DNA from: a virus
Reading direction: 5' to 3' (one strand)
IMG/VR virus record: IMGVR_UViG_3300020577_003088
Coordinates: 2,842 to 66,841 of that record
DNA length: 64,000 nt
Position numbers and translations under genes: made by a program. Below the pieces are notes generated by a model. The model searched no databases. It was given only the letters and a program-made list of their open reading frames with translations, and was not told the origin of the DNA. How positions within the stretch are numbered: the stretch's first letter is position 1; every line of letters begins with the position of its first letter. This document shows positions 1 to 64,000 of the stretch, one piece after another.

Positions 1-1
1 C

Positions 2-1105
2 ACGGAGAGCCAATACACCTACATCATCGGCTGGCGCCGGACGGCGACCGAAGGGCAGCGGACCCGGATCGTATGCACCGGCAACCCGCCATCGACGCCT
101 GAAGGCTATTGGGTCAAGCAGCGCTGGGGCGCGTGGCTCGATCCGACGCATCCGAACCCGGCGGCCTATGGCGAACTGCGCTGGTACACGACCATCAACG
201 GCGTGGATACCGAGGTCTCTCAGGACTGGCGCGGCGTGGATGAGCACGGCAAGGAGATCAAGCCGACCTCGCGCACGTTCATCTTGGCCCTGCTCTCTGA
301 CAACCCTTACGTCACCCCGGAGTACCGGGCCGCCGTGCAGGCCATGCCGGAACCGCTGCGGTCGCAGCTTCTCTATGGCGACTTCAATGTCGCCGAGCGC
401 GACGGCTTTAACCAAGTCATCCCGACCGCATGGATACGGGCGGCGCAAGCCCGCTGGAAACCGGAGGGCCGCACGGCCCACAAGATGACGTGCATCGGCG
501 TGGACGTGGCCCAAGGCGGCGCGGATGAGACCGTTCTCGCCCGTCGTCACGGCGACTGGATCGACGAACTCATCGTGAAGGACGGCGCCGAGACGCCGGA
601 CGGCAACACGGCGGCGGGGATCGTCGTCACCTATCTGCGCGACCAGGCCATCGTCGCGCCGGACATGGGCGGCGGCTACGGCGGCGCGCTCGCCATGCGC
701 CTTGGGGATGTCAACGTCAGGGTCAACCCCATGATCCCGGCGGGCAAGGCGACGGCGGTTACGCAAGATGGACGGCTGAAGTTCAAGAACCTCCGGGCGC
801 AATGGTGGTGGCGGGTCCGTGAGCTATTAGACCCGGCCAGCAAGCGCGAGATCGCCCTTCCCCGCGACGAGCGGCTTGTCTCGGACCTCGCCGCCCCCAC
901 ATGGACGCTGACCTCTTCGGGCATTCAGATCGAAGAGAAGGACAACCTCCGCAAGCGGCTGGGCCGTTCGCCAGACCGAGGCGACGCCGTGGTGCTCGCC
1001 CTCAACTGCGACGCCGGGCCTATTTCTATCGCCGAGGCGGTCTACCAGGACATGCTTCACCGCAGCCAGAACACGGACTACAACCCCTTTACGGCCACCG
1101 AGTAG
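2..1105 (+). CDS. terL: Phage terminase large subunit, C-terminal part (5' end cut by window edge)
   Basis: Frame 2 is open from the first base of the window. VCTGNPP motif and C-terminal nuclease-like residues (DVAQGGADETV, RSPDRGDAVVLA) are typical of terminase large subunits. Portal and capsid genes lie downstream. Confidence 0.75.
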   Translation, partial: TESQYTYIIGWRRTATEGQRTRIVCTGNPPSTPEGYWVKQRWGAWLDPTHPNPAAYGELRWYTTINGVDTEVSQDWRGVDEHGKEIKPTSRTFILALLSDNPYVTPEYRAAVQAMPEPLRSQLLYGDFNVAERDGFNQVIPTAWIRAAQARWKPEGRTAHKMTCIGVDVAQGGADETVLARRHGDWIDELIVKDGAETPDGNTAAGIVVTYLRDQAIVAPDMGGGYGGALAMRLGDVNVRVNPMIPAGKATAVTQDGRLKFKNLRAQWWWRVRELLDPASKREIALPRDERLVSDLAAPTWTLTSSGIQIEEKDNLRKRLGRSPDRGDAVVLALNCDAGPISIAEAVYQDMLHRSQNTDYNPFTATE

Positions 1106-1121
1106 GCCGAGGAGCCGCGCC

Positions 1122-1199
1122 ATGCTGATCCCCGCCATCGTTCTGGGCATCGTCCTGATCGTCAGCCTCGCCATCGGCGGCGTGTTCTCGCAGGACTAG
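1122..1199 (+). CDS. Small hydrophobic peptide (25 aa, MLIPAIVLGIVLIVSLAIGGVFSQD)
   Basis: ATG with GAGGAG 9 nt upstream. Single predicted TM helix. Too short for the ORF track. Confidence 0.25.
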   Translation: MLIPAIVLGIVLIVSLAIGGVFSQD

Positions 1200-1242
1200 C
1201 GCCGGGCTTGTATAGCGTGACGCATGACCTTATCATCAAGGC

Positions 1243-1419
1243 ATGATCCGTCTCGTCCGCTACTGCGTCGCTTACATCCTATGGGCGCTCGGCGTCGCCG
1301 CTAACTGGATTGGCTGGTATGGCGCCTATCGCAAGTGCATGCTGCTGTCGGCTGACGTTCAAGGCGAAGGCGACTTCGGCCCATGGGAGGCGGCGATCCG
1401 AGAGCCGCGCGATCCATGA
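1243..1419 (+). CDS. Small hydrophobic protein (58 aa)
   Basis: ATG at 1243 with TGA at 1417-1419. Hydrophobic core YILWALGVAANWIGWYG. A TGTATAGC motif lies just upstream (1208-1215). Confidence 0.25.
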   Translation: MIRLVRYCVAYILWALGVAANWIGWYGAYRKCMLLSADVQGEGDFGPWEAAIREPRDP

Positions 1420-1531
1420 TCCGCTGCACACGCATCGCGGGCTATTTCCCCTCCCGGCATGATGCCCCGCCCTTCCGGCTCGGCGTAAACTCGCTGCGTA
1501 TCCGCGTCGGCGCCGATGCCGTTGTTTTCTG

Positions 1532-1828
1532 GTGGGAGCGGTGGGTGTGACGGAGCCTCGCGTCGTCAATCGTTATCGCGGCCCTGTCCCGCAAGACGCT
1601 ATCAACATCATGAGAGGGACACCCTTCGGCAACCCGTTCAAGATGGGACGCGACGGCACGCGCGATGAGGTCTGCGACAAATACGAGGCATGGATCATGG
1701 CCGACGAGCAAGCCGATTTGCTCGCCTACGCGCGGCGCAAGTTGAAGGGGCGCGTGCTCATGTGTTGCTGTGCGCCTGCTCGCTGTCATGGGGACACGCT
1801 TCTTCGCCTTGCGAACGAGGATTTGTGA
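1532..1828 (+). CDS. DUF4326-like domain protein
   Basis: RGTPFGNPF ... LMCCCAPARCHGD signature resembles DUF4326, a family common in phages. The start is uncertain (GTG at 1532 or 1547; GGGAG lies upstream of 1547). Confidence 0.5.
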   Translation: MGAVGVTEPRVVNRYRGPVPQDAINIMRGTPFGNPFKMGRDGTRDEVCDKYEAWIMADEQADLLAYARRKLKGRVLMCCCAPARCHGDTLLRLANEDL

Positions 1829-1900
1829 ATATCCCGCATCCGATATGGACGGCGCCGCCGTCGCGTGCCACGCTCAACGCGGGTCTGATGGAGTAAGGGA

Positions 1901-2152
1901 ATGGCGGTGAAACCCCCATGGCTAGACGAGGCATGCGTTATGGCGTCGGACGGCAAGCACATGCCGCAGCCATGGCGCTACGAAGAAGGCGACACTCCCG
2001 GCTTCGCCTGCCGCCACTGCCACCGCACATGGTCAATGACAGCGCCAGGCGTCTACCGCTCCACATGGGACATCCATGGCTGGACCGGGCGCACGTCAGT
2101 CCTTACATCCGAGCAGGGCGGATCGCTCAACAATCTCGGAGGACAGCCATGA
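1901..2152 (+). CDS. Hypothetical protein (Cys/His-containing, 83 aa)
   Basis: ATG with TAAGGGA RBS. CRHCH motif. ATGA overlap with the next gene. Confidence 0.4.
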   Translation: MAVKPPWLDEACVMASDGKHMPQPWRYEEGDTPGFACRHCHRTWSMTAPGVYRSTWDIHGWTGRTSVLTSEQGGSLNNLGGQP

Positions 2153-2322
2153 TTGGACGCTTCATCGCCCGCAACAAGTGGGCTTTCTCTCTCGGTGTGG
2201 TGGCCTTCGGCTTCACCTTCACGGCGGCGATCTTCACCGGGATCGACGCCTTTCCCCTCTTGACGGCCATCCCGGTGCTGATCGGCGCCGCGATTGACCA
2301 TCTGGCGGCGGCAAAGCAATAA
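2149..2322 (+). CDS. Small membrane protein (57 aa, two hydrophobic segments)
   Basis: ATG preceded by GGAGGA. Internal start within the track ORF 1918-2322. Hydrophobic FSLGVVAFGFTFTAAIF and LLTAIPVLIGAAI. Confidence 0.4.
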   Translation: MIGRFIARNKWAFSLGVVAFGFTFTAAIFTGIDAFPLLTAIPVLIGAAIDHLAAAKQ

Positions 2323-2335
2323 GGAGACGGAGAAA

Positions 2336-2545
2336 ATGGTAGAGCTAACGGAAGAAGTTCTTGAGGCGATGTCGAGGGCTTACTGCGCGGTAGACTATGA
2401 GGATGCAAAGTCATCTCCATGGGACGATGACGAATTTGCGCAAGAACCAGAGTTCAGAGAAGCGCACTTCGGCCCTATGCGCGCCGCCGTCGCCGCGCTC
2501 TGCGCGGCGGGCTTCGATGTCGTGCCACGGGTAGCGAAGACATGA
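2336..2545 (+). CDS. Hypothetical acidic protein (69 aa)
   Basis: ATG with AAGGAGA RBS 8 nt upstream. Confidence 0.45.
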   Translation: MVELTEEVLEAMSRAYCAVDYEDAKSSPWDDDEFAQEPEFREAHFGPMRAAVAALCAAGFDVVPRVAKT

Positions 2546-2648
2546 CCCCCGCCCCCTCCTGAAGCATACCCCCTCGCCTCCCTAAACCCCACACCCCGAA
2601 GCGCGGTACCTAACACCCCCTTTCCCGTGAGGCGCTTATCATGCGCCC

Positions 2649-2861
2649 ATGTGCCTCGGTGGAAAACCCAAAGTAACGGCGCCCGCGCCTGCGGTCATTC
2701 GACAGCCCTACCGGCAACCGAATGGCCGAGAGACCTTCGAGGTCGATGACGAGCGCAAGCGTCGTCGCGCCCTTGCGGCGGCGGCGATCTTCAATACAGG
2801 CGGCGCCTCTGGCGTCACCGCCCCGGCCAGTATCGGCACCGCCAAGCTCGGGGGAGGCTGA
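2649..2861 (+). CDS. Hypothetical protein upstream of portal
   Basis: ORF ending in an ATGA-type overlap with the portal start. The start is uncertain. Confidence 0.3.
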   Translation: MCLGGKPKVTAPAPAVIRQPYRQPNGRETFEVDDERKRRRALAAAAIFNTGGASGVTAPASIGTAKLGGG

Positions 2862-4642
2862 TGGCCTTCACGAATGTCGGCGGCCTGCCGCAAGGCTCCA
2901 CGCCCCTTAGCCTGCGAGACCGTCTCGACCGCCGCTGGGGCGCGATGGAGCGCGAGCGCGCCTCGTGGATCGAGCACTATCGCCTTCTCGCCGACTACAT
3001 ACTGCCGCGCCGTGGCCGCTTCATGCAGACGAAGGCCAACCAAGGCGCCCAGATCAACCAGTCGATCATCGACTCTACCGGCACCCGCGCTCACCGCACG
3101 CTGTCAGCGGGTCTCATGGCGGGCCTGACATCCCCTGCCCGCCCGTGGTTTCGGCTCATCACCCCCGACTATGACCTCAACGAGGTCGCCCCGGTGAAGA
3201 TTTGGCTCGGCGAGACCGAGCGGCGCATGCGCCAGGTCTTCCAGTCATCGAACTTCTACAACGCCCTGCATACGGTCTACGAGGAGCTAGGGCTCTTCGG
3301 CACCGGCGCCATGGTCATCCTCGAAGACTATGACACGGTGATCCGCTGCGAGACCATGACGGCGGGCGAGTATGCCTTGGCGGTCAACAATCGCCGCATC
3401 GTGGACACGCTCTATCGTCAAATCCGCATGTCGGTGCTTCAGGTGGTGCAGACGTTCGGCATCGAGAACGTCTCGTCCACCGTTGCGGATGCTTACCGGC
3501 GCGGCGCCTATGACGATTGGGTCGATGTCATGCACGCCATCGAGCCGAACCTCGACCGCAAAAACGGGAAGCTCGACAACCGCAATATGCCCTATGCCTC
3601 GACCTATTGGGAGGCGTTTAGCCGCGAGCCTGACAAGGAGAAGTTTCTCCGCCGCGAAGGCTTCCGCGAAAACGCGCTGGTTGCGCCGCGCTGGGATGTC
3701 GTCGGCAATGATGTCTACGGGCGCTCGCCCGGCATGGACGCCCTGCCCGACGTGCGCCAACTGCAAGTGCAGCAGAAGCGCAAGGGCCAGGCCGTCGATA
3801 AGTTGGTGAACCCGCCGATGCAGGCGTCCGGCGGCATGCGGGATCGCATGGTCAGCCTCTTGCCGGGGTCTGTGACCTTCGTAGAGGACTTCGCAGCGGG
3901 CGGCGGCGTCAAGCCCCTCTATGAGGTCGCGCCAGACATCGGCGCGTTGCGTGAAGACATCATGGCGACCCAGACGCGGGTCGAGCAAACCTTCTTCGCC
4001 GATCTGTTTCTGATGATCGCGACCTCGGATCGCCGCGAGATCACGGCTCGCGAGATCGACGAACGGCATGAAGAGAAGTTGCTTGCCCTTGGCCCGGTGC
4101 TGGAGCGCCTGCAATCGGAGTTGCTTGGCCCGGCCATCGACCGGACCTTCGCCATCATGATGCGCAACGGCGTGCTGACCGAGCCGCCGCAAGAACTGCA
4201 AGGCATGGACTTGCAGGTGGACTATATCTCGATCCTGGCGCAAGCCCAGAAAGGCGTGGCCACCGCTGGCCTTGAGCGGCTGTCCGCCTTCGTCGGCAAC
4301 CTTGCCGCCGTCAATCCTGCCGTGCTCGACAAGCTCGATTTCGACCAAGCGGTGGACGAAATGGGCGACATGCTCGGCGTTCCGGCCAAGGTCGTCCGCC
4401 CCGACGATATGGTGGACGCGATCCGGCAAGAGCGCCAGCAACAAGAGCAAGCCGCCCAGATGGCGCAAATGGCCAAGCCTGTGTCAGACGCGGCGACGGC
4501 GGCGAAGACCCTATCCGAGACAGAAATCGGCGGCGGCGCCAACGCTCTTCAGGTCATGCTGGGCGGACAGCCCGCCGACTCCAGCGTCGTCCTCCCGCCG
4601 GAAGACGAAGAGACCGGCCCCGTTCCGGCGCGGGCAAGATAA
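2861..4642 (+). CDS. Portal (head-to-tail connector) protein, T7 gp8-type
   Basis: 593 aa. N-terminal region (YRLLADYILPRRGRF...QSIIDSTGTRAHRTLSAGLMAGLTSPARPWFRLI) parallels the T7 gp8 N-terminus. Position fits the terminase - portal - scaffold - capsid order. Confidence 0.8.
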   Translation: MAFTNVGGLPQGSTPLSLRDRLDRRWGAMERERASWIEHYRLLADYILPRRGRFMQTKANQGAQINQSIIDSTGTRAHRTLSAGLMAGLTSPARPWFRLITPDYDLNEVAPVKIWLGETERRMRQVFQSSNFYNALHTVYEELGLFGTGAMVILEDYDTVIRCETMTAGEYALAVNNRRIVDTLYRQIRMSVLQVVQTFGIENVSSTVADAYRRGAYDDWVDVMHAIEPNLDRKNGKLDNRNMPYASTYWEAFSREPDKEKFLRREGFRENALVAPRWDVVGNDVYGRSPGMDALPDVRQLQVQQKRKGQAVDKLVNPPMQASGGMRDRMVSLLPGSVTFVEDFAAGGGVKPLYEVAPDIGALREDIMATQTRVEQTFFADLFLMIATSDRREITAREIDERHEEKLLALGPVLERLQSELLGPAIDRTFAIMMRNGVLTEPPQELQGMDLQVDYISILAQAQKGVATAGLERLSAFVGNLAAVNPAVLDKLDFDQAVDEMGDMLGVPAKVVRPDDMVDAIRQERQQQEQAAQMAQMAKPVSDAATAAKTLSETEIGGGANALQVMLGGQPADSSVVLPPEDEETGPVPARAR

Positions 4643-4716
4643 CGCCTGCTTAACCCTTTCACTCTACCCCAAATCACTTCACGGGTGACGACAACCGTCG
4701 CCGTTTGGGGAACCAC

Positions 4717-5286
4717 ATGAAGAAGCTCCTTCTCGTCACGACCGCCGCTATGGCGGGTCTCGCCGTTGTCGCCGCCCCTGCCGAGGCGAAGACGCTTTAC
4801 GGAGCCGCCCGCTACGGCGTGAGTGATGCCGACATCGACACTGGTTTCGGCTCGCTCTCGACCGATCAGGGCTCGACCTTCGGCGCCGAGATCGGCGTCG
4901 CGTCGTCCAACGGGCTGCGGGTCGGCGTGAGCGTGGATCGCGCCACGGCGGACATTGCGCTGTCGCCTGGCTTCTCCTTCGAGGGGCAGACGACGACGTT
5001 CGCGGTCGGCGCTCAATATGACGTGCTGTCTTTCGGCGACGCCAAGGCGTTCGTCGGCATCGGCTACGACTATACGAAAGCCGAGGTCAATGCAGGCTTC
5101 GCCTCGCTGGAAGGCGATGGCGACGGCTGGCATTACGATGTCGGCGTCTCGCATCAAGTCACCCCGACCCTCTCGGTCGAAGTCATGCGCCGCGCTCACA
5201 AGGGCGACCTCGCGTTCGATTTCTTCCCGAGCGATGTCAGCCTTGACCAGTCCGCATGGACGTTCGGATTGCGCGCGACGTTCTAG
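4717..5286 (+). CDS. Outer-membrane beta-barrel protein (Lom/Ail/OmpX/OmpW-like), probable moron
   Basis: Signal peptide MKKLLLVTTAAMAGLAVVAAPAEA. Alternating-hydrophobic beta strands. C-terminal ...WTFGLRATF with a terminal aromatic typical of OM barrels. Own terminator downstream. Confidence 0.6.
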   Translation: MKKLLLVTTAAMAGLAVVAAPAEAKTLYGAARYGVSDADIDTGFGSLSTDQGSTFGAEIGVASSNGLRVGVSVDRATADIALSPGFSFEGQTTTFAVGAQYDVLSFGDAKAFVGIGYDYTKAEVNAGFASLEGDGDGWHYDVGVSHQVTPTLSVEVMRRAHKGDLAFDFFPSDVSLDQSAWTFGLRATF

Positions 5287-5305
5287 TCCTTCCTTCGTGC
5301 GCATT

Positions 5306-5349
5306 GCGGCGCCGGTCGATTTGCTCCCGACCGGCGCCGCTTCATGTTC
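5306..5349. terminator. Bidirectional intrinsic terminator between convergent genes
   Basis: Perfect 13-bp stem GCGGCGCCGGTCG / CGACCGGCGCCGC with a 9-nt loop, followed by a T-rich run. It sits between the stop of the OMP gene (5286) and the stop of the minus-strand gene (5348). Confidence 0.6.
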
Positions 5350-5641
5350 ACCAGTAATAGATATGCGGACGCTTCGCCGGGGCGAAGGTCACGTCATCGA
5401 GATCGGCGTCACCCTTCGCGATGCGACGGAGTACGGCCTTTTCCTTGGCCCGGTACGGGCGGCGATGGAACGTGATGTCCCACCAGCGAGGCCACGAGCA
5501 CAGCCAGTTATAGTAGGGCTGGCGTTCGTGACGGCGGCGATCATGCCCTCCCCGGTTCGCACCAGTACGGGGGCGTTTGCGCTTGTAGTGCGCCATGTCG
5601 AAGCCTTTCGATTGAGCCTTACAACATGGCGATCTCCTCAT
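5348..5641 (-). CDS. Arg-rich basic small protein (hypothetical)
   Basis: Only minus-strand ORF in the structural block, convergent with the OMP gene. KRKRPRTGANRGGHDRRRHERQ... An alternative start at 5596 (MAHYKRK) has a GAAAGG RBS. Confidence 0.35.
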   Translation of the reverse strand: MRRSPCCKAQSKGFDMAHYKRKRPRTGANRGGHDRRRHERQPYYNWLCSWPRWWDITFHRRPYRAKEKAVLRRIAKGDADLDDVTFAPAKRPHIYYW

Positions 5642-5726
5642 GGCTGGCGCTGGCGCAACGCCAGCAATCCGCTCAACATAGCGGCCCCTTCACCCTTTGT
5701 AAACGGACGCAGCGGAGCATGACGGC

Positions 5727-5921
5727 GTGAGTGATCCCCTGCCTGTCCCGCTGCCGTCGAAGTTCGACCGCTACGCCGATATTCTGATCGAGCTATGCCT
5801 TGAGACACGCGCCAAGATTGCGAGAGTCCCGGCTGTAGAGCGCCCTGCTCTTGTCGAGATCGCCGAAGCACTCGATGCTGGCGCCGTGTTCCTGCGGGCA
5901 AGGGAGATCATGCTGAAATGA
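5727..5921 (+). CDS. Hypothetical protein
   Basis: GTG-start ORF ending in an ATGA overlap with the glycosyltransferase start. Weak support. Confidence 0.25.
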   Translation: MSDPLPVPLPSKFDRYADILIELCLETRAKIARVPAVERPALVEIAEALDAGAVFLRAREIMLK

Positions 5922-6553
5922 AAGTCGTCGCGGGCATCCCCTCTAACGGCTTCTGGCACGCCCGCTTCGGGCTCGCATGGTCCGGCCTTCTGGCGACAGC
6001 CTTGCAGGACTTCTCTCTCATGCCTATCGAGGGGCAGTCTTCCATCGTCGCCGAGGCGCGCAACGCCATTGTCCGCGCCGCTGACGAACTCGGCGCCGAC
6101 GCTATCCTGTTCCTCGATACCGACATGGAGTTCCCGCCGTGGACGCTCCATCGTCTCGCCAGCATCGACAAGCCCATTGCGGGGGCGACCTATCGGCAAC
6201 GCTTCCCCGGCGGCGTTGTGCTCGGCCACGAACTCGATGGCGAGCGCATCGTGATTGATCCGACCCAGCGCGACTTCCGCGAAGTCGCCGATCTGCCGAC
6301 CGGCTGCATGCTTGTGCGCCGTCGCGCATGGGAAGGCATGCGACGGCCTGTGTTCCGGTTTGGCGTGGACGAGCAAACGGGCTCGACCATTGGCGAAGAC
6401 GTGCTCTTCTGCCGTCGCGCACTGGAGCGCGGCATGAGCGTCTGGCTTGACCCCTTCCTCTCACAGCACGTCAGCCATTACGGCGCCGTCGCCTTCCCGA
6501 CCTACATCCCGCCCATGGAGATACACTATGACAGCCCGCAAGCTGCTGAGTGA
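5918..6553 (+). CDS. GT-A fold glycosyltransferase (family 2-like)
   Basis: VVAGIPSNG first strand, DTD (DxD) in ILFLDTDMEF, TGCMLVRRR and GEDVLFCRRALERG motifs typical of GT2. AGGGAGA RBS. Confidence 0.6.
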   Translation: MKVVAGIPSNGFWHARFGLAWSGLLATALQDFSLMPIEGQSSIVAEARNAIVRAADELGADAILFLDTDMEFPPWTLHRLASIDKPIAGATYRQRFPGGVVLGHELDGERIVIDPTQRDFREVADLPTGCMLVRRRAWEGMRRPVFRFGVDEQTGSTIGEDVLFCRRALERGMSVWLDPFLSQHVSHYGAVAFPTYIPPMEIHYDSPQAAE

Positions 6554-6917
6554 CCTTGCCGCCCAGGCTGGCTGGGTCATGCGTGACATCGACGAAAAGG
6601 CGCGCACGGCGCCGAAGAAGTCGGGCTCTGTGTTCTTGATCGACGAAAAGCGAGCAACCAAGCCGCTCGCCGCCGCCGCCAAGAACCGCATCATGGAAAG
6701 CATGACGCGCGTCGAGACGACCAATTATGTCGTCCGCGTCTGGCGCAATGAGCCTGACCTATTGCCCAAGGCGAACGACGACATCGTGCGTGCGCTCGCC
6801 GGTCTGGAAGAGCGCCGCGACATCATCGAAGCCCTCGAAGCCTTGCCGGAGGTCGTGGCCATCGAAGTGCTCGACCGCCAAGGCAATGGCGTGCTCCTCT
6901 ATCCCGACTGGAACTGA
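6528..6917 (+). CDS. Hypothetical protein (130 aa)
   Basis: Internal ATG of the track ORF with a GGAGAT RBS. Overlaps the glycosyltransferase end. Confidence 0.4.
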   Translation: MTARKLLSDLAAQAGWVMRDIDEKARTAPKKSGSVFLIDEKRATKPLAAAAKNRIMESMTRVETTNYVVRVWRNEPDLLPKANDDIVRALAGLEERRDIIEALEALPEVVAIEVLDRQGNGVLLYPDWN

Positions 6918-7156
6918 TGCCCTCCCCCGGCTTTGCGCTTCAGCTTAACCCGCCATGGCATATTGTGACGCCGCTCGGGGAAGGCTTCGCATTCGCACTG
7001 CTGGACTACGGCCCGGCGCATGTGAACTCATGCGTCGTCTTCGCGCCCTTCGACGGCGGCTTCATGGCCCATGTCGATCTGTGCGAGTGCAAGCCTGCGG
7101 GCAATGCGATGTATGACATCCCGCATCCCGAACCGATCAAGGATCGCAACATATGA
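6917..7156 (+). CDS. Hypothetical protein (79 aa)
   Basis: ATG overlapping the previous stop (TGATG). ATGA overlap with the next gene suggests coupling. Confidence 0.4.
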   Translation: MPSPGFALQLNPPWHIVTPLGEGFAFALLDYGPAHVNSCVVFAPFDGGFMAHVDLCECKPAGNAMYDIPHPEPIKDRNI

Positions 7157-7491
7157 GCCGTGAGCGTATCGAGCAGGCAATACGGCGGCGTCAGTTAGCG
7201 GTCGAGAACGGCCTGCGAATCATGCTCGACGATCCCGATGGTCGGGCTTTTCTCTGGTGGCTGCTTGAACTGGCCGGGGTCAACCGCATTTCCGCCGCCC
7301 GCGCCACCGACCAGTCTGACTTCATGCCGCACGCAACGATGTTCGCGGAAGGCCAGCGCAACATCGGCAACATCATCTTGTCCCGCCTACTTGACCTCGA
7401 TCCCGTCAGCTATGCGCGCATGATCCAAGAGAACCGCCCCCAGCGGGTCGAAGGCGGTCTCGGCGCGAACATCATCAGCGACGACGACTAG
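7153..7491 (+). CDS. Hypothetical phage protein (112 aa)
   Basis: Translationally coupled ORF in the head module. Confidence 0.45.
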   Translation: MSRERIEQAIRRRQLAVENGLRIMLDDPDGRAFLWWLLELAGVNRISAARATDQSDFMPHATMFAEGQRNIGNIILSRLLDLDPVSYARMIQENRPQRVEGGLGANIISDDD

Positions 7492-7572
7492 CCCAACACA
7501 GCACGCCCGAAACCTCGCCGATAATCGAACCCGAACGACCGTGCATGCCCGCTCGGTCGATAGGATTCGATC

Positions 7573-8295
7573 ATGGCGGAACCCGCCGCGCCTGCGCCTG
7601 AAGCCACCCCCTCCGCCCCTGCCGCCCCGGCAGCGGACGCGCCGCCTGCTGCGGCCTCGCTTCTTTCAGACGCGCCGCCCGCCGATAGTACCCCTGCGGA
7701 GTCCAAGCCCGCAGACGGTGCGCCTTCCGAGCCTCCGGCGAAGAAGTCGCTTCTCTCTGAGACCGATGACGGCAAGACGCCTCAGAAAGCGGACGCTCCT
7801 AGCGACGCCAACAAAGGTGACACTCCGGCAGAGTATCAGGCGTTCACGCTCCCTGACGGAATGACGCTCGATGAAGAGACGCTGGCCAACGCCTCGCCGA
7901 TCTTCAAGGAGCTAAACCTCGACCAGGCGGGCGCGCAAAAACTGGTTTCGTTCTACGCGGAGACTGTCCAGAAGGCAGAGCAATCTCTGCTTCAGGAGCA
8001 GATGGCCAATCAGGTGCGCGTCATTGAAGAATGGCGCGCGGCGACAGCAGCCGACCAAGAAATCGGCGGCGACAAACTCCAAGAAAATCTTGGCATCGCA
8101 AAGCGTGCGTGGACAGCGCTCGCCTCCCCTGAGTTGCGCCAAATGTTCGACGATTGGGGGATTTCAAATCACCCGGAAGTCGTTCGCCTCCTCTATCGCG
8201 TCGGCACGAAGCTCTCCGAAGACACTTTCGTTCCCAACAACGCAGCATCGCAGCCAAAGCCGCAAACTTTGGCCGGTGCGCTCTATGAAAACTAG
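7573..8295 (+). CDS. Capsid scaffolding protein (putative)
   Basis: Pro/Ala-rich acidic N-terminus and helical C-terminus. Located immediately upstream of the major capsid gene, as T7 gp9 is. Confidence 0.5.
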   Translation: MAEPAAPAPEATPSAPAAPAADAPPAAASLLSDAPPADSTPAESKPADGAPSEPPAKKSLLSETDDGKTPQKADAPSDANKGDTPAEYQAFTLPDGMTLDEETLANASPIFKELNLDQAGAQKLVSFYAETVQKAEQSLLQEQMANQVRVIEEWRAATAADQEIGGDKLQENLGIAKRAWTALASPELRQMFDDWGISNHPEVVRLLYRVGTKLSEDTFVPNNAASQPKPQTLAGALYEN

Positions 8296-8305
8296 GAGCT
8301 AAGTC

Positions 8306-9313
8306 ATGCCCGTTCTCGGCGGAGACGCACTCACTCTCTCGGACATTCGCGGTCGTCTCGACCCGAATGGCAAGTTCGCCAAGATCATCGAGGCGCTTGA
8401 ACCCACCAACGAAGTCCTGACGGACATGGGCTGGATGGAAGGCAATCTGCCGACCGGCCACCGCACCACGATCCGCACGGGCCTGCCCACGCCGACGTGG
8501 CGCCGCTTCAACGAAGGCGTGTCGCCGACGAAGAGCACAAGCTCGCAAGTCGATTTCGTCTGCGGCATGCTCGAAGCCCGCATCGAAACCGACAAGAAGC
8601 TCGCCGACCTCGGCGGCAACACGGCGGCGGTGCGCGCGTCTGAAGTCAAGGCTCACATGCAAGGCATGTCGAACCAACTGGCGACGACGCTCTTCTACGG
8701 CGATCCCGTCGCCAACCCGACGACCGACATCAAGAAGTTTACGGGTCTCTCGTACTTCTACAAGTCGCTGACCGGCTCGACCTCGCAGAACATGATCTCT
8801 GCTGGCGGCTCCGGTTCCGACAACACGTCGATCTGGCTGGTGTGCTGGGCGGACACGACGATCTACGGCATCTATCCGAAAGGCTTTGTCGCCGGTCTCG
8901 ACCACCGTGACCTTGGCGAAGCGGATGCCTTCGACTCGTCCAACAACCGCTTCCGCGCCTACATGGATTTGCTGGAGTGGAACTGCGGTCTCGCGGTGCA
9001 AGACTGGCGCTTCGCTGTGCGTATCTGCAACATCGACGTGTCCGATCTCATCGCGAACACGGCGAACCAGCAGGCGCTCATCAACTACATGCTGCGGGCT
9101 CTCAACAAGCTCCCGTCGCTGTCGATGGGCCGTCTCGCCTTCTACGTCAATCCGACCGTCAAGACGGCTCTCGATCTCGGCATGCGCGCCGATGTCAAGG
9201 CTGGCGGCGGCCTGACGTATGAGAACGTCGCCGGTCGCCCGACCATGATGTTCCAGGGCGTGCCCGTCCGTCGCTGCGAAGCGATCACCGAAACCGAAGC
9301 CACGATTTCGTAA
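8306..9313 (+). CDS. Major capsid protein (HK97-fold type)
   Basis: 335 aa, follows the scaffold. Sequence character typical of podovirus major capsid proteins. AGGAG RBS. Confidence 0.75.
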   Translation: MPVLGGDALTLSDIRGRLDPNGKFAKIIEALEPTNEVLTDMGWMEGNLPTGHRTTIRTGLPTPTWRRFNEGVSPTKSTSSQVDFVCGMLEARIETDKKLADLGGNTAAVRASEVKAHMQGMSNQLATTLFYGDPVANPTTDIKKFTGLSYFYKSLTGSTSQNMISAGGSGSDNTSIWLVCWADTTIYGIYPKGFVAGLDHRDLGEADAFDSSNNRFRAYMDLLEWNCGLAVQDWRFAVRICNIDVSDLIANTANQQALINYMLRALNKLPSLSMGRLAFYVNPTVKTALDLGMRADVKAGGGLTYENVAGRPTMMFQGVPVRRCEAITETEATIS

Positions 9314-9340
9314 TCGCGCCAGCTAGAAGGAAACGCAACC

Positions 9341-9793
9341 ATGACTATCGCAGACCGCAAGAACTGCTTCGGCGAAGCGGTCGCCATCACGGCGAGCGCT
9401 GCGCTTACCGACTCCATCGACCTCGGCCCGATCTCGCCCAACACGGTGCGCAATATCGGCGTCGGCGACGATCTCTACCTCTACATCATCTGCACGACGA
9501 CCGCGCAATCGGCGGGCGCCTCGACGGTGACGTTCACGCTTGAGACGGACGACAACTCGTCCTTCTCTTCGGTGACGACGCCCTACACGACGGCGGCCAT
9601 CCCGAAGGCGTCTCTGACGGCAGGGACGGAGGTCGTGAAGGTGAAGCTCCCGATCACGACGTATGAGCGCTATCTGCGCGTCAACGTCGCGGTGGCCACC
9701 GCCAACCTCACGGCTGGCGCTTTCTCGGCCTATCTGGTGCGCGACGTTCCGGCGTGGACCGGCTACGCCCGCGTCGGCGCTCCGTCCTTCTGA
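9341..9793 (+). CDS. Putative capsid decoration/cement protein
   Basis: 150 aa, Thr/Ser-rich, beta-rich character, directly after the MCP. GGAAACG RBS. Confidence 0.35.
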   Translation: MTIADRKNCFGEAVAITASAALTDSIDLGPISPNTVRNIGVGDDLYLYIICTTTAQSAGASTVTFTLETDDNSSFSSVTTPYTTAAIPKASLTAGTEVVKVKLPITTYERYLRVNVAVATANLTAGAFSAYLVRDVPAWTGYARVGAPSF

Positions 9794-9814
9794 TCGTAGC
9801 AAGGACATCACGAA

Positions 9815-10063
9815 ATGGCCCGGTATCGCGCGCTGGTTGAAGGCTACCTCCCCTCTCCGTATGGGATGGTCAGGGTGCTCGCCAACGAGGAGTTCGACTT
9901 CGACGGCCCGAAGGGTCGTTGGATGGAGCCCGTTGGCGCCCCCGTTGCTCAAGTAGCCAGCCTCGCGGCGCCGCCGCCAATCGTGACGGAAGTTGAGGGG
10001 GCGGGTGGAAACGACCCTGCATCCGCTCCCTCTTCTTCTCGGCGCAAACCCAAGCCGGAATGA
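9815..10063 (+). CDS. Hypothetical protein (82 aa)
   Basis: ORF in the structural block. C-terminal Pro/Gly-rich tail. Confidence 0.35.
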   Translation: MARYRALVEGYLPSPYGMVRVLANEEFDFDGPKGRWMEPVGAPVAQVASLAAPPPIVTEVEGAGGNDPASAPSSSRRKPKPE

Positions 10064-10069
10064 TAGAAC

Positions 10070-10450
10070 ATGGCGACACGCACTCTCACGAAGACGGCGA
10101 TCAACGAGCCCCTGCTCCGTGGAGCCGCGCGCCTGTTCTCGTGGACGGGCCTGACCAACGCCACCACCGATGACGGCGAGCCAATCGGCACTGACTATGC
10201 GGGATATAGCGACCGCTCCGTGCAAGTGATCGGCACCTTCGGCGTCGGCGGCACCGTCCGTATCGAAGGCTCGCTTGACGGCACAAACTACGCGGTGCTG
10301 ACCGATCCTCAAGGCAACGCGCTCGACATCACGTCGGCGAAGATCGAGGCGATCTCGGAGGCCGTTCTCTATATGCGTCCGCGCGTTACCGGAGGCGACG
10401 GCACCACGTCTCTCTCCGTCTATATCTTTGGAAGGCAAGAGCGGCTATGA
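10070..10450 (+). CDS. Hypothetical structural protein (126 aa)
   Basis: ATG. Overlaps the next gene (ATGA). Confidence 0.4.
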   Translation: MATRTLTKTAINEPLLRGAARLFSWTGLTNATTDDGEPIGTDYAGYSDRSVQVIGTFGVGGTVRIEGSLDGTNYAVLTDPQGNALDITSAKIEAISEAVLYMRPRVTGGDGTTSLSVYIFGRQERL

Positions 10451-10989
10451 GCGATGATCTCGACTACCTTGCCGCCGCAGAGGCGTTGTCGCGCGAACTG
10501 AAGCGCACGGAAAAGCTGCGCGAACTGGTCGCCGTCTTCGAGCGCGCCTCCTCGCTACAGAACACGATCCGAGAATACGAAGCGCGGATCGGCGCGCTGG
10601 CGGAAGACGAGCGCCAGGCTACCGTGGCGCGCGATGTCGCCGCCGCTGCGCATAAGACTGCGCTCGCGGAGGAAGAGCAAGAGCGCGCTGCGGTCAAGGC
10701 CAAAGCCAAGGCCGAGGCGGACAAGATCGTCTCTCTCGCTGAAGGCAAGGCCGCCACGATCATCGCCGACGCGCAGGCCAATGCAGCAGCGGGAAATGCC
10801 GCTGTCGCTGCGCTGAAGGACGAAGCGGAAAGCATTCGCGCGGCGGCGCAAATCGAGGCGGCGGCGGCGAAAGCTGCAAGCGAAGACGCCGCGCGACGCA
10901 TTGCCCAGGCCGAGGAAGCGGAACGCAATTTCGAGAAAAAGGCTGCGGAAGCGCGCGCGAAGATCGCGGCGGCTGCAAGCGCTGTGTGA
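10447..10989 (+). CDS. Ala-rich coiled-coil protein
   Basis: 180 aa of A/E/K heptad-like low complexity. Structural-module position. Confidence 0.45.
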   Translation: MSDDLDYLAAAEALSRELKRTEKLRELVAVFERASSLQNTIREYEARIGALAEDERQATVARDVAAAAHKTALAEEEQERAAVKAKAKAEADKIVSLAEGKAATIIADAQANAAAGNAAVAALKDEAESIRAAAQIEAAAAKAASEDAARRIAQAEEAERNFEKKAAEARAKIAAAASAV

Positions 10990-10993
10990 CGCC

Positions 10994-11278
10994 ATGGGCG
11001 CCAAAGGCACGACGACTGTTGACTTTGGCGCGCATCCCGGCGCTACGGAAGCGTCTGCGACAGTGAGCGGCCAGACCTCCATCGTTGCGGACTCGCTCGC
11101 CGAGGCGTGGCTTTTTCCTGTCGCGACAGCGGACCACTCGATTGACGAGCATGTCGTCGATGGTCCCCTTCTCTTCGCCGCCAATGTCGTGGCTGGCGTC
11201 GGCTTCACCATTCGCGCGCTCACCCGCAACGGGCAGAACCTCACCGGGTCTTACTCGGTGGCTTGGGTATGGGATTGA
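10994..11278 (+). CDS. Hypothetical protein (94 aa)
   Basis: Internal ATG (MGAKGTTTVDF...) of the track ORF 10901-11278. Upstream part overlaps the previous gene. Confidence 0.3.
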   Translation: MGAKGTTTVDFGAHPGATEASATVSGQTSIVADSLAEAWLFPVATADHSIDEHVVDGPLLFAANVVAGVGFTIRALTRNGQNLTGSYSVAWVWD

Positions 11279-11281
11279 CAC

Positions 11282-12715
11282 ATGGCCATTGAACTCAAGA
11301 GCGGCGCCTCTGCCGACATCGCGACGGTCGATGCGACCGCCAAAGCCTTGCGCGCGACTCAGTATGACGCCGCTGGAAACACGGTGCCAAAGGTCAAGAA
11401 CACGGCTTACGCCGCGACGCATGGCTTTATTCCGATTGCTGGCGTGAACGACAGCACCTATCGCCCCGTTCGCGTGGATCGCTTTGGCGGGCAAGCCATC
11501 GCGAAGATGACGCCGATCATCTCGTACCAGCTTTTCACGGCTGCGCTGATGCCGGGATGGCTCGGCCCAGCCGCGACATTCACGATCACGCACGCGACGG
11601 CCTCCGGCACGCTGCTGAACGCCGCCGGTACGGGCGCGGTCTCGTCGCACGCCTCGCTCATTTCGCTCAAGCCTGCGGCCAAGTTCCAGAAATCCCCCCT
11701 GCTCTCGCGTCACCGGGTTCGTCTCGTCAAGGGTTCAACCAACGGCCAGGCCGACATCGGCCTTTCGTCGTCGCAAGCGCCTGCCGCTGCGGTGCTTACG
11801 AACGGCTTCGTCTTCCTCTACGGCTCGGACGGTACGCTGAAGCCGACCGTCTACATGAACAGCGCTGTAGTGGCGCAAGGAACGGATTTTGCGGCGTCCA
11901 TCGAATCGACGAAATATTATGTTTGGGACGTTCTGCTGGACGACGACAGTGTAACATTCATCTGCCAAGACCCCACGACAGGCACGCTCGTATCCGAGCA
12001 ATCCCTAAACATCAACGCGCTCGATCCTCGCTTCGGCATGTCGCCGTACTGGTTCCAGCACGCGCGCAGCTTCGTGACTTCGGCGGCGGCGAACGTCGGA
12101 ACCGCAACCCAGCTTTATGTGCCCGACTCTACGGTCGCCTATCTCGACAACGATCTTGGCATGCCGCTGGGTCATCTGTGCGCGGCGATGGATCACGGAA
12201 CAGTCGTCAACCCGACCATTGTCAGGACGCAACTCGCCAACTACGCCAACTCGGCGGCGCCTGCGTCAGCTACTCTTTCCAACACGGCGGCTGGCTATAC
12301 GACACTCGGCGGCCAGTTCCAGTTCGCAGCCGTGGCAGGCGCGGAAACGGATTATGCGCTGTTCGGGTTCACGGTGCCGACCGGCGTCTCGCTCTTTGTC
12401 GATAGCGTCTTCATCGACACGACGAACACTGGCGCGGCGGTCGCGACGACGGAAACGATTCTGCAATGGTTCATCGGCGAAGCGTCTGCCGTGACGCTGG
12501 CCTCCAACTCATTCCGCCGCTTTCTCGGCCAGCAAGTCTTTCCAATCGCCGCCGCCATCGGCGCCCAGGCCACGCCGATCAACCGCACGCTTTCGACGCC
12601 GTTTGTTGTTCACTCTGGACGATTCCTGCATATCGCCCTGAAGATGCCGCGAGGCACCGCGACGGCCTCGCAGATCATTCGCGGCGGCATCGACATCGGC
12701 GGCTATTTCTTCTGA
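11282..12715 (+). CDS. Virion structural protein of unknown role (477 aa)
   Basis: Large Ser/Thr/Ala-rich ORF ending GGIDIGGYFF. Located between the head and tail-tube genes. Confidence 0.5.
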   Translation: MAIELKSGASADIATVDATAKALRATQYDAAGNTVPKVKNTAYAATHGFIPIAGVNDSTYRPVRVDRFGGQAIAKMTPIISYQLFTAALMPGWLGPAATFTITHATASGTLLNAAGTGAVSSHASLISLKPAAKFQKSPLLSRHRVRLVKGSTNGQADIGLSSSQAPAAAVLTNGFVFLYGSDGTLKPTVYMNSAVVAQGTDFAASIESTKYYVWDVLLDDDSVTFICQDPTTGTLVSEQSLNINALDPRFGMSPYWFQHARSFVTSAAANVGTATQLYVPDSTVAYLDNDLGMPLGHLCAAMDHGTVVNPTIVRTQLANYANSAAPASATLSNTAAGYTTLGGQFQFAAVAGAETDYALFGFTVPTGVSLFVDSVFIDTTNTGAAVATTETILQWFIGEASAVTLASNSFRRFLGQQVFPIAAAIGAQATPINRTLSTPFVVHSGRFLHIALKMPRGTATASQIIRGGIDIGGYFF

Positions 12716-12724
12716 GGAGACAAT

Positions 12725-12874
12725 ATGGTTGACCCCGTGATCCTTTCGGGCGGTCCCGCTGGCGGCGAAACTGTCGAAGGCGATGGATGGGCGGAAGGCG
12801 AAGAGCGCGCCTTCGATGGCTTCCTCTATCGCCGGATCGGCCATCAAGCCGTCTTTGTCGGAGCGGCAAGCTGA
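12725..12874 (+). CDS. Small hypothetical protein (49 aa)
   Basis: ATG with GAGGAGA RBS. A further 30-codon ORF (12874-12966) overlaps its stop (TGATG). Confidence 0.2.
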   Translation: MVDPVILSGGPAGGETVEGDGWAEGEERAFDGFLYRRIGHQAVFVGAAS

Positions 12875-13004
12875 TGTCTCTCCTGCTCGCCCGCATGTCG
12901 CTCGTCGAGACCATCGTCAACACGCTACAGATCATCATTCCGATCTGGCGGCGCCGCCGCCGCTGACAACCCCGCCCCTATCGGGCCAATGATAGAGTCG
13001 GCCC

Positions 13005-13595
13005 ATGACCTCGGTTGTTTCGATATGGAACCTCGCGCTTGTGTCCAAGCTGGGCCAGAAGCGCGTCTCCGCCACGACGGAGGATAGCGCCGAGGCGCGC
13101 GCCTGCCTCGATGTCTATTCACATGCGCTGGCGATGGTGACGGCGGATCACAACTGGCGTCACGCCAAGCGCATCCTCACCCTCTCGGAAACAACCAACG
13201 ACCGGGAGGACGAATGGGGGTACGCCTATACCCGTCCAAGCGATTGCTTGCGCGTGATCCGCCTGCTTGAACTCAATGGCGTCGCTGATCCGCGCGCGCC
13301 GATCCCTGCGGAGTATGTCGGCTCCACGATCTACACCGACCAGTATCAAGCCCGGCTCGAATATCTCCGGCTCATCACCGACCCCGATCTCTTCCCGCCC
13401 GCCTTCATCAATGCGCTCTCCAGCTATCTCGCGGCCATGCTGGTGCAGCCGCTTCAACTCGACCCCAATCTGCATTTGACGTGGATGCAGAAGTACGTCG
13501 CAGATCGTAACCACGCGGTCGCCATGGATGGCAATGAGGCCGTTTTCCAGTTGAGCGCCGATGACGGATTGCCCGACTGGATGCTGGTGCGATAG
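13005..13595 (+). CDS. Tail tubular protein A-like (T7 gp11 position)
   Basis: 196 aa (same length as T7 gp11 from memory). It sits directly before a ~770-aa gene, as gp11 sits before gp12. Confidence 0.5.
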   Translation: MTSVVSIWNLALVSKLGQKRVSATTEDSAEARACLDVYSHALAMVTADHNWRHAKRILTLSETTNDREDEWGYAYTRPSDCLRVIRLLELNGVADPRAPIPAEYVGSTIYTDQYQARLEYLRLITDPDLFPPAFINALSSYLAAMLVQPLQLDPNLHLTWMQKYVADRNHAVAMDGNEAVFQLSADDGLPDWMLVR

Positions 13596-13597
13596 CC

Positions 13598-15907
13598 ATG
13601 GTCGCGCGCCTCTCACAGGCGGCGTTCGTGGGCGGCGAACTGGCGCCCTCGCTCTACGCCAGAACCGATCTCGATAAGTACCGCTACGCGCTGAAGACGG
13701 CGTATAACGTCATCATCAATCGCTGGGGCGGCGCGGCTAATCGCGCGGGCACGAAGTTTATCGGCGAGACGCGCGACTCCTCGAAGGAAGCGCGGCTCAT
13801 CCCCTTCCAATTTTCAACGACGCAAACCTATGTGCTGGAGTTTGGCGACGAGATCATGCGTCCGATCAAGGACGGCGGGCAAGTTCTCGAAAGCGCCAAG
13901 ACGATCACCGCAATCACGCAGGCGAGCCATGGCGTCGTGACTTCTGCCGGGCATGGCTTCTCGAATGGGGATCGTCTCTACATAGAGGCTGTCGGCGGCA
14001 TGACCTCGCTCAATGGCCGCTTCTTCATTGCGGCGGGCGTCACCGCCAACACCTTCACCCTGACTGATATGTTCGGGACGGCGATCAATACATCGGCGTT
14101 GCCAGCCTATACGTCAGGCGGCACGGCGTCGCGCCTTTACCAACTGACCACGCCCTACCAAGACACAGAGGTCTTCGACTTCGACTACGCCCAGACGGCA
14201 GACGTGGCTTATGTCACGCATCTTGGCTACACCGTCCGCAAACTGACGCGCTCTGGGCACGCATCATGGACGCTGACAGCGGTGACGTGGGGGCCGTCAC
14301 TCGCGGCGCCGACCTCTCCCGGCGCTGTCGCGACTGTCGGCTCTGGAAGCACTGTCTACAGCTATGTCATCACCGCTTATGACGATGACACTGGAGAAGA
14401 AAGCCTCCCCTCTTCCGTCGCCGCTGTCTCTAACGATCTGACTGTTGCGCCGAACAAAAACACGATCACTTGGACGGGCGTTTCCGGCGCCGAGCGCTAC
14501 ATCGTCTATAAGTCAGACAACGGCGTCTACGGCTTCATTGGCGGGACGACCGGGCTGTCGTTTGTAGACGACAACATCGCCGCTGATCTAGGCGATACGC
14601 CGCCCGCCCAGCGTGATCCCTTTGCGTCGGCAGGAAATTATCCGGCGACGTGTGAGTTCCATGAGGGCCGTCTTGTTCTCTCCTACACGACGAACTCCCC
14701 TTCTGGCGTATGGATGTCGCAATCGACGCGGTACGAAAATCTGAACGTCTCTACGCCCGCCAAAGCGGATGACGCAGTGTCGTTTCAGTTGCGTCCTGGC
14801 GTCAACGCCGTGCAAGGCATGGCGTCATTGAACGATCTGATCTGCTTTACGTCGGAGGCCGAATACAAGGTCAATGGCGGCGGCGTTACGGAAGCCATCA
14901 CCCCGGCTTCGCTTGTCGTGCGCCGTCAGACAAAGCGCGGCGCCATGAGGTTAAAACCGCTCGTCGTGGGCGACATCGTTCTCTATGTGCAACGTCAAGG
15001 CGCCGTTATCCGCGCCTTTGGTTACTCCTTCGAGAAGGATGGCTACAAGGGCAACGATCTGACCTTGCTCGCCCCTCACCTTTTCCGTGGCCATACGATT
15101 GTGGACTGGTGCTACCAGCAAGACCCGCATTCCATTATCTGGTGCGTACGCGACGACGGCATGCTGCTGTCGCTGACATTCGTCGATGACCAAAATGTCT
15201 TTGCGTGGGCAAAGCATGAGATAGCCGGGTCGTTCGGCGATGGCGCGGCGGTGGTGGAAAGCATCGCCTGCATCGAAGGCGATGGCGAAGATGAGGTCTA
15301 TCTGGTCGTCAAGCGGACCATCAACAGCGTCACGAAGCGATACATAGAACGGCTTGAGCCGCGTTGGGATGGCGAGTCGCAAGACATCGAAAGCGCCTAC
15401 TTCGTCGATAGCGGCCTCACTTACAGCGGCGCCGCTGCAACCACCATCACCGGGCTGCATCACCTTGAGGGGGAAACGGTCTCAGCGCTTGCAGATGGGA
15501 ACGTGATTGAAGGGCTTACCGTGACGAACGGCGCGATTACACTGGCGACGGCGGCGTCGCTGGTTCATGTCGGGCTCCCTTATAGGAGCGACATCGAGAC
15601 CTTGCCGATCAATGAGAGCGCGAAGGAAGGCGCGGTGCAAGGGCGGCGCAAGCGCGTCACGGGCGCCGCGCTTAAGTTGAACCAGACGCGCGGCGTCAAG
15701 TATGGGCCAAATAGCTCGCTGCTTCGCGAGCTTCAGCAACGCGACGCTGAAGCGTGGAGCGATCCTATGCTTCCCTACACAGGCGACACGCGCATCTTGA
15801 AGTTCGATCCGCAGTGGGACTCGGACGGGTCGTTTTTGATCCGTCAGCAATTTCCGCTGCCGATGGAAGTGTTGGCAGTCTATCCAGACCTTGCGGTGGG
15901 CGGATGA
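13598..15907 (+). CDS. Tail tubular protein B-like (T7 gp12 position)
   Basis: 769 aa, comparable to the 794 aa of T7 gp12 (from memory). Follows the gp11-like gene. Confidence 0.55.
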   Translation: MVARLSQAAFVGGELAPSLYARTDLDKYRYALKTAYNVIINRWGGAANRAGTKFIGETRDSSKEARLIPFQFSTTQTYVLEFGDEIMRPIKDGGQVLESAKTITAITQASHGVVTSAGHGFSNGDRLYIEAVGGMTSLNGRFFIAAGVTANTFTLTDMFGTAINTSALPAYTSGGTASRLYQLTTPYQDTEVFDFDYAQTADVAYVTHLGYTVRKLTRSGHASWTLTAVTWGPSLAAPTSPGAVATVGSGSTVYSYVITAYDDDTGEESLPSSVAAVSNDLTVAPNKNTITWTGVSGAERYIVYKSDNGVYGFIGGTTGLSFVDDNIAADLGDTPPAQRDPFASAGNYPATCEFHEGRLVLSYTTNSPSGVWMSQSTRYENLNVSTPAKADDAVSFQLRPGVNAVQGMASLNDLICFTSEAEYKVNGGGVTEAITPASLVVRRQTKRGAMRLKPLVVGDIVLYVQRQGAVIRAFGYSFEKDGYKGNDLTLLAPHLFRGHTIVDWCYQQDPHSIIWCVRDDGMLLSLTFVDDQNVFAWAKHEIAGSFGDGAAVVESIACIEGDGEDEVYLVVKRTINSVTKRYIERLEPRWDGESQDIESAYFVDSGLTYSGAAATTITGLHHLEGETVSALADGNVIEGLTVTNGAITLATAASLVHVGLPYRSDIETLPINESAKEGAVQGRRKRVTGAALKLNQTRGVKYGPNSSLLRELQQRDAEAWSDPMLPYTGDTRILKFDPQWDSDGSFLIRQQFPLPMEVLAVYPDLAVGG

Positions 15908-16368
15908 AACATCGCGTGAAATTCCTTCAACCGACGCTCGGCCATGTGCGCGCCGTGGCGCTCTCCATGCGTGAGATCGACCGCATCGAGTGCGAGACCA
16001 TCGGCGGGCATGACCCGGAAACGGCGCTGAGAAACTCCATCAAGCGCTCCGAATGGGCCGTTACAGCGGAGGTCGATGACGAGCCGATCTGCATTTTCGG
16101 CGTTGCGCCCGTGACCTATCTTGGCGATGCGGCGCTGCCATGGATGCTCGGCACAGACGGCATCGAGCGTCACAACCGTCTCGTCCTGCGCCACTCTCGC
16201 AGATGGGTAGACAAGATGATCGACAGCTATCCCCGTCTCTGCAACATCGTCCACGCCGATAACGAAGTCTCAATCCGTTGGCTGCAATGGTGCGGCTTTC
16301 GGATTGATCCGCCGACCGTCATCCAAGGCGAACCCTTCCGCCCCTTCTCTAAAGTCCGTCTGCACTAG
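15904..16368 (+). CDS. Internal virion protein (gp13-position), hypothetical
   Basis: ATGA overlap with the tube B gene. 154 aa. Confidence 0.4.
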   Translation: MKHRVKFLQPTLGHVRAVALSMREIDRIECETIGGHDPETALRNSIKRSEWAVTAEVDDEPICIFGVAPVTYLGDAALPWMLGTDGIERHNRLVLRHSRRWVDKMIDSYPRLCNIVHADNEVSIRWLQWCGFRIDPPTVIQGEPFRPFSKVRLH

Positions 16369-16376
16369 AGGCCGCC

Positions 16377-16991
16377 ATGTGTGAACCAGCCACCATCGCC
16401 ATGGTCGTCACTGCCGCATCGGCGGTGGTGGGCGGCTACAGCGCCATTCGCAGCGGCCAGGCGCAGCAGGCGAGCGCCGAGTTTCAGGCGGCGCAGTCTC
16501 GCGAGAACGCCAAACAAGTCGATAACGACATCAAGGTGGCGCAAGAACAGGCCGCCATCGAGCGCCGCCGCCTCGGCGCCCAAGCCCGCGCCGACAAGGG
16601 CGATCTGGTGGCGAAGTATTCGGCCATGGGGCTTGACCCTGGCTTTGGCTCCCCCGCCGATCTCATCGGCGATGTGAAGTCCGCCTATGACATTGACCGC
16701 TCGATCCTCAACGCCAACGAGATCAGTCAGCTTCAGCGCTTCGACATGGAGAAGTCGAATCTCTTGAGCCAAGCGTCCCTTTACGAGGCCGAAGGCAAGG
16801 AGGCGATGAGGGCCGGGTATCTCGGCGCGACCAAGAGCCTGCTTGATGCGGCGGGCTCTGTCGCTGGGAAGTGGCGTCCGTCCGCAGCGACGACGGGCAA
16901 ATCGCTCTCTGCGTCCACTGTGAAGAAGTCCTATGTCCCGAAATATACGCCGCCGCCCTATAAGAGCGGCTTGCGTGTCTGGAGCGGCTGA
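16377..16991 (+). CDS. Internal core protein, gp14-like (putative)
   Basis: 204 aa (T7 gp14 is 196 aa from memory). N-terminal hydrophobic segment IAMVVTAASAVVGGYSAI followed by helical/Gln-rich sequence. Confidence 0.4.
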   Translation: MCEPATIAMVVTAASAVVGGYSAIRSGQAQQASAEFQAAQSRENAKQVDNDIKVAQEQAAIERRRLGAQARADKGDLVAKYSAMGLDPGFGSPADLIGDVKSAYDIDRSILNANEISQLQRFDMEKSNLLSQASLYEAEGKEAMRAGYLGATKSLLDAAGSVAGKWRPSAATTGKSLSASTVKKSYVPKYTPPPYKSGLRVWSG

Positions 16992-17245
16992 TGTCTCGCC
17001 GCGCCAGCGGGCGCGTTCGGCGTATTGCGTATGACGCAAGGCTCGATCTCGCCATTCAGGCCGGGCCTGTCTATTTGCGCCGATCTGCGCAAAGGCCAGC
17101 GACCTTGACGGAGCGCGGCTCGCAAGATCGCACCACGCAGCGCCGTCTTCTCGAAGCCTATAACTCGGCGTCGTTCTCCAGTCAGACGCAGGACGGCGCC
17201 TATCCGACCGCCCCAGAACTGGAACTGACAGTCCCGCGCGACTGA
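16991..17245 (+). CDS. Hypothetical protein (84 aa)
   Basis: Coupled start (TGATG). Confidence 0.3.
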   Translation: MSRRASGRVRRIAYDARLDLAIQAGPVYLRRSAQRPATLTERGSQDRTTQRRLLEAYNSASFSSQTQDGAYPTAPELELTVPRD

Positions 17246-17303
17246 TCCATCAAGCCCGCGATCAACCCCGCACGCTCAAAACAGGGCGTAAAGTGGCGCG
17301 ATC

Positions 17304-19190
17304 ATGCCTCAAGTTCCCGTCATTCAGGACCGTCTCGACCTCGAAGTTCCGGGTGTTCGGTCGCGTGTGCAATCAAGCCCGAACGCTTTCGGCGCCCAGA
17401 GCGCGGAAGCGCTTGGCGCCTTGGCCGCCAAGGCGGGCGGGATGGTTTCTGCATGGGACGCCAAGCAGGATGAGAACGACGCCAAGGAACTCGACAACCA
17501 GCTTTCGGCGTTGATCCGCGAACAACTCTACAACCCGGAGCAAGGCTACCTCACCACGCAACGCGGCAAGAACGCTGTGGATGGCCGCCAAGGCGCCGTG
17601 GAAGGCTTGCGCACGCGGGCTGAAGAGATCGCCTCCCGCGCGCGTTCGCGCTCGTCAGCGACGCTCTTTCGGGATGTAGCGTCCCGTCGCCTCAATGACG
17701 CGGTGACGACGATCTACCGCCACGCCGACGAGCAGAACGATGTCTATGAAGACGAGCTTTCGGACTCTCGTCTGAAGGAGTTCACGAACAACGCGGTCGC
17801 CTCCTATCAAGACCCCTCCGCCGTGCAAGCCCAGATCGCGGGCGGCATGGGCGAGATCGCCACGATTGCCCGCCGTCGCGGCTGGTCGCCAGAGCAGACG
17901 ACGGAACGCACGCGGACCTTCCAGTCCGGCGTGCTGTCGGCCACGATCCGCCGTCTTGGTCACGATGACCCGAACCAAGCCCAGCAAATCTTCGACAGCG
18001 TGCGCGGCGCCATGACGGCTGTCGATGTCTCCGAGACCGAGAACGCGCTGCGCGAGGGAACGCTGCTGGCCCGGTCGCAGGCTGAGACGGATCGCATCTT
18101 CGGGGAGTTTACCGACTATGCGGATCGTCTCGACGCAGCCCGCGAGATCGAAGACCCGTTCCTCCGCGACAAGGTGGAGGACGCCGTGGTGCAGCGCCAG
18201 GCGCGCAACGAGGCGCGCTACGCTTCGCTGAAAGGTCGCGTGTTTCAAGCCTACGCCAATGGCCGCCCCCTCTCCTCTTTGTCGGCGGAAGACCGTCTTG
18301 CGCTGACGACGGAGCCCGAGCTTGGGCAGTTCCACGCGCAAATCCAAGACGCTTACCGTTCGCGGGCGGCGTCTTACGCAAGCGGCGAGCGCGTCAGAAG
18401 CGACGGGCCGATCTATCACATGATGTTGCGCATGGCTGGGTCGGACAGAAACGCCTTTCGCGCGGCCATGGAAGACCCCAATGTTCTCGCGGGCATGTCT
18501 CAAGGCGACATCACAGAGCTTTTGAAGATGCTCAATAGTCAAGAAGAGGGCGGCGGCGTCACGGCGAGCAACCAAATCTTTCGAGCCGTCGCCGACGTGG
18601 CCGAGCCCATGCTTCGGCCCTACGGCGTCGATCTTCACGCCAAGCCGGACGATCCTGTGCGGCGTGCTTTCGAGTATTCGCTCTCGCGCGAAATTGAAGC
18701 GCATGTAAGAGATAGCGGCGGGCGCATGCCGAATCAGCAACAGCTAAACGGCATCATCGGACGGGCCATCGTGAACATGGACATAGACTCCGTGCGCGGT
18801 TTGCCGAGCAGCATCACCGCCCCTAGAGAAGCGCGCAACGCTGATGGGCGAAGACTTGCGACGGTCGGTGGCATTCGTCAAGGCGACAACACAATCGGGG
18901 TGCCTTACGACATCATCCCCGTTGAAGAGCGTGACGCCATTCAACGGCGCCTTCGCGCTATCCGCGGACGCCAACCGAACCGCGAAGAGGTCGTGCGTGA
19001 ATACGCCGGGAACTTGCGCGGACAAGGCACCTTTGTCGCGTTCGATGACATTCCGGCGGATGCACGCAACTTCATCATCCGAACCATTGGGCTCGGTGAT
19101 AGGCCGACAGAAAAGAACGCGCGCGCTGAATACGATGCGCGTGTGGAAGGCGTTTATAGGGCGCACATGGAACGGACTGGCACGCGATGA
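17304..19190 (+). CDS. Internal core protein, gp15-like (putative)
   Basis: 628 aa, mostly helical. Its stop overlaps the start of the giant ORF (ATGA). Its position parallels T7 gp15. Confidence 0.45.
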   Translation: MPQVPVIQDRLDLEVPGVRSRVQSSPNAFGAQSAEALGALAAKAGGMVSAWDAKQDENDAKELDNQLSALIREQLYNPEQGYLTTQRGKNAVDGRQGAVEGLRTRAEEIASRARSRSSATLFRDVASRRLNDAVTTIYRHADEQNDVYEDELSDSRLKEFTNNAVASYQDPSAVQAQIAGGMGEIATIARRRGWSPEQTTERTRTFQSGVLSATIRRLGHDDPNQAQQIFDSVRGAMTAVDVSETENALREGTLLARSQAETDRIFGEFTDYADRLDAAREIEDPFLRDKVEDAVVQRQARNEARYASLKGRVFQAYANGRPLSSLSAEDRLALTTEPELGQFHAQIQDAYRSRAASYASGERVRSDGPIYHMMLRMAGSDRNAFRAAMEDPNVLAGMSQGDITELLKMLNSQEEGGGVTASNQIFRAVADVAEPMLRPYGVDLHAKPDDPVRRAFEYSLSREIEAHVRDSGGRMPNQQQLNGIIGRAIVNMDIDSVRGLPSSITAPREARNADGRRLATVGGIRQGDNTIGVPYDIIPVEERDAIQRRLRAIRGRQPNREEVVREYAGNLRGQGTFVAFDDIPADARNFIIRTIGLGDRPTEKNARAEYDARVEGVYRAHMERTGTR

Positions 19191-22100
19191 CCCCGCAAGA
19201 AGAGGAAGAACTGCGCCGGTCCATAGAGGCGTCGCAGAAAAGACCGGGGCTTTCTGCGCTTGAGCAGCGCGCCTTTGGCGAGCAGCGAGCGCCTGAAGAA
19301 GTTGCGCAAGATCACGAAATCGCCAGCCAGGTCGGCGTGCCCGCCCCTGCCGTTCCTTCGCAACGTGAGACCTATCAACGTCTGGCGCGCACGCTCGACG
19401 CTTCCCGCCGCACGCGCGAAACGCCGCGCCTGCAAGCATGGCTTGCCGAGGGCGACAACTACGCCCTTGCGCAAAACGACCTCGATCTTCTGGGCCGGAT
19501 TGAGACCTATGCGCAGTCCATGCGCGATGCGTTCGATCCGAAGAGCGGACTGTCGGCGGGCGAGCGCGTCTCGCGCGTCCTCTTCCCGGTCAACCGCCAG
19601 ACCACCGTTCCCGAAGACGTGCAGCGCGGCATCGACCAGACAATCTCCAGCTATCGCGCTGGCGAAGCGCAGATGCGGATTGCGCGTCGTCTCGAAGACG
19701 AACTCACCGGCCTGAACGACCGGGGAGAAATGAGCGTTGACGTTGGTCTTTATCGAACCATGCAAGAGCGCGACCGTTTGCGTCGCGAGGGATTGCAGGG
19801 CGACGCTGGCGAAGTCGTCGAGACCATTCCGAATTTCCTCGGCGTATTCCCCGCAATGGCGCAGGGCGTAATCAACACGGAAACTGATCTCTTCAAAGAC
19901 TATGAACGTCAGTTCCGAGAAGAGTATGCGAAAGACCCGGCAGGCACCGTCGTCGGCGCCGCAGCGACAGCGCCGTTGCAAATGCTGATCGGCGTCGGCG
20001 GCATTCCCGCAGGCTTCATTGAGGGCAAGAACCGTTACACCTACCGTCTCGAAGCGGGCTCCGCCTATGAGACCATGGTCGGTATGAAGACCGTGGACGG
20101 ACAACCGATCCGCCCGGAGATCGCCGCCCGCGCCGCGCGCGACTACGGCATGATCGCGGCGGGCATCGAAAATATGGACTTTGTGCTGATCGGGTCGCTG
20201 GTGAAGCATACGCTTGAATCGGCTGGCCTGAAACTCTCAAGCCCGATGGCCAAGCGCATGGTCATGGCTATGGCGCTGCGTCGCTATGGCGTGGAAGTGC
20301 TGAAGCAAGGGGCCTCTGAAGGCGTTGAAGAAGGTAGCCAAGCCCTCGCGGAAATCCTAATGCGCGAGCGCGCCAAGGCTGACGACGGTCGTCGTTTCGA
20401 GGCGCTTGACCTTGGCCAGGCCGCAGCGGAAATCGGCCAATCCGTCAAGATCGGCGCCATCTTCGGCGGTGCTGTCGGCGGCGTTGCTTCCATCCCTTCC
20501 CTTGCGCTTGATCTCGACGCTGTGGCCGCGACAGAGCGCAATCAAGAAGCCTTCCGCCAATTCGTCGAACGCGCGCAATCGGCGCAACTCGCAAGGCTTT
20601 CGCCGGAGGCGATGGAGTCGGCGCTTAACGCGGTCACGGCGAACACGCCTATTGAGGATGTCTCCATCAATGTAGACGCTTTCACGGAATACTTCCAATC
20701 CAAGGGGCTCGACCCCATGCGCGCGGCGGCGGAACTTGGCGTGACGCCCGAGCAATATGACGCCGCCTATAAGGCGCATGGAGAACTGCGCTTCAAAACC
20801 GGCACGGTGCAGCAACGCATGATCCCCACGCCGCACTATGCGGCGCTGGCGGATCATATCCGTGTCGGCGACAGTCTGACGCCCGCCGAAATGAAGATGC
20901 AAACGGCGATCTTCCAGAACACTTTGGAAACGGCGCTGAAGAAGACGGCCTCGACGGCGGAAACGATTGAGGCCGCACGCAAGGTCGGCGACATCATGCG
21001 CGAGAAGTTCGCGCGTGCTGCGGAAGAAGGCGGCCCGAGGCCGGAATATGCTGATCGCGTAGCGTCTCTGTGGCAGGCGCTCTTTCAGACATTGGCCACG
21101 CACATCCAGCAAAGTCCCGAGCTTTCCGCTCGCCTCGGCACAAACGCAGAGGAAATCTTCAGCAAGTTCGGCTTCGACGTGCGCGGCGTGGGGCGTGCGA
21201 ACGATCCGGTAGATTTCCGTACTGTGCGCGGCGACACGACCGAAAACCCTTTCCGCTGGAACGATGAAGCGCCGCAGCCGCGTGAAGACGCCTACGATGA
21301 TCTTGGCGATGGCCTTGTCGAGCAACCGAACTATCTCGACCGTGCGCGCCAGGCGATGGACGAAATGGGCGATGCGGCGGAGCCGACGCCTGGTCGCGAA
21401 GTTCTTGAAGGCATTCCTGACGACCGCTTGATCGAACCGCTGGCGCTCGCCATGGCGGCCAAGCTGCGTGGCGAGTTCGATGCACAACTGGTGATGGATG
21501 AAATCCTCGGCCAAGCCGAGGACATGCTCTATGTCGAGCAGGCCGCCGAGGAGCGCGCCAGCGAGATCATCGACGAAGATGAAATGGCCGACGACGCAGA
21601 AGCATCGCTGGCCGACGACGAAGAGCTTCGCGCCGAGGTCATGGATCGGCTGGAAAATCTGCCGCCGGATGTGCCCTTCAACGCCATCCCTGACGGCGTG
21701 ATCGTCGGCGTCGCCTTCCCCAAAGGCGAGGCGTTGCTGACCCTGCGAAAGCCGACAGAGGACGGCGAGATCGCCACAAGCTGGGGACAGACGCTCTACT
21801 ATACGGCGGGCGAGCACGTCATTCTTGGCGAGGCTGAAGGCGATCCCCGGCCTGTTCGTCGCGACATTTTTGAAGCGACATATGAGCAGGCCGAAGACGG
21901 ACGCTGGCGCAAACGCCATGACGTTCCTGTCGGTTTCTGGACGGCGGAAGAAGATGGCGTCATCAACGCCATCGAAGGACCGGAGCCCTACAAGGCGGGC
22001 GATGTCATCCTGATCGGCGTTCTCGGCGAAATGTGGCCGACGAAGGCGGCTTCTTTCGAGGCGAACAATACGATTGTTGTGGAGGAAGACTACGAGGACC

Positions 22101-25100
22101 GCGCGAGCGAAGTCTTCCATGCGATCACGACGAGCGGAAAAGTGTCATCGGCGCCGCGTCGCGTCTACGACACGGAGACCATTGGCCGTGTCAACCCCGA
22201 ACATACGATCATCATTCAATCGCCGCGTCATAGCGATCTGATGAAGATGACCCGCTTCACGCGGCAAGTGTGGGGAGAGAGCGCGCCAGGCATCGTTCGG
22301 TTCATGGAGGACGACGAGGGCAACCTTTACGCCTCCCCTGCTGCGGGCATGTTGCATGACCGCATGGTGGACGTGCTGAAACAGCACGGCGTCAATGTTT
22401 CTTATAACTCTGTCCACGGCTTCATCATCCGGTCTGGCGATACGCTTTATTGGGCGAACGTCGAATACGGCCCGATGAAGGGGACGCTTCTCGAAGATCG
22501 CGTCGAGGTCGAGTTCGCGAAACGCAATAAGCTGAGTGAACTCTTCCAGTCTCCCGCTGATGCTAGCGCGGCGACGAAAGAGGCGGATGTCCCGATGGCG
22601 ACGGCGCGGGCGCTGCGCTATATGGCGCTCGCTCAAGGCGGCGCAAACAATGCGGCGGTCTATCGCCAAATGGCCGCCGAGTTCAACATGACGATTGGCT
22701 CTGTCAAGGCGACGCTTTCCACCTTGAGGGGGCGTATCCGCAAGGCGGAAGAGGATGGGACGCTAGACGATCTTGGCCAGGAACTGTCCATGTCCGCAGA
22801 GGACATGAAGCGGTTTGCCGCGCCGCAGCAACGGGGACGCTCTCCCGAGGGAGAGGCGCGTCGCCTGAAGGCGGTGCGCGCGCGCGTTGAACGCCGCCGC
22901 GCGTCCGGCTCGCCGTCTGGTTACGCACTCCGAAAGAATATCGAGATCAGCACGCGCGACACGCGCGAAATTGTCCTTCGGTTTACGGACTACAGCGCCC
23001 AAGGCATGTCGCGAGCGGAAGCATTCGCGCAACTGGAGCTTGACGGCGGATGGGCGGAAGGCGTCGCCAACAAAGTCGTGTCTCAACAACGCTCTGCGCT
23101 TCAGAAGCGGATCGACCGCGAAGGGCTGGAGGCTGTCGCGGCGTCGCTGACCCTGACGCCTGACATTCTCGACGCCTATATGGAGCGCCGGACGGCTGGC
23201 GCGAAACGCAACGAAGAGGAAGGCCGGATCATCGAGCTTTCCATGCAGGGCGTCAAACCCGCAGTGATCGCCGAGCGCCTGCGTCAGCCGGTCGAATCCG
23301 TTCGCAACACAGTGTCTCTGATCCGCCGGGTGCAGAAACTCAAGATGATGGGGCGCTCCATCGAAGAGATTGTCGCCTTGACCAAGCTGTCGCGCGGTCG
23401 GGTGGAAGAATACTACGCCATCCCCTATATTGGTCTTGGCTCGCGGTCGCGGTTCGGCTGGGGCGACACCGTGGCCGAACAGAGGCAGACCGGCGAGAAC
23501 ATTCGCGCTCGGCTCTATGAGCTATTTGACGCCGATCCGCTGGCGCTGATGAAGGAGCACCAAGCGCGCCTTCGCGCGGAGGGCTTCCCGCCCGTCGATC
23601 TGGGCACCTTGCGTCGGTATGTGCGTAATCGCTATCTTGGAGGCGACAATGGAAATGGACGATTTCCCGGCGGCGCCGGAACTGACGCCAGCGGAGCGAG
23701 CGGAAGCGGAGCGGTGGGCGGCCCAGGTGCGGTCGGTGGCGCAAGCCCCGCTGCCGAAGCCCCGGTTCCCGGCCAAGTCGCAAGCCGAACGGACCCGGCT
23801 GAAGACATTGCTGTCGCGGGCGGGTTTCGCCGCCGAGGGCTCGGCGCTTTACAGCTTGATCCCGCCAGTCCGTGGCGCACGCCGGTCGCGCAAGGCGACG
23901 CTCTAGCCGACAATAGCGCCACTCTTCCCCTCTCGGAAGAGGAGCGCGCGGCGCGTCATAGCCTCTTTGCGTCGATCCTTGCCGACACGTCGCTGGAAAC
24001 GCAAACCGACGCCCGCGCCTATACGCCGGGCCAAGCCTTCGCGCATCCCGTCAAGGGCTGGGTGCAAGTCCCCGCCGGGCGAACGGTTCCGGCGGAGACG
24101 CGGCGCTATTCTCTGGCGGTTCCGCTGCGCGCGCATCGCTCTTGGGATGTCGCCTTCAGTTCGGAGGCGACCTATCTTGAAGTCGAGATCATCGGCAAGA
24201 TGGCGGTGATCCACGGCGCAGCCACGCACCCGGCGCTACGAGGCGGCGGCGTCGGCACGCAGCTTTACCGCGACGTGATCGACGCGCTGCTGGCCGAAGG
24301 CAAGCAAGTCTTCTCGGATCAATCGGTCTCCGATGACGCAATGCGCGTGTATGAGCGCTTGCGTCAAGACGGTTACAGTGTGAAGCGGGTCGGCAATGGC
24401 GCGCTGTCAAAGCTGACAGTCATTCGCGGCTATAGCCCCCAGAACACAACGCAAGACGGCGCCTCTATCTACGAGGTCGCGGGCAAGCGTGACGCTGATG
24501 AAGTCTTCCAGACCAATTCCCTGCGGACGGCGAACGCCAAAGTCGCCGAAGACTTGATCGCGCAAGGCGTGCTCCTGACCGATTTCAAGACGCCAGAACT
24601 CGACGACCAGTTCCGTTATCGCCGCGCTGCTTCGCTGCGTGACGCGCCCGTGGCGGTCTATACCCTTCCCTCCACCCGCCAGACGGCGAAGATGGAAGTG
24701 ACGGTCACGGAGGCGCCCGCTTCGATCTCCGCCGCCAATCGCGGCTACCAGGGCCTTGCGACCATCAATATGGAGTATGCGGGCTCTACGGAGTCTGGTC
24801 GTCGCGGTCATGCCAAGGGATCAGCCGCCGACGCGCTGCGGGTCTTCTCCCTGCTTTATTCGATCTTCATGTACGACATGCGCGAACGTAATGCGCGCGG
24901 CTATGTGTTCACGGGCGCCACGCCGGAACTCTCGCGGTTCTATGCGTATACCATGAGCAAGATCGACTTCCCCGGCTACACGCTCTATTACGCGCCGCAA
25001 GCCGACACGTTCTTCTTCATGCGCAATGGCGAAGCCTTGCCTGATGCCTATGCGGGCGTGAAGCCGCTTCGCCCTGATGCGCTTGGCGAGGTCTATCAGG

Positions 25101-28100
25101 ACATTTTCTATTCGGCGCTGGAGCGTGCGCTTGAAGCCTTGAAGGTGAAAGAGGCGACGGCGGCGGAATGGCGCAAGCTAATTGTCTCCCCTGCGGAAGT
25201 GAAGCGCAGCGTGCAGCGCGGTCCCGACAACAAGCCGATGATGGACGCCGAAGGCAAGCCGGTGATGACCGAGCGCGTCATCCCTGAAAGCGTGCGTTTG
25301 CCCGGCGTCAAGAGAGATGAGATCGACTGGACGGGTCTGCTTGATCTTCTCGACTTCATGTCTGAGTCGCCGCAGATGGCGCCCGTGAAATTGAGCAAGG
25401 ATCAGCTTGTCGATTTCGTGCGCCAGCGCGGCGTCAACGTCGAGGTTCATGGCGAGGACGAAACGACTGGCGACGCTGTAGATTTCGATACATGGCGCGA
25501 TGAAAACGAAGACGCCATCTACGAACGCGAGCGCGAAATTATCGACCAGCAATTCGATGAAGACTATAGCGCGCCTGATCTGGAGGTCGTGCAAGGGTCG
25601 AGCGATGTTCGCGACGTGCGAGACAGTATCGCTTACTATCAGCGACAAATTGAGAGTACGGAATACACCATTCGCAACATGCTCGCAGGGCGCGGCATGT
25701 GGGATCGCGAAGATATAGAGCGCCTGCGCGCGAAGATCGCGGGATACAAGGAAGACATTATTCGCGAACAACGTCGCCTTGGCGAGGCGCCAGCGACGGA
25801 CCCTTACTCGTTGGATATGTTCACGGGCGCATGGGTGATTAGCCTGATTACGTCAGCCGGTCGTGAGCAACCCGTTGCGACTTACTGGGACGAAGACGTA
25901 GCGAGGCGTGCTCTGGCGGCATACCAGAGCAATACGGCATACTCTGACATCGGGACGACGTTCTCGCTGACCCGAGAGTTCTTGACGCAAGAAGTCGAGC
26001 CGGAGTTTTCCGAGGAAGAAATCAACAGCTACTACGTCATAGATCATGACGCAGATGACGATGTTGTGGGAGGCCCCTACTCGTCAGAGGACGAGGCCGA
26101 AAGAGACATGGAGGATTACCTCCGCAGTCACCGCGAAAAAGCCTATGATAACTTCGTTGACGGAGACATGATCTGGGCGCTGGAGCAAGCCGAGCAAGAC
26201 CTCTGGGACGATTACCTACACGGGAACGGCAATCACCGTGTCGCCTATAGCGAGTGGACGACCAAAGGCGGTAAAGACTACCAAGCCGTTCGCCTGTCGC
26301 TGCCGCCGCGTAACCGCGTGACGGCGACGCCGGAAGTTGAGCATGTACCTAACCACGCCATCGGCTCGCAATACGTTCTCGTGGACGCCATCACAGGGCA
26401 GCGCGCGAAAAGCGTCAGCAGCAACCTCTATTTCGCGACGCGAGAAGAAGCCGAAGCGGCGGCGGAAAAAGGCGACGCATGGTTCCAGCTAGACGAATAC
26501 GGCTTCAGAGATAATCACTTTCCTGAGAACAACATTCTCGGCTGGATACGCACGAAGACCTACACCGACGCCGATGGCCGCAAGGTGCTCTTTATCGAAG
26601 AGGTCCAACCCCAATGGCAGCAGAAGGGGCTTGATCGCGGCTTTCAGAAGCGTGTGAATCAGCGTGTCTGGCGCAAGATCGTTCAAGAAACAAAAGACGC
26701 GCACGATAGATATGACGCCCTTGTCGCCGCCGCTGACGAACGACTTGCTTCGTGGAGCGCCGATACGGGCGTGCCCATTGACGACAATCTTCGCAGGATG
26801 CGGTCTGACGAATGGGTGATTGCTTACAGAGACGATACGGCCAACTACATCCGCGCCATTGCGCGCGACAGTGAAGTTCTCAAGGACGTTGATCTGGCCG
26901 ACGAAATCGCGGCGCGAATTGCGGCGGCGAAAATACAAGAGGAGACAAGACTTGACGCGACCCGCTATCGCGTGACGCAAAAGGTGGGTGATTACGTCGT
27001 GGTGCGTGGCGATTACCGCACCATGGACATGGCGAATGATGAGAAAGGCTACCTTGATCGTCAGGGGTACGAAGTCAGCATCACCGAAATCAATTCCGGC
27101 ATCCAAGTCGAAGTCTATCCGCCGACAGGGGTCGATCTCGGCGCCGCGCTCGATGCAGCGGACGCGGATGTTCAGCGCGCGCAACAGGCCATGGAGGACG
27201 CTCGCTCGCCTGCGGGTGCTGTCGCCGACATGCCGTTCAAGCAAACCCCGGCGGCGGCGGGCCTGTTCATGAAATGGGCGATCCGCTACGCTGTCGAGAA
27301 TGACTTCGACGCCGTGGCATGGACGACCGGCGCCCAGCAGGCGAAGCGCTATAATCAGTTGGTCGATCATATCGACGAACTGCGCTGGCAACCTGATCCC
27401 AATGACCCGGAGGCCGGACGCCTTGCCGCCATTCAACGCGGCAACATCAGAAGATGGATCACGGTCGGCAAAGGTCTTCCTGGCGCGGCGCACGCGAGCG
27501 CAACGAGCGACGGCACGCTGGATGAACTTGTCGGTAAGGAGCTTGCCGATAGACTGCGGGCGGCGCCGACGAAGGACGAAGAGTTCTACGGCGTAGATGG
27601 CTACCAGAGCGTGTCCGGCGTCAATCTTGAGTTCGGCGGCGAAGGCATGAAAGGCTTCTATGACAAAATCCTCGTGAACATCACGAACGATCTCATCAAG
27701 AAGTCCGGCCAGCGCGTGAAGTCTCTCGGCCTCGGTATTGAGAAATCAGGCGCCTTCTCCGGCATTCGTCCGGCGCGGACGATGTGGGAAGTGGTCGCTC
27801 CCGATGGGGTCGTCACCTATCGCTCCATAGAGCGCGACACTGCGCAGTGGAATGCCGATCAAAGCAACGCGGAGAACGGCAACGACTACGGCGCCGCCTA
27901 TACCGTGCGCGAGGCGCACGATGACATGGATGCGGGAGAGGCGCAGCCGTCCTTCGACATCAACGATGAATTGCGCTCCATCGCCATGGGCGGCTTCCCC
28001 TATTTGCAGGCGGACGGCTCCACGAAGATGGGCTCGACGGTGTTCGACCGTTGGGGCTCTTCTAATAGCGGCGAACTCCGCGCCGCTGTGATCCGCCTCT

Positions 28101-31100
28101 TCGAGGCGCAAAACCTCTCCACCTTGCTCCATGAGAGCGGCCACGTCTTCCTTGAAATCTTCCAGACCATCGCCAACGACAAGGATGTGCCGCCTGAACT
28201 GCGCGCCATGTGGGCGTCCACCATGGCGTGGATGGGCAAAGAGCCTGGCGAAGCGCTGACCCGAGAAGATCACGAACTCTGGGCGCGCACGTTTGAGGCG
28301 TATCTGAAGGAAGGCAAGGCGCCGTCGCTTGCGCTACGGGATGTCTTCCGCATCTTCCAAAGCTGGTTGCTGAACGTCTACCGCCAAGTCAAGGGCATGC
28401 TCGTCGGTCGCGACGGGCGCGTCTATGGCGACGTGAAACTCTCGCCCGAAATCACGGAGGTCTTCGACCGCCTGCTGGCGAGCGAAGAAGAGCTTGCCGT
28501 GGCGCGTGACTTCATGGAGGCGGATCGTCCGTTCTTCCAGACGCGCGAAGAGAGCGGCATGTCCGAAGCCGCGTGGGCTGACTATGTGAAATCCATCGAC
28601 GACGCGCGCATCGAGACGGAGACCGCGCTGCGTGTCAAGGCGATGGACAAGTATACGCGCAAGGAGCGCCGCGAGTGGCGCGTCATGCGCGAGAGCTTCC
28701 GCGCGACGGCGACGCGCGATGTCGATACGGACATGGCGCGACGCGCCTATGAGTGGCTGGCGGACGGCACATGGCGCCCCCTGCCCCCGGAGAAGGATGA
28801 AGACGGCAACGACATTCCGCCTGACCCGGCTTACGACAAGCCTGCCGATCTGCCGGATATGCGCCTCGACACGAAAGAGGTCGCAACCGTCTATGGCGAC
28901 GAAGCGCTCGCCAATCTGCCGCGCGCGCTGAAGCCTGCGACAGAAGAGGATGTGGATGCGCTGCTTGCCGACGCGCAAGCCGTGAAGCGTTCTGGCAAGG
29001 TCCGCAAGGCGCTGCGCCTTAGCGCATGGGTTCGCAAGCGCGGCGGCGTCAAGGATGTGGGCGGCGACATCGCGGCGGCTATCGGCGGGGCGAAGACCCG
29101 TCCTGGCGTCATAAATAACGCGACCGGCAAAGACCTCGACGATCTCGCGGTGGCGGCTTGGGAAGACGGTTTCTTTGGTCCGAAGCCCGGCAAGGCGTCG
29201 GCTGATCCCGATGAGACGGGCGGCTCGACGCCGGGCGAACTTTTCCAGATGGCGGGTCCGAAGTCCAAACTCGTCGACAAGAAAGTTCTGAAGCACGCCA
29301 AGCGCATGCACCGCAAGAAGAAGGCGAACTCCGAAATCTGGGCGGAGACGGCGGCCATGAACCAGCCGTGGTATCGCAACGAGAATGGCGAGTGGGTCAC
29401 GGAGTTTGAAGACGGCGCGATCCGCGTTGTCGTGGACGGCAGCGGCAAGCTGGAAGAATACATCGACTATGAGAGCGCCACGAGCCACTATCCGCAACTG
29501 AAGCGGTATGGCGTCAAGGTGCAGACGCCGAAGAAAATCAAGGATCGTGCGCTCGGGCGGTTCATTCCGTTTCTGAAGAAGATCGAGGTCAACGCGCCGA
29601 AGCCGATCCGCGAAAGCACGGTGGCGCACGAAACGCTGCACGCCATCGATGACATCGAGGGTCGCAAGTACGGCCTCGGCATGCGCTACGGCCTACGCCC
29701 TGGCGAACGTCGCGCGTTCAATGTGGAGTTCCGTCGTCGCTGGACGATGGCGCAACGCATCGCCATGCCGCCATGGGTCACGGAAGAAGACGCTGTGAAT
29801 TGGGCGCTCGGCGGGCGGACAGATGACAAGCAAGCCGTCGCGGCGGTCGAAGAAAAGTATAAGGGCCTTCCCCTGCCCCGCGAGGAAGTGAAGCCGCCGC
29901 AGCGACGTGCGGAGCCGTATCAGCCGCGCCGCGAAGAAGAGCTACCGAAGATTTTTAATGAGGATCACGAAGAGGAAACCCGCCTCTCTGTTCCTGGCCG
30001 CGTGTTCTTGAGCCGGGCGGAAATCGCCAATGCGCGCAAGAAGGATGACACGCTGCCGGTCGTCACGGATGAGACCGAGATCGACTTCGACAAGAAGCTG
30101 TCGGAACAAAATCCGGTTGTCGCTGACAAGTTGCGCAAACTGCTGAAAGAGCACAATGCCTTCGGCATCTACAACAAGCGTGGGCGCTCGATCTATATTC
30201 GAGGCGAACAGCGCCGCTATGTCGGCGGGTATACGCCGCCTTATGAACCTAAACTTGTCAGCCACAACTCTTCCGAACGCTCGCGCCAGGCGATAGCGTT
30301 GGAAGGCGCCATCATGCGCGCGGTGCAGAATTGGGAGGATGACGCCTATGACATAGGCTACCGCGTCGCCTATGCAAAAGCGGAGGGACTCACGAAAGAG
30401 GCATTCGCCGAGCAAGAGATTGAGGAGATCACGAGCCGCGCATGGGGGCACGAAGAGTTAGAGGACGGAACATCAGTCTCTTTGATGCCTGAAGAGAATA
30501 AGGAGAGCATTCGCAAGATCGTTGATCTGGCGTGGGATCGCGTCTCTATCGACCACGAAACGGCCTACGGATCGTCGGTCTTCGACTCTCTGGCCAATGA
30601 ACTCGGCACGCTCGGCGCCATTCAAGCGCTTGCGGATGAAGGTATTGTTGCGGGACGTTTCCGGTCTCAAGGGACGGATGTCGGCCAATCCGTCGTCGTC
30701 TTCGGCCAAGAGTTCACCGGCCATGACGCTGCGCGGACTCGCTGGGGCTGGTTCATGTCGCTCGCGGGCGCTGAAGATGGCGCCACTGTCAGCGGCGGCG
30801 CGGCGCGTTTTGGCACGGATGAAGAGATTGCTTCGCTTGTCGATCTGGTGATGGCGGGCGCGAGCGCCAAGCAAGTCTTCGATCACCCTGTCTATCAGCG
30901 GATCGTCGCGCACGATGAGGCGGCGGTGTCCACCCTGCCCGCCGATTTCACGGAAGAGCAGCTTGCGGCGCGCGTCTATGTAGAAGGTCGCAACGCCGCG
31001 CAAGTCATCGACACGGCCAAGCGCGCCTTCGAGCAAGCCGCTGGCGGCATGACCGCCTATGATCGCAAGGCGACGCTGGTGTTCGGCATTCCCGGCGCGG

Positions 31101-34100
31101 GCAAGTCCACCTTCTCGAAGTCCATCGCGGCGACCCGTCAGGCGGCGCTCGTCGATAGCGATGTCATTCTGGAGCAAATCCCCGAATACGAGAACGGCTA
31201 TAACTCCAGCGCCGTGCGTCGCGAAGCGTCGTTCCTGCGCGATGTCGCTCTGGCGGAAATGATCGCCAGCGGCCAGAACCTTGTGATCGAGCGGATCGGC
31301 GACACTGACGAGCAGGCGCTTGGCCATATCCAAGAGCTTCGCGCGGCGGGCTACCAGATCGAAGTCGTGCATGTGGCTATCGGTCAAGACGAAGCCGTGC
31401 GTCGCGGCGCGCTCCGCTTCGTCGAGACAGGCCGCTATGTGTTGCCGCGCGTCTATGACAAGGCGGGCGACAATACGGGCAAGGTTTTCTCCCGCACCAT
31501 TGAAAACATTCCTCTCGATGGGTATATAGAGATCAATGCCGAAACTCCCCGGAACCAAGCGCAAGTCATCCGGTCGCAAGGAAGCCAAGACCTCCTTGCC
31601 GGATTGGCACCCCGACTGGCGTCCCCCGCCGGAAGCCCTGGCGCGCGCACGCGCGGTCGTGGACCGGCAGCGCCAGACGAACTCTTCCAGTCCGCCGACG
31701 ACGGCCTCCGTCCCGCAGGCGCCCTCTTCCGACAAATCGTGGGAGGAGATAATCGCGGAGGAACTGCGGAGTCAGGAAGCGCTCGACAGCCAGCGCCCAA
31801 ACTAGAGCCGATCTCCCGCCCGCCGACGCAGGCGGACGGCACGGTCGTTCTGACACACTACAGCGTCCGGCCCGATCTGACCCAGACTGACCCGGCCTAT
31901 CATGGCGCCGGTTTGTCCCGTCGTAGCGCCGACAATCAGCGGGGCGCTATCCCGCGCACTTATTTCGGCATCGGCGTCGGCATGCCCGGCGGCTATGTGA
32001 AAGAGTATGGTCTCGGCGAGCACGTCTACCAGACACAAGTGCCGCTCTCGCGTCTCTATGATGCGAAGGCCGATCCTGACGGCATCGTTCGCGCCGTGAA
32101 TGAAGAGTTTGCCGGTCAGCCTGGCCCTGTCCGCTTCACCGAATGGGAGAAGCGGATCAAGGCGGCAGGCTATATGGGCTATTGGGTCAACATGCAGGCG
32201 ATCCAGCCGTCGATGGGGATTGTCGCGGCGGTGTTCCGGGCGATCCCCGTGGCGCGGATCGGAGACGTGCAGGAGCTTTATCAGTCGAGTTCGCTGCCGC
32301 TCATGAGCGACGAGCAGCGTAAGCAGCTTGAGGCCGAAGGCTTCGATACCAGCCGTATCTTTTGGCGCGTTAGCAACGTCAGCGACGGACCGATTCGAGT
32401 AAGCACGCGCGGATTGATGGGAAATGGCGTCTATGTTTGGACGAAACGAACTGCCGTCAATAAAATTAAGAACAATACACGACTAAACGCCGTCGTTGTT
32501 CGTGGCGAACTGCCTATCATCGCAACGCAGCAAGAAGCCAAGCAAGCAATCGCCAATGGCGCGGCAGGCTATATTCTCGACGACACCTACAAAATGCCAA
32601 TGGCGGTGATTGTTGATCCTGAAAACATCCGTGTTGTGGCGAGTGTGGGGAGCGATGGGGTAGATGAACTCTATCAAGATCAGCGTCGCCCCTCTCTTGA
32701 GGAGTTCCGTGACGCGCTGATCGCCGATCTGCGCAACGAGCGCGCTGTCTATTCCTCTGACGACGATGCGGCGATTGAGGAACAAGAGCGGCTGCAAGCA
32801 CTTCGCCGCTGGTTTGAGGCGCGCGGCGTCAACCTCCAAGCCGACAAAGACGATCTGCGCCGTCAGATCGAGGCGGTTGTCCAGCGTGAGAAGAATAACC
32901 CGCTGGCGACGCCGCCGGACATCGCCGCGCAATGGTTCGGCTTCGAGGATGGCGAGGCGCTGCTGAAGGCGGTGAGCGGCCTGCCCTCTCGTGAGCGCGC
33001 CATTGAAGAGCGCATGACGGCGATGGTCGAGGCCGAGATCGGCGATCCGTTCTCGGATGGACGCATCGTCGAAGAGGCGCGTCTCGCCGCTCACCTTGAA
33101 GTGCAAGCGCGCCGCCTTGAGATCGAACTTGCCGCCCTGCAACAGGCGACGGGCGGTCGCGCCAAGCCGGTGGCGCAAGCGGCGAAAGCCTTCGCCGAAC
33201 GCCAGATCGGCATGATGACCGTCAAGCAGGTGCGGGGCTATGATGCTTTCCTCGCCGCCGAGCGACGCTCTGCGAAGGCCGCGCAAGAGCGGTTCCGTGC
33301 GGGCGATCTCGACGGCGCCGCGCTGATGAAGCAGCGCCAGCTTGTGAACTTCCATATGTACCGCCTCGCCCGTCAGGCGGCGGAGGAAATGGATCGCACG
33401 CAGGACTACTTCAAGAAGTTCGACCGTCCGACCATCCGCGCCAAGATCGCGACGCCGCATCTGGATCAGATCGACCAGGCGCTCGAAAGCATCGACATCC
33501 GCAAATCGCCGCCGTTCTCGGAGCGCCGCCGTCAAGGCTTCCTTGCATGGGTGCAGTCCATGAAGGATGCAGGCCGCGAGCATGAGATCGACGTTGATCC
33601 GCAATTTATGGAGCAAATCTCGCGCCGTCCGTTCAACACGTTGACCCTGTTGGAAGCGCGCGGTCTGCGGGACGCGATCAAGAACTTCGAGCACATCGGC
33701 AAACGCTTCAACGAAGTCATGGTGGCGCGACGCAAGCGCGAATACAACGAGCTTGTTCGTGAGCTTGTCACGGCCATCGACAAGAACGATCCGATCATCA
33801 AGGATCAGATCAAGGGCGAGAGCGAGAGCTTCTTCGAGAAGATGAACGATCTGCGCCTGAAGGCGCACGCCGAGCATACGAAGATGGAGTTTCTGTTCCG
33901 GCTGCTCGACGGCCTCAAGGATAATGGCATTGTCTGGCGCACGCTCTTCTTCCCCCTCGCGCGGGCGGAAGATGAAGAGCAAGTCATGCGCAATGCGTCG
34001 GCGGAGCGCATCGGCGCTATCTTCGGCGTCTATACCAACAGCGAGCGCGCCGCGATGTTCGGCAAGCGGGTGCTGGTGAACGAAGTCGCCACACGCATGA

Positions 34101-35866
34101 CAAAGGCCGAAATGCTGGCCGTGGCGCTGAATTGGGGCAACGAAGGCAATCGTCTGGCGCTACTGGAGGGCCATGGCTGGAACCCCTCGCAAGTCGAAGC
34201 GGTGCTCTCGCGTCTCGACAAGCGCGATTGGGATACGGTGCAAGCGATCTGGGACTGGATCGGCGAATACAAGCCCGCGTCATTCGCGTTGCAAGAGCGA
34301 CTGACGGGCGTCCGCCCCGCCGAGGTCGAACCCCTCCCCGTCTCGACGAAGTTCGGCGTCTATCGCGGCGGCTACTATCCGCTGCGCTATGATCCGCGCC
34401 GCAGCGAGAAGACCTTCAAGCGCGAAGAGAAGGTGAAGACGCTGGAGGAGTTCGGCTCCAACTGGATCAAGCCGCAGACCAAGAAGGGCCACTTGATCGA
34501 GCGCACGAAATCTGGCGGCCAGCGCGTGCGTCTCGATATGGGGGTGCTCACCGAGCATGTCGAGAATGTCATTCACGACATCACGCACCGGGAAGCGATC
34601 ATCACGACGCTGCGTCTTATCGAAGACCCGCGCTTGGCGGAAGCGATCAAGGGCGTGGTCGGCGTGCAAATGTATCGCGTGATCCGTCCGTGGCTCTCGC
34701 ACATCGCCGCCGATCAGCGCCAACCCGCTGGCGCCATCGAGCGTATCTTCTTGCGCGCACGCATGGGCGCCCAGGTCGTCAATATGGGCTGGAAGATCAC
34801 GACCGCGATTGTGCAGCCGCTCGGCCTACTGAACTCGGTGCCGCGTGTCGGCGCCGCCGAGATCGCAACCGAGGCGACCAAGTTCCTTGGCAATCCCTTC
34901 GCCATGAAAAACGCCATCGACTTCATCTTCGCCCGCTCGACGATGATGAAGAACCGGATGGATACGTTTGACCGCGATGTGCGTGAAGCGCTCGCGCGGC
35001 TTCGTGGTCGCGCCGAAGGCGATGTGGTCCCGGTCGGCATTCGTCAGTCGATGTTCTGGCTGACCGGCGTTCTCGACATGAGCGTTGCAGCGCCGACATG
35101 GCTGGCGGCCTACAAGAAGGCGATGAAGGGCAAGGTCGACAACATCAAGGCCGACGACGAGCAGGCCGCTATCGCCCACGCGGACAGCATTGTGCGGATG
35201 ACGCAAGGCGCGGGCGGTGTGAAAGACCTCGCCGAGATCACGGGCCGCTCATCGCAACTGATGAAGCTGTTCACGATGTTCTATTCCTACATGAGCAACC
35301 TCTACAATCAGCTTTATGTGGAGCAGGCGCCGGGCGTGCGGGGCAAGCAGATCAGCAAGGCGGCCTTTATCGGCAACCTCTTCTTCCTGTGGCTGGCGCC
35401 CGCCTATGTCGCCATGTTGCTGCAAGGCCGTGGCGACAAGGACGACGACGAGACGGTGGAGGAAATGCTCTGGCGTCAGGGTAAGGAGGTCGGCGCATAC
35501 CCGCTCCAGACCATCGTCGGCGTGCGTGATGTCGTGGCGGCGACCTCCAGCGGCTATGGCTACGAAATCAGCCCGGTCACGGATGTCGGCGTGACGACGG
35601 TCGGCGCGCTCTCCAAGGCGGGAGAAGCGGCCTTTGAGGGCGTGACCGGCGAAGATGGCGGCGTGGATGAGCATGAGCTTCGCGCGCTGATGAAGGATAC
35701 GACCATGGCGACCAGCTATTGGCTGGGCGCTCCTGGCCGTCAGTTGTGGACAAGCGGCTCTTATACGTCGGACGTTCTCACAGGCCGCGAGGAGACCCCA
35801 TGGGAAGACCCGGAGGCTTTCTGGAATGAGGGCCTGTTGAGGGACGCCAACGACCCGACCCGGTAA
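19187..35866 (+). CDS. Giant (5,559 aa) multidomain virion ejection / polyvalent effector protein in the gp16 slot
   Basis: Single uninterrupted 16,680-nt ORF. Motifs seen: GNAT (RGGGVGTQLYRDVIDALL), HESGH and HETLH (HExxH), P-loop GIPGAGKST with a zeta-toxin-like downstream region, sigma-r4/LuxR-like HTHs, and a C-terminal hydrophobic segment AAFIGNLFFLWLAPAYVAMLL. Confidence 0.8.
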   Translation: MTPQEEEELRRSIEASQKRPGLSALEQRAFGEQRAPEEVAQDHEIASQVGVPAPAVPSQRETYQRLARTLDASRRTRETPRLQAWLAEGDNYALAQNDLDLLGRIETYAQSMRDAFDPKSGLSAGERVSRVLFPVNRQTTVPEDVQRGIDQTISSYRAGEAQMRIARRLEDELTGLNDRGEMSVDVGLYRTMQERDRLRREGLQGDAGEVVETIPNFLGVFPAMAQGVINTETDLFKDYERQFREEYAKDPAGTVVGAAATAPLQMLIGVGGIPAGFIEGKNRYTYRLEAGSAYETMVGMKTVDGQPIRPEIAARAARDYGMIAAGIENMDFVLIGSLVKHTLESAGLKLSSPMAKRMVMAMALRRYGVEVLKQGASEGVEEGSQALAEILMRERAKADDGRRFEALDLGQAAAEIGQSVKIGAIFGGAVGGVASIPSLALDLDAVAATERNQEAFRQFVERAQSAQLARLSPEAMESALNAVTANTPIEDVSINVDAFTEYFQSKGLDPMRAAAELGVTPEQYDAAYKAHGELRFKTGTVQQRMIPTPHYAALADHIRVGDSLTPAEMKMQTAIFQNTLETALKKTASTAETIEAARKVGDIMREKFARAAEEGGPRPEYADRVASLWQALFQTLATHIQQSPELSARLGTNAEEIFSKFGFDVRGVGRANDPVDFRTVRGDTTENPFRWNDEAPQPREDAYDDLGDGLVEQPNYLDRARQAMDEMGDAAEPTPGREVLEGIPDDRLIEPLALAMAAKLRGEFDAQLVMDEILGQAEDMLYVEQAAEERASEIIDEDEMADDAEASLADDEELRAEVMDRLENLPPDVPFNAIPDGVIVGVAFPKGEALLTLRKPTEDGEIATSWGQTLYYTAGEHVILGEAEGDPRPVRRDIFEATYEQAEDGRWRKRHDVPVGFWTAEEDGVINAIEGPEPYKAGDVILIGVLGEMWPTKAASFEANNTIVVEEDYEDRASEVFHAITTSGKVSSAPRRVYDTETIGRVNPEHTIIIQSPRHSDLMKMTRFTRQVWGESAPGIVRFMEDDEGNLYASPAAGMLHDRMVDVLKQHGVNVSYNSVHGFIIRSGDTLYWANVEYGPMKGTLLEDRVEVEFAKRNKLSELFQSPADASAATKEADVPMATARALRYMALAQGGANNAAVYRQMAAEFNMTIGSVKATLSTLRGRIRKAEEDGTLDDLGQELSMSAEDMKRFAAPQQRGRSPEGEARRLKAVRARVERRRASGSPSGYALRKNIEISTRDTREIVLRFTDYSAQGMSRAEAFAQLELDGGWAEGVANKVVSQQRSALQKRIDREGLEAVAASLTLTPDILDAYMERRTAGAKRNEEEGRIIELSMQGVKPAVIAERLRQPVESVRNTVSLIRRVQKLKMMGRSIEEIVALTKLSRGRVEEYYAIPYIGLGSRSRFGWGDTVAEQRQTGENIRARLYELFDADPLALMKEHQARLRAEGFPPVDLGTLRRYVRNRYLGGDNGNGRFPGGAGTDASGASGSGAVGGPGAVGGASPAAEAPVPGQVASRTDPAEDIAVAGGFRRRGLGALQLDPASPWRTPVAQGDALADNSATLPLSEEERAARHSLFASILADTSLETQTDARAYTPGQAFAHPVKGWVQVPAGRTVPAETRRYSLAVPLRAHRSWDVAFSSEATYLEVEIIGKMAVIHGAATHPALRGGGVGTQLYRDVIDALLAEGKQVFSDQSVSDDAMRVYERLRQDGYSVKRVGNGALSKLTVIRGYSPQNTTQDGASIYEVAGKRDADEVFQTNSLRTANAKVAEDLIAQGVLLTDFKTPELDDQFRYRRAASLRDAPVAVYTLPSTRQTAKMEVTVTEAPASISAANRGYQGLATINMEYAGSTESGRRGHAKGSAADALRVFSLLYSIFMYDMRERNARGYVFTGATPELSRFYAYTMSKIDFPGYTLYYAPQADTFFFMRNGEALPDAYAGVKPLRPDALGEVYQDIFYSALERALEALKVKEATAAEWRKLIVSPAEVKRSVQRGPDNKPMMDAEGKPVMTERVIPESVRLPGVKRDEIDWTGLLDLLDFMSESPQMAPVKLSKDQLVDFVRQRGVNVEVHGEDETTGDAVDFDTWRDENEDAIYEREREIIDQQFDEDYSAPDLEVVQGSSDVRDVRDSIAYYQRQIESTEYTIRNMLAGRGMWDREDIERLRAKIAGYKEDIIREQRRLGEAPATDPYSLDMFTGAWVISLITSAGREQPVATYWDEDVARRALAAYQSNTAYSDIGTTFSLTREFLTQEVEPEFSEEEINSYYVIDHDADDDVVGGPYSSEDEAERDMEDYLRSHREKAYDNFVDGDMIWALEQAEQDLWDDYLHGNGNHRVAYSEWTTKGGKDYQAVRLSLPPRNRVTATPEVEHVPNHAIGSQYVLVDAITGQRAKSVSSNLYFATREEAEAAAEKGDAWFQLDEYGFRDNHFPENNILGWIRTKTYTDADGRKVLFIEEVQPQWQQKGLDRGFQKRVNQRVWRKIVQETKDAHDRYDALVAAADERLASWSADTGVPIDDNLRRMRSDEWVIAYRDDTANYIRAIARDSEVLKDVDLADEIAARIAAAKIQEETRLDATRYRVTQKVGDYVVVRGDYRTMDMANDEKGYLDRQGYEVSITEINSGIQVEVYPPTGVDLGAALDAADADVQRAQQAMEDARSPAGAVADMPFKQTPAAAGLFMKWAIRYAVENDFDAVAWTTGAQQAKRYNQLVDHIDELRWQPDPNDPEAGRLAAIQRGNIRRWITVGKGLPGAAHASATSDGTLDELVGKELADRLRAAPTKDEEFYGVDGYQSVSGVNLEFGGEGMKGFYDKILVNITNDLIKKSGQRVKSLGLGIEKSGAFSGIRPARTMWEVVAPDGVVTYRSIERDTAQWNADQSNAENGNDYGAAYTVREAHDDMDAGEAQPSFDINDELRSIAMGGFPYLQADGSTKMGSTVFDRWGSSNSGELRAAVIRLFEAQNLSTLLHESGHVFLEIFQTIANDKDVPPELRAMWASTMAWMGKEPGEALTREDHELWARTFEAYLKEGKAPSLALRDVFRIFQSWLLNVYRQVKGMLVGRDGRVYGDVKLSPEITEVFDRLLASEEELAVARDFMEADRPFFQTREESGMSEAAWADYVKSIDDARIETETALRVKAMDKYTRKERREWRVMRESFRATATRDVDTDMARRAYEWLADGTWRPLPPEKDEDGNDIPPDPAYDKPADLPDMRLDTKEVATVYGDEALANLPRALKPATEEDVDALLADAQAVKRSGKVRKALRLSAWVRKRGGVKDVGGDIAAAIGGAKTRPGVINNATGKDLDDLAVAAWEDGFFGPKPGKASADPDETGGSTPGELFQMAGPKSKLVDKKVLKHAKRMHRKKKANSEIWAETAAMNQPWYRNENGEWVTEFEDGAIRVVVDGSGKLEEYIDYESATSHYPQLKRYGVKVQTPKKIKDRALGRFIPFLKKIEVNAPKPIRESTVAHETLHAIDDIEGRKYGLGMRYGLRPGERRAFNVEFRRRWTMAQRIAMPPWVTEEDAVNWALGGRTDDKQAVAAVEEKYKGLPLPREEVKPPQRRAEPYQPRREEELPKIFNEDHEEETRLSVPGRVFLSRAEIANARKKDDTLPVVTDETEIDFDKKLSEQNPVVADKLRKLLKEHNAFGIYNKRGRSIYIRGEQRRYVGGYTPPYEPKLVSHNSSERSRQAIALEGAIMRAVQNWEDDAYDIGYRVAYAKAEGLTKEAFAEQEIEEITSRAWGHEELEDGTSVSLMPEENKESIRKIVDLAWDRVSIDHETAYGSSVFDSLANELGTLGAIQALADEGIVAGRFRSQGTDVGQSVVVFGQEFTGHDAARTRWGWFMSLAGAEDGATVSGGAARFGTDEEIASLVDLVMAGASAKQVFDHPVYQRIVAHDEAAVSTLPADFTEEQLAARVYVEGRNAAQVIDTAKRAFEQAAGGMTAYDRKATLVFGIPGAGKSTFSKSIAATRQAALVDSDVILEQIPEYENGYNSSAVRREASFLRDVALAEMIASGQNLVIERIGDTDEQALGHIQELRAAGYQIEVVHVAIGQDEAVRRGALRFVETGRYVLPRVYDKAGDNTGKVFSRTIENIPLDGYIEINAETPRNQAQVIRSQGSQDLLAGLAPRLASPAGSPGARTRGRGPAAPDELFQSADDGLRPAGALFRQIVGGDNRGGTAESGSARQPAPKLEPISRPPTQADGTVVLTHYSVRPDLTQTDPAYHGAGLSRRSADNQRGAIPRTYFGIGVGMPGGYVKEYGLGEHVYQTQVPLSRLYDAKADPDGIVRAVNEEFAGQPGPVRFTEWEKRIKAAGYMGYWVNMQAIQPSMGIVAAVFRAIPVARIGDVQELYQSSSLPLMSDEQRKQLEAEGFDTSRIFWRVSNVSDGPIRVSTRGLMGNGVYVWTKRTAVNKIKNNTRLNAVVVRGELPIIATQQEAKQAIANGAAGYILDDTYKMPMAVIVDPENIRVVASVGSDGVDELYQDQRRPSLEEFRDALIADLRNERAVYSSDDDAAIEEQERLQALRRWFEARGVNLQADKDDLRRQIEAVVQREKNNPLATPPDIAAQWFGFEDGEALLKAVSGLPSRERAIEERMTAMVEAEIGDPFSDGRIVEEARLAAHLEVQARRLEIELAALQQATGGRAKPVAQAAKAFAERQIGMMTVKQVRGYDAFLAAERRSAKAAQERFRAGDLDGAALMKQRQLVNFHMYRLARQAAEEMDRTQDYFKKFDRPTIRAKIATPHLDQIDQALESIDIRKSPPFSERRRQGFLAWVQSMKDAGREHEIDVDPQFMEQISRRPFNTLTLLEARGLRDAIKNFEHIGKRFNEVMVARRKREYNELVRELVTAIDKNDPIIKDQIKGESESFFEKMNDLRLKAHAEHTKMEFLFRLLDGLKDNGIVWRTLFFPLARAEDEEQVMRNASAERIGAIFGVYTNSERAAMFGKRVLVNEVATRMTKAEMLAVALNWGNEGNRLALLEGHGWNPSQVEAVLSRLDKRDWDTVQAIWDWIGEYKPASFALQERLTGVRPAEVEPLPVSTKFGVYRGGYYPLRYDPRRSEKTFKREEKVKTLEEFGSNWIKPQTKKGHLIERTKSGGQRVRLDMGVLTEHVENVIHDITHREAIITTLRLIEDPRLAEAIKGVVGVQMYRVIRPWLSHIAADQRQPAGAIERIFLRARMGAQVVNMGWKITTAIVQPLGLLNSVPRVGAAEIATEATKFLGNPFAMKNAIDFIFARSTMMKNRMDTFDRDVREALARLRGRAEGDVVPVGIRQSMFWLTGVLDMSVAAPTWLAAYKKAMKGKVDNIKADDEQAAIAHADSIVRMTQGAGGVKDLAEITGRSSQLMKLFTMFYSYMSNLYNQLYVEQAPGVRGKQISKAAFIGNLFFLWLAPAYVAMLLQGRGDKDDDETVEEMLWRQGKEVGAYPLQTIVGVRDVVAATSSGYGYEISPVTDVGVTTVGALSKAGEAAFEGVTGEDGGVDEHELRALMKDTTMATSYWLGAPGRQLWTSGSYTSDVLTGREETPWEDPEAFWNEGLLRDANDPTR

Positions 35867-35901
35867 ACGCCCCGTGTCAGAAAGTCAGCCGATAATACGG
35901 C

Positions 35902-38685
35902 ATGACTATTTCCTCCACGAGCATCACCGCCGGGCCGTATTCGACCAATGGCGCGACGACGACTTTCAGCTTCGCGTTCAAGGTGGAGACCTACGGAGAG
36001 GTCGCCGCCGAAGACCAGCTAGAAGTTGTTCTCATCACCACTTCAACCGGCGCGCAAACGGTGTTGGCGCGTGGCGTCGCGGCTGGCCAGTATGGCGTGA
36101 CGTTAAACCCGGATCAGGACGCCAGCCCCGGCGGCGAGATCACAACTGTCACGACCTACGCGGCAGGCTACACGATCTATATTCGTCTCGCGCCGGTCTT
36201 CAAGCAGGCGACCGATCTTGAGAACCAAGCGGCCTATTACGCCGAGGTCGTCGAAGATCAGTTCGACAACACGACGCGCCAAGTCCTAGAGCTTTATGAC
36301 CGCATGCGGCGCGCGCCGTACCTCGGCGTGCAAGCCGGGCCGTCCTTCACCGGCAAGATGACCGGCCCGATTTCGCCCGGCTATGTGCCGATGATTAACT
36401 CTGATGAGAGCGGCTGGGAGCTTGGCGTCCCCTCTTCCGGCGCCGCGATCTCGGAGGCGATGGCGCCGGTCGTCACGTCCTCGACTGTTCTGGCGGGATT
36501 GGCGGAGCTTGGCTTCTACGAGACGCGCACGGCGGCGGCAGCGGATACGATTCCTTCGACGCTGACCTTTATTCGCGTGGCGAGCTACGCTGCGATAGGA
36601 GACGGCGGCGGCGCGAAATATCGACGATCCGCTTCCGCGCCGTCACATGGCGCTTATTTCCAGAGCGCGGACGGCGCTTACTGGATTCTTGACGAGGCCA
36701 TCGTCAATATCCGCATGCTCGGCGCCAAGGGCGACCTCACGCAAAACGATACGCCAGCCATTCAGGCGGCCATCGACTATGCAGCGGGCGGCGTTGTCTT
36801 CGCCCCGGTTGGCCAATATCGCATGGACTCCGGCGTCTCCAGCACGCTGCCGATGCACGTTCGCGGCGTCGGCAACGGCGCCGGTCCCGGCGGCGCCGCG
36901 CAAGCCAACTCGAATGTTACGCAGTTCATCGCGTACTTCTCTTCAGGCGACGTGTTCGCCTGCACGTCGAACTACCCGTGTATCTTCGAGAACTTTCAGA
37001 TCAATACGGCGGTCGCCAATCGCCCGCGCTCATCGGGCGCTGGCATCCATGTTTCCGGTCCCTCCTCCCCGGCCTCAACAAATGCGAACACAAAGATTCG
37101 CACGGTCGGCATGACCAACCAGTATGATTGCGTTCGTTTCACCCGCACAAGCATGCCGGAGGTCAGCAGTTGCTATTTTGACGGTTGGGTTCGCGCGGGA
37201 GTTTACGCCGAAACTACCGCTGGCATCGAGGGTGGTCTCGGAAACATCAAGGCCAACTATTTCTTCGGCACGTCCGGCTCAACGTCTCAACAGGCGTGCG
37301 TGCTTACGTTGGTTGGGTACGGATATATCAACAACAATTTGCTGCTTGGCGCTTCGTATGGCGTGCAACTGGCCGTCACCGCGCATGCCGCCGGATCGCT
37401 GCATATCTTCGATAACTTCATCGAGAACCAGGGCACGACCGGCGTGCTGCTCGGATCGGTGGATGGCAACACGGCGGCAATGGTGAAAATCCATCGCAAC
37501 GCCTTCTCGAATGTCGATTTCCTAACCTCTTATACCGCGTCTATTGTCGCCAGTGATTACAGTTCCGGCACCGACTGGCTCGACGATCTGGACATTTCGC
37601 ATAACGTCCACCGCCACAACATGAGCGTGAACCATCGTTATGTGTGGGTGCTCTCTGGCCGGACGGTTCTGATCTCGAATGAGCAATTCGAGAACCTTGG
37701 CGCTGGCGCATCAACCATCGGCGTCGATCTTTCGACTTTTGCGAGCGCAGCCCTAAAGGCGCCCGCCATCGTTTCCGACTGTCAGTTCCGTGGCACGTTT
37801 GCGACGAAGTATGCATTGACGAGCGTCACCGAATTGCACGAGTCGCAGGGCCTCACCTATGCGCAAGTGTCAGCCCTTGCTCCAGCAAACGGCTCACGCG
37901 TCTATGTGACGGACGGCAATCTGAGTGCGGCGGCGTTTGCCGGTAGTTCGACGGGGTGTTTCGCCGAACGTATCAATGACGCGTGGATCGCAGCGGGGTT
38001 CGGCCAAGTCCTTCCGGTCGCGCGCGGCGGCACGGGTAGCTCTGTCGGCCAGCAGTTCAAGAAGCAAGTCTTTACGGCGGGCGGCACGTTCACCACGAGC
38101 GCCGGGATCAACACGTCCACCGTGTTCAAAGTGACCGTCACGGGCGCTGGCGGCGGCGGCGAAGGCGGCGCGACGGGCAACGTGACCGGATCAGGCGGCG
38201 GCGCAGGCGGCACTGCTATCAAGTGGTATACCGGCCTCTCCGCTTCGACAGGCTACACCGTGACGGTAGGAACCGCAGGCACGGCAGGCACGGCGGGTGG
38301 CGGCAATGGCGGCAATGGCGGCGCCAGCAGCTTTGCCGGGCCTGGCACGACAATCACCGGCAACGGCGGAACGGGCGGCGGCGGCAACGGCGACGTGCTC
38401 GGCCCGGCGGGCGGCTCGGGGTCCAATGGCGACATCAACATCAGCGGCGGGAACGGCGCCAGCGGGATGGATGGGGCGTCCACATGGCGCAAGGGCGGCG
38501 AAGGCGGCACCTCCATGTGGGGCGGCGGAGGTCGTGGCGGTGTTAGCTCCAACGGCGCCAGCGCTGACGGCACGGCTGGCGTCCCCTATGGCAGCGGCGG
38601 CGGCGGCGGCGGCGCGGGCGCGGCGAACCAGTCTGCGGGCGCTGCGGGTGCGGGCGGCGTCGTCATCGTCGAGTGGATCGAATAG
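35902..38685 (+). CDS. Tail fiber / tailspike with pectate-lyase-like beta-helix and Gly-rich C-terminus
   Basis: N-terminus ITAGPYSTNGATTTFSFAFKV resembles phage tail-fiber N-terminal adaptor domains. IVNIRMLGAKGDLTQNDTPAIQAAIDYAAGG is the classic pectate-lyase-superfamily (tailspike depolymerase) signature. The last ~170 aa are Gly-rich. Confidence 0.7.
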   Translation: MTISSTSITAGPYSTNGATTTFSFAFKVETYGEVAAEDQLEVVLITTSTGAQTVLARGVAAGQYGVTLNPDQDASPGGEITTVTTYAAGYTIYIRLAPVFKQATDLENQAAYYAEVVEDQFDNTTRQVLELYDRMRRAPYLGVQAGPSFTGKMTGPISPGYVPMINSDESGWELGVPSSGAAISEAMAPVVTSSTVLAGLAELGFYETRTAAAADTIPSTLTFIRVASYAAIGDGGGAKYRRSASAPSHGAYFQSADGAYWILDEAIVNIRMLGAKGDLTQNDTPAIQAAIDYAAGGVVFAPVGQYRMDSGVSSTLPMHVRGVGNGAGPGGAAQANSNVTQFIAYFSSGDVFACTSNYPCIFENFQINTAVANRPRSSGAGIHVSGPSSPASTNANTKIRTVGMTNQYDCVRFTRTSMPEVSSCYFDGWVRAGVYAETTAGIEGGLGNIKANYFFGTSGSTSQQACVLTLVGYGYINNNLLLGASYGVQLAVTAHAAGSLHIFDNFIENQGTTGVLLGSVDGNTAAMVKIHRNAFSNVDFLTSYTASIVASDYSSGTDWLDDLDISHNVHRHNMSVNHRYVWVLSGRTVLISNEQFENLGAGASTIGVDLSTFASAALKAPAIVSDCQFRGTFATKYALTSVTELHESQGLTYAQVSALAPANGSRVYVTDGNLSAAAFAGSSTGCFAERINDAWIAAGFGQVLPVARGGTGSSVGQQFKKQVFTAGGTFTTSAGINTSTVFKVTVTGAGGGGEGGATGNVTGSGGGAGGTAIKWYTGLSASTGYTVTVGTAGTAGTAGGGNGGNGGASSFAGPGTTITGNGGTGGGGNGDVLGPAGGSGSNGDINISGGNGASGMDGASTWRKGGEGGTSMWGGGGRGGVSSNGASADGTAGVPYGSGGGGGGAGAANQSAGAAGAGGVVIVEWIE

Positions 38686-38719
38686 CCCAACCCCGCCTGC
38701 TCTGGGCTGGGTGTAGGCT

Positions 38720-39064
38720 TTGGCCATGGTCAAGCACGCCGCCCCTAAAGGTTCAGCCGTGAAGCGCGAACACCATCCCGCCTATATCGTGTATCAGCAT
38801 GTGCGGGAATTGATCGGCGCTTTCGTCACCAAGGGCTGGCGGCATGCTTTCCCATGGGGGATGATCTTCGTGATCCTCCTCGCCTACCTCAAGGAAGTCA
38901 TGGTCGGGGGCGTCGATCTGAAGCCCTTCTATGATCTTGCATGGCTGGTCGTGTTGGCCTTCGCGTGGCGCGGCGGCATCGACAAAGGCGGGCTCGCCGC
39001 TCTTGCCGATACGGTCATTCAACGGCGCATGGGCGGCGCGTCGGCGTCGGGGGTCGTCGGGTGA
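38720..39064 (+). CDS. Holin-like membrane protein (two TM segments)
   Basis: TM segments GMIFVILLAYL and LAWLVVLAFAW. First gene of the lysis cassette after the tail fiber. The start could be 38726. Confidence 0.4.
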   Translation: MAMVKHAAPKGSAVKREHHPAYIVYQHVRELIGAFVTKGWRHAFPWGMIFVILLAYLKEVMVGGVDLKPFYDLAWLVVLAFAWRGGIDKGGLAALADTVIQRRMGGASASGVVG

Positions 39065-39156
39065 TCGTCATTACGCCCAGCGCATGGGTGATGATCGTCT
39101 GTATGGCCGCCATCCTCGCGGCGTGGTGGTTCCTGACCGAGCTTGAACACAGGTGA
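39061..39156 (+). CDS. Small single-TM peptide (31 aa)
   Basis: GTG overlapping the holin stop (GTGA). VIVITPSAWVMIVCMAAILAAWWFLTELEHR. Confidence 0.25.
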   Translation: MIVITPSAWVMIVCMAAILAAWWFLTELEHR

Positions 39157-39162
39157 AGCGCC

Positions 39163-39522
39163 GTGCGGTTAGAGATCATCGCCATCGTCGCGGTCGTCGC
39201 CTGCGGGGGCTTCCTCGAATACAGGCGAGTGTGCGCCTCGCTCAAAGACGCACGCGCCGAACTCGTCACGACGAAAGGTCTGCTTGACCAGGCGATCAAG
39301 GACAAGCACGCCACGGAAATAGGTCTGGCGCGCGCTGAGAGCCGCAAGGAGAGCGTTCGTGAAGTCGTCCGCACCGTCACCCTTCCGCCTGTATCTGTCG
39401 ATTGCAGGAACGATCCTGCCGTCCTTGCTGCTTACGACCTCATTGGTCGCATGCGCGACGCCGCGCGCCACGGCGCCGATCCCGCCCCGGATACCGCAAA
39501 GCCTGCTCGACCCCTGCCCTGA
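39163..39522 (+). CDS. i-spanin (Rz-like)
   Basis: N-terminal TM anchor IIAIVAVVACGGFL followed by a periplasmic helical region. Contains an embedded out-of-frame lipoprotein gene. Confidence 0.55.
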   Translation: MRLEIIAIVAVVACGGFLEYRRVCASLKDARAELVTTKGLLDQAIKDKHATEIGLARAESRKESVREVVRTVTLPPVSVDCRNDPAVLAAYDLIGRMRDAARHGADPAPDTAKPARPLP

Positions 39523-39682
39523 CCCGATCCTGACCGGCGACGTGGCGACCGATCTGGTTCACACGGAAGAGCAGCGGCTTTGCGAGCGCGCGGACAAGGA
39601 AGGCATCAGGGTATGGCAGGACGAGCTACGTCCGACCCAGACCGAGGAGCCGCACGGTCTACGCGGCTTCCTCGGCCTGTAG
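39359..39682 (+). CDS. o-spanin (Rz1-like lipoprotein), overlapped architecture
   Basis: Lipobox LLLTTSLVAC, Pro-rich mature part with Cys residues. Starts inside the i-spanin in another frame and extends beyond it. The exact start is uncertain. Confidence 0.55.
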   Translation: MKSSAPSPFRLYLSIAGTILPSLLLTTSLVACATPRATAPIPPRIPQSLLDPCPDPILTGDVATDLVHTEEQRLCERADKEGIRVWQDELRPTQTEEPHGLRGFLGL

Positions 39683-39972
39683 CCGCCGCCCGGCCACCTT
39701 GGGGGCGCATCGGGGGGAAACCCTACGCCCTTGCGGCGGGGCCGGACGGTAGCGTCTCGGCGATCCCATGGATCAAGCCAAGAAGGACGACGGCGAGGCC
39801 CGGCCTTGTGTGTGGACGCTCGGGAGAGTGAGGCCGGTTCGCCGTGAGGGACAGCAGCGACCTCGCCGTCTAACTGGTGGTTGTGTCAAGGGCCGATGCG
39901 AGGTCTGGCAAGACCGGCAGTTGAGCCAACCGCCACCGCGCACCGATTAGTGGCTCGCGCCCCTGTTGCTGG

Positions 39973-40269
39973 CTAGATGGGCGATTGCTCGCCGGTTGTC
40001 AACCGCCACGTCATCGGCGGGGTCGTCTTTCCGCTCTTTGGCGCCCTGCCCACGCGCGCCACCACGCCATCCTTGACCAACTGATAGAGCAGCGACGAGA
40101 CATGCCACGGGAAACGGCCAGTCCGTTCGGCCAGTTGCAAGGTGTTCAACGGCCCTTCGTGCAGCGCCTCCAGCAATTCAGGCGCCCCCCGGCGGTCGGC
40201 GCCGCGTCGGTACTGAAACTTCGCCCGGCGGACATAGGGCGCTTTCTGGCGAATGGCTGGCTGGCTCAT
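39973..40269 (-). CDS. Winged-helix DNA-binding protein (99 aa)
   Basis: Internal ATG (MSQPAIRQK...) of the track ORF. wHTH-like LQLAERTGRFPWHVSSLLYQLVKDGVVARV. ATGA overlap with the upstream gene. Confidence 0.45.
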   Translation of the reverse strand: MSQPAIRQKAPYVRRAKFQYRRGADRRGAPELLEALHEGPLNTLQLAERTGRFPWHVSSLLYQLVKDGVVARVGRAPKSGKTTPPMTWRLTTGEQSPI

Positions 40270-40973
40270 GCGACCTCTTGTGCTTTCAGGGCTTCCTTGA
40301 TCTGTGTGACCGCGTAGCGCGTCAAGCCTGTTCGGGCGGCGGTCATACGGATGCTGACCCCGGAACGGAGCATGCGGCCAGCCAGCGCCTCCGGCCCGTC
40401 GCCGGTTCGGGCGGGCTGCTCGAAGATGGCCGTGGGCGGCTGGAGTTCGCGGGCGCCGGGGTCGGCTCCGGCTGACAGCCCGGCCACGCCAGCCATCGCC
40501 GCCGCCAGGGTGGCCGAGCCGCGCCCGCCATAGCCCTGAAAATCGACCACGCCTTCGGGCAGGGTCGCCGGGACCGGCGGCTTGGCGGCCACATGCTCTT
40601 CGGTATCGACCACGGCCCACATCAGGAACGGGTCGATAAGGGTGGACATGGTGAAGAAGGCCAGCAGGAAGTAGCTTTCAAGTCCGGCCAGATCGGTGCG
40701 GGAGACGCTGACGGCGTGGTGGGCGGAGTAGCCCGACCATGCGCCGAAGAGGAGGAGGGCGCCGCCCCAGACGAATGTCGAGAAGCGGCGACCGCGCGCC
40801 ATTCGCAACTGGTGGCTGGCGTTCAACATCATGCCGCAAGCGAAGAGCGAGACGAAAGCGCTCGGCGCGGACGTGGCGCTCCAGCCCCATGCGCCGAAGG
40901 CGCCGAGGAACAGCGCCCAGCCGACGATGACGCGGCGGACCCAATGGTTCGGGCGGGCGGGAAGGGTGGCCAT
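40266..40973 (-). CDS. Membrane protein (4 TM) with C-terminal HTH
   Basis: Four N-terminal hydrophobic segments. C-terminal GVSIRMTAARTGLTRYAVTQIKEA is an HTH. Confidence 0.5.
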   Translation of the reverse strand: MATLPARPNHWVRRVIVGWALFLGAFGAWGWSATSAPSAFVSLFACGMMLNASHQLRMARGRRFSTFVWGGALLLFGAWSGYSAHHAVSVSRTDLAGLESYFLLAFFTMSTLIDPFLMWAVVDTEEHVAAKPPVPATLPEGVVDFQGYGGRGSATLAAAMAGVAGLSAGADPGARELQPPTAIFEQPARTGDGPEALAGRMLRSGVSIRMTAARTGLTRYAVTQIKEALKAQEVA

Positions 40974-41130
40974 GAAAGACGGATGCCCGGCTCGCGTTAA
41001 GAAGTCGTTATCATTTGCGTCGCATAGTGAGTGTGCGCCGGAGCGGGTCGGCCTCTCAACCCCCTCTCGTTCTTGCCTTGGGGCTTCACCGTTTCCGGCG
41101 CGACCTCACCCTTCAATAGCGAACCTTGAC

Positions 41131-41162
41131 CGCCCGGCCTCCCGCCGGGCGGTTCTTTTTTC
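41131..41162 (+). terminator. Intrinsic terminator (plus-strand orientation)
   Basis: CGCCCGGC / GCCGGGCG stem with loop CTCCC, followed by TTCTTTTTT. Lies downstream of the plus-strand late block and immediately after the stop of the minus gene 41191-41568. Confidence 0.55.
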
Positions 41163-41190
41163 GCCACCTTGTCTTGCGTAGCGGAGTGGA

Positions 41191-41568
41191 TCAGGCGTCG
41201 ATCCAGTCCGGCTTTGTCATCGCGGCGCCGTTCTCGCCCCAATAGCCGCCATAGGCTTGAACCGACCAGTCATGGCAGTTGATGACGAGCACGCCGCCGT
41301 CGCCGTGCGAATAGGCTTCCAGCGTCGCCGCCTCGAAGTCATCCGGCAGCGGATAGGCGCCGAGCGAAAGATTGCCGGGGATGCGCTCGTGCATGACGCC
41401 AAAGAGGCGGGCGGTCGCATACGAAACATCGTCCGTCCTGTCGCCCATGCGCTCGCGCAACGCGGCGATGATCTGGTGGGCCTTGTCGCCAGACCAGTGG
41501 CCATAGACGGCGCAAGGTCCGTATTCTCCTTGCTTGTTCTTCACGATGAACAGAACACGTTCTCCCAT
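41191..41568 (-). CDS. Hypothetical protein (125 aa)
   Basis: ORF with a GGAGA RBS. No motif recognised. Confidence 0.45.
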   Translation of the reverse strand: MGERVLFIVKNKQGEYGPCAVYGHWSGDKAHQIIAALRERMGDRTDDVSYATARLFGVMHERIPGNLSLGAYPLPDDFEAATLEAYSHGDGGVLVINCHDWSVQAYGGYWGENGAAMTKPDWIDA

Positions 41569-41589
41569 GTCGGGTCTCCTTTGGTTGAG

Positions 41590-41814
41590 TTAAGCCGCGA
41601 CGCGAAAGCCGTCGCGCTCCAAGCCGTCGATGATGTCGGCGACGTAGCGGGTCTCGCACGGAATGCCGCCAGCCCACATGAGGCCGGGGTCATATCGAAG
41701 GTGGCGATCCGCCCAATCCTGGGCGTCGTCCGTGCAGAAGAAGAGCACGCAGAGCGAGGGATCGCGCTGGACGACGACCTCCGGTGCGGGCGGGAAAGGG
41801 CGGGGGCGGGTCAT
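41590..41814 (-). CDS. Hypothetical protein (74 aa)
   Basis: Internal ATG (MTRPRPFPP...) with a GGAGA RBS. The longer track ORF upstream is Arg-rich and overlaps the neighbouring gene. Confidence 0.35.
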   Translation of the reverse strand: MTRPRPFPPAPEVVVQRDPSLCVLFFCTDDAQDWADRHLRYDPGLMWAGGIPCETRYVADIIDGLERDGFRVAA

Positions 41815-42320
41815 GATTGGTCTCCATTCTCGGCGAGATCGAGCGCCGCCAGCGTCTCGGCGAGAAAACTGACATAACCGGGCGCGGCGGGGTCGGTGGC
41901 GTAGCCGTTGTCGCTGGCGAATTGGCGCCATTGCGCGAGCGCGGCATACAGGGCGGGCGAAGCGTCACGCATCCAGCGTGCTTGCCGCGCCTCGATGGCC
42001 TCACGATGTCGTTCGATGGCTTCGAGGATTACGCTCAACACATAGTCGATCTGCGCGTTTCGCAGATGCGGGCGCATCACGGCCAAGATCGCGTCGATGC
42101 GCGCCGCCGAATAGTTATTGTCTTTGATCTCTGTCGCCTTTCCGTACCAGTTAGTTTTGCCGCTCGGGCGCCAGATCGTCAGAGCGAGCGCGGCGCCATG
42201 ATCGTTATTGTCGAGCGGTTCGGCACGGACGCGACAGACCTTGCCGTCGCTGAAGCGAATATTGGTGTAGTAGCCATAGCGGTTAAAATAGACTGGCTTG
42301 GTGATTTCGGCTGTAAGCAT
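41811..42320 (-). CDS. Hypothetical protein (169 aa)
   Basis: ATG at 42320 with a GGAGG RBS 6 nt upstream. A promoter-like element lies upstream. Confidence 0.45.
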   Translation of the reverse strand: MLTAEITKPVYFNRYGYYTNIRFSDGKVCRVRAEPLDNNDHGAALALTIWRPSGKTNWYGKATEIKDNNYSAARIDAILAVMRPHLRNAQIDYVLSVILEAIERHREAIEARQARWMRDASPALYAALAQWRQFASDNGYATDPAAPGYVSFLAETLAALDLAENGDQS

Positions 42321-42340
42321 GTATGCCTCCTGCGTCATAG

Positions 42341-42372
42341 TGTATAGCACACTGCTCAACATTCCACAACAA
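42341..42372 (-). promoter_or_regulatory. Promoter-like TTGTGG-N17-TATACA (minus strand) containing the GCTATACA motif
   Basis: Minus-strand reading TTGTGGaatgttgagcagtgtgcTATACA lies 20-30 nt upstream of an RBS and ATG. Confidence 0.35.
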
Positions 42373-42400
42373 CAAAAAGCCCGGCGGTGAGGCCGGGCTT
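42364..42400 (-). terminator. Intrinsic terminator (minus strand) after the DUF932 gene
   Basis: AAGCCCGGC-ggtgag-GCCGGGCTT stem. On the minus strand it is followed by TTTTTGTTGTT. Confidence 0.55.
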
Positions 42401-42422
42401 CTCGTCAGTCGGTGGAGATCGC

Positions 42423-43289
42423 TTACGCCGCCTTCAGCTTCGCCATTTCGTCGGCGAGAACCCAGAGCGCCTGATTGATGCGACGGTCTTGGTCGATGGA
42501 CTGGACCGGGCGGGTCGAGCGGTAGGACACGCGGTTATTGATGTCGCGCGTTTCGTAGGGAATGCCGCCGCGCACGATGTTCTCCTGCACGCGATTGAAC
42601 GTCGTCCAGAGATCGGCGGAGCGGTCGCCAATACGGCGCGTGCGGAGCAGGCGATCCGGGTCCGGGGCGCCTTGGTTTTCGTCGAAGCGCAGCGCAGACG
42701 CAGCGCGGGCAAAGGCCGTTTCTTCCGGCGCGGAGAGCATGATCGACTGCATCGTCATCGCGCGGTCGATGGCCATGGGCGCGTCATTGAGCACGCGATA
42801 GGCGCCTTCGATGACTTGGCCCATGACATCGCCCTTGTGCGGGACGCGGACGCCCTCGACGGTTTGCTCCGGCACCGTGAGACCGTTGAGGCACACGAGG
42901 CGGAAGATGCCCGCCGCCATCGCGTAGGCGGACGTGCCGTCATGCGAGTTAAGCAGCGTGACTTCGGGGATCAGATCGCCGACCTGGCGGGCGGCGACTT
43001 CGTGCGTGATCGGACGCAGGCGGATCAAGTGCTTGGTGAAGCCGCGCTTGTCGGCAGACTTCGAGCCGCCCTGACGGACCTCCATGGGCACAAGACCGGC
43101 GTTGCGCAGGCCGCCGAGAAGATCGCGGGTCGGGATATAGGTGTAGCGCTCGGAGCGGCTTTCGTGGCGGCTCTCGGCGAAGACGCTCGGCGCACGCGCC
43201 GCGATCTCGTCGTCGGAGAGACCTTGCGAAGTCACGGCGCGCAGGATGACGCCGCCGCGACCGAACCGGGTTTCGCGAGATTGGAACAT
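42423..43289 (-). CDS. DUF932-family protein (phage/ICE-associated)
   Basis: 288 aa. YTYIPTRDLL and LLNSHDGTSAY resemble the DUF932 family as remembered. GAAGGAGG RBS. Confidence 0.6.
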   Translation of the reverse strand: MFQSRETRFGRGGVILRAVTSQGLSDDEIAARAPSVFAESRHESRSERYTYIPTRDLLGGLRNAGLVPMEVRQGGSKSADKRGFTKHLIRLRPITHEVAARQVGDLIPEVTLLNSHDGTSAYAMAAGIFRLVCLNGLTVPEQTVEGVRVPHKGDVMGQVIEGAYRVLNDAPMAIDRAMTMQSIMLSAPEETAFARAASALRFDENQGAPDPDRLLRTRRIGDRSADLWTTFNRVQENIVRGGIPYETRDINNRVSYRSTRPVQSIDQDRRINQALWVLADEMAKLKAA

Positions 43290-43317
43290 TCAAGCCTCCT
43301 TCGTTGCTGGCGTAGGT

Positions 43318-43348
43318 TGTATAGCATGACGCTAAACACATTGCAACA
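43318..43348 (-). promoter_or_regulatory. Promoter-like TTGCAA-N17-TATACA (minus strand) containing the GCTATACA motif
   Basis: Minus-strand reading TTGCAAtgtgtttagcgtcatgcTATACA lies upstream of the DUF932 RBS. A palindrome TAGC-atgac-GCTA is also present. Confidence 0.35.
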
Positions 43349-43349
43349 G

Positions 43350-43384
43350 GCAAAGAAAAAGCCCCGCCGGGTGAGGGCGGGGCT
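43350..43384 (-). terminator. Intrinsic terminator (minus strand) after the membrane-protein gene
   Basis: AGCCCCGCC-gggtgag-GGCGGGGCT stem with an A-run on the plus strand (T-run on minus). Same architecture as the 42364-42400 module. Confidence 0.5.
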
Positions 43385-43398
43385 GGAGTGGAGGGGTC

Positions 43399-44184
43399 TC
43401 ACGAAGCGGCTTTTGTTCGACGGTCTTGACCGAAGAGCTTGCCGATCTTGCCGGTGCTTTCGCCGTTTGCGATGGCCTTGTTACGGGCTCGCGTCTCGGC
43501 GCCTTTCTGCGCGGCGAGCTTTCGCTTCTCGCGCAACGCATCAGCTTCCGCCGCCAACCGCATCGCTTCACGCTCTGCGGGGGTGATCGGCGTCGCCATC
43601 CTGAAGCGCGGGGTCTGCATCACAAGGATGTTGATGACGACCGCCGCGACCGCCGCCCAGAAATCGAAGCGCGCTTTCGTCGGCGGCTCGATGTCGGCTT
43701 GCGCATAGATGCGCTCCTGTTCGCCGTAGTCGTAGCTGTCCGCTTTCTTGAGCGCGAGTTGATAGGCTGGGGAGCCTTCGGGGTTCTCGGCGGAAGGGGC
43801 GTAGACCTCCCATCGCTTCAGTTGTTCCCCGTACTCGATGGCGCATGCCAGGTTCCAGATCGGGCCGTGAGGCACGAAGAGGAGGGCGAGAGCCACGACC
43901 TTCATGGCGAACACTTGCTTGCGAACTTGCGGGCGTTCGTCGTCTTGCTTGGTCGCCGCCGCCCACATGCCTACGAAGGAGAGGACGGCGCACGCCAGCG
44001 AGATCGCTACGTCTTGAACGGCGGCGAGGGGAAGGCCAAGGAGCTTGTCAGCTTGCGTCGCCGTGGCGAACACATACCAACCGCCTCGGCTTTCGATGGC
44101 CGCGATCATCAGGATCGTAAGAAGGGCGACGCCAACACGTTGAACGGTGACGCCGACCGGCGTTTGAGATTTCGTTTCTGTCAT
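43399..44184 (-). CDS. Membrane protein (4 TM) with charged C-terminal tail
   Basis: Hydrophobic segments throughout the N-terminal 190 aa. C-terminal Lys/Arg/Ala-rich helical tail. Confidence 0.5.
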   Translation of the reverse strand: MTETKSQTPVGVTVQRVGVALLTILMIAAIESRGGWYVFATATQADKLLGLPLAAVQDVAISLACAVLSFVGMWAAATKQDDERPQVRKQVFAMKVVALALLFVPHGPIWNLACAIEYGEQLKRWEVYAPSAENPEGSPAYQLALKKADSYDYGEQERIYAQADIEPPTKARFDFWAAVAAVVINILVMQTPRFRMATPITPAEREAMRLAAEADALREKRKLAAQKGAETRARNKAIANGESTGKIGKLFGQDRRTKAAS

Positions 44185-44305
44185 TCGGGTTCCTTCCGAA
44201 TGCGGCCCGGCGACTGCGAGGCGGACCTAGAATGTCAAAGAGCGTCCCGGCGCAGCCACCGGGACGGTCTTGTTAGCACAGCGCTCAACAAAACGCAAGC
44301 GGTTT

Positions 44306-45169
44306 TTAGCCGAGCCCTTTCGGGATCGGCTGCGACGCCTTGCGCACCGGCATCTGGTCAACCCCAGAGCCCCGCTTCGGCGCCCCGATGATGTCGGGCA
44401 CGCCGACGCCCGATTCCATGAGCGCGTAGCGGAGGTTCTTGATCGGGGTCTCGGTGATGTACGAGTTCCATGCGAAGGCAATCGCCGTCATGGCGAAGTC
44501 TTTCTGGATGCCGCCCTTGCGGCGCTGGGCGAAGGCCAGCAGTTCGTTACGCAAGACAAGCCGCGCGTCGCCCGCCGTCAGCCCCTCGCCGAGCGTCACG
44601 CCGTCCACGAACGCAAACATTTGCGGCGCGTAGTTTTGCGTCGCGGTGGCGAGGAAGATCACCGACCCAATGGCGCCGGGGGAGACGACGCCGCGCGCGC
44701 GCAAGGCTTGGCGCGTGACATCCTGCAACCGCTCGTGTTTGGCGACGAACGCCTCCAATTCGGGATTGCTCACAGCGCGCCGCAGCCCGCCAGGCCCGCC
44801 CCGCAGATAGATCACGGCGGCGCGCGCAATGGACGCAAGGTTGCTGGCGTTGGGATAGCCCTTGATATGGAAGACATCGCCCGCCGTGCGGGCCGCGCCC
44901 GTGTCGATGGTGACAAAGACATCCTCGTCCATGCCTTCGATGAGTTCGACTTCGATGGGAAGATCGGCCTCGACGACGGCGTTCAGGCGATGTTGGCCGT
45001 CGAGCAGGCGACCGCTCTTGCCGACGATAATGGTCGAGCCGTTATAGACCCAGCGCCCCTCGCGGATGTCGGCGGCGTAGCGCGCGACGAGGTTCTTGCG
45101 GACGTTCCGGTTGACGGGATTGTTGGCGAGCAGATCGCGCGCCAATTCGGGGGTGATCGTGGTACGCAT
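44306..45169 (-). CDS. ParB/Srx-fold nuclease-domain protein with DGQHR motif
   Basis: IIVGKSGRLLDGQHRLNAV matches the DGQHR/ParB-like N-terminal domain signature. Confidence 0.5.
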   Translation of the reverse strand: MRTTITPELARDLLANNPVNRNVRKNLVARYAADIREGRWVYNGSTIIVGKSGRLLDGQHRLNAVVEADLPIEVELIEGMDEDVFVTIDTGAARTAGDVFHIKGYPNASNLASIARAAVIYLRGGPGGLRRAVSNPELEAFVAKHERLQDVTRQALRARGVVSPGAIGSVIFLATATQNYAPQMFAFVDGVTLGEGLTAGDARLVLRNELLAFAQRRKGGIQKDFAMTAIAFAWNSYITETPIKNLRYALMESGVGVPDIIGAPKRGSGVDQMPVRKASQPIPKGLG

Positions 45170-45465
45170 CAGTCCCTTTTCCTTTCCTTGCGCGGGCGTA
45201 GGGTTCCATCGAAACCGCGCGTCATGTCTTTGCTGAAACCGCGTGACTTGATCTTCTTGACCTTGCCTGACGCGGCTCTCTTCAATTTTCCTGTCTCACC
45301 GCGAAGACGTTTCACCTTGGCGATCTTGCCTTGGTCGATCTTGGTCTTCTTGGCGTGACACGCCTCGCACATGAGTTGATCGGGCAGGGCGCCGGTCCAG
45401 ACGAAGGGGGTGGAATGCTCTTCGTGGAACGGCCCCGTCGAGCCGCACCCCTTGACGCAACACAC
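45169..45465 (-). CDS. Zinc-ribbon small basic protein
   Basis: CVKGC ... CEAC (two CxxC pairs) and a Lys-rich C-terminus. Confidence 0.4.
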   Translation of the reverse strand: MCCVKGCGSTGPFHEEHSTPFVWTGALPDQLMCEACHAKKTKIDQGKIAKVKRLRGETGKLKRAASGKVKKIKSRGFSKDMTRGFDGTLRPRKERKRD

Positions 45466-45521
45466 GCCTTGCTGCTCTGCGAGCAGGGCGGCGCGCGCGC
45501 GCTTCGAGAGGCGGCGGCGTT

Positions 45522-46262
45522 TCAGCTATTCTCCACGGCCCAATCGGGCATGCGCGTCGGATCGGCGGCAGGCGATGGCGCATCCGCCGCCATCTTGCGC
45601 AGGCTGTCTTCTTCCTCCATTTCCCGGCGGATGTTGTAGATCGTCTGCTGCGAGCAGTTGAATTGCTGCGCGAGTTTCGTCGTGCTGTGCCCTGGCTGAC
45701 GCAGCGCCGCCTTGATTTGCTCACGCACATGCGGCGGCAACCCGCGCCCCTGATAGGGAAGGGGCTTTTCCGCGTCGGGGCTTTCGCCGCTTTCCGCCGC
45801 CATGCGCTCCTTCGCGAGGCGCACGAGGATTTGCTTCTGCGTCGAGTAGGTGATGCCGAAGCGCTGGAAAATCTTTCCCGAACCGTACCCCGCCTCGTCC
45901 ATACGGAACACTTCCTCTTGGACCCAGCGCGGCGCCTGCTGGCCGCGCGTGCTCGTCCATTTGCGTTCGGCGGGCGGGATGTCGGGATCGCCGTTCCAGC
46001 CATCGGCCTGCACGGGAGCCGACGCGGGCTTCGGCAGGAATGGTTGCACCGCCGCCTGCTGTCGCTCTTCTTCCTCCTTGGCCAGGCGCTCGACCTCGGA
46101 GACCGCGCGATCCTCGATATTGAGCCGCAGGCTACGCATGGCTTCCTCCCAGAGGGGAAGGGCCTCGATAGGCGTGGCGTCCATCGCTGCGACCAGCGCG
46201 TCTTCGCTGACGCCCAAATTGCGCATCACGAGGAACCTCGCGACGACTTCTTTCGTATTCAT
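45522..46262 (-). CDS. DNA-binding protein with two HTH motifs
   Basis: Internal ATG (MNTKEVVARF...) with a perfect AAGGAGG RBS. The longer upstream frame overlaps the next gene. HTH-like GKIFQRFGITYSTQKQILVRL and STTKLAQQFNCSQQTIYNIRR. Confidence 0.5.
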   Translation of the reverse strand: MNTKEVVARFLVMRNLGVSEDALVAAMDATPIEALPLWEEAMRSLRLNIEDRAVSEVERLAKEEEERQQAAVQPFLPKPASAPVQADGWNGDPDIPPAERKWTSTRGQQAPRWVQEEVFRMDEAGYGSGKIFQRFGITYSTQKQILVRLAKERMAAESGESPDAEKPLPYQGRGLPPHVREQIKAALRQPGHSTTKLAQQFNCSQQTIYNIRREMEEEDSLRKMAADAPSPAADPTRMPDWAVENS

Positions 46263-46284
46263 AGTCCTTGCCTCCTTCACGCGC

Positions 46285-47160
46285 CTATTTGCCCAGCGCG
46301 TCGTCCATGAGTTCCTTGGCGCGGTTAACGATGTCGGGGTGCCAGCCCGCCAGCAGGAGCCGCGCCGCTTCGTCAAGGCGCTCCTGATTGGCTTTCTTGC
46401 CCGCCCAATTAGAGAGCGCGCGAAGGGTGTTGCGACGTTGCAGTTCTCGCAGTGGATCGAGGGGAGACGGCGCGGCGGTCGCCCGGTCTGCCTTGTGGCG
46501 TTCAACCTCGCGCGGCAGCGGACGCGCCACCGCCTGCGGTCGAGGCGGGCTTTGCGGTCGCGGCGCGTTTGCGGCAGCGTTGACGGCGGGTCGATATTTC
46601 GGGTCTTCTTGGCGCCTTGTCGCGCCGAGTTCTCGCAATGTACGGCGCACGTCCGACAAAGTGTTGGCGTTCGCACGCCAATCCGAAGGAGTGCATGCGT
46701 AGAAGTAACGCCGATCTTGGCCGCGAAAGGATAGCTTGACTGACAAATGCCCGCCGTTGCGGTGGCCCTCAAAGGCGAGCGTAACGCCAGGCCAGTCTTC
46801 GATTTCTCGTTCCAGCGTCTCTTCTAGCTCTCGCCGACGTTTTGCGCTGGACACGTCATCCGCCTCCCGATCCGTCTTTTGTTGTCCGCCGCTGTGCTTG
46901 TCGCCATTGCGTTCGGCGGTTTCAGCAATGGTCGCGCCGAGTTCTCGCAGCGCCTTCCTCGCGTCGCGTGCAACGTAGTGGAAAGCGTTGCGATCTCCCA
47001 CTGTGTCAGAGTAGAAAACCTTTCGGCTCTGATCGCCGAAAGTCAGCAGCGCAAAAGGTCGCTGACCATTCCGGTCGAAAGCGATAGAGACCGCCTCATA
47101 CTTGGCGACCTCGCGCTCAATAGCCTCTTTCATTTCCCGTTGTCGCGTCGCAGAACTCAT
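46285..47160 (-). CDS. Protein with tandem-duplicated ~95-aa domain (function unknown)
   Basis: Two repeats share EREvxxxxxVxxAF...FY..T..D..A....D.R..LRELGAT. Start taken at MSSATRQ (47160). Confidence 0.5.
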   Translation of the reverse strand: MSSATRQREMKEAIEREVAKYEAVSIAFDRNGQRPFALLTFGDQSRKVFYSDTVGDRNAFHYVARDARKALRELGATIAETAERNGDKHSGGQQKTDREADDVSSAKRRRELEETLEREIEDWPGVTLAFEGHRNGGHLSVKLSFRGQDRRYFYACTPSDWRANANTLSDVRRTLRELGATRRQEDPKYRPAVNAAANAPRPQSPPRPQAVARPLPREVERHKADRATAAPSPLDPLRELQRRNTLRALSNWAGKKANQERLDEAARLLLAGWHPDIVNRAKELMDDALGK

Positions 47161-47183
47161 GGCCTCTCCGCCTCTCCGTCGCC

Positions 47184-47387
47184 CTAGATAAGCGTTTGCA
47201 TATCGCGGCGCAAGCCCAGCCGCGCCCACGCCGCCTCATCTTCGATTTCCCCAAGCGTGATCGCCCGGTCTACCTCGTGCATCGACACCCGGAAAAGCCG
47301 CGCCGCCGTGTGCCGGTCGAGCCCTTGCTTGACCATGCGGACGGCCAGCGCCACGGCCTCGGCGCGGCGCATGGGAGACGAAGCCAT
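47184..47387 (-). CDS. Small HTH DNA-binding protein (67 aa)
   Basis: C-terminal 67 codons of a long spurious track ORF. GGAGG RBS 7 nt upstream of the ATG. HTH LDRHTAARLFRVSMHEVDRAI. Confidence 0.4.
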   Translation of the reverse strand: MASSPMRRAEAVALAVRMVKQGLDRHTAARLFRVSMHEVDRAITLGEIEDEAAWARLGLRRDMQTLI

Positions 47388-47497
47388 AATGACGCCTCCA
47401 TCCTGTGGTGGGTGAGGGCGCGGATCGAGAACGCAGGCGCCATCTGTCAGCCCCAAACGTCCCGCGTTCTGCGGAATGACCCGCGCCCTCGGCTGGT

Positions 47498-47938
47498 TCA
47501 TGGCGGTGAGTTCCCCGCCATGATGTCGTTGACCTCTTTCGTCAGATCGTCCTTGTTGATGCTCGGCAGTATGCGGGTCAGGATCACCTGTTCCGCTCGC
47601 TGGTAGAACTGGTCGAAGGCTGCTTGATCCATCTTGGCGAAGGCGATGGAGCCAGGAACGATCATGGTCCGTCCATCCGGCAGCTTCACCGTCTCGCCAA
47701 GGCCGCACGCACACTTCATCGCCGCCGCGAACGTCTCCATGGTGGGGTAGAGGTCTTGATGCGGGAAGACCGCGTTGAGCAGGGCGAAGTATTTCCGATG
47801 GTGGTTGATGTTGCGAGGCTGCGAGATCACCGCCTTCACAACCACGCCATGCGGGATCGTGGCGAGGGCTTCCTCGCTCTCGCGATCTGCGGCGCGCAGC
47901 GCGCCAAGATGGCGCTTGAGGAAGACGGTCGTCGCCAT
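47498..47938 (-). CDS. NinB/Orf-like recombination mediator (putative)
   Basis: 146 aa. RNINHHRKYFALLNAV resembles the lambda NinB RSLDQNRKLWACLGDV segment. Adjacent to recT. Confidence 0.4.
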   Translation of the reverse strand: MATTVFLKRHLGALRAADRESEEALATIPHGVVVKAVISQPRNINHHRKYFALLNAVFPHQDLYPTMETFAAAMKCACGLGETVKLPDGRTMIVPGSIAFAKMDQAAFDQFYQRAEQVILTRILPSINKDDLTKEVNDIMAGNSPP

Positions 47939-48879
47939 CAGGCCGGGTTCGCCTCCAGCAGCGTGGCCATGCGCAATTCGATCTTGGCCTTGAGTGCGAG
48001 CGCGTCGGATTTGCTCTCGGCCCAGAATTGTTGCAGCGCCGCCGCGTTCGTGCGCGTGAAGAAATCGAGTTCGTCGGGCGTGCCCAGCTTTGCAATGTGA
48101 TCCATGACGCGATCCGCGAACCGCCCCCACGGCACCAGTTCGTTCGGCTCGCCGACATTCCACGACACCAGCGCGCCAGGCCCGCCGACACGCGCGGATC
48201 GCTCTTCGGCGCGGTACTTCTCCACAACCTCGAAGGCGCCGTCGATGACAATGGCGCGATCCATTTCCTCTTCGCCATACAGCCCCGAGAAGTGCGCGGG
48301 CCAGCCGCGCCGCAGCGCTTGCGCCTCGGCGCACTTGGCGATCATCACCCGCGCCATGCGCTGCCAGTTCGGCGCCAATTTCTTCTTGCCGGTGGGCCGT
48401 CGTCTGCCGGTCTCGTCTTCGGCCCACACGTCTTCGATGGCGCAATACTCATCCCAATAGGCTTCACCCGCCACGGGAAACCATGTTCCAGACACCGCAT
48501 CCCGCCGCCACACGATGACCTCCGCGCGAACAATGCCAAGCGGGTTTGTCACGGGGTCTTTCAGGGCCTCGTCATATTCGATCTTCGGAGAGGTCTCGGA
48601 AGGGCGATAGTCGCCCATGCGATCCGCAATCGCCCGCAGTCCATCTATCGTGTAGATGATGGACATTTTCCGCTTGGTGTTGTCGTTCTTGTTGAAGACG
48701 ACGGCGGTGATCTGGCGGCGGATCGGGTCAAGCCCGGCGCTCAACGCCGCCGCCATGAACAGATCGAACTCTTCGCCGTTCGTGTCCTTGGCCACCGTCC
48801 GCTTGATGAGATCAAGCTGGTTGGCGGTGAAGGAGACGGGCGGACGGGGCGGCGCGGGCGGGAGCGTTACTTCAGACAT
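47938..48879 (-). CDS. recT: RecT-family single-strand annealing recombinase
   Basis: TANQLDLIKRTVAKDTNGEEFDLFMAAALSAGLDPIRRQITAVVF is the canonical RecT/Bet N-terminal signature. 313 aa. Confidence 0.75.
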   Translation of the reverse strand: MSEVTLPPAPPRPPVSFTANQLDLIKRTVAKDTNGEEFDLFMAAALSAGLDPIRRQITAVVFNKNDNTKRKMSIIYTIDGLRAIADRMGDYRPSETSPKIEYDEALKDPVTNPLGIVRAEVIVWRRDAVSGTWFPVAGEAYWDEYCAIEDVWAEDETGRRRPTGKKKLAPNWQRMARVMIAKCAEAQALRRGWPAHFSGLYGEEEMDRAIVIDGAFEVVEKYRAEERSARVGGPGALVSWNVGEPNELVPWGRFADRVMDHIAKLGTPDELDFFTRTNAAALQQFWAESKSDALALKAKIELRMATLLEANPA

Positions 48880-49403
48880 CAGCGTCTCCGAATGGTCAGC
48901 GTCTCGCCGCCATTGTCGAGCATGGCGCCTTCGATCTCGACACGCTCTTCCGGCGGCTTCCGTTCTTCCGCCAGCAGGGCGTCTTTCAACGCCTTCTTGT
49001 CAAGAACAGGATCGGGCTGTTTCCAGAAACGGGCGGGGATCGCCGCCTCGTTCGTCGTCTGGAGTTGTCGCGCCTTCTTGCCGAGCGAGATCGTCGCAGA
49101 AGGGCGCTCGATCTTCGTCGTCTCCAGCAACCGCAGCGCTTGTCCGATCACCGTGCGACGGGTTTCCTGCCGCTTCTGGACGCGCGCCTGGCGCGCTTCC
49201 AGCGTGTCGATCATGTGTTGGAGGCCGGTGATGAGGCCAGCGTCTTCAAGATCGCCCGCCAGCAAACCATCCACCATGTCCATGATCCCGGTCTCGCCCT
49301 CGGCCATGTCGAGAAGGAGGTCTCCATCCTCGCCATGGCCGAGATCGGCCAGTGTCTTCTTCAAGGCGGCGACCGCCTCAAACTCACGGGCCAGCGTGGA
49401 CAT
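48879..49403 (-). CDS. Gp157-like protein (putative)
   Basis: ~170-aa helical protein directly upstream of recT, the usual context of the siphovirus Gp157 family. Internal ATG (MSTLAREF...) taken as the start. Confidence 0.35.
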   Translation of the reverse strand: MSTLAREFEAVAALKKTLADLGHGEDGDLLLDMAEGETGIMDMVDGLLAGDLEDAGLITGLQHMIDTLEARQARVQKRQETRRTVIGQALRLLETTKIERPSATISLGKKARQLQTTNEAAIPARFWKQPDPVLDKKALKDALLAEERKPPEERVEIEGAMLDNGGETLTIRRR

Positions 49404-49996
49404 CAGGCGCGACCCGACGACGGCGTTTCGGACAGCTTGCGGAGCAGTTCCACAACTTGCTCCCCGGCCTTCGCCTCCTTCACGTCGTCCTTGGTCTTGG
49501 ACGCGATGGCTTCCTCGGCGACATATGCCTTCATGCGCCGCGAGTCCGCCAGAAACTCGACCAATGGCGCCGAGAAGATCGGGCGGCCCGTACGCTCGCT
49601 GAATTGCGCCGCCGCCGCCCGCGAACCGCTGGTCGAAGTCCACCCGACAACGCAGTCGATCATGTCGCAGGCGTGCGTGTTGGTCACGTCTTCAAGCGAC
49701 AGGGGCGCCAGAGCGGGCGTCACATAGCGGCGGAAGACCATCACGCCGCCGGGCGGCCAGCGCCCAAGCCAGAGCGACGGCTTCGGCATGACCAGATCGC
49801 CAGGCTCGAAAGTTTCCTTGGCGTCGAGCGCTGCGCATCCTTCACGCAGGAGCGCGATGGCCTCATCCGCCGTCGTGTTGTCTTCAGCCGGATCGGGGAG
49901 GCCGTCTGTCGGATCGCCGCCAGTCATCGCCGCGAGCGCTTTCTTCAGCGGCTCCGGCATATCGTCGTCGCCGCCGAACACTACATTGATGCCCAT
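49403..49996 (-). CDS. Hypothetical protein (197 aa)
   Basis: ORF in the leftward early operon. No motif recognised. Confidence 0.45.
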   Translation of the reverse strand: MGINVVFGGDDDMPEPLKKALAAMTGGDPTDGLPDPAEDNTTADEAIALLREGCAALDAKETFEPGDLVMPKPSLWLGRWPPGGVMVFRRYVTPALAPLSLEDVTNTHACDMIDCVVGWTSTSGSRAAAAQFSERTGRPIFSAPLVEFLADSRRMKAYVAEEAIASKTKDDVKEAKAGEQVVELLRKLSETPSSGRA

Positions 49997-50017
49997 GAGA
50001 GTTCCTTTCTGTATGGG

Positions 50018-50326
50018 TCAGGGAAACTTGAACGGTTGCCAGACGTAGTTCATCCACGGCTGGGGTTTAGGTTGTGGCGGCGGCCTGTTGGATGGCTCCG
50101 GGGCTGGCGCCGTCAGGGAGAGCAGGGGGTCGGCGTCACGCTTGGCCTGATCGAGCGCGATCTCCATGACCTCTGGCGGCACCCCGCGCGTGCGGAAGTA
50201 CGCGAGCGTGTTCGCCCAGATCATCTTCGCCGCGTGCTCGGACGTATAGGTCAACCGATCCGCCAGCTTCACGCTGTCGGCGAAGTCCTTTTGGAACTCC
50301 GCATCGCTGGGCCGTTCGCGCTGCAT
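50018..50326 (-). CDS. Hypothetical protein (102 aa, Pro-rich C-terminus)
   Basis: ORF in the leftward early operon. Confidence 0.45.
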   Translation of the reverse strand: MQRERPSDAEFQKDFADSVKLADRLTYTSEHAAKMIWANTLAYFRTRGVPPEVMEIALDQAKRDADPLLSLTAPAPEPSNRPPPQPKPQPWMNYVWQPFKFP

Positions 50327-50670
50327 CAGCCGCGTCCCCCGGATTTGCGTTCTATCTCGTCTTCTTCAACGGCGGCGGCGTAGGCTTCCGCGTAAACCTT
50401 GGACGCATTCAGAAACTCTTCCGCCGCCTGAAGGGCGCCGACCAGCGCGCGTCCTTTGGCGATCAGCTTTGGCGTCAGCTTGGCGTCGGCCACGGCGCTC
50501 GGCGCATTGAGCGCGTCATTGTAGCATTTCGCCATGAGCGCGTAGGTGTCCGGCTTTCCGACTTCGAGGAGCGCCATCGCCGCATTTATCATCGCCTTGT
50601 CGCACTCACGAGAAACGAGAGTCACGGCCAGTTTGCCGATGACCTCGCGAAATGGCTTCATCCCTGACAT
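50326..50670 (-). CDS. First gene of the leftward early operon (helical, 114 aa)
   Basis: Start taken at MSGMKPF. Divergent from the Cro-like gene at 50782. Confidence 0.45.
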   Translation of the reverse strand: MSGMKPFREVIGKLAVTLVSRECDKAMINAAMALLEVGKPDTYALMAKCYNDALNAPSAVADAKLTPKLIAKGRALVGALQAAEEFLNASKVYAEAYAAAVEEDEIERKSGGRG

Positions 50671-50719
50671 CGCGTCGCTCCGAGTTCCACATCGCCAAGA
50701 TGGGCGTTTGCGCATCGAC

Positions 50720-50772
50720 CGTCAAGGCTCGCCTGACGCGCGATTGCTCATTTTCTCGACAATCGGTAGAGT
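50720..50772 (+). promoter_or_regulatory. Switch region: palindrome CGTCA-N9-TGACG plus promoter TTGCTC-N17-TAGAGT for the Cro-like gene
   Basis: Palindrome at 50720-50738. The -35/-10 pair (50744-50772) ends 9 nt before ATG 50782, implying a near-leaderless mRNA. Confidence 0.35.
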
Positions 50773-50781
50773 GATTCGCGC

Positions 50782-50997
50782 ATGACAGCCGCGACGAAAG
50801 ACCTGACGCCGAGAGACGCCATCCGCCGCTTACAGCGGATCGACGTGACGGCGAAGGAGTGGTGCGAGCGCGCCGAGGTCAGCGTCTCCACATGGCAGCG
50901 CTGGCAACGCGGGGCGCATGAACCGCGAGCCTCGACGCGGCGTGTCCTGGCGATGGCGCTGTGCGCCATGGAAAGGGAAAGGGGCAGGGATGATTGA
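50782..50997 (+). CDS. Cro/XRE-family HTH regulator
   Basis: 71 aa. HTH AKEWCERAEVSVSTWQRWQRG. First gene of the rightward unit, divergent from the leftward operon. Confidence 0.55.
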   Translation: MTAATKDLTPRDAIRRLQRIDVTAKEWCERAEVSVSTWQRWQRGAHEPRASTRRVLAMALCAMERERGRDD

Positions 50998-51169
50998 GGG
51001 ATGGCTCACTGACATAGAGGCGTGGATGGAGGGCGGCGGGGTGGCGATCCTCGCGTTCGGGGGGTGGCTGCTGATGATCGCGATGATGGTCGCGCGCCTC
51101 CTTTACCAGACGTTCGTTCACCCGCTCGACCCGCCGGAGGATCACTATGGCCGCCGTCGCGACTGGTAA
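50990..51169 (+). CDS. Small membrane protein (59 aa)
   Basis: ATGA overlap with the cro-like gene. TM segment VAILAFGGWLLMIAMMVARLL. Confidence 0.35.
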   Translation: MIEGWLTDIEAWMEGGGVAILAFGGWLLMIAMMVARLLYQTFVHPLDPPEDHYGRRRDW

Positions 51170-51398
51170 GCGGCTCACCCTGTCGGGGTGGGAGCGGTGC
51201 TGTCTGATCGGCGTCTACTTCAACGACAAGGCCAGCAGCCGTGAGACCTTGATCGCGGAGGCCGCGCTCCGACGTAAGGGGCTGCTCACGCCAGAGCGGG
51301 CGCTGACGCCGCGTGGCAAGCAGATCGCCGAGAAACTGATCGACAAGATGGATAGGAGGCTTTTTCAGCCGTGGAATGGGTCGGGCACTACATCCTGA
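51147..51398 (+). CDS. Hypothetical protein (83 aa)
   Basis: ORF in the rightward unit. Confidence 0.4.
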   Translation: MAAVATGKRLTLSGWERCCLIGVYFNDKASSRETLIAEAALRRKGLLTPERALTPRGKQIAEKLIDKMDRRLFQPWNGSGTTS

Positions 51399-51724
51399 AG
51401 GGGCGTGAGCCCGTGGCCGTGTCCCTAGAAGAGTGGATGCGGTGGTGGCCCGACGCCGACCGCGTGGTGGCGCGAACTCGACTGGCGAGCGGCGTGACTG
51501 TTTCGACGGTGTTTCTCGCCCTTGACCCTAACTTCCATGGCGATGGACCGCCCCTCTTGTTTGAGACGATGGTCTTCGATGCGCCTAGCGATCCCTCGCG
51601 CCCGTTCGGCGAAGATAGGCTCTGCCGTCGCTATCCGACATGGGCGGACGCCGAGATCGGCCATATGGAAGTGTGTGAAATGCTGGAGCCTGACTTTCTA
51701 TTCACAGGCCGCGCACAACATTGA
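51371..51724 (+). CDS. Hypothetical protein
   Basis: ORF. The start is uncertain (GTG at 51371 or ATG at 51440). Confidence 0.35.
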   Translation: MEWVGHYILKGREPVAVSLEEWMRWWPDADRVVARTRLASGVTVSTVFLALDPNFHGDGPPLLFETMVFDAPSDPSRPFGEDRLCRRYPTWADAEIGHMEVCEMLEPDFLFTGRAQH

Positions 51725-52044
51725 GGGCGCCGCCGCCGCCTTTCATTTGACGCGAATCGAGAAGCCGGAAAACTGAAGCGGCCCCGGAGAAGGAACCTCC
51801 GAGGCCGCTTCCGCGACGAGCGGGGACGCATCAAATCGCAACGCCAGTCTGGTGAGGAGCCCGGCGTGAACCAAGTATATAGGGCGCTTCGCCCTTCCGA
51901 TACAAGTCCTTGTGTGCGCCGCCGCGCCGCACCGCCCGCAGCCCGCCGGGAACCCGGCGCCGCCGGGATCGCCGCCTATTCTGCCGTGATGTTCTCGGCG
52001 TCAGCGGCATCGCTTTACATAATAAACATTACGCGAGTCGACGC

Positions 52045-53433
52045 ATGCTGACGCCGCCGCACGACCTCGCCGCCGAGCAAGCCGTGCTCGGCGCCCTGCT
52101 CTTCGACAACCAGTTGCTCGACGCCATGCCGTTGCTCGTCGGCGACTGCTTCTATGAGCCGGTTCACCAACGCATCTTCAGCGCGACGGTGCGTCTCATT
52201 CGCGCCGGTCGCATTGCGGACGCCGTGACATTGCGGGCGATGGCGGCGCGAGATGGCGCGCTCGAAGAGATCGGCGGCGCGCAATATCTGTTGAGGCTGC
52301 TCGAAGGCGCGGCGCGCTTGCGCACGCAAGCCATCGACTATGCACACTTGTTGATCGACTTGCGCGCGCGCCGCGAGATCGCCGTCGCTCTCAATGAAGC
52401 GGTTGGCATGCTCTCGCAAACGTCCGCGATTTCGGCGAGCGATCTATTGTCTGGGCTCGAAGCGAGCCTGCGCAAGATCGCGGTGAGCGGCGAGTCGAGC
52501 GGCGTGACGCTCGAAGAGGCGGCGCAAAACCTCATCGCCAACATGAGCGATCCGGCGCGACGCGGCATGCGAACCAGCTTCGACGTGCTCAATCGTCGCC
52601 TTGGCGGCTTCTTCCCTGGCGAACTGATCCTGATTGCCGGACGCCCGTCCATGGGGAAGACGGCCCTCGCCACAAACATCGCCCGCAACCTCGCCGCTGA
52701 AGGCAAGCGCGGTCACTTCGCCAGTTACGAAATGAGCGCCGAGAGCATCGCCGCACGGTCGCTCTCGGCGGCGTCATTCGCCGATGAACAAAGGCGTTTC
52801 GACTATGCCTCGCTCCGGCGCTCCTTCGAGGGTCCGAGCGTTGACGTGTCCATGCTGCGGGCGATGGCGCGCGATCTGCCCACGTCCCTTCTCATCGACT
52901 CCACGGCGGCGCAGACGGTGGCGCAACTCGACGCCTCGATCCGCAACACGCGTCGCCGCCTCGGCGGCATCGACTATGTGGTGGTGGACTATCTGCAACT
53001 CATGCGTTCGCCTGTGCGCGGCGGACGTGTCGAACAGATGACCGAAGTCAGCCAGGGCCTCAAGGCGCTCGGCATGACCTACAATGTGCCGGTCTTCGCG
53101 TTGTCGCAATTATCACGGTCGAACGAGTCGCGTGAGGACAAACGCCCCCAACTCCACGACCTCCGCGAGAGCGGATCGCTGGAACAGGACGCCGACGTGG
53201 TGCTCGGCGTTTATCGCGAGGCGTACTATCTGAAGCGCGCCCAGCCCATGCGCGCCAACTTCAAGAGCGAGTCAGAGTTCAATCTCGCCGACATCGAATG
53301 GAGCGACAAGCTGCGCGCCGTCGAGCGGATTCTTGAAGTCTCGACCCTCAAGCAACGCAACGGCGACGTGGGCACGGATACACTCGACTTTTGGGCGAAA
53401 TACGATGTCGCCGCTGACGCGGTGCGGAGGTAG
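52045..53433 (+). CDS. dnaB: Replicative DNA helicase, DnaB family
   Basis: N-terminus PHDLAAEQAVLGALLFDNQ...HQRIF...IGGAQYLLRL is the DnaB N-terminal signature. Walker A GRPSMGKTALA. Internal ATG of the track ORF taken as the start. Confidence 0.8.
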   Translation: MLTPPHDLAAEQAVLGALLFDNQLLDAMPLLVGDCFYEPVHQRIFSATVRLIRAGRIADAVTLRAMAARDGALEEIGGAQYLLRLLEGAARLRTQAIDYAHLLIDLRARREIAVALNEAVGMLSQTSAISASDLLSGLEASLRKIAVSGESSGVTLEEAAQNLIANMSDPARRGMRTSFDVLNRRLGGFFPGELILIAGRPSMGKTALATNIARNLAAEGKRGHFASYEMSAESIAARSLSAASFADEQRRFDYASLRRSFEGPSVDVSMLRAMARDLPTSLLIDSTAAQTVAQLDASIRNTRRRLGGIDYVVVDYLQLMRSPVRGGRVEQMTEVSQGLKALGMTYNVPVFALSQLSRSNESREDKRPQLHDLRESGSLEQDADVVLGVYREAYYLKRAQPMRANFKSESEFNLADIEWSDKLRAVERILEVSTLKQRNGDVGTDTLDFWAKYDVAADAVRR

Positions 53434-53435
53434 CA

Positions 53436-54425
53436 ATGGACGGCGCACGGTACTCGATCTTTGCGGCGCGCGCGGTCTTCGACGCACGGCTCACGAATAC
53501 CGCCAAGATCGTGCTCGCCGCCCTTGGCACCTACACGGACAAAGAAGGCTGGTGCCATCCGAGCCAGGCCACGCTCGCCGCGCGTCTGGGCATTGGGCGC
53601 CCTGCTGTCTCGGCCTCGATCAATATGCTGGTGGACTGCGGCTACGTCATGGTTCGCGCGCGCACGGCGTCAGGGCGCGGCAAGATCGGCAATGAGTACC
53701 GGGTCGTTACCGACCTCCCGAACGCCAGCGAACGTCCAATGTCGTCCTCGGACGACAACGGCAAAACACCCGATGTCGCTCCAGAAAGACAACGGAAGGG
53801 CCGCAAGGGAAATAGGGCCGTCGCCAAGCCGATGTCGTCCCAGAACGACAATGGGCCGATGTCGTCCCAGAACGACATGCCGATGTCGTCCCAGAACGAC
53901 ATCGTATATACGGATGAACGACCCCAGACTCTTGGGGGAAAGCCGAAGGGCGATTTGTTCGGGGAGCCCGCCCCTTCACCGGCCCCTCGCAAGCCGCGAG
54001 CGCCAGCATACCCGGAAGACTTCGAGGCGTTCTGGCGCACCTGGCCGAAGAACCGACGCGAGCGATCCGACAAGCGCACGGCGATGCGGCGATGGGCGGA
54101 CGCACGCATGCGCTGGGATGCGAGCCTGCTGATGCGCGCCGCCGAGAACTACCTCTCGAAGCCGGACACGCGGAAGGAGGACTGGCGCTACTGCTGCCTT
54201 GCCGAAGTGTTCCTCAACGGCAAGCTGGAGGCGGCGGTCGAGGCTGTCGAAGATCAGGCGCCGGAGCGCGAAGAGCCCGACGACGGCAATGGCCGCTACC
54301 GGGCGGCGTGCATGCTGCGGCTGAAGCATGGGCGTTGGCTCGCGAGCGGGCCGCAGGCAGATGAAATCCCGCATGTCGTGCAGCGGGAGTATCCTCAACT
54401 CTTCTCGCAAGGAGGTCTGCAATGA
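53436..54425 (+). CDS. Replication initiator-like protein (N-terminal wHTH) containing iterons
   Basis: wHTH LTNTAKIVLAALGTYTDKEGWCHPSQATLAARLGIGRPAVSASINMLVDCGYV is typical of phage replication-initiation proteins. Central PMSSQND repeats encode the DNA iterons. Confidence 0.55.
   Translation: MDGARYSIFAARAVFDARLTNTAKIVLAALGTYTDKEGWCHPSQATLAARLGIGRPAVSASINMLVDCGYVMVRARTASGRGKIGNEYRVVTDLPNASERPMSSSDDNGKTPDVAPERQRKGRKGNRAVAKPMSSQNDNGPMSSQNDMPMSSQNDIVYTDERPQTLGGKPKGDLFGEPAPSPAPRKPRAPAYPEDFEAFWRTWPKNRRERSDKRTAMRRWADARMRWDASLLMRAAENYLSKPDTRKEDWRYCCLAEVFLNGKLEAAVEAVEDQAPEREEPDDGNGRYRAACMLRLKHGRWLASGPQADEIPHVVQREYPQLFSQGGLQ
53736..53915 (+). repeat. Iteron array: 3 perfect and 2 degenerate copies of ccgATGTCGTcccagaACGACAt, plus AT-rich GTATATAC
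   Basis: Perfect copies at 53829-53850, 53856-53877 and 53880-53901. Degenerate copies near 53736 and 53769. Each unit is itself an inverted repeat (ATGTCGT / ACGACAT). The palindrome GTATATAC follows. Confidence 0.55.
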
Positions 54426-54616
54426 GCTACGCCGCGCGCAACACCGCGAAGGTATCCCCGAAGCACCGCGAGATTGATCCTGACGACGCGCGCTTCTGGC
54501 GTGAGCAGAGCGAACGCGAACCGCTGGACGAACGCATCGAATTGCTGAAAGAGGAATGCGGCAATGGCGCGCTCGCGTTCGCGCTGCGGGCCGCACTGGA
54601 GAAGCACGCGGGATGA
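54422..54616 (+). CDS. Hypothetical protein (64 aa)
   Basis: ATGA-coupled ORF. Confidence 0.4.
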   Translation: MSYAARNTAKVSPKHREIDPDDARFWREQSEREPLDERIELLKEECGNGALAFALRAALEKHAG

Positions 54617-54798
54617 TCTGCGACGACGCGCTCAATGACCCGGAGCGCCGCATGGCGACGGCCTATTGCGGTCAGTGTCGGGTTTTCTTTTACGTCGAAT
54701 GCCCGGTATGCGCGCATCACGCCGCAGGGCCGCCGCCGAAGATGGACGAGCGCGCCGATGATCTTCCGTTGCTGAACTGGATCAACCAAAACCCATGA
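54613..54798 (+). CDS. Cys-rich zinc-ribbon-like small protein (61 aa)
   Basis: Internal ATG overlapping the previous stop. CGQC ... CPVC motifs. Confidence 0.35.
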   Translation: MICDDALNDPERRMATAYCGQCRVFFYVECPVCAHHAAGPPPKMDERADDLPLLNWINQNP

Positions 54799-54998
54799 CG
54801 ACCGCCCCTTCCCGACGCTCGATTTTCAAGGGCCTCATGGCCGCGCCTGTTGCGGCGGCTGTGGGCTCTGATGTCGCCGCCCAGCCATGGGCTTACGGGA
54901 TTGATCCGTATTATGGATCGCCATTATGGATCGCCGCTGCCGATGGCGCCGAACGTGGCGGGAGAGGCCATGAGCGCATGGCGCATGGACGCGGCTAG
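54795..54998 (+). CDS. Small ORF with twin-arginine-like N-terminus (weak)
   Basis: ATGA coupling with the previous gene. SRRSIFKGLMAAPVAAAVGS resembles a Tat signal, but the protein is only 67 aa. Confidence 0.25.
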   Translation: MTTAPSRRSIFKGLMAAPVAAAVGSDVAAQPWAYGIDPYYGSPLWIAAADGAERGGRGHERMAHGRG

Positions 54999-55233
54999 CG
55001 CCAACGCAGAGAAGATTGCAGAGCGTGTCGTGACTTCTGGCTACGCCGAAGTCATCGGCGAACGCGCCAAGCCTCCCGGCTCCACCGGCTCATGGGAGGC
55101 TGTATGGGATCGCATGGAGGTCGTGCAACCGTCTCTCGCGGCGAGGTGCCGTCGTCTCTCTCGATTGCGCTCTATGAGCCAGGCGGCGAAATGGGCGTAC
55201 GGTTCCCCGACAGCCACGCCGACATCGCCTTGA
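54970..55233 (+). CDS. Hypothetical protein (87 aa)
   Basis: ATG with GGGAGAGG RBS. This is the internal Met of the track ORF 54850-55233. Confidence 0.25.
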   Translation: MSAWRMDAASANAEKIAERVVTSGYAEVIGERAKPPGSTGSWEAVWDRMEVVQPSLAARCRRLSRLRSMSQAAKWAYGSPTATPTSP

Positions 55234-55525
55234 GCGCGTGCTCATCCCAGCCGTCGATCTGATCCGCCAGAGCGGCGTCTAGTTGTGCGGCGCTGAACAG
55301 GAGATCGACGGCGTTGCCAGCGAACGCGCCTCGGTGAAAGACCCCCTCCCCGGTCCAGAAGTCACAGAACACCGAGCCGTCCGCCTGCGACATATAGGGT
55401 TTGCCGGAGAAGAACGGCTTCGTCCGGCGCATGTCTGGCGGCACGTCGAGAACCGCATCCCAGATCGCCTTCATCTTGGGGTGGATGTCATCGACGGCGT
55501 AGAGGATGCCGCGTGGCTCAATCAT
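55172..55525 (-). CDS. Hypothetical protein (117 aa)
   Basis: Last gene of the second leftward operon. Confidence 0.4.
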   Translation of the reverse strand: MIEPRGILYAVDDIHPKMKAIWDAVLDVPPDMRRTKPFFSGKPYMSQADGSVFCDFWTGEGVFHRGAFAGNAVDLLFSAAQLDAALADQIDGWDEHALKAMSAWLSGNRTPISPPGS

Positions 55526-55895
55526 GGCCGCCTACCTTTACACGCTCGTTGATCTCAACAACGCCGTCCCTCTCGATGGCGTCTGGCGGCAGGCCGTTCC
55601 TCTCCCAATTCTCGATCTTCAATAGGGTCAGTTCCTTGACGGCGTACTTCATCCCTTCATAGGCGATAAGGGCTTGGCGACAGAAGTAGGCGCCGACACC
55701 GGCCACCAACGCCGCGATGGCTGCGTCTCCAGCGCGCGCCGTCGCATTGTGCGCCACAAGATAGATGCCCATGAGCAGAGCGCCAGCGGCGTAACCTGTC
55801 AGCAGCATTCCAGTGACGCTCGCGAGGCGCTGACGGAAGGCGATGGAGTGGCCGTTGACCCTAATCATCATAAAGGCGTCAGGCGCGATTTTCAT
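55518..55895 (-). CDS. Small membrane protein (2 TM)
   Basis: Internal ATG (MKIAPDAF...). Hydrophobic segments LLTGYAAGALLMGIYLV and AIAALVAGVGAYF. Confidence 0.4.
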   Translation of the reverse strand: MKIAPDAFMMIRVNGHSIAFRQRLASVTGMLLTGYAAGALLMGIYLVAHNATARAGDAAIAALVAGVGAYFCRQALIAYEGMKYAVKELTLLKIENWERNGLPPDAIERDGVVEINERVKVGGHD

Positions 55896-55908
55896 GGTGC
55901 TTCCCTTC

Positions 55909-56196
55909 CTAGAAGTAGTCGATGCGGCGCGCACTGCCGCCTTCCTTGACGCGCCACCACCTATGCCAGGCGATGGTCATGGCGGCATCTAAGATCATCC
56001 GAACGACGATGTAGATGGCGCAAAGCGTGAAGGCGAGCGCCGATGATCCGTCAAGGGAAGCAAGCTGGCCGTTGGAGAATTGCTTGTCCGCCGCGCGCCA
56101 GAGGCCGGGGATGAAGTCGATGGCGAATGCGCAGCCCAACATGACGCCCCAGATCAGGCGATACCATGCGGCGTCTTCCGTGATCTTCGGGATCAT
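55909..56196 (-). CDS. Small membrane protein (95 aa)
   Basis: Hydrophobic segments IWGVMLGCAFAIDFI and LAFTLCAIYIVVRMIL. Confidence 0.4.
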   Translation of the reverse strand: MIPKITEDAAWYRLIWGVMLGCAFAIDFIPGLWRAADKQFSNGQLASLDGSSALAFTLCAIYIVVRMILDAAMTIAWHRWWRVKEGGSARRIDYF

Positions 56197-56513
56197 GAGA
56201 TCACCGCCTTCTCCGTCACGATCTCTCCCTCGATAGGTGCGCGCATTGGCACGCCGTTCGGGCTAAGGCGCGGCGTGAGCCCGCCGCCCTCGGTGCCGAC
56301 GTACTGGATGCCTGTGTGGTGATCGGTGTAGAGGCGCAGGCCAGAGCGGGCGCCTTTCGGGTCATCCGTGGTGTCGCGAGGCGCGAGCGAACGAACCGCC
56401 GCAACGGCGACCGCCGATAAGGTCCACACGCCCCAGAAAAGAAGCGTGAGGAGAACGACGATCTTAAGGAACAAGAACATACCCTCTCCCATGTCACCGC
56501 TCCTCATGTGCAA
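56193..56513 (-). CDS. Small membrane protein (N-terminal TM)
   Basis: FLFLKIVVLLTLLFWGVWTLSAVAVAAV. The start is uncertain. Confidence 0.35.
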   Translation of the reverse strand: MHMRSGDMGEGMFLFLKIVVLLTLLFWGVWTLSAVAVAAVRSLAPRDTTDDPKGARSGLRLYTDHHTGIQYVGTEGGGLTPRLSPNGVPMRAPIEGEIVTEKAVIS

Positions 56514-56832
56514 ATGGCGTGATGAGCACGACGATGGCGTTGAAGAGCGCGGCGGCGCCGACGATGGCGAACCACGACACGACCATATCGGCGGGCCAGA
56601 TCAGCGCGATGGGGCGCGGTTGATAGACGCCGACCGCCGTCAGCGCGACCCAATGGCTCATGCAGTACGGACATGACGCCATCTTGCCGATGACGGGATG
56701 CGCGCGCCAGGCAAGGTCGCGCAGCCATTTGAACATGCTCGACTTGGTGAGCGTGAGCGTGACGGCGCAGACCGCCAGCATCAGAATGAAGAGCGCGGCG
56801 ACGCCATCGCCGGAGACCAATAGTGTTTGCAT
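56494..56832 (-). CDS. DUF1360-like membrane protein
   Basis: CPYCMSHW motif between hydrophobic helices, as remembered for the DUF1360 family. Internal ATG (MQTLLVSG...). Confidence 0.45.
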   Translation of the reverse strand: MQTLLVSGDGVAALFILMLAVCAVTLTLTKSSMFKWLRDLAWRAHPVIGKMASCPYCMSHWVALTAVGVYQPRPIALIWPADMVVSWFAIVGAAALFNAIVVLITPFAHEER

Positions 56833-56864
56833 GGTGTGTCTCGTGTGTCCTCTACAAGTGACGG

Positions 56865-57179
56865 TTACTGGTCGGCGGCGCGGGCGGCGTACCAGTCGGA
56901 ACTGCTCGCTCGACGAGAGGTTTTTTGGCCATTTACAAAAAAATAGAACCCTCCGTAGTTGCATGATTTTACGCCGCACTTGCAGCGCACATCAGGCGGT
57001 TCCGGTTTTTCCTCAACCGAACGCAGCGCTTCAACGGCGCGCGCGGCTTCGGTCGCCGCCGAGGTCGCCGCCTCGGCGGCTTGGGCGGTGTCCGGTTTCT
57101 TGAGGTCGCCGCCGAGCGTAACCTTCGGGTCGGTCTCGACGGTCGGCGCCTTTTTGATCTTCTTGCGGTCCTGGCTCAT
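56865..57179 (-). CDS. Hypothetical protein with disordered N-terminus and CKCGVKSC motif
   Basis: ATG at 57179. Low-complexity Ala/Glu/Lys N-terminal half and Cys-rich C-terminal half. Confidence 0.35.
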   Translation of the reverse strand: MSQDRKKIKKAPTVETDPKVTLGGDLKKPDTAQAAEAATSAATEAARAVEALRSVEEKPEPPDVRCKCGVKSCNYGGFYFFVNGQKTSRRASSSDWYAARAADQ

Positions 57180-57222
57180 GGCCCCTCTCTATTGGCTCTA
57201 TTGGCCCTGTCGGACAGGCGGC

Positions 57223-58665
57223 TTACGCCGCCTGCCTTTGACGGTCGGTGCGGTAGACGGCGCGTACGCGGCGGTCGCCGACGAGTTCAAGGATCGCGTC
57301 GCGGTGGTCGAGATCGCGGTTCTGATCTTCGACCGCCTTCAGCGCCCGCAGAATGTCGTCGCGTTGAAGGCCGCCCATGGTATTGGCCTTGAGATCGCGT
57401 TGCAGCGCAAACGAGGTCGCCTGCTGCACCACGCCCGCCACCAGCGCGCCATTGACCAAGTGACGCAGCGCAAGGGTTTCGTCGCCGTCTTCCGTCTCCA
57501 CGCGGTAGAGCGCGCGCTTGGCGTGGAAGAGTTCGACGGCGGAGAACGCCGCGACATCCTCGATGTCTTCCCCGTCCGCCAGCGGCACGCCACGAAGGTT
57601 CATGGCGAAGATCGAATGGCTGGACGTGAGGTCAGGCCGCTCAATCTTGATCTTGCGGTCGATCCGTCCGTCGCGCACGATGGCCGGGTCGAGCGTGTCG
57701 GGCCGGTTGGTGGCGAGGATCGTCAGCGCGCCGGTCTCTTCGAGGCCGTCCATTTCCGTCAGAAACGCCGGAACGATGGTGCGCTCCATGTCCGAGGAAA
57801 TCGACGATCCGCGACGGCCCAGCAACGAGTCGGCTTCGTCGATGAAGATGACCGCAGGCGCCCCCGTCTCTTTCTTGAAGCGTCGGGCGCGCGCAAAGAG
57901 ATCGCGGATCGACGCCTCCGCCACGCCGACGAAGCGGTCAAGGAGTTCCGGCCCCTTCACATAGAGGAAGCCATCGCTCGTCCCCTTGTCAGCGTGCAGG
58001 CTCGCCAACGCCGTCGCCGCCGCCTTGCCGAGCATGGTCTTGCCGCAGCCGGGAGGGCCATAGAGCAGGATGCCCTTGGCGGGCTTCTTGCCGTAGTGTG
58101 AGAAGATCGCCGGGTTCCGATGCGGCAGTTCGACGGCCTCGATCATCGCGGCCTTGGCGTCTTGCAGCCCGCCGATGTCGTTCCACGAGACATTGGTCTC
58201 TTCGCGCACGACGTAGGCTTGCTGCTGTTTGGGCAGCTTGCGGGCGGCAATGATGTTGCCTTCGACGATCACGCGGTCGCCCGCTTCCAGCTTGAGGCCG
58301 CCGGAGAAAATGACTACCGGAGCGCCATCGCTGCGGATTTCGACGAAGCGCTTGTCGATGACGCTGGAGATCGTCTGGATGGTCCCGCCGAGATCGAAGT
58401 CGATCAGATCGACGATCTGCATGTTGAGCACAAGCACCCGCGAGCCGATCTTCAGCTTGAGGCCGTTGGCAGGCTCGACCTGGGCCATGGCCCCGCCGAC
58501 GCAGACGATAGGCTTGGGTTTCAACTCGACGACGACGCCGAATGATTTCGGCGATTCAGACACGCGGTCGATGAAGTCTTGCTGTTGCGCGAGCGCTTCT
58601 TGCGCCTGCTCAAGCGCCGACTTGAGCGCTTCGACTTGCCGGAGGATTTCTGCGTCCTTGCCCAT
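57223..58665 (-). CDS. AAA+ ATPase of the classical (FtsH/proteasomal ARC/PAN) clade with N-terminal coiled coil and OB-like domains
   Basis: Walker A GILLYGPPGCGKT, Walker B VIFIDEADS, second region of homology ILATNRPDTLDPAIVRDGRIDRKIKIERPD. N-terminal coiled coil and two beta-rich segments give an ARC/Mpa/PAN-like architecture. Confidence 0.75.
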   Translation of the reverse strand: MGKDAEILRQVEALKSALEQAQEALAQQQDFIDRVSESPKSFGVVVELKPKPIVCVGGAMAQVEPANGLKLKIGSRVLVLNMQIVDLIDFDLGGTIQTISSVIDKRFVEIRSDGAPVVIFSGGLKLEAGDRVIVEGNIIAARKLPKQQQAYVVREETNVSWNDIGGLQDAKAAMIEAVELPHRNPAIFSHYGKKPAKGILLYGPPGCGKTMLGKAAATALASLHADKGTSDGFLYVKGPELLDRFVGVAEASIRDLFARARRFKKETGAPAVIFIDEADSLLGRRGSSISSDMERTIVPAFLTEMDGLEETGALTILATNRPDTLDPAIVRDGRIDRKIKIERPDLTSSHSIFAMNLRGVPLADGEDIEDVAAFSAVELFHAKRALYRVETEDGDETLALRHLVNGALVAGVVQQATSFALQRDLKANTMGGLQRDDILRALKAVEDQNRDLDHRDAILELVGDRRVRAVYRTDRQRQAA

Positions 58666-58707
58666 GGTGTGATCTTGTCCCTGCACACGGTCAATCCGCC
58701 GGGATCA

Positions 58708-58740
58708 TGTATAGCGTATTGCTATCACCGCAACCCCTGT
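58708..58740 (-). promoter_or_regulatory. GCTATACA motif plus palindrome ATAGC-N5-GCTAT upstream of the AAA+ ATPase gene
   Basis: Plus strand reads catGTATAGCgtattGCTATcacc. The -10-like TATACA on the minus strand lies ~45 nt upstream of the ATPase ATG. Confidence 0.3.
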
Positions 58741-58748
58741 TGGGCGAA

Positions 58749-58973
58749 TTATTTCCAGTAGCGCGGATTCCAGTATTGAGCGACGATCTCCCGCCGGGCG
58801 TCGGTTACGGCCTCGACCTCGGCATAAGCGACATGGGACAGTCCCATATACGCGCGCCAGACTTCATCTGCCGCCGGGCGGTTGGCGAAGACCCGTTCGC
58901 GTTCTTCACCCTCCGGGCTGGCGGTTCGGACGACATAGGTTGTCTCCGTCCGGCTGCGCTCCATATTGCTCAT
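58749..58973 (-). CDS. Hypothetical protein, first gene of the second leftward operon
   Basis: Track ORF 58749-59045. Start chosen at MSNMERS (58973) because GCTATACATG lies immediately upstream. The alternative start is 59045. Confidence 0.3.
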   Translation of the reverse strand: MSNMERSRTETTYVVRTASPEGEERERVFANRPAADEVWRAYMGLSHVAYAEVEAVTDARREIVAQYWNPRYWK

Positions 58974-58979
58974 CGGCGG

Positions 58980-59068
58980 CATGTATAGCAGAAGGCGAAC
59001 AAAGGCAATGGCCGTGGCGTCGCCGTGCGGCGGGATGTTGCGCAAATCATTGAACCGACCTATCTAAT
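58980..59068. promoter_or_regulatory. Second divergent switch region: GCTATACATG (minus) and TTGCGC-N17-TATCTA (plus)
   Basis: Minus-strand TATACA is followed within 8 nt by ATG codons, suggesting a leaderless transcript. The plus-strand promoter-like pair ends 8 nt before ATG 59074. Confidence 0.3.
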
Positions 59069-59073
59069 TTTGC

Positions 59074-59307
59074 ATGACTCGCCCGAAACGCCTGACCGGC
59101 GCCCAACTGCGCAAGGAACGCGAACGTCTCGACATGACGGGCGAGGCGTTTGGCGAGTACCTTGCCGAACTGACCGGAAACCCCCGCGCCTATACGCGGG
59201 CGGAGGTCTCGAATTGGGAGACCGAGGCCCGCCCCTTCCCGGCGCATCTGGAACTGGCGCTCGTCCGCAGGCAACTCGAAGAGTGCCGGAAGAAGGCAAG
59301 GCGCTAA
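59074..59307 (+). CDS. Cro/XRE-family HTH regulator
   Basis: 77 aa. LTGAQLRKERERLDMTGEAFGEYLA ... YTRAEVSNWE fits an XRE HTH. Confidence 0.55.
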   Translation: MTRPKRLTGAQLRKERERLDMTGEAFGEYLAELTGNPRAYTRAEVSNWETEARPFPAHLELALVRRQLEECRKKARR

Positions 59308-59345
59308 CGTCTCCTCAATACTTTTGCGGCTAGAGTGCGCGCTCA

Positions 59346-59558
59346 ATGGAGCGGCGCATGTTCACGATCTGGAGTAGGGAGAAGGGCTTCGGGGAGAGGT
59401 TCGTCCACCTATTCGAGGCGATGGAGAGAGCGCGAGCGTTGGCCGCCGACTGGCCCGACATCCGGTTCCACGTCATGCAGGCCCACGGTTGGGCGATGAG
59501 CACCCCCTCTGGCGCCGTTATGGTAGTAGAAGGTCGGGCTGCTTCGTTTGCCGCCTGA
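59346..59558 (+). CDS. Hypothetical protein (70 aa)
   Basis: ORF in the rightward unit. Confidence 0.35.
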   Translation: MERRMFTIWSREKGFGERFVHLFEAMERARALAADWPDIRFHVMQAHGWAMSTPSGAVMVVEGRAASFAA

Positions 59559-59577
59559 CGGCTCCGAGGCGCGCGTG

Positions 59578-59952
59578 ATGGTCGATCTCCCTCCGATGGA
59601 TATAGGATCGCTGGTGGAGTTTTTCGTGCTCCTCGCCGGGGTGCTTGGCGTCTGGTTCACCGTCCGCAACGACATCGCCAACATGAAGGCGCGGCAGGCG
59701 GCGCAAGATTTGCTGCTGAAGCAGCACGCGGAGAAGCTGGAAATTCACGGCGCCTTTGAGCCGCGCTTGCGGCAAGTAGAAAGCCACGGCGAGAAGGTTG
59801 AGCAGATCGCCCCCCTCGCCGAGCGGATGTCGTCTTTCGAGCGACATACCCTTGAAACCCTTTCAGGCATGCGCGATCAGATGCGGGAATTGGCGCAGTC
59901 CGTGCGCGACCTGACATCGGCCTTCGTCGGCAAAGCCCGGCAGATCGGCTAG
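59578..59952 (+). CDS. Membrane-anchored coiled-coil protein
   Basis: Internal ATG (MVDLPP...). TM segment LVEFFVLLAGVLGVWFTV followed by a helical/coiled region. Confidence 0.4.
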   Translation: MVDLPPMDIGSLVEFFVLLAGVLGVWFTVRNDIANMKARQAAQDLLLKQHAEKLEIHGAFEPRLRQVESHGEKVEQIAPLAERMSSFERHTLETLSGMRDQMRELAQSVRDLTSAFVGKARQIG

Positions 59953-59958
59953 CTGGGC

Positions 59959-60561
59959 ATGGCCAAAGACCCCCGCCTTTCCATCGGCGCGAACGGCGGG
60001 CCGCCGCTGGATGAGGCGCCCGCAAAGCCTCCGACACGGGTCATGGACCCGGCGCTTGTCCGTCTGGCGCATCTGGGCTGCAAGATGGTCGCCCTCCTCA
60101 TGGAAGAACAAGACCCGGCCAAGGTGCTCATCAAGCGCCAGGGAGGCCGTGCGCTCATCACCCGCAAGGTCTGGCTCTACGCGATGCAGCGATTTGTGCC
60201 GCAATGGATGCTGGCCCAGATGACCGGCCTTGATCGCGGGACGGTCGCCCAAGATCAGCGCGATGTCGCCGTGTGGATGGAGAACAAGGGCCTGATCCGC
60301 TCGCTTGTGGAGGCGGTGATCGACGCCACCGAAGTTCTCCCGGCTTTTGTCGAAGACGGCGCCGAGTTCGTCGAGGAGTGCCTGCTTGAGCTATCGGTCA
60401 AGCGAGTGCGGGCGGCGGCGGCGCTGCTGGAGGAGAGCGCCCCGCCCCCTCCCGCCGTGGTCACGCTCATTCGTGAGGGACGGCTTACGCCGCAACGGGC
60501 GTGCGCCCTCTACGGCGTGAAGCCCGCGCAAGTCGAAAGATGGGTTAGGATGTCGGTCTGA
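59959..60561 (+). CDS. Hypothetical protein with C-terminal HTH-like segment
   Basis: 200 aa. C-terminal REGRLTPQRACALYGVKPAQVERWV. Confidence 0.45.
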   Translation: MAKDPRLSIGANGGPPLDEAPAKPPTRVMDPALVRLAHLGCKMVALLMEEQDPAKVLIKRQGGRALITRKVWLYAMQRFVPQWMLAQMTGLDRGTVAQDQRDVAVWMENKGLIRSLVEAVIDATEVLPAFVEDGAEFVEECLLELSVKRVRAAAALLEESAPPPPAVVTLIREGRLTPQRACALYGVKPAQVERWVRMSV

Positions 60562-61397
60562 TGGCTGAAGATGCACCCTCTCCAATGGCTGCGGCCATGT
60601 TCTGGCGCCAGCAGCAGGAGCGCGCCAAGCGCCGCGACAGTCGTCCGAAGCCTGCGGCGGCTGCAAGCCAACCCTCTGGCGGTCCGGGCGGGGCGAGCGC
60701 TGCGATGGTGCGCCAAATCCGTCGCGTCAATGGTGTTGACGAGAGAAAGCCGCAGCCGCTCTCGACGGAAAATCGTTCGCGCCTGCTGGGCGCCATATGG
60801 GATTTCGAGGCCACGTCAAACGAGCCAGAGAACTCCCCCGCCCGGCGTAACGCCGTGGCGCGTTTGCGTCAGTTCGCCGAAGCGCATCCCGACAACGAAC
60901 TGGCCCGTAATGCGCTGGAGTATGACCGCATCCGCCGGACGCACATGCTGCGGGACAGCAGCGGCCAAACAAAAGCGGAGCGTGATGCGACGGTGGGCGA
61001 GAACGCTCGCCTGAACTGGCTGGAAAACCGCTCCGCCGATACGCTAGAAGGCTACGCTCAACGCAATCCTGACGGCCTCCTCGCCAGCGTTGCGGGAGAT
61101 CGCGGTTGGTTCGGCGACGCTAAGGAGCGTGACCGAGTGGCGCGTGGACGGCCTACGTCTGGCCTGTCGGCTACCGAGCAAGCGGCGCTTGAGCAACCCG
61201 CGCCCGACTGGCTGATGCGTGCAGCGCGCGGCAATCCCTATGGCGTTGACGCCTCGCCGCCGCCGTCGCGCGCGCCGACTGTGGACCCCAACACGCTGGA
61301 GGTCCGCCCCTCTCTGACGCGGTATGAAGACGGAAGGCCAGTCGTTGACCGGGACCGCGCTTACATGGCTCGTCGATTGTTTCGACCGAAGCCTTGA
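60561..61397 (+). CDS. Hypothetical protein (278 aa)
   Basis: Coupled start (TGATG). Confidence 0.45.
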   Translation: MAEDAPSPMAAAMFWRQQQERAKRRDSRPKPAAAASQPSGGPGGASAAMVRQIRRVNGVDERKPQPLSTENRSRLLGAIWDFEATSNEPENSPARRNAVARLRQFAEAHPDNELARNALEYDRIRRTHMLRDSSGQTKAERDATVGENARLNWLENRSADTLEGYAQRNPDGLLASVAGDRGWFGDAKERDRVARGRPTSGLSATEQAALEQPAPDWLMRAARGNPYGVDASPPPSRAPTVDPNTLEVRPSLTRYEDGRPVVDRDRAYMARRLFRPKP

Positions 61398-61422
61398 TGG
61401 ATATAGCGACGCGCTATACATG
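61391..61422 (+). promoter_or_regulatory. Promoter-like element with palindrome TATAGCG-acg-CGCTATA and GCTATACA motif
   Basis: Palindrome with 7-bp arms at 61403-61419. TTGATG lies upstream. The downstream gene has a GAGGAAG RBS and an ATG at 61443. Confidence 0.35.
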
Positions 61423-61442
61423 GGGGCTTCAGAGGAAGCCCT

Positions 61443-61715
61443 ATGCCGAAAGACAACGACATCACCCCTCCCCTGTCTCTGATCGCTAAGACGGTCGGGA
61501 CGATCATCGCCGGGGCGGTGTCTGTTCTCGCGGGACAGCAACTCCTGAACATGCGTGAAGACGCGGCGGTCATCGGCGGCTTCATGCTGCTCGGCTGCGG
61601 CTTTCTGCTCGCGCCTTACACAGCGATCAACCTCTGGCGTGAGTGGCGCTCGGAGATCGACAGCTACTCACAAGCCAATGACACTGAAGGGAACGACGAC
61701 AATGAAGAAGTATAG
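61443..61715 (+). CDS. Small membrane protein (2 TM)
   Basis: TM segments TVGTIIAGAVSVLAG and VIGGFMLLGCGFLLAPY. Acidic C-terminus. Confidence 0.4.
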   Translation: MPKDNDITPPLSLIAKTVGTIIAGAVSVLAGQQLLNMREDAAVIGGFMLLGCGFLLAPYTAINLWREWRSEIDSYSQANDTEGNDDNEEV

Positions 61716-62529
61716 CCTCGCCACCATGCTTGTGTCGGCTCTCGCCTTGACGGCGTGCGGAGAGTCAATCCGCTCCGGCCAGGTGGGCGTGCGCGTCAAC
61801 GAAATGGGCTCGAAGGCTGGCGTGCAAGATCAGGAACTCGGCGTCGGCTTCTACTGGAGCCAGATGAACAGCTACATCGTCAAGTTCCCGACGACTGTGC
61901 GAACGGAGGTCTGGGGCAATACGGACGGCGCGGGCGGCGCTCCGCTGACCTTCACGAACAAGGATCAGATGATTACGGGCGCCGCGATCAGCCTGCAAAT
62001 TCGCGTCGATCCGTCGAAAGTCAGCGAGATCGTGCAGCGCTATCGTCTCGGCTTCGAGGAAATGATTGACGGCCCGGTGCGCCGTCGCGTGCAAGACGCC
62101 CTTATTCAGGAGGGCAGCAAGTATACCTCCGAAGAACTGATGTCCGGCAGCGGCGCAAAACTTCTCGGCGAAGTGCTGGAGCGCATCCGCGCGCCGCTCG
62201 CCGAAGAGGGTATTGTGATCGAGAACATCGCCCTTGTCGGCCCGTTTGGCTTGCCGGAAAGTGTCGTTGAACAGATCAACCAGCGCGTGAAGCGTCAGCA
62301 GGAAGCCGAGTCCGAGCGCGCGCAAGTCGAGGTCATCAAGGCGCAAGCCGAGCAGGCTATCGAAGAGGCCCGTGGCCGGGCCATGGCCATGGAGATCGAA
62401 GGACGCGCGCTGGCGGCCAACCCTGGCGTCTTGAGGATGCGGGAGATAGAGGCTTCCACCGGGCAATGCCCGCTCGGCGCGCAAATCTGCGTCATCGGCG
62501 CCAACTTGCCGGTTATGGAACGACAGTAA
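61702..62529 (+). CDS. SPFH (band-7/prohibitin/HflK-like) domain lipoprotein
   Basis: Internal ATG (MKKYSLATMLVSALALTACGE...) with an LTAC lipobox. SPFH-like core (QVGVRVNEMGS...ELGVGFYW...FPT) and a C-terminal coiled region. Confidence 0.6.
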   Translation: MKKYSLATMLVSALALTACGESIRSGQVGVRVNEMGSKAGVQDQELGVGFYWSQMNSYIVKFPTTVRTEVWGNTDGAGGAPLTFTNKDQMITGAAISLQIRVDPSKVSEIVQRYRLGFEEMIDGPVRRRVQDALIQEGSKYTSEELMSGSGAKLLGEVLERIRAPLAEEGIVIENIALVGPFGLPESVVEQINQRVKRQQEAESERAQVEVIKAQAEQAIEEARGRAMAMEIEGRALAANPGVLRMREIEASTGQCPLGAQICVIGANLPVMERQ

Positions 62530-62551
62530 TAAGGCAGGAAGGAACGAGAGC

Positions 62552-62857
62552 GTGAGCGATATGCCTGAGAGCCGGGAAGCTGGCGAGGCCATCATCAAGA
62601 TGGTCGTCGGGCACGGATTTTTCCCTGATGACCGCGGGCTTCTCGCCCTCGCCCGCCTCGGCCTCGCGGTCGCTTTTCCGAGCGAGGAAGACGTGCAGCG
62701 AATGGTGCGGGCCGCCTTCAAGGTGGCGACCGATCCAGACACGCCGGGGCCGCAGCTTCCCGTGGACACGAAGGCCGACTTCGAGGCGGTCGTCGAATGC
62801 ACCATGCTCATGGTCCGCGCCGCCCTCGCCGCTCTTCAGGAAGGAACGAAGCCATGA
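62552..62857 (+). CDS. Hypothetical protein (101 aa)
   Basis: ORF. The start could be GTG at 62552 or ATG at 62561. Confidence 0.4.
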   Translation: MSDMPESREAGEAIIKMVVGHGFFPDDRGLLALARLGLAVAFPSEEDVQRMVRAAFKVATDPDTPGPQLPVDTKADFEAVVECTMLMVRAALAALQEGTKP

Positions 62858-63198
62858 GCGTTGATGCGTCGAAGCTGCGGGAGGGGGATGTCGTGCTGCT
62901 GCGGGCGACAGTCCGCGAGGACGGCATTGATGGCGATGGCGAGGTGACCGTTGCGATAGACGGCATTGACCGCCCCTTGAAGGTCATCGGCGTTGCGCCG
63001 TGGACAATCGTCTCCATCGAGCCCCGCCCTATCGCTGTGGGGGATCGGGTAGATTGCGCGCAAGTTGCGTGGCCTGCCCAGGTGTGGGCGCTTTCGCCTG
63101 ATGGCTTGAACGCATGGATCGGCGAAGTTGGCGGCCCTCGTCACGTTGCCGTACCCCTCTCCACCCTCACCCGCGAGGAGCCCTCCGATGGCGAGTGA
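62854..63198 (+). CDS. Hypothetical protein (114 aa)
   Basis: ATGA overlap with the previous gene. Confidence 0.4.
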   Translation: MSVDASKLREGDVVLLRATVREDGIDGDGEVTVAIDGIDRPLKVIGVAPWTIVSIEPRPIAVGDRVDCAQVAWPAQVWALSPDGLNAWIGEVGGPRHVAVPLSTLTREEPSDGE

Positions 63199-63604
63199 GC
63201 GCACAGACCTCTCAGCGCTGGTGGAAGAAGCGCGGGCGACGGCGCGCGATTATCGAAACCTCCCGCCCGGAAGGCCGCTTACAGCCGACCTCCTCGACCG
63301 CCTCGCCGACGCTCTTTCTCTATCTGCCCCCGCGGGCGGGCGGGATGCGATCATTGAGGAATGCGCGAAGCTCTGCGAGGGCGAAGTCCCGTATGAATTG
63401 CTGCGTCCGGTTTATGTTGAGGCGCGCGAAAGCCATCGCGTAATGACGAGCCGTGCGACGCAGGATTGTCACCCCGGCGATGATTTCGAGTGGCATCTGA
63501 TCCGCGCGCTCGGCAAATATTTCGCCTCCTCCATCCGCGCTCTCAAGTCTGGCGATCCCACATGGAGCCCCTCCATGACAAACTTAGAGATGTCCGCGCA
63601 ATGA
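63188..63604 (+). CDS. Hypothetical protein (138 aa)
   Basis: Internal ATG overlapping the previous stop. Confidence 0.4.
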   Translation: MASERTDLSALVEEARATARDYRNLPPGRPLTADLLDRLADALSLSAPAGGRDAIIEECAKLCEGEVPYELLRPVYVEARESHRVMTSRATQDCHPGDDFEWHLIRALGKYFASSIRALKSGDPTWSPSMTNLEMSAQ

Positions 63605-63661
63605 TGCGCGAGATAGAGGCCCGCCTTTCCGCGCGCCTGCAAGCAGAAGGAAACGCATAAC

Positions 63662-63901
63662 ATGACCAACGAAATCCATCCCGCGCCGACCGAGTTCACG
63701 CCGGACGAAATCGCGCAAGACGCGATCCTGCGCTACTTCCATTACGCTCACCTGCCCCCGGCGCTTCAATCGCGCTCGAAGCCGTTTTGCGATCTGGCGC
63801 GGCTGATCATCGACACCACGCCGCGCAACGCTGAGCGCACGGTCGCCCTTCGCAAGCTTCTGGAGGCGAAGGATGCGGGGGTAAGGGCTCACGTCGGATG
63901 A
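63662..63901 (+). CDS. Hypothetical protein (79 aa)
   Basis: ATG with GAAGGAAACG RBS. Confidence 0.4.
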   Translation: MTNEIHPAPTEFTPDEIAQDAILRYFHYAHLPPALQSRSKPFCDLARLIIDTTPRNAERTVALRKLLEAKDAGVRAHVG

Positions 63902-63935
63902 GCCCCGCCGCACGCGCTATTATGGAGCAACGTCC

Positions 63936-64000
63936 ATGAGCCCCAGCAGTGGAAAGCAGATTTTCGCCTACACGCCAGCGACGCCACCAAGCGGCTATGT
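63936..64000 (+). CDS. Start of a further ORF running out of the window
   Basis: ATG at 63936. The frame is open to the window end. Confidence 0.2.
   Translation, partial: MSPSSGKQIFAYTPATPPSGY

Follow-up and report, generated by a model that had tools for sequence, protein, structure and literature searches.

We propose with good confidence that an array of dyad-symmetric repeats at 53739-53902 of the window (the whole 64,000-nucleotide stretch of phage DNA analyzed here) is the phage's origin of replication and that it is located within the linker-coding part of the phage's own replication-initiator gene (53436-54425, + strand). Sequence comparisons make it likely that this is a lambda-like origin, a kind of origin already known, within the initiator of a not yet cultured lineage of alphaproteobacterial phages. 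The proposal provides a precise candidate origin of about 190 bp (53736-53926), together with its cognate initiator and helicase pair, for an uncultured phage group of this host class.

Iteron array, initiator gene, and genome context

Reading of the sequence and a repeat finder revealed five in-register copies of the 20-bp dyad ATGTCGT-N6-ACGACAT between 53739 and 53902, each unit consisting of 7-nt arms (ATGTCGT and ACGACAT) around a 6-nt spacer. The arms are complementary at 5-7 of 8 positions. The iterons start at 53739, 53773, 53832, 53859, and 53883, which gives start-to-start spacings of 34, 59, 27, and 24 nt. Iterons 3 (53832-53851, ATGTCGTCCCAGAACGACAA), 4 (53859-53878, ATGTCGTCCCAGAACGACAT), and 5 (53883-53902, also ATGTCGTCCCAGAACGACAT) are identical over ccgATGTCGTCCCAGAACGACA and match the 19-nt search pattern perfectly, whereas iterons 1 (53739-53758, ATGTCGTCCTCGGACGACAA) and 2 (53773-53792, ATGTCGCTCCAGAAAGACAA) have 3 mismatches each. 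A preliminary description of this DNA had reported three perfect copies with 27- and 24-nt spacing, two degenerate copies upstream of them, and the inverted symmetry of each unit, and all of these features were found in the present analysis. The pattern ATGTCGTCCCAGAACGACA, searched at up to 3 mismatches, has no matches in 64 kb beyond the five array copies; its chance expectation in dinucleotide-preserving shuffles is 0.01, and none of 100 shuffles reached 6 matches. GC skew across the window has no inflection near 53.8 kb and was uninformative. The half-site 8-mer CGATGTCG is found 28 times in the window versus 6.7 expected, an excess that was not taken as a signal because its copies are dispersed over coding sequence and codon bias is not preserved by the shuffles.

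The initiator gene encodes a protein of 329 aa composed of a winged helix-turn-helix (wHTH) domain, a disordered linker, and a helical C-terminal domain. In an AlphaFold2 model built with 51 homologues, the wHTH domain (aa 10-95, encoded by 53463-53720) is predicted at pLDDT 88-97 with a helix-turn-helix and a beta-hairpin wing, the linker (aa 100-185, 53733-53990) at pLDDT 45-58 without secondary structure, and the C-terminal domain (aa 190-275, 54003-54260) at pLDDT 95-98. The iterons encode aa 102-156 and thus fall wholly inside the predicted linker, which encloses the whole proposed origin and aligns poorly among homologues apart from the repeat-encoded motifs. The N-terminus of the protein matches HTH_36 (PF13730; E-value 6.8e-13, 48.6 bits at a cut-off of 25), as do all 22 initiator family members scanned, and the protein is similar to phrog_270, 'replication initiation protein' (7.6e-22), as well as to several 'O-like' PHROGs, including phrog_391 (2.3e-11). 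These matches confirm the earlier assignment of the array to a wHTH initiator-like gene. The most conserved residues of the family are located in the helical C-terminal domain, for which no match was obtained in Pfam or in a PDB search with the family profile; the same PDB sequence search returned only generic wHTH regulators and DnaD-N. The C-terminal domain is predicted to be a module that recruits the helicase or replisome.

The gene directly upstream (52042-53433, + strand) encodes a DnaB-type replicative helicase, with matches to DnaB_C (2.4e-65), the DnaB N-terminal domain (4.8e-21), and phrog_19 (4.1e-89). Only 2 nt separate its stop codon from the start codon of the initiator gene, in agreement with the reported adjacency of the two genes, and gene tables place a DnaB gene directly upstream of the initiator in four other relatives as well (L030-L033), besides the identical contig L029 from metagenome SRR31616005. 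The window is a phage genome with genes for a T7-like portal, the major head protein, tail and tail-fibre proteins, and a RecT recombinase. No DNA polymerase gene was found among the ORFs scanned, which cover part of the window, and this fits replication by host enzymes after phage-directed initiation.

The gene neighborhood also bears on other cis-acting sites that a wHTH protein could bind, such as a packaging (pac) site or, in a plasmid-prophage, the centromere used for partition. The centromere-binding wHTH protein TubR is among the weak Foldseek matches, and a ParB_N gene is present near the module in one relative (L031). However, the TubR similarity reflects the generic wHTH fold (E-value about 5e-2), there is no adjacent gene for a partition NTPase or terminase, and the structural genes are approximately 40 kb away from the array; the gene adjoins dnaB instead, and the PHROGs that it matches are those of replication initiators. 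It is therefore highly improbable that the array serves partition or packaging.

Another function to be considered is that of an operator or roadblock, in which the wHTH protein would bind within its own gene and thereby reduce transcription both of the 3' part of that gene and of the genes beyond it. Sites whose dyad symmetry suits a wHTH dimer resemble operators, and plasmid initiators commonly autoregulate via inverted repeats. Moreover, the half-site CGATGTCG is present at 53403-53410, just upstream of the initiator start codon. We nevertheless regard an operator as an unlikely explanation of the array, since the sites are 300 bp inside the ORF and the scan of 50500-55000 for sigma-70 promoters, with other promoter types outside its scope, revealed no promoter-like site. 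The conserved multi-copy geometry, the TATATA patch, and the 10-mers described below are features of an origin rather than of an operator, and the protein family carries a replication-initiator annotation and is always coupled to dnaB. The array could both autoregulate the gene and act as an origin.

Relatives and the object of selection

A protein search identified 84 homologues of the initiator, the best of them with 52% identity, besides one database sequence that is 100% identical. DNA was compared for 17 homologous genes (30-52% identity), and their linkers were laid out by codon. DNA and protein searches of GenBank phages detected no close relative of the initiator; the helicase alone has a match there, a weak one to Caulobacter phage DMCA (72% over 12% of the query). 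A scan of one genome per species gave a single relative, an Alphaproteobacteria MAG with the N-terminal half alone. The relatives are all metagenomic contigs, and a close homologue was found in no cultured phage. The repeats were expected from the preliminary description to recur in phages with a homologous initiator, possibly in varying number; they are present in 17 of 17 genes, in 4 to 6 copies.

The protein alignment contains PMSxxxD[I/N]G units that recur in the linkers of most homologues, and one could suppose that this peptide repeat, PMSSxxD[I/N/M]G, is what is selected, with the linker motifs binding a partner such as the helicase and the DNA repeat being secondary. The presence of PMSxxxDIG-like units in most homologues speaks for such a role, as does the fact that disordered linkers often carry motifs of this type. 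To locate the object of selection, the 54 copies of ATGTC-N10-GACA(T) carried by 13 closer-clade genes were sorted by reading frame: 39 copies are in the PMS frame, 12 at +1, and 3 at +2. The 15 copies in other frames keep the DNA motif and encode unrelated peptides, such as DVAPERQ, GADVQLAGQ, and RRRPTPT, and for the shifted copy of L003 a TAG would appear if it were read in the PMS frame. Iteron 1 of the window is in frame 0 (peptide MSSSDDN). Iteron 2 is a shifted copy (frame +1, peptide DVAPERQ), and L030 and L031 have a frame-shifted copy at the position equivalent to it. The equivalent of iteron 4 is shifted 1 nt along and is out of frame in most relatives. The PMSS peptide repeats noted earlier are hence present in the window as four units, while the second iteron does not encode one.

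Codon usage points in the same direction. In units defined by the peptide alone, because a test on sequence-defined iterons would be partly circular, the Asp codon of PMSxxxD is GAC in 38 of 38 cases, whereas the remainder of these genes has 106 GAC and 84 GAT codons for Asp. The next residue is N, M, or I, but its codon begins with A in 37 of the 38 units. The family consensus is a 26-bp dyad, CCG-ATGTC-[C/G]G-N6-C[G/C]-GACAT-CGG, and at its symmetric pair 6:15, 28 copies have C:G and 13 have G:C, so that the two arms change together. In addition, distant relatives have different repeats and different peptides at the equivalent place. Based on the frame, Asp-codon, next-codon, and arm-covariation data, we concluded that selection acts on the DNA rather than on the peptide, which is excluded as the selected feature; on the same comparisons, the PMSSxxD repeats are a by-product of DNA repeats in a tolerant disordered linker. 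A primary role of the peptide motif is already largely refuted by the frame data and retains hardly any probability. With its motif in all three frames, the family offers an unusually clean case of a conserved 'peptide repeat' that arises from DNA-level selection.

Covarying arms are also what hairpins in single strands would produce, either as a signal for single-stranded DNA initiation or primosome assembly or as an mRNA structure that tunes translation or decay. The + strand of 53730-53935 folds far better than its shuffles (-42.3 versus -29.3 kcal/mol, z = -4.2), although any palindromic array folds well by construction. On the other hand, the arm cores ATGTC/GACAT are almost invariant in relatives at 45-50% protein identity, suggesting base-specific recognition rather than mere pairing, and the relative L021 has direct, non-palindromic repeats at the equivalent place. 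An Rfam search of 52500-55000 at a permissive threshold assigned the region to no family, its sole and best match being a chance-level miRNA model (E-value 0.47). A hairpin function is accordingly very unlikely, and double-stranded binding sites for the initiator, as expected of an origin, remain the preferred reading of the array.

Repeat turnover, the TATATA patch, and a model of initiation

The arrangement of the last three iterons is nearly fixed among the relatives. Their spacings are 28 + 23 nt in most relatives and 27 + 24 nt in the window and L013; both sum to a constant 51, with only the middle copy moving, by one base. The repeats themselves are replaced over larger distances. Three half-site classes occur within the closer ATGTC clade, and distant homologues (30-37% identity) have unrelated repeats in the same linker: four copies of GCCGGTGTTCG-N4-CGAACACCGG in L017, four direct, non-palindromic copies of GTTACAACCGGCAAT in L021, GGCAA-N4-TTGCC units in L007, and GTGCTCA...TGAGCAC units in L008. 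The final spacings in distant homologues are 28 + 23, 33 + 23, and 16 + 23 nt, and 60 + 25 nt in L008. Spacing that is kept despite full replacement of the repeats bears on how iteron-initiator complexes are built. The sequence with which the recognition helix begins changes together with the repeat class (RPAVSAS in the window protein and RSTVxAA, RQTISxA, RARVSEA, and others in the relatives), as co-evolution of initiator and iterons predicts, although this correlation is confounded by phylogeny.

Immediately downstream of the last iteron is a short AT-rich palindrome, GTATATAC (53904-53911), a candidate start of the unwinding element. TATATA occurs at only three sites in the window (31523, 51876, and 53905), and a TATATA-like patch is found at the equivalent place in most relatives. 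By nearest-neighbour stability, 53898-53917 ranks within the lowest 0.2-0.5% of 12-20-nt windows; the 12-nt minimum of the whole window is not this patch but is located at 52013-52035, just upstream of dnaB. The AT-rich palindrome that had been described after the array is thus present and conserved, but the element is short (about 8-12 bp) and is not the stability minimum of the window.

The patch is followed by the 10-mer AACGACCCCA (53917-53926, + strand), whose first base is 34 nt beyond that of the last iteron and which has its sole exact copy in the 64 kb at this site. The 10-mer is present in 13 of 16 relatives at offsets 31-38, with a second copy at 45-51. The order in a typical relative is the last iteron, cgGTATATA, AACGACCCCA, and usually a second copy of the 10-mer 13-14 nt further on; L008 has three copies with a 12-nt period. 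Across relatives the 10-mer falls in all three reading frames, and the two members of a pair are read in different frames (peptides TTP, ERPQ, and KNDP). Paired 10-mers are mostly identical within one phage, with a difference at one base in two phages, and they differ between phages (AACGACCCCA, AACGTTCCCA, AACGAGCCCA). Origins of the iteron-plasmid type combine iterons with host DnaA boxes and AT-rich 13-mers. The weak DnaA 'W-box' of Caulobacter has the consensus TCCCCA (PMC4285127). The end of the 10-mer, ACCCCA, matches it at 5 of 6 positions. The variation from phage to phage fits a phage-specific or phage-encoded partner better than host DnaA.

As a lead only, the 10-mer is a candidate part of the unwinding or helicase-loading region. 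A broader and rather doubtful suggestion is that in this high-GC phage family a compact module replaces the long AT-rich tract of the lambda type, the module being TATATA followed by one to three copies of AACGNNCCCA at a fixed distance of approximately 34 nt from the last iteron, with a 12-14-nt period. If so, the 10-mers would be a second class of specific sites, for interaction with the initiator C-terminal domain, the phage DnaB, or, weakly, host DnaA, and they would define where the helicase is loaded.

In the mechanism that we infer, the 53436-54425 product would bind the five dyad iterons through its wHTH domain, which would act as a dimer, and the three tightly spaced downstream iterons would probably nucleate a higher-order complex. 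This complex may then strain and open the adjacent TATATA patch and AACGACCCCA element. The helical C-terminal domain would bring in the phage's own DnaB, encoded directly upstream, and host primase and polymerase would take over after DnaB loading. Initiator binding, unwinding at the TATATA patch and 10-mer, helicase recruitment by the C-terminal domain, and origin activity are all predicted steps of this model. Modules of this type could serve as vector replicons in high-GC alphaproteobacteria, and their signature, in which a linker with frame-independent repeats joins a wHTH domain to the C-terminal domain, could help to annotate the origins of phage genomes from metagenomes.

Comparison with known origins

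The closest parallel in layout is phage lambda. Lambdoid phages have their origin midway through the O gene, and its iteron is an imperfect 19-bp inverted repeat, present in 4 copies in lambda and in 6 copies in Stx phages, whose O protein has 13 extra residues (PMC7466680). Synonymous recoding of iterons was applied to phage P27 in that study. In our lambda control, the four annotated iterons were found at aa 117-145 of O, after the PF04492 domain at aa 22-115, with spacings of 20, 24, and 23 nt; their reading frames are 0, 2, 2, and 1, and a 40-nt stretch of 80% AT comes after them. Lambda and the window both have dyad repeats midway through the initiator gene, directly behind the coding region of the N-terminal DNA-binding domain, and in both an AT-rich stretch comes next, which in the window is a short candidate unwinding element. 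The repeats are read in more than one frame in both lambda and the window family, and copy number varies between relatives, with linker length varying along with it, in both the lambda/Stx phages and the window family.

The two systems differ in several respects. The iterons are 18-19 bp long in lambda and 20-26 bp here, the AT-rich element is 40 bp in lambda and about 8-12 bp here, and the conserved downstream 10-mer AACGACCCCA is an extra of the window family. In lambda, a P-type loader encoded downstream of O hijacks the host DnaB, whereas the window phage encodes its own DnaB upstream; relative to lambda O-P, the order of the helicase module is reversed, with the helicase first and then the initiator. 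Membership of the lambda O protein family is not supported: alignment of the family profile with O by hhalign gave a probability of 0.7%, and the window protein has no match to PF04492, the lambda O family, at E-values up to 1, while lambda O itself matches it at 5.7e-36. For the 22 family members, the list of the 25 Pfam families with the widest matches does not include PF04492 either. Of the lambda O/ori arrangement originally proposed for this region, the layout of the proposed origin is thus retained, whereas the gene order is different and the protein is not detectably homologous to lambda O.

A second group of replicons offers a weak structural parallel to the window initiator. RepA_N plasmid initiators bind semi-palindromic iterons through a DnaD-N-like N-terminal wHTH domain (PMC7145576), and in plasmids pSK41, pSK1, and pTZ2162 the iteron origin is within the rep gene (PMC3155836). 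Their C-terminal domain is variable and host- or partner-specific. Weak Foldseek matches of the window wHTH domain include DnaD-N and the N-domains of staphylococcal plasmid RepA proteins; 5kbj, 4pql, and 4pt7, which are among the top matches, have E-values of about 1e-2 and a TM-score of 0.46 on the target, as would be expected of a generic wHTH/DnaD-N fold. PF06970 (RepA_N) gave no match to the window protein at E-values up to 1, nor does it appear in the corresponding list of 25 Pfam families for the 22 members. RepA_N replicons are plasmids of Firmicutes, whereas the window lineage comprises phages of alphaproteobacteria.

The repABC plasmids of alphaproteobacteria have an origin inside the coding sequence of the initiator RepC, where an AT-rich stretch was shown by silent mutations to be essential; repC lacks iterons, and none of its repeats exceeds 8 bp (PMC3155836). 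The RepC N-terminal domain gave weak matches in 12 of the 22 family members (best 1.4e-3 at an E-value cut-off of 1), and the window protein had no RP-C match in the Pfam scan at the same cut-off. The repABC RepC/oriV system and the window phage share the host class and, on our proposal, the location of the origin within the initiator gene, while the former differs in domain layout and is without iterons.

In phage P22, gene 18, the analogue of O, encodes an initiator with an internal origin, and gene 12 encodes a DnaB-family helicase of the phage itself. The P22 18-12 module has the reverse gene order of that in the window and differs from it in host clade and GC content, and it combines an internal origin with a phage-encoded DnaB-type helicase, as is proposed for the window.

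Iterons and the second conserved element in relatives

An independent sequencing run yielded a 5120-bp contig (L029, Logan SRR31616005) that encodes the same 329-aa initiator with 100% amino-acid identity. The sequence and spacing of its iterons, the 20-bp dyads of the proposed origin, are the same as in the window, as is the gene order around the initiator. Since L029 comes from an independent run and carries identical iterons, the phage is present in more than one sample, without iteron variation. In the related locus L031, another palindrome, ATGTTCACCTGGGTGAACAG, is found at 4446-4465, where relatives have a frame-shifted fourth iteron; the position of this slot is kept and its sequence is replaced.

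The 10-mer AACGNNCCCA, at 53917-53926 in the window, lies a constant distance away from the last iteron. In relatives, it usually forms a doublet with 13- to 14-nt spacing, and the doublet or triplet spans were located at 2107-2130 in L003, 1437-1460 in L013, 4503-4526 in L031, 4525-4547 in L030, 4501-4523 in L032, and 3429-3462 in L008, the last being a triplet with 12-nt spacing. Within one phage, the copies have the same sequence in nearly all cases; between phages they differ, and they fall in different reading frames. The 10-mer is a second element conserved at the DNA level.

Sites upstream of dnaB and the initiator gene

The least stable 12-nt stretch in the whole window was found at 52013-52035 (TTTACATAATAAACATTACG), directly ahead of the start codon of the helicase gene dnaB (52042), and shares a 320-bp intergenic gap with TATATA at 51876-51881, one of just three copies in the window. 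This region may represent a promoter or a further unwinding-prone site for the replication genes. A lone iteron half-site, CGATGTCG, is located at the end of dnaB (53403-53410), 26 nt ahead of the initiator start codon, and could serve as an autoregulatory site. This 8-mer is, however, over-represented across the window (28 copies compared with 6.7 expected), an excess probably due to codon bias.

Flanking genes, hosts, and genome size

The replication operon of the window is flanked on the opposite strand by a RecT-family recombinase gene with a Gp157-like neighbor (47938-49643, minus strand) and by an AAA+ ATPase gene (57223-58686, minus strand; PF00004, 1.7e-33). In relatives, a GcrA-like gene and DNA methyltransferase genes are located just 3' of the replication module (L031, 6296-6796; L032, 5151-5651; L033, 6609-7106; and neighboring genes), accompanied in L031 by a ParB_N gene. 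The presence of GcrA-like, DNA methyltransferase, and ParB_N genes in these relatives points to alphaproteobacterial hosts, whose cell cycle the phages may disturb. Among the window ORFs scanned, no GcrA homolog was seen.

The phage has a T7-like portal, and its contig is 66.8 kb, compared with the ~40- to 45-kb genomes of relatives sharing this portal. A single ORF of 5559 aa (19187-35866, plus strand) sits between a lysis-like gene and the tail-fiber genes; the sole match of its first 2000 aa was phrog_9880, of unknown function (7.8e-19).

Separate halves of the initiator

Many database relatives, among the homologous proteins P0045-P0069 and the loci, match one half of the initiator alone, either the wHTH or the C-terminal domain, at 45-76% identity. 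The N-terminal half alone is matched in L002, L010, and L019/L020, and the C-terminal half alone in L009/L022 and L026. These patterns suggest independent shuffling of the two domains, joined at the linker with its proposed origin. Such independent domain shuffling is known for the O genes of lambdoid phages.

Follow-up and report, generated by a model that had tools for sequence, protein, structure and literature searches.

A phage operon linking an unfoldase of the Mpa/ARC lineage with a Pup-like small protein and a membrane protein of the DUF1360 family

On the minus strand of the window (the whole 64-kb stretch of DNA analysed), positions 55172-58973 form a tightly packed operon; the contig is that of a podovirus-like phage. 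Three neighbouring genes make up the operon's conserved core and encode an AAA+ unfoldase, a protein of 104 aa (p104) and a DUF1360 membrane protein. The best reading, to which we assign a probability of about one half, is that they specify a Pup/Mpa-like unfoldase module which is gene-encoded, ligase-free and protease-free, and is coupled to a membrane protein via cysteine motifs. Occurring as it does with neither a proteasome nor Pup-ligating enzymes, the trio suggests an undescribed, ligase-free delivery of proteins to an unfolding machine. New here is the assignment to a Pup-like family of the product of 56865-57179, which the initial annotation had called a Cys-rich disordered protein. 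The features of the operon are as follows, with the basis of each in brackets.

58749..58973, minus strand: ORF of 74 aa (98 aa with a TTG start at 59045), upstream of the ATPase (ORF list)
57223..58665, minus strand: Mpa/ARC-lineage AAA+ unfoldase, 480 aa from ATG (TIGR03689, Foldseek, conserved residues)
58558..58659, minus strand: ATPase N-terminal helix, residues 3-36, presumed coiled-coil recruitment element (AF2 secondary structure)
58234..58545, minus strand: tandem pair of small OB-like beta domains resembling those of Mpa/ARC, residues 41-87 and 95-144 (AF2 model)
57925..57933, minus strand: ATPase pore loop 1, Phe-Val-Gly, residues 245-247 (alignment A1)
56865..57179, minus strand: p104, 104 aa with 3 Cys, putative Pup-like handle protein, long form (family profile, hhalign, position between ATPase and DUF1360)
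56961..56984, minus strand: p104 Cys knuckle CKCGVKSC, residues 66-73 (alignments A7, A3 and A5)
56494..56832, minus strand: DUF1360 inner-membrane protein, 112 aa, 3 hydrophobic segments (Pfam PF07098, hydropathy)
56653..56673, minus strand: DUF1360 CPYCMSH motif, residues 54-60, where TM2 is predicted to enter from the cytoplasm (25 homologues and positive-inside rule)
56193..56513, minus strand: single-pass membrane protein, DUF6440-like, likely start ATG 56492 (Pfam, PHROG, TM prediction, RBS)
55909..56196, minus strand: 95-aa membrane protein, 2-3 hydrophobic segments (hydropathy)
55518..55934, minus strand: 138-aa membrane protein, 2 hydrophobic segments, likely start ATG 55895 giving 125 aa (hydropathy, RBS)
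55172..55525, minus strand: last operon gene, 117 aa, no TM segment predicted

An ATPase of the Mpa/ARC lineage without the GQYL tail

The ATPase belongs to the Mpa/ARC lineage. Its resemblance to ARC, Mpa and PAN, already noted in the initial annotation, proved stronger than the letters alone could reveal, extending over the full length and being backed by the predicted fold. The protein (487 aa if the alternative GTG start at 58686 is used) matched Pfam AAA at 1.7e-33 and the NCBIfam 'proteasome ATPase' model TIGR03689 at 1.1e-94 over residues 13-460 (318 bits, under the cut-off of 504.75). In the AF2 model (pLDDT 84.9) the N-terminal helix is followed by the two beta domains and then by the AAA module. 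When this model was searched against the PDB with Foldseek, the top 30 matches were Mpa throughout (best E 6e-36, ~470 columns). The helix aligns with the N-terminal region of Mpa in both TIGR03689 and Foldseek, and the beta-domain region is covered by the structural alignment of the full-length protein to Mpa (chains 7pxd, 5kwa and 5kzf). Walker A, Walker B, sensor-1, the Arg fingers and pore-loop residues V246 and G247 were invariant in alignment A1, F245 being taken from the window sequence. Phe-Val-Gly is the Ar-Hb-Gly motif shared with the Mpa pore loop, F341-V342-G343 (PMC8755798). In the tree, the ATPase fell in the Mpa lineage in 60/60 bootstraps, outside a cellular Mpa clade that was itself monophyletic (60/60). 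A housekeeping identity, such as CbbX or a fragment of FtsH among housekeeping genes, was not borne out. The protein is best read as a hexameric AAA+ unfoldase with a coiled-coil helix, two OB-like domains, the FVG pore loop, a lid with a beta insertion and no GQYL.

PAN and Rpt1-6 share the layout of coiled coil, OB and AAA and came second among the fold matches (E about 1e-24 to 1e-26); the NCBIfam PAN models scored 1e-55. However, their OB domain is single and their tail is HbYX, whereas the window ATPase has two OB-like domains and scores far better against Mpa (470 versus about 375 aligned columns). The likeness to FtsH is a functional analogy only, that of a classical-clade AAA+ ring at the inner membrane: the AAA module matched NCBIfam FtsH at 2e-47, but the window ATPase has neither a transmembrane segment nor an M41 peptidase domain. 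Its membrane association, if any, would be in trans, via the handle and DUF1360.

Given that the nearest relatives (Mpa, PAN and Rpt) all serve proteasomes, the ATPase could still feed a peptidase, with handle-bearing proteins passed to host HslV, ClpP or membrane FtsH, or to phage PPH/AAH. Phages do carry proteasome-like proteins whose AAA+ partner is not known (PMC8665760), and many ATPases of the family have in common a conserved tail other than GQYL (...RLRQAxA, ...QRQAA), with which they might dock onto some partner. We nonetheless consider such coupling unlikely. GQYL or GHYL closes the sequence of 129 cellular homologues but not that of the phage-clade ATPases; comparison of tails found neither GQYL nor HbYX at the C-terminus of the window ATPase, which ends ...RTDRQRQAA. 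Moreover, profiles were built from the gene clusters conserved beside cellular Mpa, with inferred identities of Dop/PafA and proteasome subunit, and these matched none of the phage-clade loci and nothing in the 64-kb window. This includes the ~243-aa cluster profile, the inferred proteasome subunit. No match to a Proteasome family turned up when most of the window proteins were scanned with Pfam, and the conserved neighbours of the phage-clade ATPase include no protease.

A family of small proteins resembling Pup

Pup-like ORFs with C-terminal GGQ or GGE had been proposed as something to look for near the ATPase. The Cys-rich neighbour does belong to a Pup-like family, but it ends in a Cys knuckle instead. 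The family, which had no annotation, ends in CxC or CxCGxxxC and not in GGQ. The p104 gene was also called independently by JGI (P0122). Its product has a basic N-terminus (MSQDRKKIKKAP), with residues 1-30 having no predicted secondary structure in a low-confidence part of the model (AF2, pLDDT 51-54), then a single predicted helix (31-56), the knuckle C66-x-C68-G-x3-C73 and a 31-aa tail. C66, C68 and C73 were invariant in the long-form alignment A7, G69 nearly so, and C66 and C68 were invariant in alignments A3 and A5. When the family profile was run against 696 window ORFs, p104 ranked first, at E 6.6e-12 when the L001 paralogues were part of it and E 0.38 when they were not. The long form, p104 included, matched the short form by hhalign with 94.4% probability (E 9.4e-8), and p104 lies between the ATPase and DUF1360 as in other loci. 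On this profile match and gene position, p104 joins the family via the long form.

At the level of profiles, the family resembles Pup. Searched against all PDB sequences, its profile had Pup as best match (E 4.2e-4, later 0.021), and hhalign against a Pup alignment gave 87-88% probability, on the coiled-coil-binding helix. The top 20 non-family matches of the phage profile were all true Pups (p about 7e-49). Conversely, the top five non-Pup matches of a Pup profile included three family members and a Cys-less ORF adjacent to an ATPase. Single-sequence tests against Pup fail: no family member reached Pfam Pup (PF05639), and a typical member scored E 14 in BLASTP with Mtb Pup. As direct profile comparison of the long form, including p104, with Pup found no similarity (1.5% probability), the link from p104 to Pup is only transitive. 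The family's similarity to Pup could be convergence on an amphipathic helix that binds coiled coils.

In the actinobacterial Pup-proteasome system (Mpa/ARC, Pup, Dop, PafA and PrcBA), the closest parallels are the ATPase, the phage protein having the whole Mpa architecture and the same lineage, and Pup itself, whose N-terminal threader and coiled-coil-binding helix the small, largely disordered phage neighbour resembles. However, the phage ATPase has no GQYL tail, homologues of Dop/PafA and the proteasome were not detected, and the small protein ends in cysteines rather than GGQ/GGE and fails the Pfam Pup model. The phage system is, besides, phage-encoded, with a DUF1360 membrane partner never seen beside cellular Mpa. 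UBact is a Pup homologue reported in some Gram-negative phyla beside Mpa-like genes; its loci are described as cellular and as keeping ligase and proteasome genes. It would share with the phage family the occurrence of a Pup-like small protein outside Actinobacteria.

The p104-type small protein may act as a Pup-like handle that is encoded by a gene rather than ligated enzymatically. Its helix would dock onto the coiled coil of the ATPase, its disordered N-terminus would thread into the pore, and its C-terminal cysteines would hold the cargo. ARC is reportedly (Kuberl et al., in 2016) the unfoldase in the release of iron from ferritin in Corynebacterium glutamicum. That organism has no proteasome genes and the release depends on pupylation, so that targeting by Pup works there without a proteasome and independently of degradation (PMC8223512). 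It differs in being a chromosomal system in which PafA and Dop conjugate Pup, whereas no ligase was found with the phage module, whose handle is apparently encoded directly or fused. In two loci (L001 and L011) a Pup-like N-terminus is naturally fused to DUF6197 domains, and Mpa engages linear N-terminal Pup-DHFR fusions (PMC8755798).

Linkage of the three genes and the DUF1360 cysteine motif

Fifty-three non-redundant phage-clade loci were compared with 129 cellular Mpa loci. The gene for the small Pup-like protein lies directly downstream of the ATPase in 33/53 phage-clade loci. Across 18,815 ORFs the family profile gave 45 matches, all on the ATPase strand and with start positions from 178 bp before the ATPase stop to 1,135 bp beyond it. 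A DUF1360 homologue follows the ATPase on the same strand, at a distance of 85-1470 bp, in 24-25 of the phage-clade loci, and beside cellular Mpa in 0/129. In 24/53 loci DUF1360 was found each time with the handle gene and downstream of it, and a search starting from the small protein alone recovered the ATPase/handle/DUF1360 trio again. The trio occurs in many uncultured phages, with very unlike genomes of 40-600 kb. It is not universal, with neither handle nor DUF1360 found in 20/53 loci (some on truncated contigs); several long-form loci have no DUF1360, and one locus (L172) with a CxC handle has none within the following 1.3 kb.

These counts bear on a reading in which the ATPase works alone as a phage chaperone or remodeller (in replication or assembly, for instance), the Cys protein and DUF1360 are unrelated accessories and the likeness to Pup is chance or compositional. 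The ATPases with neither partner, the failure of single-sequence tests and the marginal PDB E-values (4e-4 to 2e-2) would favour it. Against this, the small gene keeps its position and strand in 33 loci from phages differing widely in size and base composition, retrieval of Pup is reciprocal and highly specific, and DUF1360 is by far the commonest neighbour (25 loci versus 6 for the runner-up, which proved to belong to the same small Cys-protein family as a GCGCGG variant). We regard coincidence as improbable.

A CPYC-bearing, DUF1360-like protein had been recognised in the initial annotation, and PF07098 indeed matched at 29.7 bits, over the gathering cut-off of 21, with CPYC at residues 54-57. 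In a set of 25 homologues the motif CPYCxxH(W) is strongly conserved, with either Cys and the Trp/Tyr found in 25/25 and the His in 24/25. The loop preceding it holds a mean of 4.6 Lys+Arg, whereas the N-terminal segment and the TM2-TM3 loop have 0.4-0.5; by the positive-inside rule, CPYCxxH is therefore predicted to face the cytoplasm. This cytoplasmic site would be the most likely cargo of the handle, held through a shared metal ion, in the manner of a zinc clasp, or through a disulfide. In the CD4/CD8-Lck zinc clasp, a single Zn2+ is bound jointly by CxC on one chain and CxxC on the other. As sequence motifs, this pair is invariant here, in the CxC tail of the handle and the CPYC of DUF1360, although the clasp proteins are eukaryotic and unrelated to those of the phage. 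From this co-occurrence of motifs we infer that the unfoldase may be recruited to the inner membrane, where it could exert a pull on a membrane complex, with no dedicated protease involved, the likely purpose being remodelling of the host membrane or proteome.

The invariant CxxC and CxC motifs might also mean that DUF1360, whose CPYC is also the motif of glutaredoxin active sites, and the small protein with the Cys tail form a membrane thiol-disulfide or metal pair, the ATPase being merely co-transcribed. DUF1360 is never found in these loci without the small protein, as such a pair would have it. However, CPYC is predicted to face the reducing cytoplasm, pairs of small protein and ATPase exist without DUF1360, and the N-terminal two-thirds of the small protein resemble the Mpa-binding part of Pup, and we judge this reading very unlikely.

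Operon context and remaining genes

All ORF positions given in the initial annotation held, on the minus strand. The operon ORFs have a high third-position GC of 0.71-0.83 and plausible RBS, and their starts and stops overlap or lie near each other, consistent with co-transcription; scans for promoter and terminator consensus gave nothing above chance. As the 74-aa ORF stands before the ATPase, the latter is not strictly first and does not head the operon as had been thought. The count of five small membrane proteins also needs correction, TM segments being predicted in only four downstream proteins (DUF1360, DUF6440-like, 95-aa and 138-aa) and none in 55172-55525.

The operon adjoins a divergent Cro/CI-like HTH gene (59074-59307) and replication genes, a frequent site of exclusion genes in temperate phages. 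This, together with the four small membrane proteins and weak PADLOC matches of the ATPase to IetA and TRIP13, would suit a cassette of a temperate phage for superinfection exclusion or abortive infection, in which the membrane proteins would be the effectors and the ATPase would sense or regulate. Yet the PADLOC matches are to the generic AAA domain only, no partner such as IetS was found among the eight proteins, and the earlier idea of a defence island is not supported. Moreover, the trio recurs both in phage contigs of 400-600 kb and in small podoviruses. Nor does anything show the window to be a prophage, as had been supposed: phage genes run across the whole of it, and neither an integrase nor a bacterial flank was seen. 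A defence or exclusion role therefore seems quite unlikely. Host takeover, the other role put forward in the initial annotation, may apply. The lysis genes of the window phage are of Gram-negative type (LysC/Rz1-like).

Among the membrane proteins of the operon, DUF1360 is the only conserved partner. The DUF6440-like, 95-aa (4.2e-26), 138-aa and 117-aa (2.4e-62) proteins are common only to one relative, the 73% identical L001, which alone also has a homologue of the 74-aa ORF in the same position (6.6e-18). The 74-aa, 95-aa and 117-aa products had no match in Pfam, PHROG, NCBIfam or PADLOC. The DUF6440-like protein matched phrog_11767 at 3e-11 and Pfam DUF6440 at 4.9e-5 (23.5 bits, under the cut-off of 26.5).

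Phage context and operon structure

The window is a phage genome fragment with a GC content of ~62-63%, and the following genes were recognised around the operon.

Phage genes recognised in the window
2861-4642, portal ('head-tail adaptor' in PHROGs, 'portal' in the closest phages)
8306-9313, major head protein
13598-15907, tail protein
51910-53433, DnaB helicase
53436-54425, replication initiator
elsewhere in the window, virion proteins of the Bbp16/Bbp19 type and of the T7 gp14 type
elsewhere in the window, RecT
elsewhere in the window, Rz1-like LysC

The nearest portals belong to podoviruses of ~40 kb with Proteobacteria as hosts. Megablast of positions 50000-64000 against the phage collection returned no match, and thus no nucleotide-level relative there. 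The initial annotation had suggested a prophage; this status is not established, since neither an integrase nor a bacterial flank was seen in the window. A single ORF of 5559 aa (19187-35866, plus strand), a quarter of the genome, lies in the virion module and combines Pfam LPD22, a large polyvalent protein domain, with a segment of the GNAT acetyltransferase type and a kinase-like domain (Zeta-toxin/AAA_33). Its product resembles a giant 'polyvalent' protein and is probably injected along with the DNA. Within the replication-initiator gene (53436-54425) lie three tandem 24-bp repeats (53828-53902; consensus unit GCCGATGTCGTCCCAGAACGACATG; peptide repeat PMSSQND), which resemble the iterons of a replication origin lying inside the initiator gene, as in lambda O.

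The operon consists of eight minus-strand ORFs running from 58973 down to 55172.

ORFs of the operon, in order of transcription
ORF 1, minus strand, 74-aa ORF
ORF 2, 57223-58665, minus strand, 480-aa AAA+ ATPase
ORF 3, 56865-57179, minus strand, p104, a 104-aa Cys-containing protein
ORF 4, 56494-56832, minus strand, DUF1360 protein
ORF 5, minus strand, DUF6440-like single-pass protein
ORFs 6-7, minus strand, two more membrane proteins
ORF 8, minus strand, 117-aa soluble protein

Several starts and stops overlap, and intergenic gaps are at most 62 bp, the widest being upstream of the ATPase. Third-position GC in these ORFs is 0.71-0.83, and a purine-rich, RBS-like sequence precedes most starts. 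A Cro/CI-like HTH gene (59074-59307) is divergent from the operon; scans for sigma-70 promoters and terminators did not rise above shuffled expectation. The initial annotation, which had paired the ATPase with five small membrane proteins, was right overall in its coordinates and features, save that hydropathy predicts transmembrane (TM) segments in four ORFs, not five. The 74-aa ORF, the DUF6440-like protein and the 95-, 138- and 117-aa proteins are common only to the window and to locus L001, a 73%-identical relative. The DUF6440-like protein scored 23.5 bits against Pfam PF20037, under the gathering cut-off of 26.5, and matched phrog_11767 at 3e-11. Some 2.5 kb from the operon is a Band_7/SPFH-family protein (61555-62529, plus strand; phrog_200, 1.2e-58; the same gene in locus L002 is Pfam Band_7), another membrane-organising protein in this part of the genome.

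An ATPase of the Mpa lineage without the docking tail

Pfam recognises a single AAA domain in the ATPase. The best NCBIfam model by far was TIGR03689 'proteasome ATPase' (E 1.1e-94), which aligned protein residues 13-460 with model positions 12-486 of 512 and gave 318 bits, under the curated equivalog cut-off of 504.75 bits. An AF2 model computed from 28 homologues (pLDDT 84.9) has a helix (residues 3-36) and two beta domains (41-87 and 95-144) ahead of the AAA module, and a lid that is helical apart from a beta insertion. By this model and by Foldseek, the protein has the architecture of Mpa, namely an N-terminal coiled-coil helix, two OB domains and one AAA module. The best 30 Foldseek matches in the PDB were all Mpa chains (best E 6e-36, ~470 aligned columns), followed by Rpt subunits (E 1e-24 to 1e-26, ~375 columns). 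In an alignment of the family, the Walker B residues D276/E277, sensor 1 N320, the Arg fingers R331/R334 and V246/G247 are invariant; so are five of the eight Walker A residues (G203-T210), with P205 and C207 nearly so. The pore-loop residue F245 was read from the sequence, and the Mpa pore loop is likewise F-V-G (PMC8755798).

A housekeeping identity, for instance as an FtsH fragment, had been named as the outcome that would speak against the original reading. The match to FtsH is limited to the AAA module (residues 150-380), hydropathy found no TM segment and no peptidase Pfam model matched. FtsH was therefore rejected, there being neither a transmembrane anchor nor an M41 peptidase domain.

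The ATPase ends in ...RQRQAA. The 129 cellular homologues collected end in GQYL or GHYL, a motif absent from the phage-clade proteins. The docking tail, to which Mpa owes its role as a proteasome ATPase, has been lost. Other tails (...[KR]LRQ[AS]xA, ...AAN, ...QRQAA) are common to many ATPases of the family (C-termini of database proteins P0003-P0120; 57226-57250 in the window) and could be a docking or degron signal.

Database relatives of the ATPase number in the thousands; at 45-56% identity the sources are metagenomes and MAGs of candidate phyla, and the entries are often named 'proteasome-associated ATPase'. Species-representative genomes, viral contigs and metagenomes yielded 129 cellular Mpa loci and ~55 loci of the phage clade. 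Neighbour-joining recovered cellular Mpa as monophyletic in 60/60 bootstraps with the phage proteins outside it, and phage-clade and cellular proteins together as monophyletic against other viral AAA+ proteins, again in 60/60; the phage-clade core was monophyletic in 36/60. The ATPase is thus in the Mpa lineage and outside the cellular Mpa family, and we regard its assignment to Mpa/ARC as close to certain. Its nearest relatives in cultured phages, the only ones of the lineage found there, are those of the Brevundimonas phages Strzyga (vB_BpoS-Strzyga, ON529867; locus L003, 6605-8017) and Polewnik (33% identity), which are without the coiled-coil/OB region, the small-protein gene and DUF1360. 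The disordered N-terminus of the Strzyga ATPase carries GCGDPNCMEC, resembling the Cys knuckle CxCG[DN]PxC of some of the small proteins discussed below, and may be a fusion of such a knuckle to the ATPase.

Conserved neighbours and their likeness to Pup

ORFs within 4 kb of the ATPase at 49 non-redundant phage-clade loci were clustered all-against-all. The dominant neighbour was DUF1360, present at 25 loci, in each case on the strand of the ATPase and 85-1470 bp downstream of its stop; no DUF1360 gene stood beside Mpa in the 129 cellular loci examined. The runner-up cluster (6 loci) comprised small Cys proteins of the GCGCGG type beside shortened ATPases. A tblastn search for DUF1360 in cultured and deposited phages gave a sole match, to the uncultured 462-kb phage LR756500.

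The window's DUF1360 protein scores 29.7 bits against PF07098 (gathering cut-off 21) and has three hydrophobic segments. Its motif C-P-Y-C-x-S-H-W is essentially invariant in 25 homologues (both Cys 25/25, His 24/25, Trp/Tyr 25/25). Lys and Arg residues average 4.6 in the loop from TM1 to the motif, compared with 0.4-0.5 in the N-terminal segment and in the TM2-TM3 loop, so the positive-inside rule predicts that the CPYC motif faces the cytoplasm.

At nearly every locus, one gene between those for the ATPase and DUF1360 encodes a small protein (59-118 aa). These proteins, to which p104 belongs and which we call the handle family, share a layout: a basic N-terminus (e.g. MEQERKKKKTQRP; MSQDRKKIKKAP in the window copy), often followed by a glycine run, then an amphipathic helix with the motif P-x-[IV]-D-[DE]-V-L-x-x-[LIV]-D-x-A-[LI], and CxC or CC at the C-terminus. 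Iterated profile searching retrieved 45 members among 18,815 ORFs from 252 loci, and the synteny is strict: 45/45 lie on the strand of the ATPase, with starts from 178 bp upstream to 1,135 bp downstream of its stop codon. With near-duplicates removed, 33/53 phage-clade loci carry a handle, including all 24 that have DUF1360. The small Cys proteins of the runner-up cluster were counted with this family; they accompany ATPases reduced to a coiled coil and one OB domain, bear an internal GCGCGG motif and have DUF1360 at all 6 loci. The same trio was recovered from database protein P0126, a match to the small-protein profile whose contig encodes the ATPase, the small protein and DUF1360 in that order. 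Seven loci with the longer form of the handle are without DUF1360, and locus L172, of the short form, has none in the following 1.3 kb; the ATPase-handle pair is therefore the broader unit, with DUF1360 a frequent third member.

Neither a name nor a Pfam model exists for the family. Searches of large databases with the small-protein profile gave only 10-12 significant members, all unnamed, and our literature searches turned up no account of a phage module resembling Pup or Mpa, nor of a DUF1360 function. Readings of the Cys tail as a RiPP precursor, a lipidation motif or a metallothionein were set aside because no conserved neighbour is a maturase or transferase.

The layout matches that of Pup, in which a disordered N-terminal threader precedes a helix (residues 21-51) that docks antiparallel on the Mpa coiled coil, and the C-terminus is the attachment point (PMC8755798). 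Against 177,635 distinct PDB sequences, a profile of 17 phage small proteins found Pup as its best match (3m9d_G, E 4.2e-4; 7px9_G, E 0.002), aligned from the N-terminus through the helix, and Pup again came first with a 30-sequence profile (E 0.021). In hhalign against an alignment of 19 Pups from cellular loci, the helix motif matched at 87-88% probability (E 3-4e-6). When a handle profile built without window or L001 sequences was run on the 18,815 ORFs, the top 20 non-family matches were all genuine Pups (hypergeometric p ~7e-49), as were 57 of the top 60 (1e-141). In the reverse search with a Pup profile, three of the top five non-Pup matches were handle-family members, and a fourth was a small ORF with no Cys that immediately follows a different phage ATPase.

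Single-sequence tests were negative. The Pfam Pup model PF05639 matched neither p104 nor 26 other members (E up to 1-10), and BLASTP of the typical member P0126 against Mtb Pup was not significant (E 14), with 33% identity in the expected register. We therefore call the family Pup-like and do not file it as Pup; judged from profiles, it is probably a distant homologue or a functional analogue. The initial annotation had proposed a search of the neighbouring small ORFs for Pup-like GGQ or GGE tails. A neighbour of a Pup-like family is indeed there at profile level; its terminus is of another kind, the short forms ending in CxC or CC rather than GGQ/GGE.

The window's own copy, p104, is of the long form, in which CxC runs on as CxCGxxxCx[IY]G[PG][FM] plus a tail, here ending ...AADQ beyond the knuckle. 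P29, C66, C68 and C73 are invariant among long forms and G69 nearly so. Long and short forms align by hhalign from the helix through CxC (94.4% probability, E 9.4e-8). Among 696 window ORFs, p104 ranked first against the family profile (E 6.6e-12 with the L001 paralogues, 0.38 without them). Its AF2 model has no secondary structure in residues 1-30, a helix at 31-56 and low confidence elsewhere. The long-form alignment itself showed no direct similarity to Pup (hhalign probability 1.5%), and its profile found nothing relevant in the PDB. The link between p104 and Pup is therefore transitive, supported by synteny and layout, and we weight it accordingly.

Locus L001 (9493-10920) has three tandem handle paralogues and a DUF6197 protein with a Pup-like N-terminal extension, and locus L011 (7642-8994) has two such DUF6197 proteins and one long-form handle, with no DUF1360. 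The DUF6197 proteins directly follow the ATPase at both loci, and the extensions, 45-62 aa before the Pfam domain, look handle-like (MQEQKKRKT...KKIDVDAALARF; ...APSIGETVRAIDAVL), with weak profile scores (E 0.026).

A candidate ligase-free module and further genes

We then considered the partners that accompany Mpa in cells. Profiles were built from the conserved gene clusters adjacent to cellular Mpa, which from size and position we take to be Dop/PafA and a proteasome subunit. Neither type matched at any phage-clade locus or in the window, so the association of Mpa with dop, pup, prcB, prcA and pafA was not recovered there by these profiles; neither they nor Pfam scans of most window proteins pointed to a proteasome-like gene in the window. 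A survey of phage proteasome homologues explicitly reported no co-occurring AAA+ partner (PMC8665760). The initial annotation had also entertained a defence island. PADLOC-DB v2 matched the ATPase to IetA (1.6e-18) and TRIP13 through the generic AAA domain only, and none of the other operon proteins (0/7) to any system; this reading was dropped because the matches were of that generic kind.

The association of the three genes is real and more interesting than first described, and they quite likely form a functional ATPase-handle-DUF1360 module. We propose that a gene-encoded handle, with neither ligase nor protease, would serve a Pup/Mpa-like unfoldase. We infer that the handle binds the ATPase and is threaded, and that it would couple through its cysteines to a cargo, most likely DUF1360 at the inner membrane. 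In experiments, Mpa engages a linear N-terminal fusion of Pup to DHFR (PMC8755798), which makes a translated handle plausible as a substrate-delivery device. Moreover, Corynebacterium glutamicum, which has no proteasome genes, releases iron from ferritin in a pupylation-dependent manner (PMC8223512), so a Pup system can act without degradation. We put the mechanism as a whole at about one in two. Among its parts, Pup-like recruitment of the handle to the ATPase is somewhat favoured. The predicted cytoplasmic position of the CPYC motif would place it within reach of the handle's cytosolic Cys tail, and a Cys-metal clasp between the two is possible, if rather doubtful. In the zinc clasp of CD4/CD8 and Lck, one chain contributes CxC and another CxxC; the handle CxC and DUF1360 CxxC are arranged similarly, an analogy and not evidence. 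The purpose could be host membrane protein remodelling, timing or exclusion. The main uncertainties concern the depth of the Pup relationship for p104 and the functional role of the predicted module.

The module would work like the Pup-Mpa system and descend from the same stock. The ATPase differs from Mpa in equivalog score, GQYL tail, locus composition and clade, and the handle differs from Pup in at least its Pfam model and its GGQ/GGE terminus, with a ligase homologue also not found by the cellular-locus profiles. Pup and Mpa are generally seen as particular to Actinobacteria and a few other phyla, where they are not known without a ligase and a depupylase and are usually accompanied by a 20S proteasome; we know of no established origin for Pup. 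A bolder and improbable extension is that phages hold a stripped-down relative of the Pup-proteasome system, its handle translated with the cargo or clipped on by a cysteine-metal or disulfide clasp with no ligase, in this case to a DUF1360 membrane protein, which would be a new substrate-tagging principle for AAA+ machines. Since the phage-clade proteins fall outside cellular Mpa and seem more divergent in the neighbour-joining tree, the clade might then resemble an ancestral state that gave rise to ligase-dependent pupylation, or have been the vehicle of Pup's horizontal spread.

If the proposed module is borne out, a recurrent phage unit of ATPase, Pup-like handle and Cys-motif membrane partner would widen the range of this machinery to phages, including those of Gram-negative and candidate-phyla bacteria. 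It would also offer a model, open to direct testing, of how substrates could reach an AAA+ unfoldase without a ligase, and a first functional context for DUF1360 and for the unannotated small Cys-tailed family, and may yield compact, genetically encodable unfolding tags for bacteria.

Lastly, two further genes were seen beside ATPases of the lineage. At four loci a second, unrelated AAA ATPase (487-522 aa) lies less than 2 kb from the Mpa-like gene (L007 3988-5481, L009 8328-9896, L097 3258-4751, L103 8039-9502). A conserved protein directly precedes the ATPase at three MAG loci (L008 5522-6004, L012 3618-3872, L013 4006-4332), from Kerfeldbacteria, Saccharibacteria and a gammaproteobacterial MAG; it has no Pfam match and a shared core of ~80 aa (WKVRVKD...GLNV.F..G.VD).
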